DNA of 64,000 bases from Dendrobates tinctorius (Eukaryota). A program made the translations under genes and the position numbers. Shown here one piece after another: positions 1 to 64,000 of this stretch (position 1 is the stretch's first letter; every line of letters begins with the position of its first letter). The stretch spans positions 9,052,001-9,116,000 of the forward strand of contig NW_027361875.1 in the NCBI RefSeq assembly GCF_039654945.1. Direction: 5' to 3'. The notes beneath the pieces were generated by a model, which was not told where the DNA came from, searched no databases, and saw nothing but the letters and a program-made list of their open reading frames with translations.

Positions 1-990
1 ACAAGTTCAAGCTGCCCTGCAGTCCGAGGGTACAACAGTGTCAACCCGTACTATCCGTCGGCATCTGAATGAAAAGGGACTGTATGGTAGGAGACCCAGG
101 AAGACCCCACTTCTTACCTCAAGACATAAAAAAGCCAAGCTGGAGTTTGCCAAAACTTACCTGAAAAAGCCTAAAACGTTTTGGAAGAATGTTCTCTTGT
201 CAGATGAGACAAAAGTAGAGCTTTTTGGGCAAAGGCATCAACATAGAGTTTACAGGAGAAAAAAGAGGCATTCAAAGAAAAGAACACGGTCCCTACAGTC
301 AAACATGGTGGAGGTTCCCTGATGTTTTGAGGTTGCTTTGCTGCCTCTGGCACTGGACTGCTTGACCGTGTGCATGGCGTAATGAAGTCTGAAGACTACC
401 AACAAATTTTGCAGCATAATGTAGGGCCAAGTGTGAGAAAGCTGGGTCTCCCTCAGAGGTCATGGATCTTCCAGCAGGACAATGACCCAAAACACACTTC
501 AAAAAGTACTAGAAAATGGTTTGAGAGAAAGCACTGGAGACTTCTAAGGTGGCCAGCAATGAGTCCAGACCTGAATCCCATAGAACACCTGTGGAGAGAT
601 CTAAAAATGGCAGTTTGGAGAAGGCACCCTTCAAATATCAGGGACCTGGAGCAGTTTGCCAAAGAAGAATGGTCTAAAATTCCAGCAGAGCATTGTAAGA
701 AACTCATTGATGGTTACCGGAAGCGGTTGGTCGCAGTTATTTTGGCTAAAGGTTGTGCAACCAAGTATTAGGCTGAGGGTGTCAATACTTTTCTCTGGCC
801 CATTTTTGGAGTTTTGTGTGAAATGATCAATGTTTTGCTTTTTGCTTCATTCTCTTTTGTGTTTTTTCATTTAAGACAAATTAAATGAAGATAAAAATAC
901 CAAAGAATTTGTGTTTGCAATCATTTTCAGGAAGAAACTGAGTATTATCTGACAGAATTGCAGGGGTGTCAATACTTTTGGCCACAACTG
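1..990 (+). mobile_element. Tc1/mariner (DD34E) transposon, 3' part (5' end outside window); frameshifted transposase
   Basis: ORFs 38..322 and 370..771 give SDETK, QQDNDPKH and SPDLNPIE motifs (34 residues between D and E) and a GCATKY C-terminus. Right TIR ends ...GGCCACAACTG at 990 followed by TA. Same family as 8367..9963. Confidence 0.95.
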
Positions 991-1117
991 TATATGTGGG
1001 CTGCATTATACAGTATCGAGGACTATGAGGAATACATTATATGAAGAGCTATGGGGTGCATTATACTATGGGAACTGAATTGTACTACATGGATGACTAT
1101 GGCGGTGCATTATACTA

Positions 1118-2688
1118 CACTGCGTTCCAAATTATTATGCAAATTGGATTTAAGTGTCATAAAGATGTCATTTTTTTGTTTTTCAAATAAACTCATAGAT
1201 GGTATTGTGTATCAGGGCTCTTTGGATCACTGAAATCAATCTCAAATGCCTGTGATAATTAGTTTACCAGGTGAGCCCAATTAAAGGAAAACTACTTAAG
1301 AATGATGTTCCACATTATTAAGCAGGGCACAGGTTTCAAGGAATTTAGGAAAGAAAAAGGATCTCTCTGCTGCTGAAAAGCATCAAATAGTGCAATGCCT
1401 TGGTCAAGACATGAAAACATTAGATATTTCCCCAAAACTGAAATGTGATCATCGTACTGTTAAGAGATTTGTGGTTGATTCTGAGAACAGACATGTTTGT
1501 GCTGATAAAGGCAGAATGAGGAAGGTTTCTGCCAGGCAAGTTCATCGGATTAAGAGAGCGGCTGCTAAAAAGCCATTACAAACCAGCAAACAGATATTTA
1601 AAGCTGCTGGTGCCTCTGGAGTCCCTCGAACCTCAAGGTGTAGGATCCTTCAAAGGCTTGCTATGGTGCATAAACCTACTATTCGGCCACCCCTAAACAG
1701 TGTTCACAAGCAGAAATGGTTGCAGTGGGCCCAGACATACACGAAGACTAATTTTCAAACAGTCTTGTTTACTGATGAGTGTCGAGCAACCCTGGATGGT
1801 CCAGATGGATGGAGTAGTGGATGGTTGGTGGATGGCCACCATATCCCAACAAGGCTGCGACGTCAGCAAGGAGGTGGAGGAGTCATGTTTTGGGCCGGAA
1901 TCATGGGAAAACAGCTGGTAGGGCTCTTTAAGGTTCCTGAAGGTGTGAAAATGACCTCTGCAAAGTATATAGAGTTTCTGACTGACAGCCGTCTTCCATG
2001 GTATAAAAAGCAGAAACGTGGGTTCAAGAGCAAAATCATCTTCATGCATGACAATGCACCATCTCATGCTCCAAAGAATACCTCTGAGTCATTGACTGCT
2101 ATGGGCATAAAAGGAGATAAACACATGGTGTGGCCACCATCTTCCCCTGACCTCAACCCTATAGAGAACCTTTGGAGTATCATCAAGCCAAAGATCTATG
2201 AGGGTGGGAGGCAGTTCACATCAAAACAGCAGCTCTGGGAGGCTATTCTGACTTCATGCAAAGAAATACAAGCAGAAACTCTCCAAAAACTCACAAGTTC
2301 AATGGATGCAAGAATTGTGAAGGTGATATCAAAGAAGGGTTCCTATGTTAACATGTAACTTGGCCTGTTAGGATGTTTTGGAGTTAAATAGCTTTTTTGT
2401 TCAGTGAATCTGACCTCCTAATGCTGCAAATTCCACAAATGAGCATTTTCAGTTCTTTAAAACATATCATATGTTTAGAAATTCTACTGTGCCTAATAAT
2501 TTGGAACAGTGCAATTTGAGTTTTTATTCATTTTGGAGATTATACTGTTATCATTGGGAGGTTTCTTCAATAAAATTTGATGCATACTCTAACGGGTGAT
2601 GACTTTAATTAGACTGACTGTCATTTGTACCGACTATTTAGGAAAATCATGGAAAAATATCATTTGCATAATAATTTGGAACACAGTG
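1118..2688 (+). mobile_element. Tc1-like DD37E (TRT-type) transposon, full length
   Basis: TIRs CACTGCGTTCCAAATTATTATGCAAA / TTTGCATAATAATTTGGAACACAGTG with TA on both sides (1116-17, 2689-90). Confidence 0.93.
1345..2358 (+). CDS. DD37E transposase; uninterrupted frame but apparent start codon lost (TTA GGA AAG AAA AAG GAT)
   Basis: ORF 1390..2358 has FTDE, HDNAP and SPDLNPIE with 37 residues between the second D and E. The frame stays open upstream to 1345 (xGKKKDLSAAEKHQIV). Confidence 0.85.
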   Translation, partial: LGKKKDLSAAEKHQIVQCLGQDMKTLDISPKLKCDHRTVKRFVVDSENRHVCADKGRMRKVSARQVHRIKRAAAKKPLQTSKQIFKAAGASGVPRTSRCRILQRLAMVHKPTIRPPLNSVHKQKWLQWAQTYTKTNFQTVLFTDECRATLDGPDGWSSGWLVDGHHIPTRLRRQQGGGGVMFWAGIMGKQLVGLFKVPEGVKMTSAKYIEFLTDSRLPWYKKQKRGFKSKIIFMHDNAPSHAPKNTSESLTAMGIKGDKHMVWPPSSPDLNPIENLWSIIKPKIYEGGRQFTSKQQLWEAILTSCKEIQAETLQKLTSSMDARIVKVISKKGSYVNM

Positions 2689-3639
2689 TATTTGGAGCAC
2701 TATGAGGAGTGTATTATACTATATGGAGGACTGAGCAGTGTATTTTAATATATGGAGGGCTATGAGGAGTGTATTATACTATATGGAGGACTATGAGGAG
2801 TGTATTATACTATATGGAGGACTATGGGGAGTGTATTATACTATATGGAGGACTGAGGATTGTATTATAATATATGGAGGACTATGGAGCACACTATATT
2901 ATATGGTCGACTATAGGGAGTGTATTATACTATATGGAGGACTATGGGGCACATTATATTATATGGAGGACTATGGGGTGTAAACTGTAGATGTGTTGCT
3001 GATAACATGATACTGTATGGTGATCTGTTAGTGATCTATTATTGATTGTTCTGTCCCCATTATTCTTTCTCAGTTGGTGTAAAGAGGCTGGGAAAGAAGT
3101 GTTGAACAGCATCAATATTGTCAATCACACTCATTCAGTGTCCTGAACTCAGCGCATGTACATACAACCGAAATGCTTCTGTGTGATGTGCAATATGTTT
3201 GCATTTGGGGCCCCATTTTATACTTCGCCTAGGGCCCCATTTTGCCTAAAACCGGCCCTGCCTGCAGGGCATCTAATAATGAGGGCAATATGGCCTGTTT
3301 ATCTGGCCCCAAGGGCCTGGGGGTGCCCTGGCCAGATTGCCCTCATGTGCGGCAGACAGAGAGAGATCCCTGCAGCTCCGCTGCCTACAAGAGAAAATGG
3401 CAGCAGAGCTGCAGCGATCCGTCCTGTTCCCTGCCCAGCCGTGCTTCCTGCCTCTGTCACAGCAGTCAGCGGCGCAGCTGGATGACATCATCCAGCACCG
3501 CACCTGACAGCTGAGCCAGAGAGAGTAAGCTGCAGGCAAAGATGATGCTGCGGGAGAGTGTGCGGTTAGGTGAGTGCGTGTGTAGCGGCACGCGAAGGTG
3601 ATGCTGCGGGAGAGCGTACAGTGAGGTGAGTGTGTGTGT

Positions 3640-4060
3640 AGGAGAGGGGAATGATGGGGGTGATTGCAGAGAAGACAATAATGGGGTGGTGGGGAGGAGG
3701 AAATGATGGTGGTGGTGGAATTGGCAATGATGGGGGTGGTTGGGGAGAAAGCAATGATGGAGGTGGTGGAATGGGCAATGATGGGGTGGCGGGGAAAAGG
3801 CAATGATGGTGGTAGTGGAAAGGTCAATGGTGGTGGAAAGGGCAATGATGGGGGTTGATAGGGGAGGAGGAAATGATGGATGTGGTGGAATGGGCAATGA
3901 TGGGGTGGTGGGGGAGAAAGCAATGATAGAGATGGTGGAAAGGGCAACGATTGGGGTGCTGGGGAGTAGGCAACGATGGGGAAAAGGGGAGAGGACAATA
4001 ATGGGATGAGGGGGAGGAGGACAATGAAGGGTGTTGGGGATTGGGAAGGAAGGAAGGGGG
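3640..4060. repeat. G-rich low-complexity repeat (GGCAATGATGGGG-like)
   Basis: Recurrent GCAATGATGGGG motifs; the overlapping Pro/His-rich ORFs are by-products. Confidence 0.8.
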
Positions 4061-4976
4061 ATTTATAATGGATTTAGAAACAGGGGGAGGTGGAGGAATA
4101 CATTGTTATTGCTCATAGTATTTAAAGGGAACCTGTCACCACATCTAAAAACATCAGTTAATTCGGTGTCAGCTATGCATTCCACAACTACTTCTGATAC
4201 CCCCTGACTCCCCATGTATCACACATAAAAAAACTTTTTTATTGCTTCTGCGCTGTATGGTAATCTGTTTGGTCCGGTCCGATGGGCGTTGCCTCTGTTC
4301 CTTCACTCCACCCCTCCTTGGCTTGCTGTGCGCATTCTTTACCGTGAATATCGGAGATCGCTTACAGATTTTGTGTGTGCACATTGAAATGGTATCTTGC
4401 GCCTGCGCAGTATGCTTTTCCCAACTGCGGGCAGAGCCGAAAAGCAGTAGTGCACATGCGTGTCCTACACCTTCTGTGGTGCCATGTCTAATCATTGGTG
4501 GCAGCAGGGGTGGGATTCAAATTTTTAACAACCGGTTCTGTGTTTATGTGTAAGAAAACCACACCCATTTTTAAGCCACACCCATTTAAGCCACGCCCAT
4601 TTTAAGCCACACCCATTTACACACACCTTTTCCTCAAACATATACAAGTAGGGGCGCAGTCAAACAGTTGAAAAAAAATAAATTGGAATGAGATCAGAAC
4701 AGTGCAGATTCTGGCCAGCGGCTCTCCTGACCCAAGTGTGACAGCTGCGTATATATCTAGGCAGCTGTCTCACTTGACTGACAAGCTGGCTAGGCTGTGC
4801 ACTACATTCTGATGTTAACAGCTTTTGTTCTGGCCAAAATAAGCTGATGCCACAACACGGGAGACTCTTTCAGCCAGGCCCTACTCTACTCTAAACTATT
4901 AAAAATAAATATATATTTATGTGTTTTTCTTTAAGGGAATGAGTCACATACATTTACATTTTTTTAAACAACCATT

Positions 4977-5565
4977 AATACCACATACAAGGGACAAATA
5001 TCGTCACACCATGACCAGACCACATATTACCACCACATAGTCACCGAATAATACCACATACACGGAACAAATAACGCCGCACCATGACCAGACCATATAT
5101 TACCACCATATAGTCACCGAATAATACCACATACAAGGCACAAATAACGCCGCACCATGGCCAGACCACATATTACCACCACATAGTCACCGAATAATAC
5201 CACATACAAGGAACAAATACCGCCACACCATGGCCAGACCACATATTACCACCACATAGTCACAGAATAATAACACATACAAGGAACAAATAACACCGCA
5301 CCATGGCCAGACCACATATTACCACCACATAGTCACCGAATAATACCACATACAAGGCACAAATAACGCTGCACCATGGCCAGACCACATATTACCACCA
5401 CATAGTCACCGAATAATACCACATACAAGGAACAAATACCGCCACACCATGGCCAGACCACATATTACCACCACATAGTGACTGAATAATACCACATACA
5501 AGGAACAAATAGCGCCACACCATGACCAGACCACATATTACCACCAGATAGTGACTGAATACTAC
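4977..5565. repeat. 73-bp tandem repeat, ~8 copies
   Basis: Unit TACCACATACAAGGAACAAATACCGCCACACCATGGCCAGACCACATATTACCACCACATAGTCACCGAATAA; ORFs 5392 and 5465 are offset by 73. Confidence 0.92.
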
Positions 5566-6294
5566 AATACTGATCATTAATTAAAACACAATAATAAGTG
5601 CAATTGTATACAGAAACTCTGTATTTACTGTCAGTGTACGGGTAACACATTGACTCACCAGTGACGTCTCTAGCTGAAGTCCTTCATCTTTGCTTTTCTT
5701 TTTCATCCAGCACAGACCACCATCACTTCTTCCAGCCAGGACTCGTCTCTGCATGAAATAACACAGTTACCTAGAGCACGGCTTCCAGAGCACATTCCCC
5801 ACTTTTTCCCTTTCTTCTACACTACACATCTGAATACAGACGTGCACCCACCATTAATACATAATTGGTTTTTATGCAACCCACCATTCCAAATATAAAT
5901 TATAATCCACCACTGTGCACCCACTAACTATAAATGGCACTTTCCCCATTTAATATATAAATTAGCACCTGTACTCTTTCCCCCAATTCATTAACAGGCA
6001 CTTCAACCTCAACGCCCCCCACTATGTACTTCCCGCTCTAACCCTAACCCTGATTCATTATATTTACATGCCCTTCCCACCTCAATTCATTGTCTTATCT
6101 TTCTCTCCCACCCTCTATTCATTATCAACTGCTCTACCCCACATTCAATACATCACTTACTCCCCCACACTCAAAATTCTTTATTTGTTCTCCAGATAGA
6201 TCATTTGCTCTCCTCACCCCCACCTTCAAATCATCATTTGCTCTCCTCACCCCCTCATCTTGAATTAAATTGCTGTGCCCTGTCACTCACACTG

Positions 6295-6995
6295 AATTCA
6301 TCATTTGCAGTCCCCGTCCTCTCCCCCACATCATCATTTGCAGTCCCCCCACTTTGAAGTCCCCTTACTTCATCCGTTGCAGTCCCCTATCACCTCTCGC
6401 TTCATCTGCTGTGCCCCTTCATCATTTGCAGCCCCCTAGCCCCCTTCCATTTCATCATGTGCAGTCCCCCTTACCCCCCACTTCATCATGTGCAGTCTCC
6501 CCTACCCCCCACTTCATCATGTGCAGCCCCACTCCATCATCATGTGCAATCACTCTTACCCCCACATCATGTGCAGTCCCCTTTACCCAATTCATTTGCA
6601 GTCCCCCTTACCCCCAATTCATCCTGTGCAGTCCCCCTTACCCCCACTTCATCCTGTGCAGTCCCCCTTACCCCCACTTCATCATGTGCAGTCCCCCTTC
6701 ATCATGTGCAATCCCCCTTACCCCATCATCAAGTGCAGCCGCACTCCATCATGTACAGCCCCACTCCCCCTTCATCATGTGCAGCCCCACTAACCCAACT
6801 CCATCATGTACAGCTCCACTCCCCCCACTGCATCATGTACAGCCCCACTCCATCATGTACAGTCCCACTCCCCCCACTCCATCATGTACAGCCCCACTCC
6901 CCCTTCATCATGTGCAGCCCCACTCCCCCCACTCAATCATGTACAGCCCCACTCCATCATGTACAGCCCCACTACATGTACAGCCCCACTACATG
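6295..6995. repeat. C-rich minisatellite (CATCATGTGCAGTCCCC core, ~20-30 bp units)
   Basis: Many repeats of CATCATGT(G/A)CAG(T/C)CCC. Confidence 0.9.
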
Positions 6996-7049
6996 TATGT
7001 GACTGGGGTTCAGGCGCATCCACCATACAAGCGTTCAGGGAGAGGCTTA

Positions 7050-7518
7050 GGCTAGTTTCACACTAGCGTTTATTTCCTGCAGCGCACAGCGCCGCTAAGC
7101 CCCGCCCCCTCCCGGCTCCCTGCCCGCCCCATCCGGTCATCGGCGCCTACTAGCGCACATGGGCGCTTGCGATCTGCGCACCCTATCTTTAGCATAGGGT
7201 GCGCAGATCGTGCGCTGGCCGTGCGCTAGTAGGATTTTATTGTGCGCTGCGCACTTTTGAAGGTGCGCCGTGCGCGCCAAAATGCAACATGCTGCGTTCG
7301 GCACACACCGGCGCACCTTCAAAAGTGCGCAGCGCACGCTAAAATCCTACTAGCGCATGGCCAGCGCATGATCTGCGCACCCTATACTAAAGATAGGGTG
7401 CGCAGATTTCAAGCGTCCATGTGTGCTAGTAGGCGCCGATGACCGGATGGGGCGGGCAGGGGGCGGGGCTTAGCGGCGCCGTGCGCTGCAGGAAATGAAC
7501 GCTAGTGTGAAACTAGCC
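7050..7518. mobile_element. PIF/Harbinger-type palindromic MITE
   Basis: TTA|GGCTAGTTTCACACTAGCGTT ... AACGCTAGTGTGAAACTAGCC|TTA; almost the whole 469 bp is one inverted repeat. Confidence 0.88.
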
Positions 7519-8366
7519 TTAGAACACAAAACCAAGGCGCATGCACACTACTGCTTTTCGGCTTTGTCCACAGTTCGGAAACGCATACTGCGCACGCGCT
7601 GAGATACCATTTCAATGCACAAGCGCGAAATCTGTACAATTCTATAAAGCTGTAGATAAGCCCCCGAACCAACCTGCAAGTGAAGAAAAATAAGTTTTAT
7701 TATACTCACCCGGTGGGGCAGTCAGATGCGGTCTGGTCCGATGGATGTCGCAGGTGTCTGGGTCCGGCACCTCCCATCTTCTTGCGATGCCGCCCTCCTG
7801 CTTGGTTTTTGGCTCCAAGGCATCGCGCTCTGGTGCAGGCTTACTTATCTGCCCTGTTGAGGGCAGAGCAAAGTACTACAGTGCACAGGCGCTGGGCCTC
7901 TCTGACCTTTCCCAGTGCCTGCTAACTACAGTACTTTGCTCTGCCCTAAATAGGGCAGATAAGTACATCTGCGCAGGAGCACGATGTCGGGGAGCCATGA
8001 AGAAAGCAGGATAGCGGCATCCCAAGAAGATGGGATGCGTCGCACCCAGACCTGTGTCACCCAGCGGACCAGACCGCCCCCCAGGTGAGTATAATAAACT
8101 TATTTTTCTTATCTTTGAGGTCGGATCGGGGGCTTATCTACAGCATTATAGAATGCTGTAGGTAAGCTCTGAAAGGCAGTGGCCGCATCTTACAGTGGCC
8201 AAAACAGGTGACATGTTCCCTTTAACACAGTCCCTTAGTATATAGTGTACTCAATTATTATGTATAGCACAATCCCTTAGTATATAGTGCTCTAGCTTAT
8301 TATGTATAGCACCATCCCTCAGTATATAGTGTAGTCACTTTTTATGTATAGCACAGTCCCTTAGTA

Positions 8367-9963
8367 TAGTTGTGGCCAAAAGTATTGACACCCCTGCAAT
8401 TTTGTCAGATAATACTCAGTTTCTTCCTGAAAATTATTGCAAACACAAATTCTTTGTTATTATTATCTTCATTTAATTTGTCTTAAATGAAAAAACACAA
8501 AAAGAATTGTCCTAAAGCCAAATTGGATATAATTCCACACCAAACATAAAAAAGAGGGTGGACAAAAGTATTGGCACTGTTCGAAAAATCATGTGATGCT
8601 TCTCTAATTTGTGTAATTAACAGTACCTGTAACTTACCTGTGGCACCTAACAGGTGTTGACAATAACTAAATCACACTTGCAGCCAGTTGACATGGATTA
8701 AAGTTGACAAAACCTCTGTCCTGTGTCCTTGTGTGTACCACATTGAGCATAGAGAAAAGAAAGAAGACCAAAGTACTGTGAGGACTTGAGAAACCAAATT
8801 GTGAGGAAGCATGAGCAATTTCAAGGCTACAAGTCCATCTCCAAAGACCTGAATGTTCCTGTGTCTACCGTGCGCAGTGTCATCAAGAAGTTTAAAGCCC
8901 ATGGCACTGTGGCTAACCTCCCTAGATGTGGATGGAAAAGAAAAATTGAGAAGAGATTTCAACGCAAGATTGTGCGGATGTTGGATAAAGAACCTCGACT
9001 AACATCCAAACAAGTTCAAGCTGCCCTGCAGTCCGAGGGTACAACAGTGTCAACCCGTACTATCCGTCGGCGTCTGAATGAAAAGGGACTGTATGGTAGG
9101 AGACCAAGGAAGACCCCACTTCTTACCCAGAGACATAAAAAAGCCAGGCTGGAGTTTGCCAAAACTTACATGAAAAAGCCTAAAACGTTTTGGAAGAATG
9201 TTCTCTGGTCAGATGAGACAAAAGTAGAGCTTTTTGGGCAAAGGCATCAACATAGAGTTTACAGGAGAAAAAAAGAGGCATTCAAAGATAAAAACACGGT
9301 CCCTACAGTCAAACATGGCGGAGGTTTCCCTGATGTTTTGGGGTTGCTTTGCTGCCTCTGGCACTGGACTGCTTGACCGTATGTATGGCATTATGAAGTC
9401 TGAAGACTACCAACAAATTTTGCAGCATAATGTAGGGCCCAGTGTGAGAAAGTTCGGTCTCCCTCAGAGGTCATGGGTCTTCCATCAGGACAATAACCCA
9501 AAACACACTTCAAAAAGCACTAGAAAATGGTTTGAGAGAAAGCACTGGAGACTAGAACACCTGTGGAGAGATCTAAAAATGGCAGTTTGGAGAAGGCACC
9601 CTTCTAAATATCAGGGACCTGGAGCAGTTTGCCAAAGAAGAATGGTCTAAAATTCTAGCAGAGCATTGTAAGAAACTCATTGATGGTTAACGGAAGCGGT
9701 TGATCGCAGTTATTTTGGCTAAAGGTTGTGCAATCAAGTATTAGGCTGAGGGTGCCAATACTTTTGTCTGGCCCATTTTTGGAGTTTTGTGTGAAATGAT
9801 CAATGTTTTGCTTTTTGCTTCATTCTCTTTTGTGTTTTTTCATTTAAGACAAATTAAATGAAGATAATAATACCAAAGAATTTGTGATTGCAATCATTTT
9901 CAGGAAGAAACTGAGTATTATCTGACAAAATTGCAGGGGTGTCAATACTTTTGGCCACAACTG
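8367..9963 (+). mobile_element. Tc1 (DD34E family) transposon with long IR/DR-type TIRs, full length, defective
   Basis: TA-flanked TIRs (c>t)AGTTGTGGCCAAAAGTATTGACACCCCTG / CAGGGGTGTCAATACTTTTGGCCACAACTG. ORFs 8786..9376 and 9234..9650, with a frameshift and a deletion removing the SPDLNP motif near 9552. Confidence 0.95.
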
Positions 9964-10092
9964 TATCTAACAAGAGAGGACAGTATGTAATTAAAAAGCA
10001 ATTAAATTGTAAAGGACAGAGCTGTAACTGTATAAGGGATGGCAATATACATAATAAATGAGTCTATGTAATATTTATATACATGTATGTGG

Positions 10093-10131
<39 letters not shown>

Positions 10132-10199
10132 TATCCAGAGAGAGGTTTTCTAGTCAGACAAGCATTTGCCAACCATCTGCTTTCCAAAAGCAACACTAA

Positions 10200-10572
10200 G
10201 GCTATATGCACACGGTGCGGATTCTGCTGCAGAACCGCAGCGGATTTAGCCCTGCGGAACTGCATGTGATGTACAGTACCATTCTTTTCTATGTAAAACA
10301 AAATCCGCAGTGCACATGCTGCGTTTTTTTCCACGCAGATTTGGTGCAGAATGAAAAAAGCAGCATGTCACTTCTTTTGTGCGCTTTTGCTGCAGTTTTC
10401 CACCTGATCCATTCTAGTAATCCGCAGGTGGAAAACCGCACAAAACACGCATTAAAACCGCACAAAAAATGCACTAAATCTGCTGGAAAAATGCAGGTCA
10501 TTTGACCTGCAAATTTAGTGAATTCTGCACGGATAAATTCCTAAGCAGAATACGCACCGTGTGCACATACCC
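10200..10572. mobile_element. PIF/Harbinger-type MITE
   Basis: TAA|GGCTATATGCACACGGTGCG ... CGCACCGTGTGCACATACCC|TTA. Confidence 0.8.
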
Positions 10573-11414
10573 TTAGCAGTGAAGACATACAGTATTATAC
10601 AGGTAATGCTCTAATTCACCAAGCCACAAAAATGATTAACAAGTAATAAAATTTGAGAATTATGTTTAAGAAAATAGTATTTATATTTATGGCATTCCAA
10701 GGATTTTAGTTTGACAAGTTACAACAATTTTGTCCTACACAGTAACCCAATATTGTGTAGTATGCTTCTGAGGAAAATCCCCCCATATGCAAGCACAATA
10801 AATTTAAATAAAAATGTAATTAGAATGAAGTTAAGAGTCATGAGACATTTTGAAGATTTGATACAAATAAGTATGATAAATTTAGTTTTTGAAAAAGTTT
10901 TGCATTTTGGGTCCAAACACTGTAGGGATGAATTTTTACAATAAATAATGTATGCTAGGTCTCTTCCTTTGAGGCTGAGCATATACAATTATTTTGCAAA
11001 AGGCAGTATAGTCCAGGTGGTCCAGGTTGTTGGCATCAATTGTGCTGAACTTGGACATGTGAGTGCTCAATTTCCATATAAACAGACGACTGTTTCTTGA
11101 GCACACAAAAGGCTAACTCATGTCACAATGAAGTTAGATGTAGAAAAGTATGGAAATCAGTAGATGAGGATGATGGGACTGATAACAACAAGGCACTACT
11201 TGCAGGTGCGCACTGGTTACCAGAAATACAATCTTGTGCTTTTATCACATGAGCAGGTGATGCCATTTCATGTGCTTATGGAGTGACGTAGTTCCTATTC
11301 AATGTGTGCCAGGATGTCCATAGCTTATTTTCCAATAGCAGAGCCTGCCTACTGCAATAGACTGGTCATCTGGCTACATGGATAAGAATTATAACACTCA
11401 AGATATCCTTGTAA

Positions 11415-11571
11415 GGCCGGGATCACACATGCGAGAAACTCGGACGAGTCTCGCATGTTAATACCCGGCAAAGCCACCAGCACTCAGATCGGAGCGTGCG
11501 GCCACATAGCACTATATGCAGCCACACGTTCTACTCCCAAGTGCGAGTTTCTCGCATGTGTGATCCCGGCC
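11415..11571. mobile_element. Short PIF/Harbinger-type MITE
   Basis: TAA|GGCCGGGATCACACATGCGAGAAACTCG ... CGAGTTTCTCGCATGTGTGATCCCGGCC|TAA (28-bp perfect TIR). Confidence 0.9.
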
Positions 11572-11591
11572 TAAGGGATGGACCGTGACCG

Positions 11592-12455
11592 TGTAAATAC
11601 TCCCCCCTTATTTATATTTGTATAAATGTATATTTATGTATGGGGGAATATCTTACCTTTGACTACTGCTATTGTGTATGTTTCTGCTTTCTATAAGAAG
11701 ATGTTCATAGGGACAGTGTAGTACCTAAGTTTAGCCACAAGATGGGGTACATTATAGTTTCACTTATGCACTGTAAATAGTTAATTTAGGAGGGGTCACT
11801 GTACACAAGTCAGGAGGTTTTCCTGAGTTTAGTCAGTTGGGGCCTGGGCACCCATTTAGCTCGGGTGGGCTATATAGCCTGGGCATAACCAGACCACTTA
11901 ACGTTATTAAGAATGAAGCCCAGCCATCCAGTACCAGTGGGTCTGAACACCGACAGCAACAGCAGTGACAGCAGTGGTAGCAGTGCAGCAGTAGTGGAAA
12001 TTGTAGCTACAAGGGAAGTCACAGCATTGTAGGCAGGTCGCTCATCATGTGGCAGCTTATTGCATGGGCTGATGCCTTCAGAACCAGAGCAAAATGGCTG
12101 AAGGAACTCCCGAACGAAGTAAGTCTGGACATGGAGGACACTGAGAAGCCAAAATATACGGTCTGACCTGGGAACGTGCTAAGTGACAGAGAGAGAAGGA
12201 CAGGGAAAGAGGAAGAGTTGCATTGCGTGAATTCTGATGTTGATGCTGTACCAAACATGGATATGCTGTGTGAGAAGATCAGTAAAGTTGTTTATTTGAA
12301 AGTTAAAATGGACTGTGGCTCATTTTGTATGAAACTGGACAGAGGAAACTTCCAACAACATAGTGAAGGCCCTGACGGTGCAGATGATGGAGCCACAGGT
12401 ATGCAGAGTGATGGACAGTGTTTGCATGTGACGTGAGGCCAGGGTGTGCTAAAAC
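11592..12455 (+). mobile_element. Possible degenerate solo LTR
   Basis: TG...CA-bounded ~860 bp block with TATATA-like and AGTAAA-like motifs; no TSD found. Confidence 0.3.
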
Positions 12456-12924
12456 AAATATTTTTCAGCCATGACTGCTGCCCTGGCCGACCCTCACACC
12501 TTCACAAAATAATTATTATCAACATGCAAAACTGCTCCCTGAAAAGCTTTTTGGCTGTATATTGGCTCTGCTTTTTAATGCAGTCTTTACCCTCCCCATC
12601 AGATGACATTCATTCCTCAGCACACCTATTTGGTTCCCAATCATCATCAGCCTTATCCATCACTTTTCTCACAGCTGTTCTATGTGGAAAATGGCTGTCA
12701 GCGCTTCCTATACTGTATATACAGTCCTTGTTCAATGCTGTGTATACAGTGATTGTGAAGGCAGAGATGGTAATGAAACATCTCTGCCATCTCTATGGGA
12801 AGTCTGGCTGTGTCTGACATCCGGCTCCTTGTTCCTGTAGCAACATCATCTTGCGCAGCCACTTATTCTGTAGAGTAAAATGTGGACAGTACAGACGTGT
12901 ATACACATAAGGAAAAGGCTGACA

Positions 12925-15110
12925 GCACTCACTAAGGAACCCACTTGGAAAAGTAGCAGCAGTCAAGGTAAATGAGGGCAGCTTTCAGTCCAGGTGAAGA
13001 AATTCAAAAGCAGCTTTATTCCGCCATGAAAATACAATGTTTCCACCTATAACAGCTCTTTATCAATTATACAGGATATCACAAAGGGCTGGCTTATATA
13101 GTGTGGAGACACAGTCTGCACCAATCACCATTGAATCACAGCCCACAGATATTTTGCAGATTATATGCAAAATCACAGAAAAAAATACACATAATCTTTC
13201 TCAGTGGTGTAAGTCATATATATATATATAGTGAGTTCATTAGAAATTAACACCTCAATAGGTCAATATACATATTGTTGATAAAATATTGCAATGCATG
13301 ATCAGCCAATAGAAAGATGGCATCCCTGTCCGCATGGATACCAGAAGCCAATCATCAGAAAAGGGGGGCCCATGTATATGAATAGTCCTATTACAGGAGT
13401 CCAATCAGGATCTCCTATAGGAAATTCGCCAAAATAATGAGCCCGTGTATCAGTCTATCATAGGCTTTCACACAGTGAAATCCTATTGAAGCATAACTGT
13501 CTGCAAACAGCAAGCTCCCTCTCATCTCACCACAGCCGAGCTGCGTGCATGTCACCATCTGACATCATTGTGGAGAGGTCAATTGACTCGTCACGTGACC
13601 AGACACTTCATGATGTACGGCCTTAGTGCGCTCGCGCGTTCAGCGCATAGAAACAAGTCACAGCAAGGGGCGTGATTCCGGCCATATCCATAGCAACGGT
13701 ACCGCCATGCGGAAACTAGGGAGCAACCCCTCTAGGCCACATGATCTCAGCATAGAACGGACAAATAGCTCATCACACACATGGCCACCATAGTTCATAA
13801 AAAAACAATATATTTAAAAATTGAAGGAAGGGGTAGAACCAGACGGTAGGGGGAGAGAAGAGAACAACCAAAAAAGAAATGTCTATAATATGGAACAAAA
13901 TAGCATGTTTATCAAAATATTCCAAAGTACGTCTTCAATCGATCTCACTCCCCATATTCTCTGGCTTTTCCTAACGGTAAGAAGACCCACTAAAAGGAAA
14001 GAAAAATAAGAAAAATTTGTGATTAAAAACAAACCGATGTAAGAAAACACAAAGGAGACTAAGTTAAACAGGTATGTAAATTATATTCAATGTTGAGACC
14101 TGTGGGTTGTAAAGTACCCAGTAGAGAAATCCATCTCAACTCCTCCTTAAGCATTTTCGACCTATCTCCACCTCTCCTCTGTACAGGAACACTGTCAATG
14201 ACTCTGAATCTTAAAGGGAATCGGTCACCCCATTTTTGGCCTATAAGCTGCGGCCACCGCCTTCAGAGGCTTATCTACAACATTCTGTAATGCTGTAGAT
14301 AAGCCTCTGATGTAACCTGAAAGATAAGAAAAACAAGTTAGATTATACTCACCGGGGGGGCGGGGGTGGTGGGTGTCGCGGTCCGGTCCGGCGCCTCGCA
14401 TCTTCTAGAGATGACGTCCTCCTTCTTACTTCTACTGCGGCTCCTGCACAGGCGTACTTTCTCTGCCCTGTTGAGGGCAGAGTAAAGTACTCCAGTGCGC
14501 AGGCGCCAGAAAAGGCCAGAGAGGGCCAGCGCATGCGCACTGCAGTACTTTACTCTGCCCTCAACAGGGCAGATAAAGTACGCCTGCGCAGGAGCCGTGG
14601 CAGAAGTATGGAGGAGGACGTCATCTCTAGAAGATGGGAGGCGCCGGACCAGGCCACGACACCCATCGGACCGGACCCGGGACCGCCCCTGGGTGAGTAT
14701 AATCTAACTAGTTTTTCTTATCTTTCAGGTTACATCGGGGGCATATCTGCAGCATTACAGAATGCTGTAGATAAGCCCCTGACGGCGGTGGCCGCATCTT
14801 ATAGGCCAAAAATGGGGTGACAGATTCCCTTTAATTGATTCACTGAATGTCTATTGTCAAAAAAATGTTTAGGAACTGGTAATTCTGGTAATCCCGTTCT
14901 AATAGTACTTTAGTGCTTACTGATGCGGGCCTTTACCTCCATCGTTGTCTCACCCACATACACCAACCCATAGGGACATACAATCAAATATACAACAAAA
15001 CTGGACATACATATGAATCTTTCTCTCAATGAGAATTTTTTACCCGTGTGAGGGTGATGAAAAGAATCACCCTTCAACATGTTTCTACAACATGCACTCT
15101 AGGCGGCATT
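12925..15110 (-). mobile_element. Penelope-like retroelement 3' remnant (GIY-YIG endonuclease pseudo-ORF plus pLTR), interrupted by a MITE
   Basis: Minus-strand translation of ~15100..14059 with the MITE removed reads ...VVYLIVCPYGLVYVGETTMEVKARISKH*...HFF...QLRFRVID...ELRWISLLGTLQPTGLNIEY. Confidence 0.85.
14215..14830. mobile_element. T2/Kolobok-type palindromic MITE with TTAA TSD
   Basis: TTAA|AGGGAATCGGTCACCCC ... GGGGTGACAGATTCCCT|TTAA; near end-to-end inverted repeat. Confidence 0.9.
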
Positions 15111-15230
15111 TATCTAGTGGTGAGGTACATTAGTTGGAGCACAGAGACAACTTGAATAGAGGATGGCTTTCAATTGTGGATGGCAATTTGGAGTGGTAGT
15201 TAAAGGCAAGGCATATCAGGTGGAATGAAA

Positions 15231-15788
15231 GGCTCTGATCACATGTCCAGTAGTTATTTCCATTTTTCATCCATTTTGTGATTCTAAAAATGGAAATAAA
15301 ATGATCTAGTACAGGACTAATTCATTTGAATGGGATGAGAAGGGACAAGACAGGTCTTCAATTTGCCACTTTTCCAGATATCATCCAGATCAAAAAACGT
15401 AGCGTACAACTTTTTTGTCCAAAAAAAAAAACAATAGGAAAAGGATCGGTTTTTTTTTAACATTGAAGCCTATGTTGAGTGGATCATAATGGATGGTCAT
15501 CTGTTATGTTATTCATTAATTTGTTAATTCTTCCATTTTTTAGCATTGCACATGCCCAGAATACTAGATCTGTCTACAGACTCCTCTATCTAAAATGGAT
15601 CTGCTACAGATGAAAAATAGAAAGCAATGTGTCCACTTTAAAAGGGAACTTTTTGTTTTAAAGACAGATTTGTTCAAAACCCTTAAGTGTTTTATTTTTT
15701 CATCTATTTTTGCTCTGTAACAAATCCCTTTTTTTAATACTTAATCGATTATTACAAACAGACGACAATTGGACATGTGAACAGAGCC
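15231..15788. mobile_element. Old Harbinger-type MITE
   Basis: Termini GGCTCTGATCACATGTCCAGT ... ATTGGACATGTGAACAGAGCC. Confidence 0.65.
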
Positions 15789-15823
15789 AAACAAAAGTAG
15801 ATTCAGATGCAGGTTAAAGCATA

Positions 15824-16032
15824 CAGTGCTGTGCAAATTAATTGGGACACAGCATTTTTTTAAGTAAAATCGTACGTTGGTTACCAGTCAGTGATTCAAA
15901 CCAGTTTTAACTGCTTTGAACAGGTGTGAGTGCCTGTTAAAGGCAGTTAAAACTGATTTGAATCACTGTCTGGTAACCAACGTACGATTTAACTTAAAAA
16001 AATGCTTTGTCCCAATTAATTTCAACAGCACA
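15824..16032. mobile_element. Palindromic Tc1/mariner-type MITE
   Basis: TA|CAGTGCTGTGCAAATTAATTGGGAC start; ~100-bp arms inverted around a short loop near 15925. Confidence 0.75.
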
Positions 16033-17831
16033 TTTCAGCAATTGCTGGCAAACTGGAATGGCACTTATAAAATCGATAAAAAATGCAGAGCTGGAAAAGA
16101 GCATACCAGGGACCGGTGGCTGGCACTGGAGCAGCACTCATTTACTGGCAAGATGTATCACCTAGAGCATAGAAACAGGGGAAACAAAGTCTACTGAATA
16201 GAACAAGTTCAGGGTCAAGCCATGTCAGAGAACCTATCAGAGAAATCAAGGAATTGCAAGAACACCATGGCACTAGAAGAACAGAGCAAGGAATGCTGTA
16301 AAGAATTTGGCTTAATTTTTTGACCCCTTGCAAGACTTTGTCCACATCTGAGCTTTGGATTTCTGCTGCATATCAAATGACATTAAGATGACATTTTATG
16401 GAAGTTTAATCTACACGTTGATAAGAAAACAATATTAATATTAGAAATTAATATTGTTACACAAATAATCACTTCGGTGCCTCTTTAATTATTGTATTTT
16501 ACTTCATATACATTTCTGAACTATATAATGACTTCTTGTGACATTAATTATATATTCTTTACAAGCATTATTCTCATATTTGCTTTATTATAAAATTATT
16601 GAATAGAGTAAATATTTTATGTTGCATGTTCTCTATTTTGTGTTACTTTTTGAGGGCCATTAAAATGCAACCATACATAAAATACATTCGTCATTGTCTT
16701 CCTATGAGAGTAATATAGGAGAATGCAGATGTATTCCTTTCTGTGAATTTGCTTTGTTTGATATATTGAAGGCAGTCTCGGTCTCCAGACTTGTTGAAGT
16801 TCTGTATCCGGGGGAACAGATAAATAGACCTCCAGGTGTCAATTTTAAGACAAAGGGAGTTTGTGTCTCATATGCCCTAAGCCTGCACCGAACAGAGGAA
16901 AATCGGCAACAGTATCAGAAAAGGTTTCAAAGAAAACAGTTACTATTCAGCTGCCCCAAAGATATTTGTTCTCAATAAGTTTAGCTGGACTATGTGGGAA
17001 TGGCACACCTACCAATCTATAACTTATACAGATCCTTAAAATTTTGTAGATCAAAAATCTATAATTACATGCCGCAATAAAAAAAGCAAAGAAACAAGCA
17101 AAAAGATAAAAAAAATAGGAAATCATTGCTATTAAGTCACCTCTAGTCTTTTCTGTACACCTCCATGTTACTAGTATAAGTTTGCTATGGATCCAAATAT
17201 TGGTTTTATTATGTTTCTCCCATTCTTTCTCCCAAAACTTTCCTTAAAAGTTCACCAATTCCCAATGCCCACCCAAATACCTCATTTTTTTTGCTTCAGT
17301 CAAAACATTTATTTATAAAATTAATTTAGAATGCCTTGACAAAGAAATTCTTTGATGTATAAAGCCTAATATGCTTTGCTAGGACCTTGGCAACAGAGTG
17401 CATGTGTAGGGCTAAATTAACCACAAGTATACTCCGCCAGCTGCGGCAAATGTAACAAACCCCCATAAATTAAAAATGTTGTCTAATCTTTGCTAATGAG
17501 TGCACCAGTCCTATGCCAACTGGACTACTGCTTGTCGGGTAGCTGGTGTGATCCTGATGATTGACAGTTTAGACCAGCAGCATGGCCGTTCTGCTAGTCT
17601 GAACTATATGCTCTCCCATGCTGCAAGTAAAGTCAGCTTTGTGGCTGCAGCATTGGAAGAGAGTAGGGACACTGAAGCTGGCTGGATCCAGTGATCTGGC
17701 CAGCTTCGGAGATGGCTTTCAAATTGTATAGCAAATAGCTTGCAAATGCACATTTCTTACCTAGGAAATTGACCACCACTGATAGACTACGGAGGTGGAC
17801 AGTAACCTAGACAATGAGCAGTAAGCAAAAA

Positions 17832-20638
17832 TATTATTATTATTTATTGTTATAGCGCCATTTATTCCATGGCGCTTTACATGTAAGGAGGGGTATACAT
17901 AATAAAAACAAGTACAATAATGTTAAACAATACAAGTCATAACTGGTACAGGAGGAGAGAGGACCCTGCCCGCGAAGGCTCACAATCTACAAGGGATGGG
18001 TGAGAATACAGTAGGCGAGGGTAGAGCTGGTCATGCAGCGGTTTGGTCGATCAGTGGTTACTGCAGGTTATAGGCTTGTCGGAAGAGGTGGGTCTTCAGG
18101 CTCTTTTTGAAGGTTTCGTTGGTAGGTGAGAGTCTGATATGTTGTGGTAGAGAGTTCCAGAGTAGGGGTGATGCGCGAGAGAAATCTTGTATGCGATTGT
18201 GGGAAGAGGAGATAAGAGGGGAGTAGAGAAGGAGATCTTGTGAGGATCGGAGGTTGCATGCAGGAAAGTACCGGGAGACGAGGTCACAGATGTATGGAGG
18301 AGCCAGGTTGTGGATGGCTTTGTATGTCATGGTTAGGGTTTTGTACTGGAGTCTCTGAGCAATGGGGAGCCAGTGAAGGGATTGACAGAGGGGAGAAGCT
18401 GGGGATTAGCGGGGGGACAGGTGGATTAGTCGGGCAGCAGAGTTTAGAATAGATTGGAGGGGTACGAGAGTGTTCGAGGGGAGGCCACTGAGCAGGAGGT
18501 TGCAGTAGTCAAGGCGAGAGATGATGAGGCAAGGACTAGGGTTTTTGCAGATTTTTGGTTGAGGAATGAACGGATTCATGAAATATTTTTGAATTGAAGT
18601 CGGCAGGAAGTGGAAAGGGCTTGGATATGTGGTTGAAGGAGAAATCAGCATCAAGGATTACCCCGAGGCAGCGAGCTTGTGGGACTGGGGAGAGTGGGCA
18701 GCCATTTACTGTAATGGATAGGTTCGTTGGGGGGGTCACGTGAGACGGGGGAAAGATGATGAATTCTGTTTTGTCCATGTTAAGTTTCAGAAATCTAGCA
18801 GAGAAGAAGGATGAAATAGTGGACAGACATTGGGGGATTCTGGTTAGTAGGGAGGTGATATCTGGTCCAGAGATGTAGATCTGTGTGTCATCAGCATAGA
18901 GATGATACTGAAAGCCATGAGATTCTATGAGCTGTCCCACGCCAAAGGTGTAAATGGAGAAGAGCAGGGGTCCTAGGACTGAACCTTGTGGGACTCCGAC
19001 AGATAGGGGGCGAGGTGAGGAGGTGGTGTGTGAGTGGGAGACGCGGAATGTCCGGTCTGTTATGTATGATGAGATCCAGGATAGGGCCAAGTCTGTGATG
19101 CCAAGGGATGAGAGGGTCTGTAATAATAGGGAATGGTCCACTGTGTCAAAGGCAGCCGACAGGTCCAGGAGGAGGAGGACAGAGTAGTGTCGCTTGCTCT
19201 TGGCGGTTAAGAGGTCATTGGTGACCTTAGTAAGGGCAGTTTCAGTGGAGTGGTGTGACCTGAAGCCAGATTGTAAGCGGTCGAAGAGGGAGCAAGAAGA
19301 GAGATGTGAGGACAGTTCAAGGTAGACGTGTTGTTCCAGTAGCTTGGAGGCATAGGGGAGAAGTGATATAGAGCGATAGCTAGATACAGAGGATGGGTCA
19401 AGAGAGGGCTTTTTGAGGATAGGTGTGATGGAGGCATGTTTAAAGCTTGAGGGGAAAACACCAGTTGTTAGTGATAGGTTGAAGAGATGGGTTAGGGTTG
19501 GGATGAAGACTGTGGTGAGGTTTGGGATGAAGTGGGATGGGATCGGGTCAAGTGCACAGGTGGTGAGATGTGATCTTGAGAGTAGAGTGGAGAGTCGATC
19601 TTCTGTAATGGTGGAGAAGTTGGTTTTGGAGGTGGAGGGCTGGGAAGTCAGGAGGAAGGGCTCTGGGGGTTGTTGACCAAAACTGTCTCTGATGTTATCA
19701 ATCTTCTGCTTGAAAAATGAGGCAAAGTCTTCAGCTGAGATGAGTGGGGAGGGAGGAGGTGCTGGGGGACAGAGGAGAGAATTGATGGTGTTGAATAACT
19801 GTTTAGGGTTGTGAGACAGGGAGGATATGAGAGATGAGAAGTAGGTTTGTTTAGCTGTGGCGAGTGTGGTCTTGAAAGTAGTGAGGGACTGTTTGAATGC
19901 GATGAAGTGCTCGTTGGAGTGGGATCTTTTCCATCTGCGCTCAGCAGCCCTGGAAGCTCGCCTCAGTTCTTTGGTCAGGTTGGTGTGCCAGGGCTGTCTG
20001 TTGATTTTGCGAGCTTTGGTATGTGTAAGTGGGGCAGCAGATTCCAAAGCTACAGCTATTGTGGTGTTATATAGAGCAGCAGCGTCATCCACATTGTGTA
20101 AGGAATTTATATCTGTGAGAGGGAGGAGGGATTCAGAGAATGAGTGTAGGTCAAGGTGTTTAAGATTTCTGCGAGGGTGTGAAAGTTTGTGGGGTGGGGA
20201 TTGTAGACATGGAGTGGAGAGGGAAGAGAATGTGAGAAGGTTGTGGTCAGAGAGAGGAAGAGGTGAGTTAGAGAGGTTAGATAGGGAGCAGAGGCGGGTG
20301 AAGATGAGGTCCAGTCTGTGGCCATCTTTGTGGGTGGCTGTAGAAGACCATTGAGTGAGGCCGAAGGAGGAAGTGAGAGATAGAAGTTTAGTGGCAGCTG
20401 AGAGGGAAGTGTCAGTGGGGATGTTGAAGTCACCCATGATGATAGTAGGGATGTCCGCGGAAAGGAAATGAAGTAGCCAGGTGGTGAAGTGGTCAAAGAA
20501 GGTGGTGGCTGGCCCTGGGGGGCGGTAGATGACAGCCAGTTGGAGGTTGGAGGGGGAGTAGATGCGCACAGAGTGCACCTCAAAGGAAGGGAGGGTAACA
20601 GAGGGTGGCAGTGGGATTGGGGTGAAGGAGCAGGTATC
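17832..20638 (-). mobile_element. L2-clade LINE, 5'-truncated
   Basis: ORF 18536..20578 covers the APE endonuclease C-part (GDFN, SDH) and RT ([12 protein letters not shown]). Downstream frames give ISRLDYCN and FKKSLKTHLF. Ends in a GGCGCTATAACAATAAATAATAAT tail. Confidence 0.95.
18058..20620 (-). pseudogene. L2 ORF2 (endonuclease-reverse transcriptase), frameshifted near the C-terminus
   Basis: 680-aa open frame continued in ORFs 18406..18654 and 18058..18330. Confidence 0.9.
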
Positions 20639-21880
20639 TAAAATATAAACAATCGGTTCAATCTTCAGACTAGAGAGGATTTTTTCATAAGAGGTATATT
20701 GTAAAGTTGCTCTTTTTCACAAACACTTTATAATTTTGCCCATTTCAAAAGTTGAGACAACTCCTTTAACCCCCTAAGGTATTTTCGCTTTTGCGCTTTC
20801 GTTTTTTGCTCGGCTTCTTCCCAGAGCCATAACTTTTTTTATTTTTCCCTCAATATGGCCATGTGAGGGCTTGTTTTTTGCGGGACGAGTTGTACTTTTG
20901 AACGACTCCATTGGTTTTACCATGTCGTGTACTGGAAAATGGGAAAAAAATCCAAGTGCGGTGAAATTGCAAAAAAATGTGCAATCTTACGGTTGTTTTT
21001 TGTTTTGCTTTTTTACTACAGTATGTTCACTAAATGCTAAAACTGACCTGCCATTATGATTCACCAGGTCATTATGAGTTTATAGACACCAAATATGTAT
21101 AGGTTCTTTTCTATCTATGTAGTGAAAAAAAAATTCCAAACTTTGTTAGAAAAAAAAATTGCACCATAGCATATTCATTTTTCATGATCATGGGTTGGGT
21201 GAGGGCTTATTTTTTGCGTGCCAAGCTGACATTTTTAAAGATACCATTTTGGTGGAGATTAGAGTTGAGCGACTTTTGGTTTTTTAGGGTCGCATTTCGT
21301 TTCGTGAAACCCGACTTTTCCAAAAGTCGGGTCGAGCAAGATCGTCCGATTATAGGGAAAAGTCGGGGTCGTCCCGAAACACGAAACCCAATGTAAGTCA
21401 ATGGGGAATAAAAGTCGGCAGTGAGAGGAGGACAGGAAACACACCTACAGTGCCCATTTGAATGCCAAAAGCATCAATTCTTCTTACTTAAGCTTGTCAA
21501 CCTTAATTAACTTCATAATACAAGTTACGCACTGAAAAATGGGGGTTATTTGGCTAAAGTTGTGGGGGGGTAGGGCTGGCTCCAGGTTTTCATGTGCCCT
21601 GGGCGAAAGAGCGCCCCTTTAACACATACCACAACTCATCATGCTCCGATACGGCAGAGAAATAGCGGTATAGTACAATGAAAAATACTTCACTTTTTAC
21701 ATCTCATGACGAGGCCCATCTATTTCTCCATACAGAATCATTGGTCCCATATAATGTTTGAAACAATATATGATGAGCTCCACATAATGCTACAGTATAT
21801 GTTGGTCCCCATGGATGAAGCTCCACTGTCTTATGGGCCCAAATAATGCTCCAAACATAATGGGCCCCATTTCTAATGCT

Positions 21881-22552
21881 CTAGTGTATAATGGGCCCTG
21901 TAAATGCTGCTCCAGTGTCTGATGTCCACCTTTGGAATGTTCCAGTGTATGGTGGGCACCATCTATCATTCTCCAGAGTATAGTGCTCCCCAAAAATTGC
22001 TGTCCCAACATTGAAAACAATCAAATAAGTCTCCTCGCTAGGGAATCCCTGTACTTGTCTGGACTCCTCGTCGTCCCCATCTTCCATCTCACTGCACAGT
22101 ATTTCAACTTTGCAAGTGCTGTGATCCTGAGCAAGCAGGGGGGGGGCCCACTCGTTGGCGACGGCACTGGCACAGGGCCCCTGATAGTACGGTGGTGTGT
22201 CTGATGGCGGGTGGGCCGAACCTGCACTTTCATCTGCAGCTTCCTCTTTGTCACCGTGTAAGATGGAACTGTATATGGGAAGGGTAACCTGAGTTTCATC
22301 AGGGTCAGATTCAGGCCGTGTAGCGTGCAAGGGGAATGTAGTGGTCTGGGTCAATTTACCAGCAGATTCATCGAGCAGTGGCTGGGCATCAGTGCACTTG
22401 TGTCGCCCCCAGGAGTACGGTCGCCACAGTGGCATTACCTTCTTCCTAGGGAGTGTGATGTCATGCTTAGGAGCAACGAACGATCTCTCTAGCAGGTTAA
22501 CTGATTGGGCGGCGTTATTCCCACGAGTCATGACCCTCCAAACAGCGTTCAT
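21881..22552 (-). CDS. Hypothetical 223-aa chimeric ORF inside the hAT element (contains a duplicated transposase N-terminal segment)
   Basis: ATG-initiated ORF. CTDAQPLLDESAGKLTQTTT...DPDETQVTLP...HGDKEE matches transposase CTDAQPLMDDSAGTFTQSTT...DPDETQVPLP...HGDTEE. Expression unknown. Confidence 0.3.
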   Translation of the reverse strand: MNAVWRVMTRGNNAAQSVNLLERSFVAPKHDITLPRKKVMPLWRPYSWGRHKCTDAQPLLDESAGKLTQTTTFPLHATRPESDPDETQVTLPIYSSILHGDKEEAADESAGSAHPPSDTPPYYQGPCASAVANEWAPPLLAQDHSTCKVEILCSEMEDGDDEESRQVQGFPSEETYLIVFNVGTAIFGEHYTLENDRWCPPYTGTFQRWTSDTGAAFTGPIIH

Positions 22553-22979
22553 GAAGGCAAAGTGTTTGTTTTACGTGGGCAGTATGGTTGCAAAGCTGAA
22601 CCTTAAAGGAATGTCAAGAAGGGCACCACCAGGAGTGGAGCCTACGGTTAAATTCGACTCCACCTGGGAAACCTCAACCATGCCAGCTACAGAACAGATG
22701 CACACATTGCAAGCTTAATTCCGTTAACGAACGAGACTCCGTCATGCCCCGCGGTCCGAATCCGGCTTACTAGAGGGACACGTGAGGCTCTGGCACATGA
22801 GATTGGCCAATAACTGGTGTGTCATGCCATTACATGTCCGTGGCTGCATGTGCGCTACACTGAAAAGGCCAGCGTTTGTCGCTTACAGGTGCAGATAACC
22901 CGCTGAACAACGTTAGTGATGGGGATCACTGATGACAATTATTACCCGCGAACAATGATTTCCCAGTAAGTGCAGGTCA
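22479..22979 (+). pseudogene. Diverged 18S rRNA-derived segment (central to 3'-major domain) with internal deletions
   Basis: Colinear near-matches to universal SSU motifs: GGCGGCGTTATTCCCA, AGTATGGTTGCAAAGCTGAA.CTTAAAGGAAT, GAAGGGCACCACCAGGAGTGGAGCCT, TTAATTCCG.TAACGAACGAGACTC, TAGAGGGAC, GCGCTACACTGA, GTGATGGGGATC, TTCCCAGTAAGTGC.GGTCA. Confidence 0.9.
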
Positions 22980-23090
22980 ACCGCAGTTCCGGAATTAGGC
23001 CTAACCGTCATTCCTGAAAAAATGAAAAACTTACGTGTGCAAACCACAGGTGCTGTAGCTTGCTTAACAGCTCGCCAGCCGTTCTCACGC

Positions 23091-24531
23091 CCAGTATGGA
23101 TTGCACGTGAGTGCACAAAGGTTAGAAAGGGTACCGTATCCCCGGATAACATGTATGGATAGCGTACACATTCAAAATATATGTCTGTACATCAGGAGGC
23201 AGGCTCAGACGGTGTTGGGCCCAGTATGGATTGCACGTGATTGCACAAAGGTTAGAAAGGGTACCGTATCCCCAAATAACATGTATGGATAGCGTACACA
23301 TTCAAAATATATGTCTGTAAATCAGGAGGCAGGCTCAGACGGTGTTAGGCCCAGTATGGATTGCACGTGATTGCACAAAGGTTAGAAAGGGTACCATATC
23401 CCCGGATAACATGTATGGATAGCGTACACATTCAAAATATATGTCTGTACATCAGGAGGCAGGCTCAGACGGTGTTGGGCCCAGTATGGATTTCACGTGA
23501 TTGCACAAAGGTTAGAAAGGGTACCATATCCCCAGATAACATGTATGGATAGCGTACACATTCAAAATATATGTCTGTAAATCAGGAGGCAGGCTCAGAC
23601 GGTGTTAGGCCCAGTATGGATTGCACGTGATTGCACAAAGGTTAGAAAGGGTACCGTATCCCCGGATAACATGTATGGATAGCGTACACATTCAAAATAT
23701 ATGTCTATACATCAGGAGGCAGGCTCAGACGGTGTTAGGCCCAGTATGGATTGCACGTGATTGCACAAAGGTTAGAAAGGGTACCGTATCCCCGGATAAC
23801 ATGTATGGATAGCGTACACATTCAAAATATATGTCTGTACATCAGGAGGCAGGCTCAGACGGTGTTAGGCCCAGTATGGATTGCACGTGATTGCACAAAG
23901 GTTAGAAAGGGTACCGTATCCCCGGATAACATGTATGGATAGCGTACACATTCAAAATATATGTCTTTACATCAGGAGGCAGGCTCATACGGTGTTAGGC
24001 CCAGTATGGATTGCACGTGATTGCACAAAGGTTAGAAAGGGTACCGTATCCCCGGATAACATGTATGGATAGCGTACACATTCAAAATATATGTCTATAC
24101 ATCAGGAGGCAGGCTCAGACGGTGTTAGGCCCAGTATGGATTGCACGTGATTGCACAAAGGTTAGAAAGGGTACCGTATCCCCGGATAACATGTATGGAT
24201 AGCGTACACATTCAAAATATATGTCTATACATCAGGAGGCAGGCTCAGACGGTGTTAGGCCCAGTATGGATTGCACGTGATTGCACAAAGGTTAGAAAGG
24301 GTACCGTATCCCCGGATAACATGTATGGATAGCGTACACATTCAAAATATATGTCTGTACATCAGGAGGCAGGCTCAGATGGTGACAGGCACAGTATGGA
24401 TTGCACGTGATTGCACAAAGGTTAGAAAGGGTACCGTATCCCCGGATAACATGTATGGATAGCGTACACATTCAAAATATATGTCTGTACATCAGGAGGC
24501 AGGCTCAGACGGTGTCAGGCACAGTATGGAT
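23091..24531. repeat. 130-bp tandem array, 11 near-identical units
   Basis: Units start every 130 bp from 23091 (CCAGTATGGATTGCACGTGATTGCACAAAGG...) to 24391, with only a few substitutions per unit. Confidence 0.98.
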
Positions 24532-24951
24532 TTGACGGCCCAGATTACACAGCGGAGGAGCAGGGAGAGGTAAAGATTGCAAATGCTGGGGCCCTGCCCA
24601 AGCAAGGGGGGCCCACTCGTGGGCGTCGGTACTGGCACTGGGCCCCTCATAGTACGGCGGTGTGTCTGATGGCGGGTGTGCACCACCACCGTCAGAGACA
24701 CTTGATTGCACTATGAGGGACCCTGTGCCAGTGCCCGCACCCAAGAGTCGGCCTACCCACCTGTCCAGGGCAACGGCACTCGCACGGTGTCGTGCGCTAG
24801 GTGGTGACCCCGGCCATGGGGGGGGAGGCAGCACAGTTAGGGAGTTTTAGAAAGTGGCATATGTTGATGTTGGACATTCAGCTGATGCAAAAGGCGAAAT
24901 AGGTGAAGTCCCAGGAAGAGGTGGACCAAAGCAAGCCATTTTTCTGTCACC

Positions 24952-27900
24952 CTATGTGTCATCAGGGGAAGGTGGGACAAAATCCTTGGAAACCCATGCA
25001 TGGTTCATTTTAATGAAGGTTAGATCATCCACATTTTGGGTTGACAGACGGGTCCTTTTTTCTGTCAGGATTGATCCAGCTGCACTGAAGACTCTTTCCG
25101 ATAGCACACTTGCAGCTGGGCAAGCGAGCTCCTGTAAGGCATATTGGGCCAATTCAGGCCAGGTGTCCAGTTTAGCGGCCCAATAGTCAAAGGGGAATGA
25201 CCTGTGTGGGAGAACATCGATATGGGAGGAAAAGTAGTTTGTAACCATAGTTGACAACTGCTGTCTCCTGTCACTTTCCATCGATGCAGTATTACCAGTT
25301 GTGTGAGCGGTATTTGAAAAATCAGTCCACAACATTGTCATGAAACCCCTGTCTCCAACGCCACTTCTGCTGTGTGCACCACGAACACCTCTGCCAAGCT
25401 GCCCCCAGCCCGTACGGCTCGTGTGAGAACCATCACCGCTGCTGTGTGCTGAGAATGCCTCAAGCAACCGATTTACCAGAGTTGCTTGTTTATTAGCCAA
25501 TATTAGGTCAAGGTACTCCTGTGGCATGATGTTTTGTAATTTGCCTTTATAGCGTGGATCCAGGATGCTGGCCAACCAGTAGTCGTCATCGTTCATCATT
25601 TTGGCAATGCGTGGGTCCCTTTTTAGGATCTGCAAGGCATAATCTGACATGTGGGCCAATGTTCCCGGTGTCAATGATGCACTGCGAGTGCTGGTTGGAG
25701 GAGCACTTTCTGGCAAATCCACATCCCTCCAGTCACGCACAAACCCTGTACCAGACCTTGCCACGCCAACATTTTCACTTGCCCCACGAGATGCATCCTC
25801 CTCCCCTAAGTAATCATCCCCATCATCCTCCTCCTCCTCCTCTTCTTCCTCCACCTCGTCCAGGAGAGGTCCCTGAGCAGACAATGGCTGAATGTCATCA
25901 AGGATTCCCTCCTCCTCCTCCTCCTCCTCATCAACATTGGCTGCAGACGCCTGCTCCTTAAGGTGCGTCAAAGTTTGCATGAGCAGACGCATAAGTGGGA
26001 TGCTCATGCTTAGGATGGCGTCGTCTGTGCTTACCAGCCATGTGCATTCCTCAAAACACTGAAGGACTTTACAGAGGTCTTTCAGCTTCGACCACTGCAC
26101 ACCTGTCAACTCCATGTCTGCTCTCAAAGTGCCTGGCCGTGTATCCTCCCACAAATGCATTATGGCCTGCCTCTGCTCGCACAGCCGCTCCACCATGTGC
26201 AGGGTGGAGTTCCACCTTGTTGCAATGTCGATAATGAGGCGGTGGTTGGGAAGGTGGAGCAATCGCTGCAGCTTCTGCTTACGAACGGAGTGTACAGGCG
26301 ACCGGCGGATGTGCGCGCACAGTCTTCGCACCTTCTGGAGCAGGGCTGTTAACTCCGGATAATTTTTGAGGAAGCACTGCACCACCAGGTTCAAGGTGTG
26401 AGCCAAGCAAGGTATATGGCTGAGTTTTGAAAGGGCTATGGCTGCCACAAAATTACGGCCGTTATCACTAACTACCTTGCCTGCCTCAAGATGTACACTG
26501 CCCAGCCATGACTCAGTTTGTCGCTTCAAGTACTCGGCCAGCACCTCGGCGGTGTGTCTGTTGCCCAAACACATCATCTGCAACACAGCCTGCTGACACT
26601 TTCTACTAGCTGCTCGATAGGTGGACACATCGTGTGCAACAGTGGCAGCTGCAGATGGAGTGCTCGTACGACTGCGCTCTGTGGATGAGCTTTCGCTTCT
26701 GGAGGAGGAGGAGGAGGAGGGTCGAACGCCTACAGCCAACTGTTTCCTATACCGTGGGCTAGGCAGCACTGTCCTACCACCGCTGTCCCCTGTGGACCCT
26801 GCATCCACCACATTAACCCAGTGCGCAGTGATGGACACGTAACGGCCCTGGCCATGCCGACTGGACCATGCATCAGTTGTGAGGTATACCTTTCCGCTCA
26901 CTGACTGCTTGAGTGCATGGACAATGCGGTCTTTCACATGATGGTGGAGGGCTGGGATGGCTTTGCGAGAGAAGAAGTGGCGACTGGGTAGGTCATAGCG
27001 TGGTACTGCATAGGCCATGAGTTCGCGGAAAGCTGTGCTTTCCACCAACCGAAAGGGCATCATCTCAAACGAGATTAGTTTGGCAATGTGGGCGTTCAAA
27101 CCCAGTGTACGCGGATGAGAGACTGAGTACTTTCTTGACCTACTCATAGTGTCTGGGAGGGTGAGCTGGACTTGAGAGCTGCATATGGTGGAAGTAGCGG
27201 TGGACAGGGCGGACTGAGAGAGGGTTGATGATGGTGATGGAGTTGGTGTTCTTTCTGATGGCCTAGAATCAGTCTTTCGTTGATATAACAGTGGGATTCC
27301 CTGACTGCTGTGGCCTTGCAACGACACCTCAACATTTGCTGCTGTGCTAACCGGTGGGCTTACAGTGGGGGAAACAATGTAGCGTTGCTGACTACCTTCG
27401 TTGTGATCAGTTGCACATGTGGCACTTGAGGTTTGGTGTTGTGTCCACGCTTGCAAGTGCATGCTGGTTAAATGTCTAAGTATGCAACTGGTATTCAAAT
27501 TTTTCAGATTTTTCCCTCGGCTAAAGGTCTTTGCGCACTTCTTACAGATAACCTTGGCCTGATCATGAGGATTTTGGTCAAAAAAGTGCCACACTGCACT
27601 CTTCCTACTTTGGCAGACATTTTGCGGCCTAGCACGCTGTGATCTTTTGACCCTCTGGACAAGCTGTCCAGCAACTCTTTTGATGTTTGGAACCTGTCTT
27701 TGGAGTGCTCCGGGCCTGCCAGATAACAGCTGTTGCGATGTCGATGTCTGCTGTGGATGCTCCTCATCTGAGCTATTGGAAGCAGCACCCTCTTCCCCCA
27801 ATGGATGCCAATCTGGGTCAACAACTGGGTCATCCATCACCTCCTTTTCTATGTCATGTGCACCTTCCTCTGTGTCACCGTGTATGGTGGTATAGTGTGA

Positions 27901-28194
27901 GGGAAGGGGCACCTGAGTCTCATCAGGGTCAGAATCTGGCTCTGTACACTGCGAGGACAATGTAGTGCTCTGAGTGAATGTACCAGCAGAATCATCCATC
28001 AGCGGCTGTGCATCAGTGCACTCCATGTCAGATTCATCTTGGCCTGGGTAATTCACCATTTGACTTGATAATCCAGGCATGGTATGTGAAAACAGCTCCA
28101 TGGAGTAATCAGTAGTATGGTCTGCGTCATCCTTCAATCTTGGTTGGGGTGAAGGACACAAGGAAAGGTGTGGTTCATGAACATGAGCCTCCAA
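24952..28194 (-). CDS. hAT transposase (BED zinc finger, DDE core, hATC dimerisation domain; ZBED-like)
   Basis: 1080-codon open frame with SAVWHFF..CKKC..LRHLTSMH (BED), LTTDAW, VSDNG, CLAH, TRWNS and SERVFS. First in-frame ATG at 28101; probable true start is ATG 28496 across a 1-nt frameshift near 28268. Confidence 0.95.
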   Translation of the reverse strand: MEAHVHEPHLSLCPSPQPRLKDDADHTTDYSMELFSHTMPGLSSQMVNYPGQDESDMECTDAQPLMDDSAGTFTQSTTLSSQCTEPDSDPDETQVPLPSHYTTIHGDTEEGAHDIEKEVMDDPVVDPDWHPLGEEGAASNSSDEEHPQQTSTSQQLLSGRPGALQRQVPNIKRVAGQLVQRVKRSQRARPQNVCQSRKSAVWHFFDQNPHDQAKVICKKCAKTFSRGKNLKNLNTSCILRHLTSMHLQAWTQHQTSSATCATDHNEGSQQRYIVSPTVSPPVSTAANVEVSLQGHSSQGIPLLYQRKTDSRPSERTPTPSPSSTLSQSALSTATSTICSSQVQLTLPDTMSRSRKYSVSHPRTLGLNAHIAKLISFEMMPFRLVESTAFRELMAYAVPRYDLPSRHFFSRKAIPALHHHVKDRIVHALKQSVSGKVYLTTDAWSSRHGQGRYVSITAHWVNVVDAGSTGDSGGRTVLPSPRYRKQLAVGVRPSSSSSSRSESSSTERSRTSTPSAAATVAHDVSTYRAASRKCQQAVLQMMCLGNRHTAEVLAEYLKRQTESWLGSVHLEAGKVVSDNGRNFVAAIALSKLSHIPCLAHTLNLVVQCFLKNYPELTALLQKVRRLCAHIRRSPVHSVRKQKLQRLLHLPNHRLIIDIATRWNSTLHMVERLCEQRQAIMHLWEDTRPGTLRADMELTGVQWSKLKDLCKVLQCFEECTWLVSTDDAILSMSIPLMRLLMQTLTHLKEQASAANVDEEEEEEEGILDDIQPLSAQGPLLDEVEEEEEEEEDDGDDYLGEEDASRGASENVGVARSGTGFVRDWRDVDLPESAPPTSTRSASLTPGTLAHMSDYALQILKRDPRIAKMMNDDDYWLASILDPRYKGKLQNIMPQEYLDLILANKQATLVNRLLEAFSAHSSGDGSHTSRTGWGQLGRGVRGAHSRSGVGDRGFMTMLWTDFSNTAHTTGNTASMESDRRQQLSTMVTNYFSSHIDVLPHRSFPFDYWAAKLDTWPELAQYALQELACPAASVLSERVFSAAGSILTEKRTRLSTQNVDDLTFIKMNHAWVSKDFVPPSPDDT

Positions 28195-28572
28195 TGACGA
28201 CTCAGTGCTTTTACTTTTTACAACTGAAGAAGAGGAGGCGATAGAGCTGGAGGCTGAGTCAGCAATTAAGACAAAACTTTTTCCTGATGCTCTGGCTTTA
28301 AAAGCGGTTTGCCAACTCCTACTAAAAAACTAAGCGTTCGAGGCCTTATGTAGCCAGACGATGACGCAGGCTCAACACCTCCTGCATTCGGTCCTATTTT
28401 GCTCTTGCCACTACCATCAGATCCACCACCAACACCATCATTACCAGCTGCCAACCCCCGCCCAATTCCTCGGCCTCTTCCACCAGCCTTCCTCATTTTT
28501 GGTAGAAATGTAGACAAAATCCAACAAACTATATAGTAATGTAAAACAAGGTACAAGGTGTCTATAGGACAG

Positions 28573-29031
28573 GGGAGATTTAGAATTTCTGCAGACACTT
28601 GTGGACACTGGACACTTTTGGATTGTGTGAGGCCCACTGATATCTGAGGGCTATGTGACAGGCTCGATGGCACAGCTGTGACAAAAGTGACGAGAGGATA
28701 AGGGAGATTTTGAATTTCTGCAGACACTTGTGGACACTGGACACTTTTGGATTGTGTGAGGCCCACTGATATCTGAGCGCTATGTCACAGGCTCGATGGC
28801 ACAGCTGTGACAAAAGTGACGAGAGGATAAGGGAGATTTTGAATTTCTGCACTCACTTGTGGACACTGGACACTTTTGGATTGTGTGAGGCCCAATGAAT
28901 ATCTGAGCGCTATGTGACAGGCTCGATGGCACAGCTGTGACCAAAGTGACTAGAGGATAAGGGAGATTTTGAATTTCTGCAGACACTTGTGGACACTGGA
29001 CACTTTTGGATTGTGTGAGGCCCAATGAATA
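28573..29031. repeat. 129/130-bp tandem array, ~3.5 units, immediately upstream of the transposase
   Basis: GGGAGATTT.GAATTTCTGC recurs at 28573, 28702, 28831 and 28961; sequence unrelated to the 23091 array. Confidence 0.95.
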
Positions 29032-29068
29032 CACCAACCCCCGGAAGTGCGTCCCCCAGTCCAGCCCT

Positions 29069-32000
29069 TCAGCGCCGCCCACCGCTGGAGAGAGAGAGCG
29101 GGAGGAGGCGTGCGCGAGACAGGGGGCGGGGGCCAGGAGCCGCCGTGAGGGCGAGTGGACGACGGGCGCGCGCCCGGACGGGAGCGCGCAGGTAAGGAAA
29201 CGCTGCGGTGCGCGCTGCTGCAGAAGGGGCATCGGCGGGCATAGCCGCCGATGTCACAGTACCCCTCTCCTTACGTCCTCCCTTACTGAGATTGGCCAAA
29301 AACTTTTTCAGAATCCGGGGAGCGTTGATATTCTCCAGAGGCTCCCAGGACCTTTCCTCGGGACCAAAACCCACCCAATCGATAAGAAAAAGGGTCTTAC
29401 CCCGGACTCTTTTCATAGCCAAGATGTCCTTGACCTCGAAGACGTTGTCCGAGATAACAGGTGAAGGAGGGACGATGGAAACTGGTTGGAACCGATTCAG
29501 GACTACGGGTTTCAAGAGCGAGACATGGAAAGCGTTGGGAACCCGGAGCGAAGCAGGCAACCTCAGTTTGTAAGCCACTTCATTAATACGTTCAATCACT
29601 TCGAACGGCCCAATGTACCGAGGACTCAGCTTATAAGAGGGAACTCTCAGACGGATATGTCGAGTTGAAAGCCAGACTTTGTCACCTGGATGGTACGGAG
29701 GCACGTCCTTCCGTCTTTTGTCTGCATGTTTCTTGATTCGGTTGTTGGCACCCTTGAGCGCGTCCCTGGTCTCTCTCCAAATCTGCGAGAATTCTTTAGC
29801 AAGAGAATCGGCTGCGGGTACTCCTGTAGACGTGGAGAAAGGCAACGGAATACCTGGGTTTTGACCGGTTACCACAAAAAAAGGTGACTTGGTGGTAGAT
29901 TCACTGGGATGATTATTGTGCGAGAATTCAGCCCAAGGTAAGAGCACGACCCAATTGTCCTGATGGGCGTTGGCGAAGTGACGTAGGAAGGTGGTTAACA
30001 CCTGATTAATTCGCTCGACTTGCCCGTGGGTCTGAGGATGGTATGCGGAGGAGAAGTCGAGAGATGTACCCATAAGCCGGCAGAGAGCCCTCCAGAAGCG
30101 GGAGGTGAACTGGACCCCCCGATCCGACAGAATCCGCTGAGGAAGACCATGCAGCCTGAAGACCTGGTGGATGAAGATCTCGGCCAACTTCGGGGCGGAC
30201 GGTAGTCCCGGTAAGGGAATGAAGTGGGCCATTTTGGAAAAACGATCTGCCACGACTAAGATGGTGGTACATCCGGCTGAGCGGGGTAAATCAGTCACAA
30301 AATCCATGGCGATCTGCTGCCAGGGGACCTCAGGAACTGGCAATGGGTGAAGAAGACCGGCGGGCAAAGTCCTAGCCACCTTGTTCTGGGCACAGATTGT
30401 GCACGAGGCAACATAGTCCATCACATCCTGGCGAAGCGTGGGCCACCAGTAATACCGGGACAGCAGCAAGAGAGTCTTTTTAGTCCCAACGTGTCCAGCA
30501 ATTTTGGAGGAATGCCCCCAGCCCAACACCTCTGTACGTCTGCTTTGAGGGACGAAAGTCTTACCGGGCGGAGGAATAGCAAAATTCACAGGGGCCACGG
30601 TGATCATCTTAGTAGGCTCGATAATATAGGATGGGACTTCATCCTTCTCCGATGACTGTAACGACCTGGAAAGGGCATCGGCCTTGATGTTCCTATTACC
30701 AGGTCGAAAGTGAAGTTGGAAGTCAAAGCGGGAGAAATACAGGGCCCACCTGGCTTGCCGGGCATTGAGTCTTTGGGCAGACTGCAGGTAAGCCAGGTTC
30801 TTGTGGTCCGTGAGGATGGTAAAGGGATGTACAGCCCCCTCGAGTAAATACCGCCATTCAGCCAAGGCCATCTTAATGGCCAGTAATTCTCGGTCTCCAA
30901 TGGAGTAGTTGCACTCCGCAGGTGAAAAGACTTTAGAAAAGAAGCCGCAAGGAACCAGCCGCCCGGATGAAGCCTGCTGGGACAGGACCGCCCCCGCTCC
31001 AGTGGAGGAGGCATCCACTTCCAGGACGAAGGGCCTGCTGGTCACAGGCCGATGCAAAATGGGTGCTGACGCAAAAGAACGTTTCAGAGCTTGGAAAGCG
31101 TTTTCAGCTTCAGGAGACCAGCTGTTGGGCTTCGTTCCCTTATGGGTCAAGACCGTGATGGGTTTGGTAACCGTGGAAAAATGAGGCACAAACTGACGGT
31201 AATAATTTGCGAACCCAAGAAACCGCTGGATGGCCTTAATCCCCACTGGACGGGGCCACTTGAGTACCACACTGAGTTTTTCGGGATCCATCTTTAGACC
31301 GGAATCGGTGACGACATATCCCAAGAAGGGCAGTGACGACTGCTCAAAAAGGCATTTCTCAATCTTGGCGTAGAGTTGGTTCTCTCGAAGGCGGTGCAAG
31401 ACCAAGCGTACGCTTTTGCGATGGGAGGACAGATCGGGCGAGAAAACGAGAATGTCGTCCAGATAGATGACCACACAGGAATAGAGTAGATCCCGGAATA
31501 TCTCGTTGATAAATTCTTGAAACACAGCGGGGGCATTGCAAAGGCCGAATGGCATGACTAGGTATTCATAATGCCCGTCACGGGTATTGAAGGCCGTTTT
31601 CCACTCATCCCCAGCACGGATCCGGACCAAATTGTAGGCTCCCCGCAGATCTAACTTCGTGAAGATCCGGGCTCCTCTCAGCCGGTCAAAGAGCTCCGGA
31701 ATCAACGGAAGGGGGTAACGATTTTTAACGGTGATATTGTTTAGACCCCGGTAATCAATGCAAGGCCGCAGTGATCCATCTTTCTTCCGGACGAAGAAGA
31801 AACCCGCGCCCGCAGGAGAGGAGGACTTCCGGATAAACCCCTTGGACAGATTTTCATGGATATATTCCGTCATGGCAGAGGTCTCGGCAGGAGAAAGAGG
31901 GTATGTTCTACCTCTGGGAGGAACCGCTCCAGGAATCAGGTCGATGGGGCAGTCATAGGACCGGTGCGGGGGCAGGGAGTCCGCCTCCTTCTTGCAGAAA

Positions 32001-32527
32001 ACATCAGCGTAGGCGTGGTATGGAACAGGAAGGCCGGGGAGGTCCGTTGGCCTAAGCTGAGAATGGGAACGAACCAGGGTACGTAAACAGCTTGCATGGC
32101 AGGTGTGCCCCCAGCGCAGGATCTCTCCGGAGCGCCAGTCGACAACTGGCTTATGCCGCCTAAGCCAAGGTAGTCCCAAGAGAATGGCGTGGGATAATTG
32201 AGGCAGGACATAAAAGGCAATCTTCTCAGAATGAAGTGCGCCAAGTTGTAGTTTTACTTCAGTGGTAACCGTGGTGATGAGCCCAGGAAGAGGTTTGCCA
32301 TCGACGGAGGTGATTGCTCGAGGGTTACTTAAGACGACCACGGGAATCTGGAGTTTGTCAACCTCCTCCTGGCGGATGAAGTTGCCTGCTGCGCCCGAGT
32401 CCACATACGCCTCCACAGAGCCACGCCCCCGACCTGTAATAAGCAGAGCTGAAAGAGTAAGTGGGAGAAAGGGGGTCTGATCACCTAGGGGGCCCTCTCC
32501 TACCTGGCCTAGGCGGATGCGTTTCCC
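29069..32527 (-). CDS. Gypsy Pol (protease, RT, RNase H, integrase, chromodomain), entered by -1 frameshift
   Basis: DSGA, YLDD, DAS, HHCC, DDE, GPF and chromodomain (FEVKDIL...IDWVGFGPEERSWEP). The frame is open from the GGGAAAC heptamer at 32527-32521. Confidence 0.95.
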   Translation of the reverse strand, partial: GKRIRLGQVGEGPLGDQTPFLPLTLSALLITGRGRGSVEAYVDSGAAGNFIRQEEVDKLQIPVVVLSNPRAITSVDGKPLPGLITTVTTEVKLQLGALHSEKIAFYVLPQLSHAILLGLPWLRRHKPVVDWRSGEILRWGHTCHASCLRTLVRSHSQLRPTDLPGLPVPYHAYADVFCKKEADSLPPHRSYDCPIDLIPGAVPPRGRTYPLSPAETSAMTEYIHENLSKGFIRKSSSPAGAGFFFVRKKDGSLRPCIDYRGLNNITVKNRYPLPLIPELFDRLRGARIFTKLDLRGAYNLVRIRAGDEWKTAFNTRDGHYEYLVMPFGLCNAPAVFQEFINEIFRDLLYSCVVIYLDDILVFSPDLSSHRKSVRLVLHRLRENQLYAKIEKCLFEQSSLPFLGYVVTDSGLKMDPEKLSVVLKWPRPVGIKAIQRFLGFANYYRQFVPHFSTVTKPITVLTHKGTKPNSWSPEAENAFQALKRSFASAPILHRPVTSRPFVLEVDASSTGAGAVLSQQASSGRLVPCGFFSKVFSPAECNYSIGDRELLAIKMALAEWRYLLEGAVHPFTILTDHKNLAYLQSAQRLNARQARWALYFSRFDFQLHFRPGNRNIKADALSRSLQSSEKDEVPSYIIEPTKMITVAPVNFAIPPPGKTFVPQSRRTEVLGWGHSSKIAGHVGTKKTLLLLSRYYWWPTLRQDVMDYVASCTICAQNKVARTLPAGLLHPLPVPEVPWQQIAMDFVTDLPRSAGCTTILVVADRFSKMAHFIPLPGLPSAPKLAEIFIHQVFRLHGLPQRILSDRGVQFTSRFWRALCRLMGTSLDFSSAYHPQTHGQVERINQVLTTFLRHFANAHQDNWVVLLPWAEFSHNNHPSESTTKSPFFVVTGQNPGIPLPFSTSTGVPAADSLAKEFSQIWRETRDALKGANNRIKKHADKRRKDVPPYHPGDKVWLSTRHIRLRVPSYKLSPRYIGPFEVIERINEVAYKLRLPASLRVPNAFHVSLLKPVVLNRFQPVSIVPPSPVISDNVFEVKDILAMKRVRGKTLFLIDWVGFGPEERSWEPLENINAPRILKKFLANLSKGGRKERGTVTSAAMPADAPSAAARTAAFPYLRAPVRARARRPLALTAAPGPRPLSRARLLPLSLSSGGRR

Positions 32528-33534
32528 GGTCTCTCAGGACAAGTGCGTACGAAGTGATTGGCCCCTCCACAATATAGACAGAGTCCCTTAGTCATCCTCT
32601 CCTTACGCCGTTGTTCGGACAGCTTGATGCGATCCACCTGCATAGGCTCGGGGGCAGTGTTACTAGGGAGAGCAACGGTGCGCGGAATGGGAGCTTGGTA
32701 TAATCTAAAGGGCCTCTTCTCCCTGGCTGACTCTCTAGCGCGTTCCTGAAAATGCAGGTCAATACGAGTAGCCAGGGAGATGAGATCTTCCAGGGTGGTA
32801 GGAAGGTCACGCCCGGCCAACTCGTCTTTGATTTTACTAGAAAGGCCTCTCCAAAAGGCACCAACCAGGGCTTCGTTATTCCACCCCAGCTCCGAGGACA
32901 AGGTCCGGAAACGGATGGCGTATTGCCCTACCGTAAGGGACCCCTGGCAGAGGTTAAAAAGGGCCTCTGTAGAGGAAGCAAGGCGTCCGGGTTCATCAAA
33001 AACCTTACGGAATGTTTCCAAAAAACTCTGGATGTTAGTCACCACCGGGTCATCCCTCTCCCACAACGGATTCACCCAAGCCAACGCCTCCCCCTCTAGA
33101 TGGGAGATTATAAAGGCCACCTTAGCACGGTCCGTGGGGTATTGTTGGGGCAGAAGATCAAAGTGCAATCTGCACTGGTTTAAAAATCCCCTACACAATT
33201 TTGGGTCCCCACAGTACCTAGGCGGCTTACCAAGACGGGGAGGAGGGAAAGAGACAGCGTCCCGGGCTTGGGTAGAAGCGGCCGCAGAGGACTGCAAAGA
33301 AAGCAGCCGATCATCCACGGACGCCATATACCCCAAAATGTGAGATTGCGCATCGCGCTGCTGTGCGAGCTCCTGCTGGAGACTGACTAAGAGAGGTGCA
33401 TGCGCTGGGTCAGCGGTTTGCAGGGCGGAGAGCCGGGTGTCCATGGACTTCATGAATGACATGATACGGGTCTGATTCTCTCTTAGGAAAAGCAGTTCCT
33501 TTTGAGTGGCAGCCGCGGCACCGGCGGGGTCCAT
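32509..33534 (-). CDS. Gypsy Gag (PEG10/RTL-like capsid with CCHC knuckle)
   Basis: 341 aa: PPRYCGDPKLCRGFLNQC, QGSLTVGQYAIRF (MHR-like), PEPMQVD, CLYCGGANHFVRTC. Confidence 0.95.
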   Translation of the reverse strand: MDPAGAAAATQKELLFLRENQTRIMSFMKSMDTRLSALQTADPAHAPLLVSLQQELAQQRDAQSHILGYMASVDDRLLSLQSSAAASTQARDAVSFPPPRLGKPPRYCGDPKLCRGFLNQCRLHFDLLPQQYPTDRAKVAFIISHLEGEALAWVNPLWERDDPVVTNIQSFLETFRKVFDEPGRLASSTEALFNLCQGSLTVGQYAIRFRTLSSELGWNNEALVGAFWRGLSSKIKDELAGRDLPTTLEDLISLATRIDLHFQERARESAREKRPFRLYQAPIPRTVALPSNTAPEPMQVDRIKLSEQRRKERMTKGLCLYCGGANHFVRTCPERPGNASA

Positions 33535-33547
33535 GGCCTGATGATAC

Positions 33548-34244
33548 TGTAACGCTGAGGAGAAACTACGTCAGAGAGTGGACCCTCTGGATCGCGGAAC
33601 CGGAGCCCCTGGGCCGAGCACGCCAGGTGAAGACCGACCCCTATACAGGGATCGTTTGGGGCAGGACCACAGAGGACGGAGGCGCGACAGCCGGAACCAA
33701 GAGGGACGGCTCCATGGACAAAAGGGCTGGGGAGGCAGCGGACCGAGATACGAGCAGGGACAGGTAGCACAGGGAAAGACACAATACGGGAAATGGCAAG
33801 GGGAAGAACCAGGGCGAACTGGAGACAGAGGAAGGGCACAGGGGATGGAAAGGCAGCAGCGCCTGGCAGACTGGGGAGGACGAGGGGAACGAGGCTGAGG
33901 ACGGCAGGGAGTATAAGGCAGAGAAAGGTAAAGCTACAGGAGAACTGTAGAGGCCAGAGGGTGCAGAAAACTACACAATCATCAGGCGTCCTCCTAACAG
34001 CGAGGACGCCTGAAATACACCAACCCCCGGAAGTGCGTCCCCCAGTCCAGCCCTTCAGCGCCGCCCACCGCTGGAGAGAGAGAGCGGGAGGAGGCGTGCG
34101 CCAGACAGAGGGCGGGGGCCAGGAGCCGCCGTGAGGGCAAGTGGACGACGGGCGCGCGCCCGGACGGGAGCGCGCAGGTAAGGAAACGCTGCGGTGCGCG
34201 CTGCTGCAGAAGGGGCATCGGCGGGCATAGCCGCCGATGTCACA
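33548..34244 (-). repeat. Gypsy 5' LTR (697 bp)
   Basis: TG...CA ends; its first ~230 nt match 29031..29258 with 3 differences seen by eye. Confidence 0.93.
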
Positions 34245-34550
34245 ATAGCCTCCCCTTGCACTACACACACAGTGACTGGTGTGTTGTGCAGGCCAAATCG
34301 CTAGCAGCAGAAGCAGTTTTTTTTTCTTCTCAGCAGGACAAAAAAAAAAAATTGGGATTGCTTTTAAAAAAGCAGTTTGCGGAGCAGTGGGTAAACAGCA
34401 ATGCAGGAATGTCAGGAAGCCTTAGAAGGCAGCCCAACAACCAACACCACTGATACACCACTATATAGCCTCCCCTTGCACTGCACACACAGTGACTGGT
34501 GTGTTGTGCAGGCCAAATCGCTAGCAGCAGAAGCAGTTTTTTTGTCTTCT
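34245..34550. repeat. 220-bp period direct repeat in the hAT 5' subterminal region
   Basis: ATAGCCTCCCCTTGCACT.CACACACAGTGACTGG... at 34245 and 34465. Confidence 0.85.
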
Positions 34551-34616
34551 TCCCTGCCTAACGCTCTCCCTACAGAATCAGCAGCAACCTCTCCCTATAC
34601 TGAGATCGGCAGAAGT

Positions 34617-34761
34617 AAGATGGCGGTCGGCGTGCACGCCCTTTTATACCCCCTGTGACGCCCACCAAAGCAAGCCAATCACTTGCATGCCCTTCTGAAA
34701 GATGGTGGTGACCCCTGCCTATGTCATCACATTGCCCACAGTGTCCGTGGATCCTGATTGG
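34617..34761 (-). promoter_or_regulatory. Putative Pol II promoter of the hAT element
   Basis: CCAAT boxes at 34757-61 and 34675-79, TATAAAA at 34648-42 and YY1-type CCGCCATCTT at 34626-17, oriented toward the transposase. Confidence 0.6.
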
Positions 34762-35536
34762 CTGAAAAAGAGCGCAAAACAAACTTTTGAAACGTGACTT
34801 TGGCGCGTAAGTCGCCGACCTTGTGGCCGACCTCATCCTAGGGTCGAGTTTCGTTTCATGAAACCCGACTTTGCCAAAAGTCGGCGACTTTTGAAATTTT
34901 TCGACCCGTTTCGCTCAACTCTAGTGGAGATACAAACTTTTGATTGCCCGTTATTGCATTTTAATACAATGTCGGGGCGAACAAAAAAAGCAATTCTGGC
35001 GTTTTTACTTTTTTTTCTTGTTACGCCGTTTAGTAATCGGGTTAATCCTCTTTTTTATTGATAGATTGGGCTATTATGAACGTGGCAATAACAAATATGT
35101 GTACGTCTGATTCTATTTGTTTTATTTTTTATGAGGCGAAAGGGGGTGATTTGAACTTTTATTGTTTTTTGTTTTTTAAAACATTTTTTTAATTTTGGCA
35201 TGCTTCAATAGTCTCCATGGGAGACTAGAAGCTGCCATAACCTGATGATCAGATCGCCTGTATGAAGCAGAATTGCTGGCTTGCTATGAGTGCCAAAAAC
35301 TGGCATCTACAATCGTAGAGGTCTGCAGGAGACCTCTGGCTGTCATGACAACCCATCGGCGACCCACGATAAGGTGACGGGGTCACCGATGGGCTGATTT
35401 TCAACGCGAAGCGCACCCCTGGAGCCCACATCAAAGGGAGGCTGTCCGACATCGGCGTATTATTATGCACAATGTCGGAAAGAGGTTAAGAACTCTACAC
35501 CCACCATTAAAACGGGAGTTAGGAGGTTAATATGAA

Positions 35537-35930
35537 TATTATCCCTGTACTGTGACATCACTGTTTGCATTTAACATGTGCACATTATCCCTGTACTGTG
35601 ACATCGCTGTTTGCATTTAATATGTGTACATTATCCCTGTACTGTGACATCACTGTTTGCATTTAATATGTGTACATTATCCCTGTACTGTGACATCACT
35701 GTTTGCATTTTTCCAAATATAGTGACATCATTGTGTGCAAAATTCATCTCCTGTAACATTACTGTGAACATTATCCCTGTACTATGACATCACTGTGTGC
35801 ATTATTATGGTAAAATTTATATTAGCAAGATTGTTACACTCTGACATCGCTGTGTGCATTATTCCAGTGCTGTGACATTTATATAAGTGCTTTGCCTGTA
35901 CTGTGATAACTCTGTATGCATTATCTCTGT
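35537..35930. repeat. ATTATCCCTGTACTGTGACATCACTG minisatellite (46-bp units, then degenerate)
   Basis: Direct tandem units visible at 35537-35710, decaying afterwards. Confidence 0.85.
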
Positions 35931-37239
35931 GCATTAGTGATATAAGAAGAAGAATGAGATAGAAATAATCATGATACTTTCATGTATGCTGGAACCCATT
36001 CTACATTTTGCTAGGGAGCTCTTTGCTCCTCAGATAAAACTTTGAAATGTCAGCAGTGCCATGCTCCTCAGTCATATACATGAAGATGTATAATTATACC
36101 AGTAACTAATAACATTACAAATATGCATTATGGAAGAAACCTCATTTTCAATAAGTCACCTGTGCCATACCCCTGATAGAGGTAGAAGAGAACATTTTAT
36201 TTGCAGCTTTTGATCTTTAATTACTATAAATTAACAGCTGCCAGTTATATGGATGACGAAGTACATACATCTCTCCACTTGTGTATACATTGAAGTGAAG
36301 AGTTCTTCAATAGCATTCAGTCCGCTGTGACGGAGAATGAAGTTTTACCATCAAGATCTTCTGGGCTTCATTGATATTGTCAAGCAGGAAATGTCAATAT
36401 ATTGTCCTTCCTGCACTTCATGTCTAATTTCCTGCCCACTCCTCTTAGGACTCTCTTCTCATCTGACATTGTGAATAGAGTTACACTACAGATCATAAGA
36501 ATAGAAAAGAGGTTCTCCCTCTATATCTAATAATATTCAAAATTGCTACTTTTCTTTTGAAATCCATTCCATTCAGGGCCAGATTTCTATAGATATGATA
36601 TACTACAGGTTAGTATGATTGAATAGACGGGATTCCAGCTGCTAGGACCCCATCTATTAGCGACAGCAAAGAACCTGCTACTAGGAACCATCAATGTTCA
36701 CTGAAAACAATGAATGCCCATCAGTTTCAATAGTTAGCATACAAAGAAATTCAAGGAAAGCAGCAGATATGTGACTTAGGCCGGAGTCACACTTGCGATT
36801 GCAATGCCAGAAACTCGCGCGAGTCTCTTGCATCAATACTCGGCACTGCTGCCGACACTCGAGACCGGAGTGTGCCGCTGCATGTATTGTATGCATGTAA
36901 GATTGTATCCCCACCAAACTGTAGCACAAATGTACTGAGCATGACGACAAATATATAACTAAGAATTAGCCTGTGCAAGAACGTAGAGTCAAGAGTTACA
37001 GGAGCCAAAATACAGAACAACAATCTAACTACAATGTTAAACTAGTAGCTGTCAGAAAGTATAAATTTGGTACAAGAAGTCTCAAAGATATGGCGTACTA
37101 AGTTAAACACAAAGTAAATGATAATCTATAACACTAAAGCTAACAACTGATGGAGATCTTTAATGCATAAAACTCTTCACATCAATATTTGCTGTGACCA
37201 TCCTCTGTCTTCAAAACAGCATTAATCCCTCTAGGTACA

Positions 37240-38545
37240 TGTTATGAATGAGTCACCGTAGGAGGCAAAAACAGAAATACTAGCTAAGTCCAGAAAACCA
37301 GAGAAGTTGGCAGCTATCGGATTGCAGACCCCTGAACCTATCAACAACAACTAGCAGTAGCCGTGGGGGGTTCCTACGGTGCCCTAGACCCCTTGATCAC
37401 AGCCGGAGAACTAAATAGCCTAAAGACAGAAAGGGAAATCTAAACTGCCCCAGAGCAGACCCCAAAGCAATTGGCAGCCCCCAACATATAATGACGGTGA
37501 AGCAAGATGAAAAAACACTCACACAGAAAGAAAGATAGGCTGAGCAAATGATGGGGCCCAAGCTAACTAAATAGGACAGGATAGAAAAGCTGCTGTCTGC
37601 AATCCGCCAAAACCCTATCAAAACAAGAGCCAACAGGTTGATAAGGAAAAAAGCCCTGAAGACGCTAGGCTTCAAAAAGACTATATCAGTACTCAGGTTT
37701 TTTTCTGAAGACAGAGCAAAAAGGAATTCCGCTCACCCCAGCAGGGAATGGCAGAAATCCAGAAAAACAAGGCAAAAACAAAACCAAAATACAAATGCAA
37801 AAAGCAGAGCAGAACACTTAGCTTTTGAGGAGCAGGAATCAGACTGGTCTCCTAGAATCCCTCAGAGAGATCACCAGCAAGGCAGAAGGGCATCGGCTGC
37901 CTTATATCCAGTCAGCAATTCCCGTCACCCAGTCATCATCATCCTGCCCAGGTGCTTGGTAATCAGCCTCACTACCTTCCTTCACCAGAAGAGGGAGTTC
38001 ATCAGACCTCAATGGTGAAGGGGAAAATGAACTCACAACAGTACCTCCCCCTTGAGGAGGGGTCACCGAACCCTTATCCACGCCACCAGGGCGATCAGGG
38101 TGAGCCCGATGAAAGGCACGCACCAATCTTTTGGCATGAATATCAGAGGCAGAGACCCAGGAATTATCCTCCTGACCATAACCCTTCCACTTAACCAAAT
38201 ACTGGAGTCTCCGTCTAGCCAAACGGGAATCCAGTATCTTCTCTACCTCATATTCCATGTTACCTTCAACCAATACAGGGTCCGGAGGTGCCACCCCAGG
38301 AACTACTGGTTCAACAAACCTCTTCAATAAGGACTTATGAAACACATTATGGATTTTAAATGTGACTGGAAGAGCCAAACGAAAAGAGACCGGATTAATA
38401 ATCTCCAAAATCTTGTAAGGTCCAATAAATCTAGGCTTAAACTTAGGAGAAGCCACCTTCATAGCGATATTTTTTGATGATAACCAAACCATATCACCAA
38501 CCTTAAACTGGGGACCAATGGTCCTATGTCGGTTGCAACCAATGA
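37240..38545 (-). mobile_element. Truncated Gypsy chromovirus: integrase C-terminus/chromodomain, PPT and 3' LTR (37240..38040)
   Basis: ORF 37902..38684 includes FKPRFIGPY and YEVEKILDSR...YLVKWKGYGQEDNSW. PPT AAGGGGGAGGTAC abuts TGTTGTGAG; LTR ends CATAACA. Confidence 0.9.
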
Positions 38546-38754
38546 AATGCCTCCCTGATGGTATTGCCTGATTGATAGATAAATATCTGCTTGTATTTCG
38601 CAGTATTGAGGACATTGTTAATGTTGTCAAATCATCAACTCCATTTGCTGAAAGCAGCCCCAAACTTGTAAGGACTTCCACCATGATATATTTTTCCTGC
38701 AGATACTCATTACTGTACTGATATAGCGCCCATAGGAGACAAACTGCCTTCCGT

Positions 38755-39520
38755 TACAGTCTAATATTTTATATTTTGACTCATCAGTCCAGTGCACTGG
38801 TCGCCATTTATCTGCACCCCATTTGATATGTTTTTGTATGTAGTTGAAACCCTAGTCACCTGGCCTTGCTTCCATGTTAAATTTATGAGTTTTTGCCTGC
38901 AATCATTCCATGAAGACCACATCTGGCTAGCCTTTGAACAGTACATGGGTATAATTTGATCCCACTGGTTGCTGACAGTTCTGATGGCACTACTTGACAT
39001 CTTCCTATTTAAAAGGGAAGTAGGCATGATGTGTCACTCATCTGGTGCACTAAGCTTCCTTGGCTAACCTCAATGTTGCCCATTTATTGGTGTCCTCAAT
39101 GCTTATAAATACAGGCAGAAACTTATCCATCATGCAATATCAACAGGGAGGCATCTGGTTTGCTCAAAATTAATTTTGCGGCAGAACAATGACCCCAAAC
39201 ATACAGATAGTGTGACTTAGAACAGTAGTCCTGAAAGTGATTATACAGACCCACAGATTTTCACAGCATCAAGCCTGTTTGTAATTACATGAAGAGACAG
39301 AAGGATTTACACATGTCGGCATTTAAAGATCTGAGGTTAGTTTTCCAAGATGTTTGGAACAATTTCCTGCTGAATTCCTTTCAAAAGCTGTGTTCAACTG
39401 TATCTAAAAGAACTGATGATTTGTTGCTGGACACTCACACCAAATATTGATTTGATTTAGTTTTCTCTTTTGCTTATTCACTTTCTATTTTTTTCAATTG
39501 ATAAAAATAAACTTTTAATT
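38755..39520. mobile_element. Two degenerate Tc1 fragments in opposite orientations
   Basis: Minus-strand W..DES-like remnant near 38770-39030; plus-strand QNNDPKH and HTKY remnants at 39180-39450. Confidence 0.6.
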
Positions 39521-40819
39521 AACACTTCTGGTGAACTTTTATTTGGGAAGTCCTACCAATGAGAGACAGTCTTATTGTGAATGACAGAAGAATTGCAACT
39601 CAGGAATTACTGTTTTCTTCTCTCCAACCAAAATGACCAGCCTTGTGAAATCAATCGAAAAAGTATTGTTCATTTCATCTAAAGTAATTGTGACCTTTAG
39701 TTCTACTTCAATCCAAAAATTATTAATCTCCATTGTTATGAGATTACATGAGCTATCAGGAACCATATGGTCAAGCCTCAATTTTAATACCTTCACGGGA
39801 AGAAGACATTTTTAATAGTTTTACAACCCCGGCACCAAGCAGAGATAGATTTTATAGGTAATAGCAAACTCTACAAGATATTTAAATGCAAATCACAGCT
39901 TTTATGTTATGTTTTCAAGTGTCCTTCACAAGCAGCGGGTACAAGTAAAGCACCAGCAAAACAACTTTTACAATTTCTCTTGTGATTATTTTGCAATTGC
40001 TTTTTTCTTTTCGATTTTAATAAGAAAAACAATTTTCTGTTCTTCCTGTCACAAGTTCACTATTCTGAAATGCATGATTTTTTTTTTTTTACCATAAAAG
40101 CTTGATAAGTCTAATGCTGGATACCTCTGCAAAGTAACCATCATTCAAAACAAGGCACAATACCAAACTGGAAAAAAAATGTAAAAAATTCAGAGAAGTG
40201 TATGCAGAAATAAAAAACTCAGAAGTTACCATGGTCTACAAAGGATTGTAATACATTCTTCTAAATTCCACGGTTACCATACTAAGAGCAGTGCCATAAA
40301 GATGTGCATTCATTCCAGAATGAGCAGCACTGAAGAATTGTCCTTCTGTATGACATAACAAATCTGAGATTCTTTATTTGTATAGGTTTCTTTTTTCTCA
40401 TCCAATAGTTGCTGTGTAACTTTATATAGAAATTTGAAATCGTAAAGAATGAGAATGTTTTTGGCAAAATTGTAGAACTTTGAGTCCTAATGTATTGGTG
40501 AATATTTAATTTGGAGGTACAGTTTAAGAAAATCATTTAAAAATATTTAAAGAACACTAAAGGCAAAGATGTCTCAGAAGATTAAAAAGAAAATGATAGA
40601 CGAACATGTTAAAAGTAAAGGCTATCACACCATCTCCAAACAGCTTGATATTACTGTTACCACAGTTATACTTATTATTCAGAAGTTTAAGATCTGTAGA
40701 ACTGTAGTCAACCTCCCTGGAAGTAGCAGCAAGAGGAAAGTTGATGACAAACTGAAGAGACGGATAATGGCAACGGCAACCAAAGAGCCCAAAACAACTT
40801 CCAAAGAGATTAGTGGTGA

Positions 40820-41212
<393 letters not shown>

Positions 41213-41443
41213 TGAAATATGCTGCCCAGTGTCAAAAACCTTGGTCTGAGTCCTCCAACATAATTATGACCCAAAACAAAAAGATATAAACATCCAAGAA
41301 TTGCTAAGAAAAAAAACATTGGTGTCAGAGAAAACTGCCAGAGGGGTTGCGCAGTCCCCACCATTGTCACCACTTTGTCACAGATGACACCAGGGAGATC
41401 CCACTGCTGTCACCAGTTTGTCAGGGGAATGCTACTCCGCTGC

Positions 41444-42261
41444 TGTTGTGAGTTCATTTTTCCCTTCACCATTGAGGTCTGATGAACTCCCTCCTCTGGT
41501 GAAGGAAGGTAGTGAGGCTGATTACCAAACACCTGGGCAGCTAGATGATGACTGGGTGGCTGGAATTGAGGACTGGATATTAGGCAGCCGACGCTCTTCT
41601 GCCTTGCTGGTGATCCTGCTGGATTCTTGGAGACCAGTCTGATTCCTGCGTCTCAAAGCTAAGTTTTTCTGCTCTGCTTTGTACTCTTCAGTTTTGTTTT
41701 TGGTTTGCCTTGTTTTTTGGGAGTTCTGCCATCCCCGGCCGGGGGTGAGATGAATACCATTTTTGTCTCTGATCTGTTGATCTTTTACTCTGTCTTCAGA
41801 ATATACCTGAGAGCTGATGTAGTCTTTTGAAGCCTAGCGACTTCAGGGCCTGTTTTTCCTATCAGTCGGTTGGCTCATTTTGGATAGGGTTTTTGCGGAT
41901 GGCAGACAGCAGCTTTCCTATCCTGTCCTATTTAGTTAGCTTGGGCCCCATCATTTGCTCAACCTATCTTTCTATCTGTGTTAGTGTTTTCATCTTGCTT
42001 CACCGTCATTATATGTTGGGGGCTGCCTATTGCTTTGGGGTCTGCTCTGGGGCAGTTTAGTTTTTCCCCTTTCTGTCTTTAGGCTATGTAGTTCTCCGGC
42101 TGTGATCGAGGGGTCTAGGGCACCGTAGGAACCCCCCACGGCTACTGCTAGTTGTTGTGGATAGGTTCAGGGGTCTGCAATCCGATAGCTGCCAACCTCT
42201 CTGGTTTTTCTGGACTTAGCTAGTATTTTGTTTTTTCCTCCTTCGGTGACTCATCATAACA
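41444..42261 (+). mobile_element. Solo LTR of the 37240 Gypsy family, opposite orientation
   Basis: TGTTGTGAG...CATAACA flanked by direct repeat CGCTGC; colinear with the reverse complement of 37240..38040. Confidence 0.92.
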
Positions 42262-42614
42262 CGCTGCCTTCAATCATAAGGGCAATTACGCAATTGACTG
42301 ATGAGGGATGGATGCAGACACCGCTGTTTCCACTACCAGGCTGGTCATTGGGGCAGCTCACAGTGCGCATATGGTATATACACCTCCGATTCCAGCAAAT
42401 TGAATATATATTAATATAGTTTTGTATCATTTTGTATCATCTTTGTATATTTTCATAAATACTGTCTACCTTTTTAGATTAAATATATAAAATGTAATAG
42501 CTCTGTTCCTCTTGATCTGTAAGCCGCAGCCCTGAAGCCATACGCTACCTGTCACAGGTATTCAACTGGCCTGCATAAACGATTGGTGGTAGCAAGTGGA
42601 TCCTTTAATATATA

Positions 42615-44244
42615 CAGTGGATACAGAAAATATTCAGATCCCTTTAAATTATTCACTCTTTGTTTCATTGCAGCCATTTAGTAAATTCAAAAAAGTTCAT
42701 TTTTTTCTGATTATTGTACACTCTGCACCCCATCTTAACTGAAAAAAACAGAAATGTAGAAATTTTTGCAAATTTATTGAAAAATAAAAACTGAAATATC
42801 ACATTGTCATAACTATTCAGACCCTTTGCTCAGTATTGAGTAGAAGCACCCTTTTGAGCTAGTACAGGCATGAGTCTTCTTGGGAATGATGCAACAAGTT
42901 TTTTCACACCTGGATTTGGGGATCCTCTGCTATTCTTCCTTGCAGATCCTCTCCAGTTCCTTCAGGTTGGATGGTGAACGTTGGTGGACAGCCATTTTCA
43001 GGTCTCTCCAGAGATGCGCAATAGGGTTTAGGTCAGGACTCTGGCTAGGCCAGTCAAGAATGGTCACAGAGCTGTTCTGAAGCAACTCCTTTGTTATTTT
43101 AGCTGTGTGTTTAGGGTCACTGTCTTGTTGGAAGGTGAACCTTCGGCCAAGTCTGAGGTCCAGAGCACTCTGGAAGAGGTTTTCATCCAGGATATCTCTG
43201 TACTTGGCTGCATTCATGTTTCCTTCAATTGCAACCAGTCATCCTGTCCCTGCAGCTGAAAAACACCCCCATAGCATGATGCTGCCACCAACTTGTTTCA
43301 CTGTTGGGATTGTATTGGGCAGGTGATGAGCAGTGCCTGGTTTTCTCCACACATACCGCTTAGAATTATCACCAAAAAGTTCTATCTTTGTCTCATCAGA
43401 CCAGGGAATCTTATTTCTCATAGTTTGGGAGTCCTTCATGTGATTTTTACCAAATTCTATGCGGGCTTTCATATGTCTTGCACGTAGGAAAGGCTTCCGT
43501 CGGGCCACTCTGCCATAAAAGCCTGACTGGTGGAGGGCTGCAGTGATAGTTGACTTTGTGGTACTTTCTCCCATCTCCCTACTGCATCTGTGGAGCTCAA
43601 ACACAGTGATCTTGGGGTTCTTCTTTACCTCTCTCACCAAGGCTCTTCTCCCATGATTGCTCAGTTTGGCTGGATGGTCAAGTCTAGGATGACTTCTGGT
43701 GGTTCTAAACTTCTTCCATTTAAGGATTATGGAGGTTACGTGCTCTTAGGAACCTTGAGTACTGTAGAACTTCTTGTGTAACCTTGGCCAGAACTGTGCC
43801 ATGCCACAATCCTGTCTCTGAGCTCCTTGGCCAGTTCCTTTGACCTCATGATTCTCATTTTGTCTGACATGCACTGTGAGCTGTGAGGTCTTATATAGAC
43901 ACGTGTGTGCCTTTACAAATTAAGTCCTATCAGTTTAATTAAACACAGCTGGACTCCAATGAAGACGTAGAACCACCTCAAGTAGAATCTCAAGGAAATG
44001 GACATCATGTGACTTAAATATGAGTGTATGAGCAAAGGGTTTGAATACTTATGACCATGTGATATTTCAGTTTTTCTTCTTTAATAAATTTGCAAAATTC
44101 TCTACATTTGTTTTTTTCTGTCAAGATGGGGCGCAGAGTGTATATTAATGAGAAAAAAATGAACTTTTTGGAATTTTCCAAATGGCTGCAATGAAACAAA
44201 GAGTGAAACATTTAAAGGGGTTTGAATACTTTCTGTACCCACTG
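42615..44244 (-). mobile_element. Tc1 (DD34E family) transposon, full length, defective
   Basis: TA-flanked long TIRs CAGTGG(A/G)TACAGAAA; ORFs 43239..43640 and 42930..43217; catalytic E replaced by A (LNPIAH). Confidence 0.93.
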
Positions 44245-44252
44245 TATATATA

Positions 44253-45804
44253 CAGCTCTGGCAAAAATTAAGAGACCACTTCACAGTTTTATACAAATCA
44301 GCTTCTCTACATGTCTGACAGCTATTCCATTCCAGTGTCAGTTGAATTCCAACCAGAGTACACCTCATTTTACTTAATGTGATCACATGAACGAAATCTT
44401 ATTCAACGAAGGAAAGTATAAAAAACCTTGTTGTGGTGTTCCCAATCCTCTTGCAATAGGACAAGCTGATTGACAAAAGAAGTGCTAGTAATATCCCAAA
44501 AGTAACAGGAATGAAAAAATAACTTTTAACCATGCCAAAGGAGTTGAAAAGAAAAGTCTTGAGTGAGGAAAATAAGGGCTCAATTCTGGCTTTACTAGCA
44601 AAGGGATACAGTGAGCGTCATGTTGCCTCCATCCTTAAAATTTCTAACACGGCAGTCCACTACAACAAGGTCAAGCAGCAGACATTGGGGACAACAAAGC
44701 TACAGACAGGCTGAGGGCGAAAACAACTCTCTACTGACTGAGATGACCATCATCTTATTTGAATGTCACTCAGCAACCTCAGGATCAAGTGACCTACAAA
44801 AGGAATGGCAAATGGCAGCTGGGGTGAAGTGCACGGCAAAAACTCAAGTCATGTAAAGATAGATAAAAAGTCTATCATCAATGAGACGTAAAGGAGAGCC
44901 AGGCTGAAGTTTGTCAAAGACCATAAGGATTGGACCATAGAGGACTGGAGTAAGGTAATCTTCTCTTATGAGTCTAATTTTCAGCTTTGCCCAACACCTG
45001 GTTGTCTAATGGTTAGACGGAGACCTGGAAAGGCAAACAATCCACAGTGTCTTGCACCCAGTGTGAAATTTGGTGGAGGATTAGTGATGATCTGGGGATG
45101 CTTCAGCAAGGCTGGAATTGGGCAGGTTAATCTTTGTGAAGGACGTATGAATCAAGCCGCATACAAGGTTATCCTGGAAAAACAGTTGATTCCTTCTGCT
45201 CAGGAAATGTTCCCCAACTCTGAGGACTGTTTTCTCCAGCAGGACAATGTGCCATGCCACACACTAGGTCAATCAATGTGTGGATGAAGGACCACCACAT
45301 CAAACCCCTGTCATGGCCAGCCCAATCTCCAGACCTGAACCCCATTGAAAACATCTGGAATGTAATGAAGGTGAAAATTATCAAACAAAGAAGAACTGCT
45401 TACATTTTTGTACCAGGAGTGGCATAAGGTCACCCAAAAGCAGTGTGAAAGATTGGTGGAAAGCATGCCAAGATGCATGAAAGCTGTGATTAAAAATCAT
45501 GGTTATTCCACAAAATATTGATTTCTGAACCCTTCCTGAATTAAAACATTAGTATTGTTGTTTCTAAATGATTATGAACTTGTTTTCTTAGCATTATTTG
45601 TGGTCTGCAAGCACTGCATGTTTTGTTCTTTTGACCATTTCTCATTTTCTGAAAATAAATACCAAATTTAGTGATTGGAAATTTGAAGACATGTCAGTAG
45701 TTTATAGAATAAAGGAGCAATTTACTGTTTGCTAAACATATACCTATAAAGAGAAAAATCAGACAAACTGAAAATTTTGCAGTTGTCTCTTAATTTTTTC
45801 CAGA

Positions 45805-45808
<4 letters not shown>
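44253..45808 (+). mobile_element. Tc1-like transposon, full length, defective
   Basis: TIRs CAGCTCTGGCAAAAATTAAGAGAC / GTCTCTTAATTTTTTCCAGATCTG with TA flanks; broken transposase (KFGGGLVMIWG, QDN, SPDLNPIE). Confidence 0.9.
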
Positions 45809-45848
<40 letters not shown>

Positions 45849-47057
45849 CTATATATATATGTACTATATACATACAGTATATATATACAGTATATTTATA
45901 AAAGGATCCACTTGCTACCACCACCAATCTTTTATACAGGCCAATTGGATACCTGTGGGCGTATGGCTTCAGGGCTGCGGTTTACAGAGCAAGAGGAACA
46001 GAGCTATTACATTTTATATATTTAAACTAGAAAGGTAGAAAATGATACAAATCATATATACACAGCACAAAACAATATGCAGTATGCAATTACATGAAAG
46101 TAAAAAGTTTTCTTACAGGGTGTGGCCAAAATATCTGTGGACAGGTGCAGAAATCCCATTGAGAGCTACAGAAATTGTTTCTTTGCAGTGATTGCCTCAA
46201 AAGGTTGTGCAACAAAGTATTAAGTTAAAGTACCATCATTATTGTCCAAGCCTTTTTCATTAGTGTTTAATTTATTTTACTGGTGAACCAACATTCAAAA
46301 GCGAAGTCTGATTGTCATTCATTAAATTTAATTAGAAAATGACTTTAGCTATTTCAAATTATTTCAGTGACCATGGTGGGTTCTTCTTACTTTAACAGAA
46401 CGTTGTCCATGTATGTACATCTTCTTTCAATTTTATCAGTTTTAAAGCTATGACACTATGAAATAATACAATGAGGGAAGTTAGGAGACAGGTAAAGGTA
46501 TGGCATCCCTCATGAATACACCAAGCTACTAAACACGAGTCCAGTGGATTGTGATAAATACTATTATTTTTTGTGATTTTTAGTATACCAATACTTCAGA
46601 CTTGAGGAACATTTTATGTAAAATAAAGTGTTTTATATTATTATGTAACAGCACTTTGTTATTTTCCTTTTTAATGCTCCTCTCCATATTAAACCTGCAA
46701 TTACATACCAACAAATTCTCCTGTACCAAGCAAGAATTACAAGGAAGCCTTCTGCAATCTGTATTGGAGAGAATCACCTATGTATGTGTACACATTGAGG
46801 AATTGCAGCAAATTTTTCTGAACTAAAAACAAGTGTGTGGGCAAGAAAAACACTGCAAAAATGCTTTGATGGTTCAAATCCACAAAGAAAAAATAAAGTC
46901 TGTGTATGAGATTTCAGAAATATCAGAAACTAGCTGAAGAGCCCGGCGCTGCCCGGGCATAGTAACTAACTATGGTTAGTTATAACAAATTATGATTATA
47001 TCTATATATAAAGCTGAGTGTATAGCCCAGCCTACTCCGCATAGCCACATTCACGAT

Positions 47058-47365
47058 AATATCCCACATCATCCCGTCAGCCAGAGCTACCGGACTACTA
47101 CCCCTAATATCCCACATCGTCCTGGCAGCCCGAGCCACTGCACTACTACCCCTAGTATCCCACATCATCCTGTCAAAGCCACTAGACTACTACCCCTAAT
47201 ATCCCACATTATCCTGTCAGCCAGAGCCACCGGAAAACTACCACTAATATCCCACATCATCCCGTCAGCCAGAGCCACCGGACTACTACCCCTAGTATCC
47301 CACTTCATCCCATCAGTCAGAGCCACCGGACTACTACCGCTAATATCCCACATCATCCCGTCAGC
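47058..47365. repeat. 48-bp tandem repeat (~6.5 units)
   Basis: Unit AATATCCCACATCATCCCGTCAGCCAGAGCCACCGGACTACTACCCCT. Confidence 0.9.
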
Positions 47366-48333
47366 CTGGGGTTAGAACCAGAGTGCTGAGTGGAGCGGTC
47401 CTAGCTTACATACCGGGAATCTCTTTAAGAGAGGCCTGGCATCAGAACCAGAGCGCTGAGAGATTTACCCTAAGTTCCATACCAGAGATCCCTTTAAGCG
47501 AGGCCTGGGGTCAGTACCAAAGTGTAGAGTGGATTTGCCCTCATTTCCATACCGGGGATCCCTTTAAGAGGGGCCTGGGGCCAGAATCAGAGCATAGAGT
47601 GAATTTGCCTTCACTTCCATACCGGGGATCCCTTTAAGAGGTGCCTGGGGTCAGAACCAGAGCGCTGAGTGGAATTGCCCTAACTTCCATACCAATGATC
47701 CCTTTAAGAGAACCTGGGATCACAACCAGAGCGCTGAATGGATTTGCCCTGACTTGCATACCAATGATTCCTTTAATAGAATCCTGGGGTCAGAATCAGA
47801 GCACTGAGGGATTTGCCCTAACTTCCATACAGGAAATCCCTTTAAGAGATCCTGGGGTCAGTACCAGAGCATTTGAAGACAATTGCCCTGACTTCCATAC
47901 CGTGGATCATGTTAAGAGAGCCTAGGGTCAGAACCAGAATGCTGAGTGGAATTGCCTTAACTTCCATACCGGGGATCCCTTTAAGAGAGGCCTAGGGTCA
48001 GAACCAAAGCGCTGGATGGATTTGCCCTGACTTCCATACCAATGATCGCTTTAATAGAAGCCTGGGGTCAGTACCAATGCAAAGAGTGGATTTGCCCTCA
48101 CTTCCGTACCAATGATCCCTTTAAGAGACCCTGGGGTCAGAACCACAGCGCTGAGTGGAACTGTCCTAACTTCCATACCGGGGATCCCTTTAATAGAGGC
48201 CTGGGGTCAAAACCAAAGCGCTATATGGATTTACCCTGACGTCCATACTAATGATCCCTTTAACAGAAACCTGGGGTCAGAATCAGAGCGCTTAGGGATT
48301 TGCCCTAACTTCCATACCGGAGATCCCTTTAAG
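47365..48333. repeat. 70-bp tandem repeat (~14 units)
   Basis: Unit CCTGGGGTCAGAACCAGAGCGCTGAGTGGA.TTGCCCTAACTTCCATACCGGGGATCCCTTTAAGAGAGG. Confidence 0.92.
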
Positions 48334-50826
48334 ATGGAAGATGTGCTATGGGGTGGAGGATGTTTGATGGGTATATGGGCACGGGACTATGGGATGGAGG
48401 ATGTGTGATTAATTTCTGTCATGTGCTCTCTGGTCCTTTCTGGGGGCAGACAATTGATGGGAGCTTATGTTCCCGGGGATGCTAGATTTCTCCCACCCGG
48501 TCAGTGTCTGCATAGGTGTTGTCGTGGAGTCGGAAAACTGTTGCTCATAGAAACCAATCACAGCTCAGCTTCTTTTAAACAGCTCTGGTGAAATGAAAGA
48601 TGCTTAGTAATTGGCTGCAAGGAAAACTGTTGCTCATAGCAACCATTCACAGCTCAGCTTCTTTTAAACAGCTCTGGTGAAATGAAAGATGCTTCATGAT
48701 TGATTAGTGATACACACATACACTCATACATTCAATTTTATATATAAAGATGTCATTCACTTTTTTGGCACTGAAAACTGCAGTTTTACCCTTGAAAGAC
48801 GCACAAAAAATCTGAGTGCAAAACACAGCATGTGAACAAGCCCATATTCTTTGGTCCAGCTTAACCTTACCTCCAGAAAGGGTCATCAATTTATGACTTG
48901 TTTACATAGAAGGCTTGTATCACTGTATTGTTGAGATGTATCCACGTTGTACAGTGTAAAAACTCTATTGATTGGCATTCCATTGTCTTGTGTTTATCTC
49001 TAGGCAATGATCGTGCTTGGCTCATCAGCATCAGTTCCCACACTGGTCCACGGAGCTTCCATTGTTTGCTGGCACTCATGGTAGATGACTAGATGGTTGT
49101 ACAGCCTCCTCTTGTCAATAGAATAAAACAAACCAATTTAAAAGCTAATTTAGTAAATGGTAATAAGTCTTACAACTTAATTGAGAGAACTCATCATTTT
49201 CCATTGCAACTCCTATAAATTTGGCTGTTTCTAAAGTTTATTTTGTTTAGTTTTTACATATTTTTGTGCTGTTTTTTTAAAGAGAAAGATTGCCAGAAGA
49301 TTGGGCACAATCAACATATATAGACAGCTTAAAGGGGCATTCCAACTATTGACATTGGAAGGGACCCTCAACTAATGAGAGAACTGGGGTTTGATATGCT
49401 TGTTTATTTCTGTAACCTCACCCCCATAGAAATTTATAGTAAGCATAGCATTCTTGCTCAACCTGCTCTCCCCACTTTTCTCTATTTTGCCCATTAAAAT
49501 TGACACAAAGAGAATCACAGGATCCCCATTCTCCTAGCGGAAAAGGTGAGTCATGGACTATGGATATGCCATAAACGCCAGCGGTCGGAAATACCCCTTT
49601 ATGGCTTTCTTCACAAATACTATTTTTTTGCTTTTTTTTGGCTTTTACAAAAACACCATTAGTTGGAGTTCTTTTTTTAACTAGTGTCATTTGGGTTGCG
49701 TTTCAATTTCAAGACATTATTTTTTACATAAAATACCTGTAAAAGTTTGTATCTTTTCTATAATATACGGTACCTAAAATTAAGAATTAAAAAAAAATAC
49801 CTGTAAAAATCACCATTTTTTATGGGAAAATAGCTGAAAAAAATGTTAGCTCTATTGTATACTAGATTCTGGAAAAAAAAATTGCTTTGGATCTAAAAGA
49901 AGCACAAACGGCCATATTTATCAAGACTTATACTCCAGTCTGAAAAAGAGACCATAGGAGTAACTTGTTTCATATTTTTCATTTATTATGTTGGCGAATT
50001 TTAGCATCTCCAAAAGTCAGAAAATAAATCTACACCTCCTACCAACAGGTGGAGATTTGTGCCAACCTTTGAGACATTTTCTAGAGCAAAGATTAATATA
50101 TTGGTCTAAAAATTGTTGGCTATGCTCTCTTCACGTATCCCATGCTTGTTTTTGAAACCTTTGGCGAGCATGGTATATAAATCCACTTTTGACTTTTTGT
50201 GGCTCAAAGTTTGCCAAAAACTAGGGTAATTATTCTCTGTAAAAATGTGGACTACTATATGAAGAAATTTCCACAATAAAAAAAGTTGGTCCACTGTATT
50301 AACCAGTTTTTGGCTTTTATTGACGTGATCAAAGGTCACGATTCATCATTTGAGGGGGTTTTTAAGTCACTTTTCTTTTTTTGTCTTGTGGTATTTGTAG
50401 ACATTCTTCAACATTGTGTATGTGGTTCATAAATTTTGTGCAAAATAAGAAAATGCTCATTTTTTCATTTTAACCTTTTTTTGCACCTTTTAAGAGAAAA
50501 AAGTGCAAAAAAATAGGTCATTCATAACATCACTTTAAGGGTTGACTGGAGTACATTTGTACAACAATTTTGTGACTTTTTAAATATTCACAATTCATAA
50601 ATTAGCTCAAAACATCTGGAAACTGCAAACCAAGACCACAATGTCCAACATAAAAACAGGCAAATACATATAAAACAGAGTTTGAAAAAGGCACAAAGAT
50701 AAACAAGAAAAGGAGACAAATTGAAAACAGGCAAAAACAACCAAAAAGTAGATTAAAAATGCATAAATGCAATAATGAATTGTTTCTAAGTTTGTAAAAG
50801 TTGCAACGTGTATAAAAAAAATTTAA

Positions 50827-51905
50827 CCCCTTAATGACCAGAGGGTTTTTTTGGCGTTTTCCTTTTTTACTCCACATTCTTCCCAGAACCATAAATTTTT
50901 TATTTTTTTGTTCAATATGGCCATAACAACCCCATTGGTTTTACCATGTTGTGTACTGGAGAACGGGAAAAAAATCCAAGTGCAGTGAAATTGCAAAAAA
51001 AAATGCAATCTCACAGTTGTTTTTTGTTTTGCTTTTTTACTATGTTCACTAAATGCTAAAACTGACTTGCCATTATGATTCACCAGGTCATTATGAGTTC
51101 ATAGACACTAAACATGTCTAGGTTCTTTTTTATTTAAGTGGTGAAAAAAAATTCCAAATTTTACTAAAAAAATGCTCCATTTTCCGACACCCATAGTGTC
51201 TCCATTTTTCGTAATCTCAGGTCGGGTGAGGGCTTATTTTTTGTGTGCTGAGCTGACATCTTTTGGTTGCCCATTATTGTATTTTATTGCAATGTAGCGG
51301 CGGCCAAATAAACGTAATTCTGGCGTTTTGACTTTTTTCTTGTTACGCCGTTTAGTGATTGGGTTAATTCTTTTTTTATATTGATAGATCGAGTGATTCT
51401 GAACCTGGCGATACCAAATATGTGTATGGTTTTTTTTATTGTTTTATTTTGAATCGGGTGAAAGGGGGGTGATTTGAACTTTTGGATTTTTTTATTTTTT
51501 TAAAAACAATTTTTTTTATTTTTCTGCATGCTTCAATAGTCTTTATGGGAGACTAGAAGCTTCAGTTGTACGATTGGCTCTTCTACATACAGGTGATGAT
51601 CAAAATCGCCTGTATATAGCACCACCGGGGATGGCGCTCATAGCAATCCAGCAATGACAAACATAGAGATCTGCAGGAGACATCTGGTTGTCATGCCGTC
51701 CCATCGGTGACCCGCGATCACGTAACAGGGGTCACCGATGGGCGGGATTTCCGGTGCACTTGCTGGAATCGCAAGTTAAATACCGCTGTCAGAGTTCAGA
51801 GTTCCACCCATGGCTGTCCCTGGCACAAATCAGCTGACATGTGCCTAGAAAGGGTGTGGGCTCAGTGCCGGAGCCTGCACCAAACAGGGGGAGTCCAGAA
51901 AGGGG
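50827..51905. mobile_element. TTAA-flanked non-autonomous DNA element (piggyBac-like termini)
   Basis: TTAA|CCCCTTAATGACC ... GTCCAGAAAGGGG|TTAA; homologous to the two halves at 20770-21259 and 34932-35485. Confidence 0.8.
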
Positions 51906-53158
51906 TTAATATTGATGTATTATACTCACAAAAAGTGTAGAAATTGCACATGTTTAAACAAGCGGACGCATGTCCTGGGACTTTTAGAAAAATATATTTT
52001 TGCAGTTTAAAAAAATCCCTGTCACCAAGTGGTTTATCTTAAGAAAAAAGAGTTTACTCAACCTCCAGTGCTCAGTGTCCACTGCTGCTCCCGATGTATG
52101 TTATTTTCCGCAGTTCTGACATTACATAAATCAGTGAGCACAGCTGTTCATGCTGTCTACTCTATTTTACTGAGCTCAGTTATTAGCTACAGTACTATCA
52201 ATGTGATGTCAGCGCTGCAGACAACAGCAGACACCAGGAGCAGTAGCAGAGACTCAGTGCTGTACCTAGGAAGGGTGAATAAGGAAAGTTTGGGTTTTTA
52301 ACCCCTTTCCAACATCGGGCGAAATAGTACACCAAATGTCAGACTCTCTCCCTTTGATGTGGGCTCCGGCGCTAAGCCCACATCTTTTCTGGCTCATGTC
52401 AGCTGTTTTGAACAGCTGACATGTGCCTCTAACAGTCGTGGGTGGAATCGTGATCCTCCTGTGTCTGTTAACCTGTTAAATGCCGCTGTCAAACTCTGAC
52501 AGCGGCATTCAATAAGCGTTTCCGGCAAGTGCAACTGAAATCCTGCCCATCGGTGACCCCGTGCACATTGATGCGTTTTTTACCGTGAAAAAAACGCATT
52601 GCGGTAAAAAACGCAGCATGCTCATTAATTTTGCGGATTTTTCTGCGGTTTTGGCTTCTTCCATGCGTTTTGAAACCGCTGGGGAAAAAAACGCATCAAA
52701 ACCAAAAAACGCGCAAAAACCGCCGCGGAAAAATAGGTGCGGTTTCTGGGAAGGGAATCAGGTTTTTGAGCAGAAATTTTCTGCTACGTGTGCACTTAGC
52801 CTAAAAGTGTAATCTTCATTTTAATTTTTATTTCATAAATCAATAGTTCACATGAAAATAAGAAACTTTGTAATACATATATATCTGATCAGAGAATTCT
52901 GCTTCTTTCTTCTCCAGGACTGATCAGGCATTTTAAAAAATTCTCAATTCCCGGGTAAAATTTGTATTCAGTGAAGAGAGAATGTTACACTACTGAGATA
53001 GGAGATGACAGATTTGTAAGCCAAAACCGGGAAAAATACAGAAGTGGTGATGTGTTTCTATTATACTTTTCCTCTGATTGTTCCTCTGCTGATTTTGGCT
53101 TACAGATACTGATGTAAAATACTGACCAAATACTGAACTTGTGAACATAGCCTAAAAG

Positions 53159-53671
53159 CAGAGGTCCCCAACCAGTAGCTTGGGAGCCACATGTGGCTGG
53201 CGGTCCCATGAATTGTGGCTTGCGGCTGTCTGCCAGCTTGGTGCATTAGCTCCGGGTCTAGAAAACAGGTATGAAGAGCACATCTAAAAATGGTGAATTT
53301 TGTGAGTAGCCCTGCACAGAAGAGCAGATGTGGATGCACATACACTGGTCTTAGGGGATTATAGATGCTTTGGGTGTGGTACGCTGGAGGATGATACTAC
53401 CTGTTAGAGGAGGTGCTCAAAGCTGGATGTGACAGAATACTGAGTGGGGGTATTGTGGGAACCCCTGGATCTCAGTGTACTGCTTTGGAGTGATTTCTGA
53501 GGAAAAGCTTTGGTTATCATTATACCTGTAATGGGGCCTTTGGTTGACACTACTTTGAAGGTGGTGAGAGCTGGATGTGGCTCGCGCCCCTCTCTCTGTG
53601 CTGATTGTGGCTCACGACCCTATCTCTAAGCTGAATGTGGTTCTCAAGGTCAGAAAGATTGGGGACCACTG
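53159..53671. mobile_element. Non-autonomous hAT element
   Basis: TIRs CAGAGGTCCCCAACC / GATTGGGGACCACTG and perfect 8-bp TSD CCTAAAAG. Confidence 0.9.
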
Positions 53672-55006
53672 CCTAAAAGAGCGAATTGTGATTGTAACAT
53701 AATTTCGCAAAATACAATAAATTATTATAAATGTGTTCAAATTGGTTTTCTGAGTTATGAATTTATCACTTTTAAGTTTTATGATTTAGTTTTAGAAAAC
53801 AAATTAAAAAAAAATGTCTGGAATTTGTGGCATCCTTGGCACGAATCTTCCGCTGACTATGGCATATATTTTACTGCTGCTGTCTTCTAAGTCACTTTTG
53901 CCATTTTGCTCTTGACAAAGGTTCCACATAATCCTGGTCTTATGAGTTTCACTAGAGAAACCTGCATTGACTTTAGGAAGTTACAAATGTCAGTGTTAAC
54001 AGACTGAAACCAGGGATGAATCTCGACTTCTAATTAGCGGGGACAAGACAGTTACATAAAGGGTATTGTCCATATTATCCTTTGGATATTCCACATAGTT
54101 ATATCATAAATATCTGATAGATTCAGGACTCACCTCTGAATCCCACACGTAGTGAAGTTTGGAGATCTCAGAGGCGGGAGAAGGATGTATGAGACATGAG
54201 TAATGCAGACTTTCTAACAAAAAAAAAAAACAAACAGAAAAATGCAGCATGAGAAAAAACATTTTTGAAATATTTTGGAAGTTATATCTCTGGGTAAATG
54301 TTTAGTGAAATATATAAATTCTGAAAAGTCAAAGAATACAAAAAATAATCATTACATTTCGTCATGTTACCTGCCGTCGTCATTGACACCCTATATGCAC
54401 AGGTAGTACATTGGCATATCTCATACTTAATAAATATCTCATTCAATCCTAAAGCATTGTAAACAAAATAAATTAAATAATGTAAAGGATAAGTTAAAAA
54501 AATACTAAATTATTTAAAACAGTTATTATTAAATATTAAACAGAATATATACAGAACATATACATATTAGGCATCTACTAATCATTACAATCCAAGTAAT
54601 AAGTACTTATGAAACATATAATTTTAAGCATTCAAAGAATGGTGTAATCAAAACAATGTTTTACATTATGAACTACATACCATATGCCATATTATGTGCC
54701 AAAAAATTATACCAAAAATATATCTTAAAATGCAAAAAAACATAAAAAAGATGTCCCTCTGATTGCATTGATCCATGAATTTGTTCATACAAAAACAGAA
54801 AAAAGTCGCAATGACCAAAGACACTTGTCTGAAACGTGTTTATTAAGATTTCCAAAGTTTTTTTACTGTATTGTTGCGACTTTTTTCTATTTTTGTATGA
54901 ATAGATTTATGGCTTTTAATAGAAGGCTCTGATGTTGGAATTTCTTACATTTCCTATTTACCCATCCTGTGGCACTACAAGTTTCCATGCAATGGATCTT
55001 CCCATG

Positions 55007-55158
55007 NNNNNNNNNNNNNNNNNNNNNNNNNNNNNNNNNNNNNNNNNNNNNNNNNNNNNNNNNNNNNNNNNNNNNNNNNNNNNNNNNNNNNNNNNNNNNN
55101 NNNNNNNNNNNNNNNNNNNNNNNNNNNNNNNNNNNNNNNNNNNNNNNNNNNNNNNNNN
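55007..55158. other. Assembly gap (152 N)
   Basis: Run of n characters. Confidence 1.
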
Positions 55159-56129
55159 TGTATTTGTGACCAAAATGATCTCTGTCTTTAAAAGGTTATG
55201 AATATATAAGAAATTTACCTGCAGTCCTATGTAAAGTGTGAAATTTTGATTCTCAGTCTGACAGTCACCCCTAATATATATATTCAAAGTTTTTGTTACA
55301 TATAGACTTTAATAATTACTTGATCTGTATTTTACAATTAAATTGCTTAATGTAATAAATGATGAATGTAGCATATTATGCATCTCTTAAAGAAAGCCAA
55401 TCCACCAAAATATATAAATATATGTGTCAAAATTAGCAAAACTTGGAATAAAACAATGATTTTTAGATGGCTGTTCCCTCAATTTACATAGAAATTAGGG
55501 TGAAAAGATGTCCTTTGTATAAAGTCTATGGTGAAAGAGGGAAAAAAGGAGAAAGAAAAGAATGAAACCAGTGGTCAGAGGAACAAAATAAGTTACAGAC
55601 GGGCTCTTATCGGGATAATCTGGCCATTTTTATTCCCTCTTAGACAGCTTTTCTTATTCAGAGTGAAAGTAAATATGTCCCTTATCGACAGAAGCATGGC
55701 TCTTTTCAACAGGTCCTGGGGAGATAGTGTAAAGGCTGAATTGCTTGTACTATCTCACACAGGGCAGGTGGATGCAAATGAAATCTGGGTAGAAAATATC
55801 CTGAATAATGCAAAACCAAAGATTTCTATCACCCAACCATCAGCCATCATGAATAAAAGTGAATCAATCATTTTAGTTATATAATTTGTGGTTGTAATTC
55901 ACTTTGATGCATCCCTTAGTTACACTGAAGAAGGAAAGGGGGAGAGGAGAAGGAGGTGGGGGAGGGTCATTTTAGAAGGGAATGTTGGTCACTGCATGCC
56001 ACCCAGGATGTTATTCACAAGTAACAATTCCCATTATCTGTTCCACTTCGGACTAATCAGACAGAATATGTAAAGATGAATCTTGTTTCCTGTTGTCATT
56101 GGGAGGTAAGGGTTATCTCTAGGGAGGAG

Positions 56130-56290
56130 TGAGGATAAGTGGAGGTGAGAGGAGGGGGTTTCGATTCCCATTAGGGTCTTAAGCACTTGACTCATTCTGG
56201 TACTTAGCGTGCTGTAGATTGGGACGGTGTGAATGCGGTTAGTTTATGTTTGTGTGTACACGGGGTGGCATGTTTATATAAACAGCTCCT
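56130..56290 (+). promoter_or_regulatory. Putative proximal promoter of the NK2 gene
   Basis: TATA-like TTTATATAAA at ~56273-82, ~130 bp upstream of the ATG; NK2-type sites CACTTGA (~56184-90) and TAAGTGG (~56137). Confidence 0.5.
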
Positions 56291-56412
56291 CTCTGTAAGT
56301 GACACTAATATTTTGCCTAGACTGGAGAGAGGAAGCAGCAAAGTGCGGACCACAGGCTAAGCCACCATACCCCACATACCTCTCATACTTTTGGATTATT
56401 CCTTCTACAAAG

Positions 56413-56557
56413 ATGTCCTCTTCCAGTAGACTAAGCTTCACAGTCCGGAGAATTTTGGATTTACCGGAATATGATGGCAACGTTATCCCAGCAGACCCAT
56501 CCTTAAGGAGCTCTCCTTACCCAGATTGGATGGAGAATGAAAGGAACCATTATATAT
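56413..56557 (+). CDS. NKX2-8: NK2 homeobox 8 (Nkx2.9-like), coding exon 1
   Basis: MSSSSRLSFTVRRILDLPE is a TN/eh1 domain resembling the NKX2-8 N-terminus; GTAAGT donor at 56558, phase 1. Confidence 0.88.
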
Positions 56558-56776
56558 GTAAGTTGGAGCTGGTTTAAAATTTAATATAGAATGTCATAGT
56601 TTTTTATACCAAAACTGTTGTTGGGTTTTTGGGAGAATAGTATGCCACAAAGGTATAACTTTCTACTATTTGTAATGACTTTTTAAGTTTCTCTAGCAAT
56701 TATGATTTCATGTCTACTTTTCCTTGATTGCTTGACTTTTTCTTTTACTTACATAGTATGTTTTATTATTTTTCAG

Positions 56777-57264
56777 CCTCCGATGAGAGTGGCTCAGAGA
56801 CAACTTTAGCAGACACCATGCAGAGGTCTGAAAACACATCTCACAGCCATGAATCTGAGAAGAAGAAGAAGAAAAGGAGAGTCCTCTTCTCCAAAGCTCA
56901 AACCCTAGAGCTAGAGAGGAGATTTCGCCAACAAAGATATCTCTCAGCCCCTGAAAGGGATCAACTAGCACATATTCTACAACTCACACCAACGCAGGTG
57001 AAGATATGGTTCCAGAACCACAGATATAAGATGAAGAGAGCTAAGCCTGAGGTGAGCAGCTCTCCTCCACCTCTACTAAAGCATGTTGTGGTACCAGTAC
57101 TGGTTAGAGATGGGAAGCCTTGCCATACTTGCTCTCCAGTCAGCACTACAGACAAGTTGCCCCTTTTTCCCACAATGCCACCTACAGGAGCTTTTAGTTT
57201 TGTCCACAGCTACCACCATAGCCAACATATACCTCACCCGTCCAGTCTTTCCTGGATATGGTGA
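56777..57264 (+). CDS. NKX2-8: NK2 homeobox 8 (Nkx2.9-like), coding exon 2; spliced product 210 aa
   Basis: TTTTCAG acceptor restores ...NHYISSDES. Homeodomain [28 protein letters not shown]...WFQNHRYK (Tyr54), NK2-specific domain [14 protein letters not shown]-terminal WIW. Confidence 0.92.
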
Positions 57265-58298
57265 CCAATGACACTTCAAGAAGATCTCAAAAACTTATCG
57301 AAAGGTTATCAAAAGTGGAATGCCGAAAGACTCAAATATCCATCTAGGCATAAAAGTGGGCCAAAAACTATAGTTCAGAAAATTGCAGCATGGAACTTTA
57401 TAGTTTTATCAGGTGATAAACTCTGAAAGAAATTTTGTTACCTATCAGTATTGCTAATAGTTTACCTACCACCATATATGTAAATATTGAGAGCTTTGTA
57501 TTTGTGTACATAGAAATGATATAATGTGTCTACTTCCATTTAACGGCAAATTAAATGTGTTTTATTTCCAATGATTTGTGTTTATCCATGTCGTCTATAA
57601 AGAGGTAAGTGGAGGCAGCTTCACCAATAACCTGAGCGATTTCAGCATCAATATTATTGAGTAAACTTTTATGTGGTTCTTCTATTATAACTATTCATTG
57701 GGATTTATACCCTGAGTATGAGGTAGAAAAATGGATCTGAATTTGGACATATTTTAATGTCACACCGCACAGGTTGGAAAGCCATAACTACCAGGAAAGC
57801 AGGTCTATGGTTACTTGCATCACAAAACTTATCCATAGTAATAGTACCAGCAAATGTTGAAACTATGAAAACATAATGCAGATAATGTACAGGTTTTTAA
57901 GAGCTTTTAAATATTTTTAGTTTGTTAATTTTCTTTATTAACTTTTTTTATTGGACACGTGGATATATGATTCCCTCTGATGGTCCTCACATGTGTTCCT
58001 TGAGAATCTTTTCAATGTTTACATTTTTTCATTTAAACTTTACACACTTAATATTTTTTTTCCTTCTGATTACATTTTCCTCATAATTTTGTCTTTCAAT
58101 CCATGAATCTTACGTTTATTAATGTACTTTAATAATGATATGTCAAAACCCCTCAGTAACAATAATAATGATATGTAGAAAACCCCTCAGTAATAATAAT
58201 GTCATAATAATGATAAGTAATAATAATAATGTGTCATAATAATGATATGTGAAATCCCCTCAGTAACAATACTTTTCTGTATTTGTATATGTGTTTTC

Positions 58299-58341
<43 letters not shown>

Positions 58342-59099
58342 TGTATATATGTATGTATTATTTATGTAGGGTTTTGATCTGACATTTATATATATGCTTG
58401 AGAAAGGTTGTGTAATAGGACCGAAACGTCGCCAAATGGACTAATAAAGTCCACCCTTTTTGCCTAATACTGTAATGCTGCATCTTTTTATCTTTATGTA
58501 TCTGACGGTTATGGGATTGTCGGTCCAAGAGGCTTGTACATGAGTTTTTTTAATTGATTGCAATTTTTTTGCATGTTGTGGTGCTTCATTTTTCTCTATG
58601 TACTGTATGTGTGTGTATATATATATACCGTATAGATATAATTTTTTCTAATGATTTAAGCAGCAAGGGAAACACGTCAGAGGAAAGGGTAGTAAAGGAT
58701 AACAAATACAGAAAACTACCTTTCAAGAAAGTAAAAACTCCACCTCTGGGGACGATTACTTGTACTAATATTACTCATCCACTTTCAATGAGAATGTGCC
58801 TATATGAATAAGTGACTACCATATGCGCTGATCTATAAATACCTAATGTCTTTTAAGCAAAAGTTTCTTTCCCAGTCCCTTTTGGTTAAAAAGAAATGAT
58901 CAAATAAATCTACTAATTCGAAGTAAAGAAGGTTCAGACTTGCTGAATTGTGCTCAACCGCCATCACTTTCTTCCTGCAGATTTTACTCATCTTTCCCAT
59001 ACGACACTACATGGTAAATGGAAATGCCATCTTTGGATGTGGCAATCAGGTGGTTTTCTGACAGATCCTGAGAAAGAACTGACGAGTTCCCATTGATGT

Positions 59100-60273
59100 T
59101 TATTATGGAGCACACTCAGACTGGGTCACGGTTAGCAGTGGGGAACCACAGGGTCAGTTTTGGGCCCACTTCTTTTTAACATATTTATTAATGACCTTGT
59201 AGGGGGCATAGAGAGTGGAATTTCAATATTTGCAGATGACACTAAACTCTGCAGGGTAATCAATACAGAGGATGACAATTTTATATTACAGGAGGATTTA
59301 TGTAAACTAGAAGCTTGGGCTGCTAAATGGCAAATGAGCTTTAATGGGGATAAATGTAAGGTCATGCACTTGGGTAGAACAAACAAGATGTATAATTATG
59401 TGCTTAATTGTAAAACACTGGGCAAAACTGTCACTGAAAAAGACCTAGATGTATGGATGGACGACAAACTCGCATTTAGTGGCCAGTGTCAGGCAGCTGC
59501 TGCAAAGGCAAATAAAATAATGGGATGCATTAAAAGAGGCATAGATGCTCATGAGGAGAACATAATTTTACCTCTATATAAGTCACTAGTGTGACCACAC
59601 TTAGAATACTGTGTACAGTTCTGGTCTCCGGTGTATAAGAAAGACATAGCTGAACTGGAGCGGGTGCAGAGAAGAGCGACCAAGGTTATTAGGGAACTGG
59701 GGGGTCTGCAATACCAAGACAGGTTATTACACTTGGGGTTATTTAGTTTGGAAAATCGAAGGCTTAGGGGTGATCTTATTACAATGTATAAATACATGCG
59801 GGGACAGTACAAAGACCTTTCTAACGATCGTTTTACTCTTAGACCTGTGACGGGGAGAAGAGGGCATCCTCTACGTCTGGAGGAAAGAAGGTTTAAGCAT
59901 ACACACAGATGCGGATTCTTTACTGTAAGAGCAGTGAGACTATGGAACTCTCTGCCATATGATGTTGTAATGAGTGATTCCCTACTAAAATTTAAAAAGG
60001 GACTGTATGCCTTTCTTGAAAAGTATAATATTACAGGGTATATACACTAGTTTCCTTAATATTGTGTTGATCCAGGGAGCTAGTCTGATTGCCGTATGTG
60101 GAGTCGGGAAGGAATTTTTTTCCCCAATGTGAAGCTTACTGTTTGCCACATGGTTTTTTTTGCCTTCCTCTGGATCAACATATTAGGGCAAGTTAGGATA
60201 GGATATGGGTTGAACTAGATGGACTTAATGTCTTCCTTCAACCTTAATAACTATGTTACTATGTTACTATGTA
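59100..60273 (+). mobile_element. CR1 LINE 3' fragment
   Basis: [35 protein letters not shown] and FFTVRAVRLWNSLP; (CTATGTTA)n tail at ~60250-60273. Confidence 0.93.
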
Positions 60274-61769
60274 AGCATAATAGAGAAGTGGAGTAATATT
60301 TTTTTTTACTTTCTGAAAAGACACAAAAATCTATGTAAATATTTAGTTTCCCTATGTGGCCATGTTCAATCTTTGTACAACATCAAGCCAAGAATAGGAT
60401 CATGATTTATGTTAAGATAGTGGAAAATTCTACACATCATGCACGCCTAATATTACATAAAAAAAAAACTTTGGAAAAAAATGTTGTGTTCACATAGATG
60501 TCATGGAGTTGGTTTCAGTAGGATCTGTTACTAATGTGATCCGGTTTTCGGTTTAGATTGGTCTGTCAGACATTTATTTACTTTGCGTATTTATATAGCA
60601 TCATCATATTCTGCAGCACAACCATCACCGCTGTCACTATTGGGGTTCACAATCTAGATTCCTTATCAGTATGTCTTTAGAGTGTGGGAGGAAACAGAAA
60701 AACCCAGATGGAACCCACGCAATGTTGTCCATGGTGGGATGTAAACTCAGGACCCTAGCTAGCACTGCAAGGCTGCAGAGCAAATCACTGAGCTTCTGTG
60801 GTTTTTGTTATTATTTAATGAAAAAGGGCAGCAGCGTCAGAAAGATGAAAAAAAAGTTGTTTTTTTTAAATTGTGAAACAATTATAATTTTTCATTTTTA
60901 CACTATTGCCATATAGGAGGAGTGTAGGCATATATATCTGCCAAATGGCATTTGTCTATTCAAAGATATTAAGAAGATTTCAGGTAATGTGACCTGTAAA
61001 AACTTTTTTGATCGTGACAGCCATATGAGGCTACAGGGAATAACATGGAGCACAAAGTCTGTTTAAAACTCCAGTCCAAACACTTTGGGGCAGATTCATC
61101 AGACAGTTTTGCACCAGATACCTGACATTATCTTGTATTTAGCAAAACTTTTTTCAACTTTTGATTTTTGTTTAACCAGTTAGTCCAACTTTTTGAAAAG
61201 GGGGCAGAACTTAGCTGGAGAGAGTGTGCCTGAGCGCAGCCCAACAAATTTGTCATAACTTATGCCAAAACAATGTTGCAAATTTTGGCAGAAATGGACT
61301 CCAGTCCTTGATGCTGAAAGGGTCCATGACTCTTAAATTTGACGCTTCTTACCCCAGCACACCCTGGATCAAGACTAGAGTGCAAAACATCCCCCTCGAT
61401 GAATCGGCTCCTAGATGCTTTCTTCTAATTAAATGTTTTTCAGGAAATTTTGTGCCCAAGAGAAGTTTGGTATAAAAAAATAAGCCAGACTATACTCACT
61501 GACCCTGAGTCCATCACTGGGTCTCCACCGCTGCTCTCCGTGTCATTGGCTGCAGCGCTGCCATCACAACAACAGCACAACAGTCAATCAGTGAGCTCAG
61601 CAGCTTGTGCCGCCAACTCAGGCAGAGCCACTGAGCTTGGCTATTAGCAATTCCAGACACTGGGTGTAGTGGCAAAGACTCAACAGGGCACCTGGAGAAA
61701 ATGAATAGCACTTTTTTATGCCAAAAGTCGCCAAGAGAATGAAGATTTCCTAAAGGGACACCCCTTTTA

Positions 61770-63495
61770 ACCCCTTAACAACCACCGATACGCCTTTTAA
61801 AGGCAGCAGTTAAGGGTACTTAACAGCCTTTTAATGGCGCTGAGAAATAAGAGTATAGCACCCTCCAGTGTCAGAAAATCTCTGGGGTCTTGGCCACACG
61901 GGGTAGCCGAGACCCTGGAGAACATGATCAGCTGTTATTCACCAATTAACGGCGATCACAAAAAAAAGTCAGATTTACAAATCATTTCTCTCTTCTCTGA
62001 TATGATCTAGTATATCAAAGAAGAGAGAAATGGGGTCCCTCAAATCCCCCAGTACCATCCCTGGACTCTCCTGCTCCATCTACCGACCCTCCGCATCATC
62101 TTCCTGGAACAAGATGGCTGCCACATGCGCAATGAGCCTGCTGAGATCTGCAGGCCGGTACCTGGCAACAATAGGGATTTTTTCCTATTGATTCCTTTTG
62201 ATCACTGTAATTTTTTCAATTCTTTGCAGTTAGGGTTGGGGTTAGGTTTGGAGTTGGGGTTAGGGTTGTGTTAAGGTTAGGTTTGGAATTAGAATTGGAT
62301 TTTTTTCGAGAGTAAAAAAAACAAAATGATGATGATATGACAACTAGTGTTGAGCGCAAGTACTCGCTACTCGAATTTGCATCGGGTGGTCGGGTAAGCT
62401 CGTAGTATCGCAGATGTTTTTTGGGGTGTGTCTAGCATCCGCAAAACATGCGGGGCAGGGATTCTGGCATGTCACTCGAGCACCTGCAATATTTGGTGCA
62501 TACCCGAGCATCTGATGCAAACTGCGCTCAACACTAATGATGATGTATTCAATATGACGACCTAATGTTAGCAAATTCTGTGTCGTACCTGTGGGTTAAA
62601 AATGCTCACAAAATCCCTGATTTCCAAAATGGTGTCACTTGTGGGGGATTTCCATTGTTTAGGCACATCAGGGGCTCTCCAAATGCAACATGGTGCCCGC
62701 TCTCAATTCCAGCCAATTTTGCGTTGAAAAAGTAAAATGGCGTTTCTTCTCTTAATAGCTTTGCCATGCACCCAAGCAGTGGTTTTCCCCCACATATGGG
62801 GTTTCTTTGTACTCAGGAGAAACTGCACAACAAATTATTTGGTCCATTTTCTCTTGTTACCCTTGAGAAAATAAAAAAGCTTTGGTCTAAAGTAATTTTT
62901 TTGTGAAAAAAGTTAAATGTTAATTTTCCTTTCACATTCCATTAATTCCTGTGAAGGGTTAATAAACGTCTTGAATGTGATTTTGAGCACCTTGATGGGT
63001 GCACTTTGTTGAATGGTGTCACTTTTGGGTTCTTTCTGCCATACAGGTCCCTCAAAATCATTTCAAATGTGAGGTGGTCCCAAAAAAATATTTTTGTAAA
63101 TTTTGTTGGAAAACTGAGACTTCGCTGGTCAACTTTTAACCCTTCTAAAAATGATGTTTCAAAATTGTGCTGATGTAAAGTTGACATGTGGGTAATGTTA
63201 TTTATGAACTATTTTGTGTGACATAACTCTCTGATTTAAGGGCACAAAAATTAAAATTTGAAAATTGCAAAATTTTCTAAATTTCTCTCAACTTTCCGTT
63301 TTTTAGCATAAATAAATATAAGACATATCAAATAAATTTTACCACTATCATCAAGTACAATATGTCATGACAAAACAGTTTCACAATCAGAGGGATACGT
63401 TGAAGCATTCCAGAGTTATAACCACATAAAGTGACAGTGGTTATAAATTTTAAAATTTAGCCTGGTCATTAAAGTCAAAATTGGCAAAGGGGGGT
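61770..63495. mobile_element. TTAA-type non-autonomous DNA element with an internal TAGGGT-like tract
   Basis: TTAA|CCCCTTAACAACC start; degenerate TTAGGG-like repeats at 62230-62290; degenerate right end. Confidence 0.55.
62345..62536. mobile_element. hAT MITE with TAGTGTTGAGCG TIRs (related to the large hAT)
   Basis: TAGTGTTGAGCGCA ... TGCGCTCAACACTA; flanks ATGACAAC / ATGATGAT are compatible with a decayed 8-bp TSD. Confidence 0.75.
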
Positions 63496-63644
63496 AAAAG
63501 CTTTTTGTAAAATAATTATTATAAAGTTTCCGAAAAGTTGAGTTGTATGCCTCATTAGTATGAAGTATAAAAAAACTATATTGTGGTACCATATTAGCCA
63601 CAAAAATCTCATGTAAATGCTTTTATGCCACAAAAAGAAAGAAA

Positions 63645-63820
63645 TATTCTAGGAGTGATACCTTTATTTGCTAACCAGAAAAATGTTATTTGCAAGCTAC
63701 CAGAGCACAGTGACTCCTTCATTGGGCATTTGTAAACCTGCCGGTAGGAGCCACTGGGCTTTGATATCTTGCAAATAACATTTTTCTGGTTAGCAAATAA
63801 AGGTATCACTCATAGAATAT
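63645..63820. repeat. Palindromic element, probably two inverted Penelope-type termini
   Basis: GAGTGATACCTTTATTTGCTAACCAGAAAAATGTTATTTGCAAG and its exact reverse complement at ~63768-63811. Confidence 0.8.
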
Positions 63821-64000
63821 TTCTGTCTTCTTGGGGCTTAAAAGTATTTACATCAATGCCTCATTAGCATATTCTCATCCCATAATTCTATGGACGAATA
63901 ACCCAAAATTCTTAGCTGTATGGTACACTACACGGCAGCACACAGGCTTTTGACAAGCCCGATGCTGTGCCATGGTTCTTCCATTTCATTATTTAGGAGA

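What the first reader, a model, noticed from the sequence alone, without database searches (positions are those of the whole stretch)
21260..34923. Modular giant hAT transposon: transposase bracketed by ~130-bp arrays, followed by a hairpin, antisense 18S rRNA cargo and a chimeric second ORF
Seen, reading the minus strand inside one TIR/TSD-bounded unit: promoter, 220-bp repeat, nested Gypsy, 129-bp array, 1080+ aa transposase, long stem-loop, 11x130-bp array, antisense 18S-derived segment, 223-codon ORF, TIR. Established: typical autonomous hATs are ~3-5 kb with a transposase and short subterminal motifs. Inference: the perfect TSD, homogeneous arrays and unbroken catalytic ORF indicate a recent insertion, so the non-coding modules probably travel with the family. 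They may form an RNA-level accessory system (structured RNA, repeat array and rRNA-complementary segment) that I do not recognise as described.
Basis: partly seen in the sequence, partly recalled or inferred. Interest (0 to 1): 0.85.

Follow-up and report, generated by a model that had tools for sequence, protein, structure and literature searches.

The report
Frog hAT transposon with repeat-array leader
This is one slightly damaged copy of a very abundant poison-frog hAT "cut-and-paste" transposon whose odd modules are inherited family parts; only the upstream repeat array shows a functional signature, as a long start-codon-free leader of the transposase message.

Summary
These are the 13-bp TIRs, a perfect 8-bp TSD, a nested Ty3/Gypsy, the 129-bp and 130-bp arrays, a BED/hAT transposase ORF, a long hairpin, an antisense 18S fragment and a 223-codon ORF.

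Five related elements from two Ranitomeya species keep the same module order. A sixth, from a hAT family only 38% identical in protein, keeps the array-transposase-array bracket. Array sequences differ between genera.

- **Upstream array:** in all copies, a conserved CCAAT/TATA block is followed by 0.9-4.7 kb holding 5 sense ATGs against 209 antisense ones. This run ends at the ancestral start codon (MRKSGGRGRG...), so the array looks like a uAUG-free 5' leader.
- **18S piece:** decayed, multi-copy in this genome, present in a second coded species, absent from all Ranitomeya copies.
- **ORF223:** a chance frame over an old partial duplicate of the transposase N-terminus plus a hairpin arm. It has stops in a Ranitomeya copy and dN/dS of about 0.7-0.95.
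- **Hairpin:** an old palindrome with no RNA-strand signature.
- **This copy:** the Gypsy interrupts its leader and a frameshift breaks the N-terminal extension.

The proposed RNA-level accessory system is not supported. The scan has noted this family on other DNA before. I found no paper describing it.

The parts
21252..21259 (.). Target-site duplication GTGGAGAT, 3' side of the element
   Evidence: Identical 8 bp at 34924-34931
21260..21272 (-). 3' terminal inverted repeat (TAGAGTTGAGCGA read inward)
   Evidence: The Ranitomeya relatives carry TAGGGTTGAGCGA
21273..22097 (-). 3' tail. Subterminal AAGTCGG/CCGACTT motifs lie at about 21276-21418. The stretch 21602-22097 has no Ranitomeya counterpart
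   Evidence: The motif occurs only in the terminal ~160 bp of both ends. 21260-21602 is 81% identical to the Ranitomeya tails
22098..22216 (-). H': partial copy of the hairpin (loop plus 3' arm). The 5' arm is lost in this lineage
   Evidence: 85% identical to 24577-24681. The Ranitomeya H' copies keep both arms
22230..22398 (-). A': old direct copy of the transposase N-terminal coding segment (original at 27854-28022)
   Evidence: 80% to the original, but 85-86% to the Ranitomeya A' copies, so it is older than the split. It has stops in Rv1 and dN/dS 0.7-0.95
21881..22552 (-). 223-codon ORF spanning A' and H'; judged a chance frame
   Evidence: No Pfam hit. No ORF of 90 aa or more in the Ranitomeya tails. 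Neutral evolution
22577..23008 (+). Decayed 18S rRNA fragment (model positions 1118-1666 of 1831), antisense to the transposase
   Evidence: Rfam 92 bits, with internal deletions and many broken pairs. Multi-copy in the genome. Absent from Ranitomeya copies
23076..24545 (-). 3' tandem array, 130 bp x about 11
   Evidence: No ATG depletion. The unit is not structured. No clear similarity to Ranitomeya 3' arrays
24590..24775 (-). Hairpin H, a long imperfect palindrome about 200 nt after the stop codon
   Evidence: -123.9 kcal/mol, z = -9.8. Present in all relatives. No strand bias in wobble mismatches
24952..28194 (-). Transposase ORF as it stands (first ATG at 28101, 1049 aa): BED zinc finger, catalytic core, hAT dimerisation domain
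   Evidence: Pfam. Hermes alignment with conserved catalytic D, RWNS and SERVFS motifs. TTDAWSS motif in the translation
28195..28496 (-). Ancestral N-terminal extension (MRKAGGRGRG..., start codon at 28496-28494), put out of frame by a one-base length difference near 28267
   Evidence: Continuous ORF in the R. imitator copies; alignment shows a 1-nt gap in this copy
28511..29025 (-). 5' tandem array, 129 bp x about 4; ATG-free on the sense strand; part of the inferred 5' leader
   Evidence: 0 sense ATG (6.6 expected) against 8 antisense. Same pattern in all relatives
29026..34250 (-). Nested Ty3/Gypsy chromovirus-type LTR retrotransposon, same orientation as the transposase, interrupting the leader
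   Evidence: LTRs 29028-29264 and 34014-34250, 97-98% identical. gag, PR, RT, RNase H, integrase, chromodomain. No target duplication seen
34251..34619 (-). Upstream part of the inferred leader, containing the 86-nt repeat at 220-bp spacing (34245-34330 and 34465-34550)
   Evidence: No sense ATG between element position 236 and the Gypsy
34620..34910 (-). 5' subterminal region and promoter-like block: CCAAT 34757-34761, inverted CCAAT 34675-34679, TATAAA 34643-34648
   Evidence: Near-invariant in five copies from three species (alignment A3)
34911..34923 (-). 5' terminal inverted repeat
34924..34931 (.). Target-site duplication GTGGAGAT, 5' side

Best explanation
The region is one copy of a very abundant hAT DNA transposon family of a dendrobatid frog. 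Earlier scan notes name the dyeing poison frog.

Shown:
- The family architecture is inherited and old. Its order is: TIR, CCAAT/TATA promoter block, tandem array, transposase gene, palindrome, second tandem array, a relic duplicate of the gene's N-terminus joined to a second palindrome, subterminal motifs, TIR.
- The upstream array lies between the conserved promoter block and the ancestral start codon, and it is almost free of sense-strand ATG.

Inferred:
- The upstream array is transcribed as a 0.9-4.7 kb 5' leader that is kept free of upstream start codons. Its repeat sequence turns over quickly.
- The downstream array, palindrome, duplicated fragment (and the 223-codon ORF across it) and 18S fragment are passively carried. 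They sit in a tolerant 3' non-coding region and probably arose by slippage, template switching and filler capture during break repair after excision.
- The 18S piece entered this variable slot only in the Dendrobates-side lineage and has since decayed.
- This copy is probably not autonomous any more. A Gypsy element splits its leader, and a one-base length change takes the first ~77 codons out of frame.
For: - hAT identity: 8-bp TSD and 13-bp TIRs; BED and hAT C-terminal domains; catalytic motifs aligned to Hermes.
- Family-wide modules: 38,852 DNA contigs cover every bin of the tail. Contigs from other runs bridge ORF223 through the 18S piece to the array edge (22466-23074) with 6 mismatches.
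- Conserved order in R. variabilis (L001, L002; L002 has its own perfect TSD) and R. imitator (L003, L004).
- Leader: CCAAT/TATAAA block conserved. From about 25 nt after the TATA to the MRK start codon, sense ATG counts are 0/896 (this copy), 0/1163, 2/4717, 1/1860 and 2/3831 nt. Antisense ATG counts total 209. Stops occur in all frames.
- The same ATG-free array lies immediately upstream of an RG-rich start in a hAT only 38% identical: L005, 0 ATG in 1500 nt.
- Relic status of the tail parts: A' stops and dN/dS 0.7-0.95. G-T 33 against A-C 37 in the palindromes, and arm complementarity of 71-78% close to the H/H' identity of about 74%. Array units fold at z = +1.4 to +1.9. The 18S piece has deletions and broken pairs and is absent in Ranitomeya.
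- Damage in this copy.
Against: - No transcript start, strand or level was measured. The runs laid were contigs, and their RNA status is a guess.
- ATG counts inside a tandem array are not independent observations. The effective sample is one unit per lineage, although five lineages, diverged sub-repeats and a distant family all agree.
- The persistence of a 3' array and a palindrome in every lineage, including a family at 38% identity, is not explained by pure neutrality.
- RNAalifold found 8 of 67 hairpin pairs with two-sided changes.
- No canonical AATAAA/ATTAAA lies anywhere after the stop codon in this copy, so the 3' end of the message is unknown.
Confidence: 0.72

Rival explanations
1. 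The 3' modules (hairpin, array, antisense 18S) are a selected RNA-level accessory system. For example, a hairpin or long 3' UTR could feed small-RNA pathways or pair with rRNA.
For: - The hairpin is very stable and is retained in two paralogous copies across genera, with some two-sided pair changes.
- A 3' array is present in every relative, including a distant family.
- Contigs of the tail occur in small contig sets that may be transcriptomes, from four studies.
Against: - The 18S piece is lineage-specific and decayed.
- The palindromes show no wobble asymmetry.
- H' lost an arm in this lineage.
- Array units are unstructured and not conserved in sequence.
- In one run guessed to be RNA (X9), contigs run from varied flanks into the element end. 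That fits read-through of embedded copies (table 7).
Confidence: 0.07
2. The architecture is a fossil composite (macrotransposon). A full element and an internally deleted derivative (N-terminus joined to hairpin, Ds-like) fused head-to-tail. The 3' array would be the second unit's own upstream array, so both arrays share one positional origin.
For: - A'-H' looks exactly like a deletion derivative of the A...H gene, in direct orientation, and each copy is preceded by an array.
- The arrangement predates the Dendrobates-Ranitomeya element split: A' is closer to the Ranitomeya A' (85-86%) than to its own A (80%).
Against: - No TIR or subterminal-motif remnants lie between H and A'.
- The 5' and 3' array units are not similar to each other.
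- The 3' array shows no ATG depletion in most copies.
- Template switching during gap repair would give the same A'-H' junction.
Confidence: 0.15
3. The 5' arrays are not a leader. They would be an intron, or promoter or enhancer monomers like the mouse L1 5' UTR, and the ATG depletion would be a side effect of composition.
For: - Tandem monomers with promoter activity are known in mouse L1 5' UTRs (PMC9022269).
- Array length varies widely between copies.
Against: - The depletion is specific to ATG on the sense strand: CAT, CTG and GTG are common.
- It begins just after a conserved TATA box and ends exactly at the conserved start codon. An intron would not need this.
- The arrays are CpG-poor, with observed/expected 0.22-0.32, unlike CpG-rich promoter monomers.
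- An enhancer role in addition to the leader role is not excluded.
Confidence: 0.06

Closest known systems
Autonomous hAT transposons (Ac of maize, Hermes of housefly, Tol2 of medaka)
   Same: - 8-bp target duplication, short TIRs and subterminal short-motif clusters.
- A single transposase with BED finger, DDE/RW catalytic core and C-terminal hAT dimerisation domain. Hermes is the best solved-structure match.
- From general knowledge, Ac has a long untranslated leader and Tol2 has internal inverted repeats.
   Different: - Size is 8.4 kb without the Gypsy and 9-14 kb in relatives, against about 3-5 kb for typical hATs.
- Kilobase tandem arrays lie on both sides of the gene.
- It carries an internal relic duplicate of its own N-terminus plus palindrome.
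- It has an RG-rich N-terminal extension.
- It carries an rRNA fragment.
Mouse L1 5' UTR monomers
   Same: A mobile element whose 5' UTR is built of tandem repeats of about 200 bp that vary in number and are replaced by unrelated types between lineages (PMC9022269, abstract).
   Different: - L1 is a retrotransposon whose monomers are themselves the CpG-rich promoter.
- Here a separate conserved CCAAT/TATA block lies upstream, and the arrays are CpG-poor.
- Their only measured signature is the absence of upstream ATG.
Tandem repeats carried inside DNA transposons (Helentron/DINE central tandem repeats, Tetris, MITE-derived satellites such as Xstir and miDNA4 in Xenopus)
   Same: Mobile elements that propagate internal tandem arrays through a genome (review PMC9659126).
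   Different: Those cases are mostly non-autonomous elements with one central array. Here an autonomous-type hAT has two positionally conserved arrays, one under a leader-type constraint.
Host-fragment capture by DNA transposons (filler DNA or transduplication during gap repair; rRNA-derived SINE heads). Comparison from general knowledge
   Same: A fragment of a host gene is carried and multiplied as non-coding cargo.
   Different: The cargo is a 0.43-kb piece of 18S rRNA. I found no report of such cargo in a DNA transposon.

Membership tests
hAT superfamily DNA transposon | 8-bp target-site duplication | tested here: met
   GTGGAGAT on both sides. The relative L002 has CTAGGGAC on both sides
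hAT superfamily DNA transposon | Short terminal inverted repeats (about 10-25 bp) | tested here: met
   13 of 13 bp, TAGAGTTGAGCGA
hAT superfamily DNA transposon | Transposase with BED zinc finger and C-terminal hAT dimerisation domain | tested here: met
   PF02892 at 5.8e-11 and PF05699 at 8.6e-12, both above the curated cut-offs
hAT superfamily DNA transposon | Catalytic D, D, E and the RW motif of the RNase-H-like core | tested here: met
   VSDNGRNF, RWNS and SERVFS align with Hermes. TTDAWSS was identified by eye in the translation; this first Asp was not aligned by a tool
hAT superfamily DNA transposon | Autonomy: a complete, expressible transposase gene in this copy | tested here: not met
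   The leader is interrupted by the Gypsy, and the ancestral N-terminal extension is frameshifted. Activity from the internal ATG cannot be excluded
Ty3/Gypsy chromovirus (the nested element) | LTRs flanking gag and a PR-RT-RNaseH-INT pol with a C-terminal chromodomain | tested here: met
Ty3/Gypsy chromovirus (the nested element) | 4-6 bp target duplication at the insertion | tested here: not met
   The flanks CCCAA and ATAGC do not match. There may have been a rearrangement at the junction
Functional 18S rRNA gene | Full-length SSU with intact helices | tested here: not met
   Only model positions 1118-1666 of 1831 are present, with internal deletions and many non-standard pairs
microRNA precursors mir-306 / MIR8670 (weak Rfam hits on the hairpin) | Score at or above the family's gathering threshold | tested here: not met
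   35.6 bits against 52, and 35.8 against 150
L1-type monomeric promoter/5' UTR (functional analogy only) | Tandem repeats located in the transcribed 5' UTR | tested here: inconclusive
   Position and ATG depletion fit, but no transcript data exist
L1-type monomeric promoter/5' UTR (functional analogy only) | CpG-rich monomers with promoter activity | tested here: not met
   CpG observed/expected 0.22-0.32 in the 5' arrays. Promoter activity is not testable here

The most novel reading that the evidence does not exclude
The array bracket is a selected design of a whole clade of frog hAT transposons. In this reading, a kilobase-scale, rapidly replaceable tandem-repeat leader kept free of upstream AUGs tunes transcription or translation of a transposase with an RG-rich, possibly RNA-binding N-terminus. 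The conserved palindrome plus 3' array would form a 3' processing or self-limiting small-RNA module. That would be a cis-regulatory architecture not described for DNA transposons.
Probability: 0.2. Interest if true: 0.65.

Novelty: new variant of a known kind. Interest (0 to 1): 0.4.

Why it matters
hAT elements make up about 4% of this 6-Gb genome, and the genome paper describes them only at superfamily level (PMC11152451).

- **Annotation:** knowing the family's real structure explains the many false '18S' hits and interspersed 130-bp 'satellite' arrays. It also stops ORF223-type frames being called as genes.
- **Biology:** the ATG-free tandem-repeat leader is shared by hAT families only 38% identical. 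It is a clear, testable case of selection on the untranslated region of a DNA transposon, and a possible parallel to mouse L1 monomers.
- **What is ordinary:** the rest of the '3' system' appears to be ordinary baggage.

Tried and rejected
- **18S in relatives:** Rfam at gathering threshold, sensitive blastn and nhmmer found none in L001-L004.
- **ORF223 as a gene:** no Pfam hit, not conserved, neutral dN/dS.
- **Hairpin as an RNA under selection:** the apparent G-U excess in the RNAalifold table disappeared in a strand-neutral palindrome count, 33 against 37. The miRNA hits are below threshold.
- **Structured array units:** z-scores are positive or near zero.
- **Remote homology between Dendrobates and Ranitomeya arrays:** z is at most 4.8, against 15-40 within Ranitomeya. 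This is at best marginal.
- **Internal TIR or subterminal remnants for a composite origin:** none found.
- **The 22062-to-23046 joint (983 nt skipped) as an intron:** the ends are not GT-AG or CT-AC in any register and share 2 nt of microhomology, so it is a DNA deletion variant.
- **Poly(A) signal after the stop codon:** none found, but the absence is not statistically meaningful.
- **Other copies inside the 64-kb window:** none.
- **Literature:** searches for hATs with internal arrays, rRNA capture by DNA transposons and poison-frog hATs gave no description of this family.
- The runs were contigs with coded organisms, so expression, strand and copy number remain unmeasured. The species name rests on earlier scan notes; my own evidence is that the best protein hits are Ranitomeya.

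Full report
**Observation**

Reading the minus strand, the unit 21260-34923 is bounded by perfect 13-bp inverted repeats (TAGAGTTGAGCGA) and a perfect 8-bp duplication GTGGAGAT.

- A nested Ty3/Gypsy element at about 29026-34250. Its LTRs are 97-98% identical, and it encodes gag and a PR-RT-RNaseH-integrase-chromodomain pol.
- A 129-bp array at 28511-29025.
- A 1080-codon ORF at 24952-28194 with BED finger and hAT dimerisation domains. Its catalytic motifs align with Hermes transposase.
- A 186-nt hairpin at 24590-24775, at -123.9 kcal/mol and z = -9.8.
- A 130-bp x 11 array at 23076-24545 with 97% matches.
- A 432-nt match to eukaryotic SSU rRNA positions 1118-1666 on the plus strand, so antisense to the transposase. 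It scores 92 bits, E = 7e-24.
- A 223-codon ORF at 21881-22552.

It reads through an 80% copy (A', 22230-22398) of transposase codons about 59-114, and then an 85-91% copy (H', 22098-22216) of the loop and one arm of the hairpin.

**Do the modules belong to the family?**

The transposase's best database relatives are Ranitomeya (poison frog) proteins at about 70% identity. I fetched four loci from R. variabilis (L001, L002) and R. imitator (L003, L004).
- Each holds an element 75-81% identical in DNA.
- L002 has its own TIRs and a perfect 8-bp TSD.
- All keep the order: 5' end, tandem array(s), transposase, hairpin, tandem array(s), A', H', tail.
- A' is closer to the Ranitomeya A' copies (85-86%) than to its own parent segment (80%). 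The internal duplication therefore predates the split of these element lineages.
- The Ranitomeya 3' arrays are homologous to one another (z = 27-30).
- No array of the window's element shows clear similarity to a Ranitomeya array (z at most 4.8).
- None of the Ranitomeya copies has the 18S piece.

Within the source organism the evidence comes from one reads call.
- A DNA run laid 38,852 contigs on the 2.1-kb tail (21200-23300).
- Every bin was covered, including the 18S piece and the array edge.
- Near-identical contigs from runs of three other studies tile the tail and bridge ORF223, the 18S piece and the array edge in the same order. One example covers 22466-23074 with 6 mismatches in 609 nt.
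- A second coded species also carries the 18S piece and the array edge at about 93-94% identity.

So the modules are not private to this locus. The 18S piece is specific to one side of the family.

**The one module with a functional signature**

An alignment of the first ~600 nt of five copies shows a nearly invariant block. It holds a CCAAT box, an inverted CCAAT box and GGGCTATAAAGGGGCG.
- In this copy the TATAAA is at 34643-34648.
- Sense-strand ATGs occur only upstream of this block.

From about 25 nt after the TATA box to the conserved start codon of the family's full-length protein (MRKSGGRGRG...), sense ATG counts are as follows:

| Copy | Sense ATGs | Leader length (nt) |
|---|---|---|
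| This copy, Gypsy excluded | 0 | 896 |
| Rv1 (L001) | 0 | 1163 |
| Rv2 (L002) | 2 | 4717 |
| Ri3 (L003) | 1 | 1860 |
| Ri4 (L004) | 2 | 3831 |

- The same stretches hold 209 antisense ATGs, many CTG and GTG, and stops in all frames.
- The 5' arrays fill most of these stretches and end about 15 nt before the start codon (array to 28511, start codon at 28496).
- The 3' arrays are not depleted in most copies.
- A hAT family only 38% identical in protein (L005) shows the same layout. It has a 261-bp array with no ATG in the 1500 nt before an RG-rich start (MKKAVSKARGRGRG...), and a 166-bp x 20 array downstream of the gene.

I infer that the 5' array is transcribed as a long 5' leader kept free of upstream start codons. 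Its repeat sequence is free to turn over.

One caveat applies. Units of one array are not independent observations, so the strength lies in agreement across lineages with different units. An earlier scan note on another copy (s1-382824) suggested this idea. I tested it here and extended it to two other species and a distant family.

**The remaining modules look like relics**

- **A' and ORF223:** A' has two in-frame stops in one Ranitomeya copy. Its dN/dS against the window's copy is 0.7-0.95, compared with 0.38 for the catalytic part of the transposase. No ORF of 90 aa or more exists in the Ranitomeya tails.
- **Hairpin:** it is conserved as a palindrome in H and H'. RNAalifold reports 8 of 67 pairs with two-sided changes.
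  - A strand-neutral count finds G-T 33 against A-C 37.
  - Arm complementarity (71-78%) is about the same as the H/H' identity (about 74%).
  - This lineage's H' has lost an arm.
  - All of this fits an old palindrome decaying neutrally.
- **Array units:** they fold no better than shuffles.
- **18S piece:** it has internal deletions and many broken pairs.
- **Origin of A'-H':** the junction looks like a Ds-type internal deletion of the gene. It may come from template switching in gap repair, or from an ancient fusion of a full and a deleted element. I found no internal TIR or subterminal-motif remnants to support the fusion.

**State of this copy**

- The Gypsy lies in the leader, in the same orientation as the transposase, without a recognisable target duplication.
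- The N-terminal extension is out of frame because of a one-base length difference near 28267. A different one-base difference breaks it in L001.
- The Gypsy LTRs differ at 6 positions plus one gap.
- The tail differs from the family majority at 12 or more positions in 2.1 kb.

The insertion is young but not brand new, and the copy is unlikely to be autonomous.

**Expression**

Small contig sets of the same organism from four studies hold about two thirds of the tail's words. Their RNA status is only guessed.
- In one of them (X9), contigs run from varied flanks into the element end. That fits read-through of embedded copies.
- A variant that skips 22063-23045 is relatively far more prominent in those sets than in the DNA run. 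Its ends are not splice-like and show 2-nt microhomology, so it is a DNA deletion variant.
- Strand, start and level could not be measured.

**Comparison and novelty**

Membership in the hAT superfamily is met on every sequence criterion tested.

The genome paper for the dyeing poison frog reports hAT at 3.91% of the assembly (265,361 pieces) without structural description (PMC11152451). My literature searches found no description of this architecture or of 18S cargo in a DNA transposon.

Tandem repeats inside mobile elements are well known (PMC9659126). The nearest functional analogy for the leader is the monomeric 5' UTR of mouse L1 (PMC9022269). However, the arrays here are CpG-poor and sit downstream of a separate promoter block.

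I class this as a new variant of a known kind. The scan has already met this family on other DNA (notes s1-382824, s1-366800, s1-366797).

Noticed in passing
window 28195-28496; L003:12067-14943; L004:19137 onward: The family's full-length transposase starts about 135 aa upstream of the ORF's first ATG, with an Arg/Gly-rich segment (MRKSGGRGRGRGRS). A hAT only 38% identical (L005:10001) also starts with an RG-rich segment. This may be an RNA- or DNA-binding RGG box.
   Followed up: partly
window 22063-23045: A deletion variant joins 22062 to 23046, so it lacks H', A' and the 18S piece. It occurs in the DNA run and is relatively much more prominent in two small contig sets that may be transcriptomes.
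   Followed up: partly
window 29021-29030 and 34240-34255: The nested Gypsy shows no matching target-site duplication. Six bases (ATAGCC) follow both LTR copies, which suggests a rearrangement at a junction.
   Followed up: partly
window 21602-22097: About 500 bp of the tail has no counterpart in any Ranitomeya copy. It is either an insertion in this lineage or a deletion in the other. It supplies the C-terminal third of ORF223.
   Followed up: no
window 18536-20578 (-): A LINE fragment with endonuclease and reverse-transcriptase domains lies about 0.7 kb from the hAT's 3' end.
   Followed up: no
window 35538-35805: Tandem repeats of 46 bp and 31 bp lie just outside the element's 5' flank.
   Followed up: no
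L005:3084-4776: 146-148-bp arrays depleted of CAT, meaning they are ATG-free on the minus strand. Their unit is the reverse complement of the L002-type leader unit. This is probably another element's leader in the opposite orientation, so the strand asymmetry could be used to find such leaders.
   Followed up: no
L001:1713-7255: The R. variabilis element in L001 seems to carry a ~5.5-kb insertion right after its 5' TIR. The outer flanks match at 7 of 8 TSD positions.
   Followed up: no
window 55007-55158: A run of 152 N (assembly gap or masked stretch). Left untouched.
   Followed up: no
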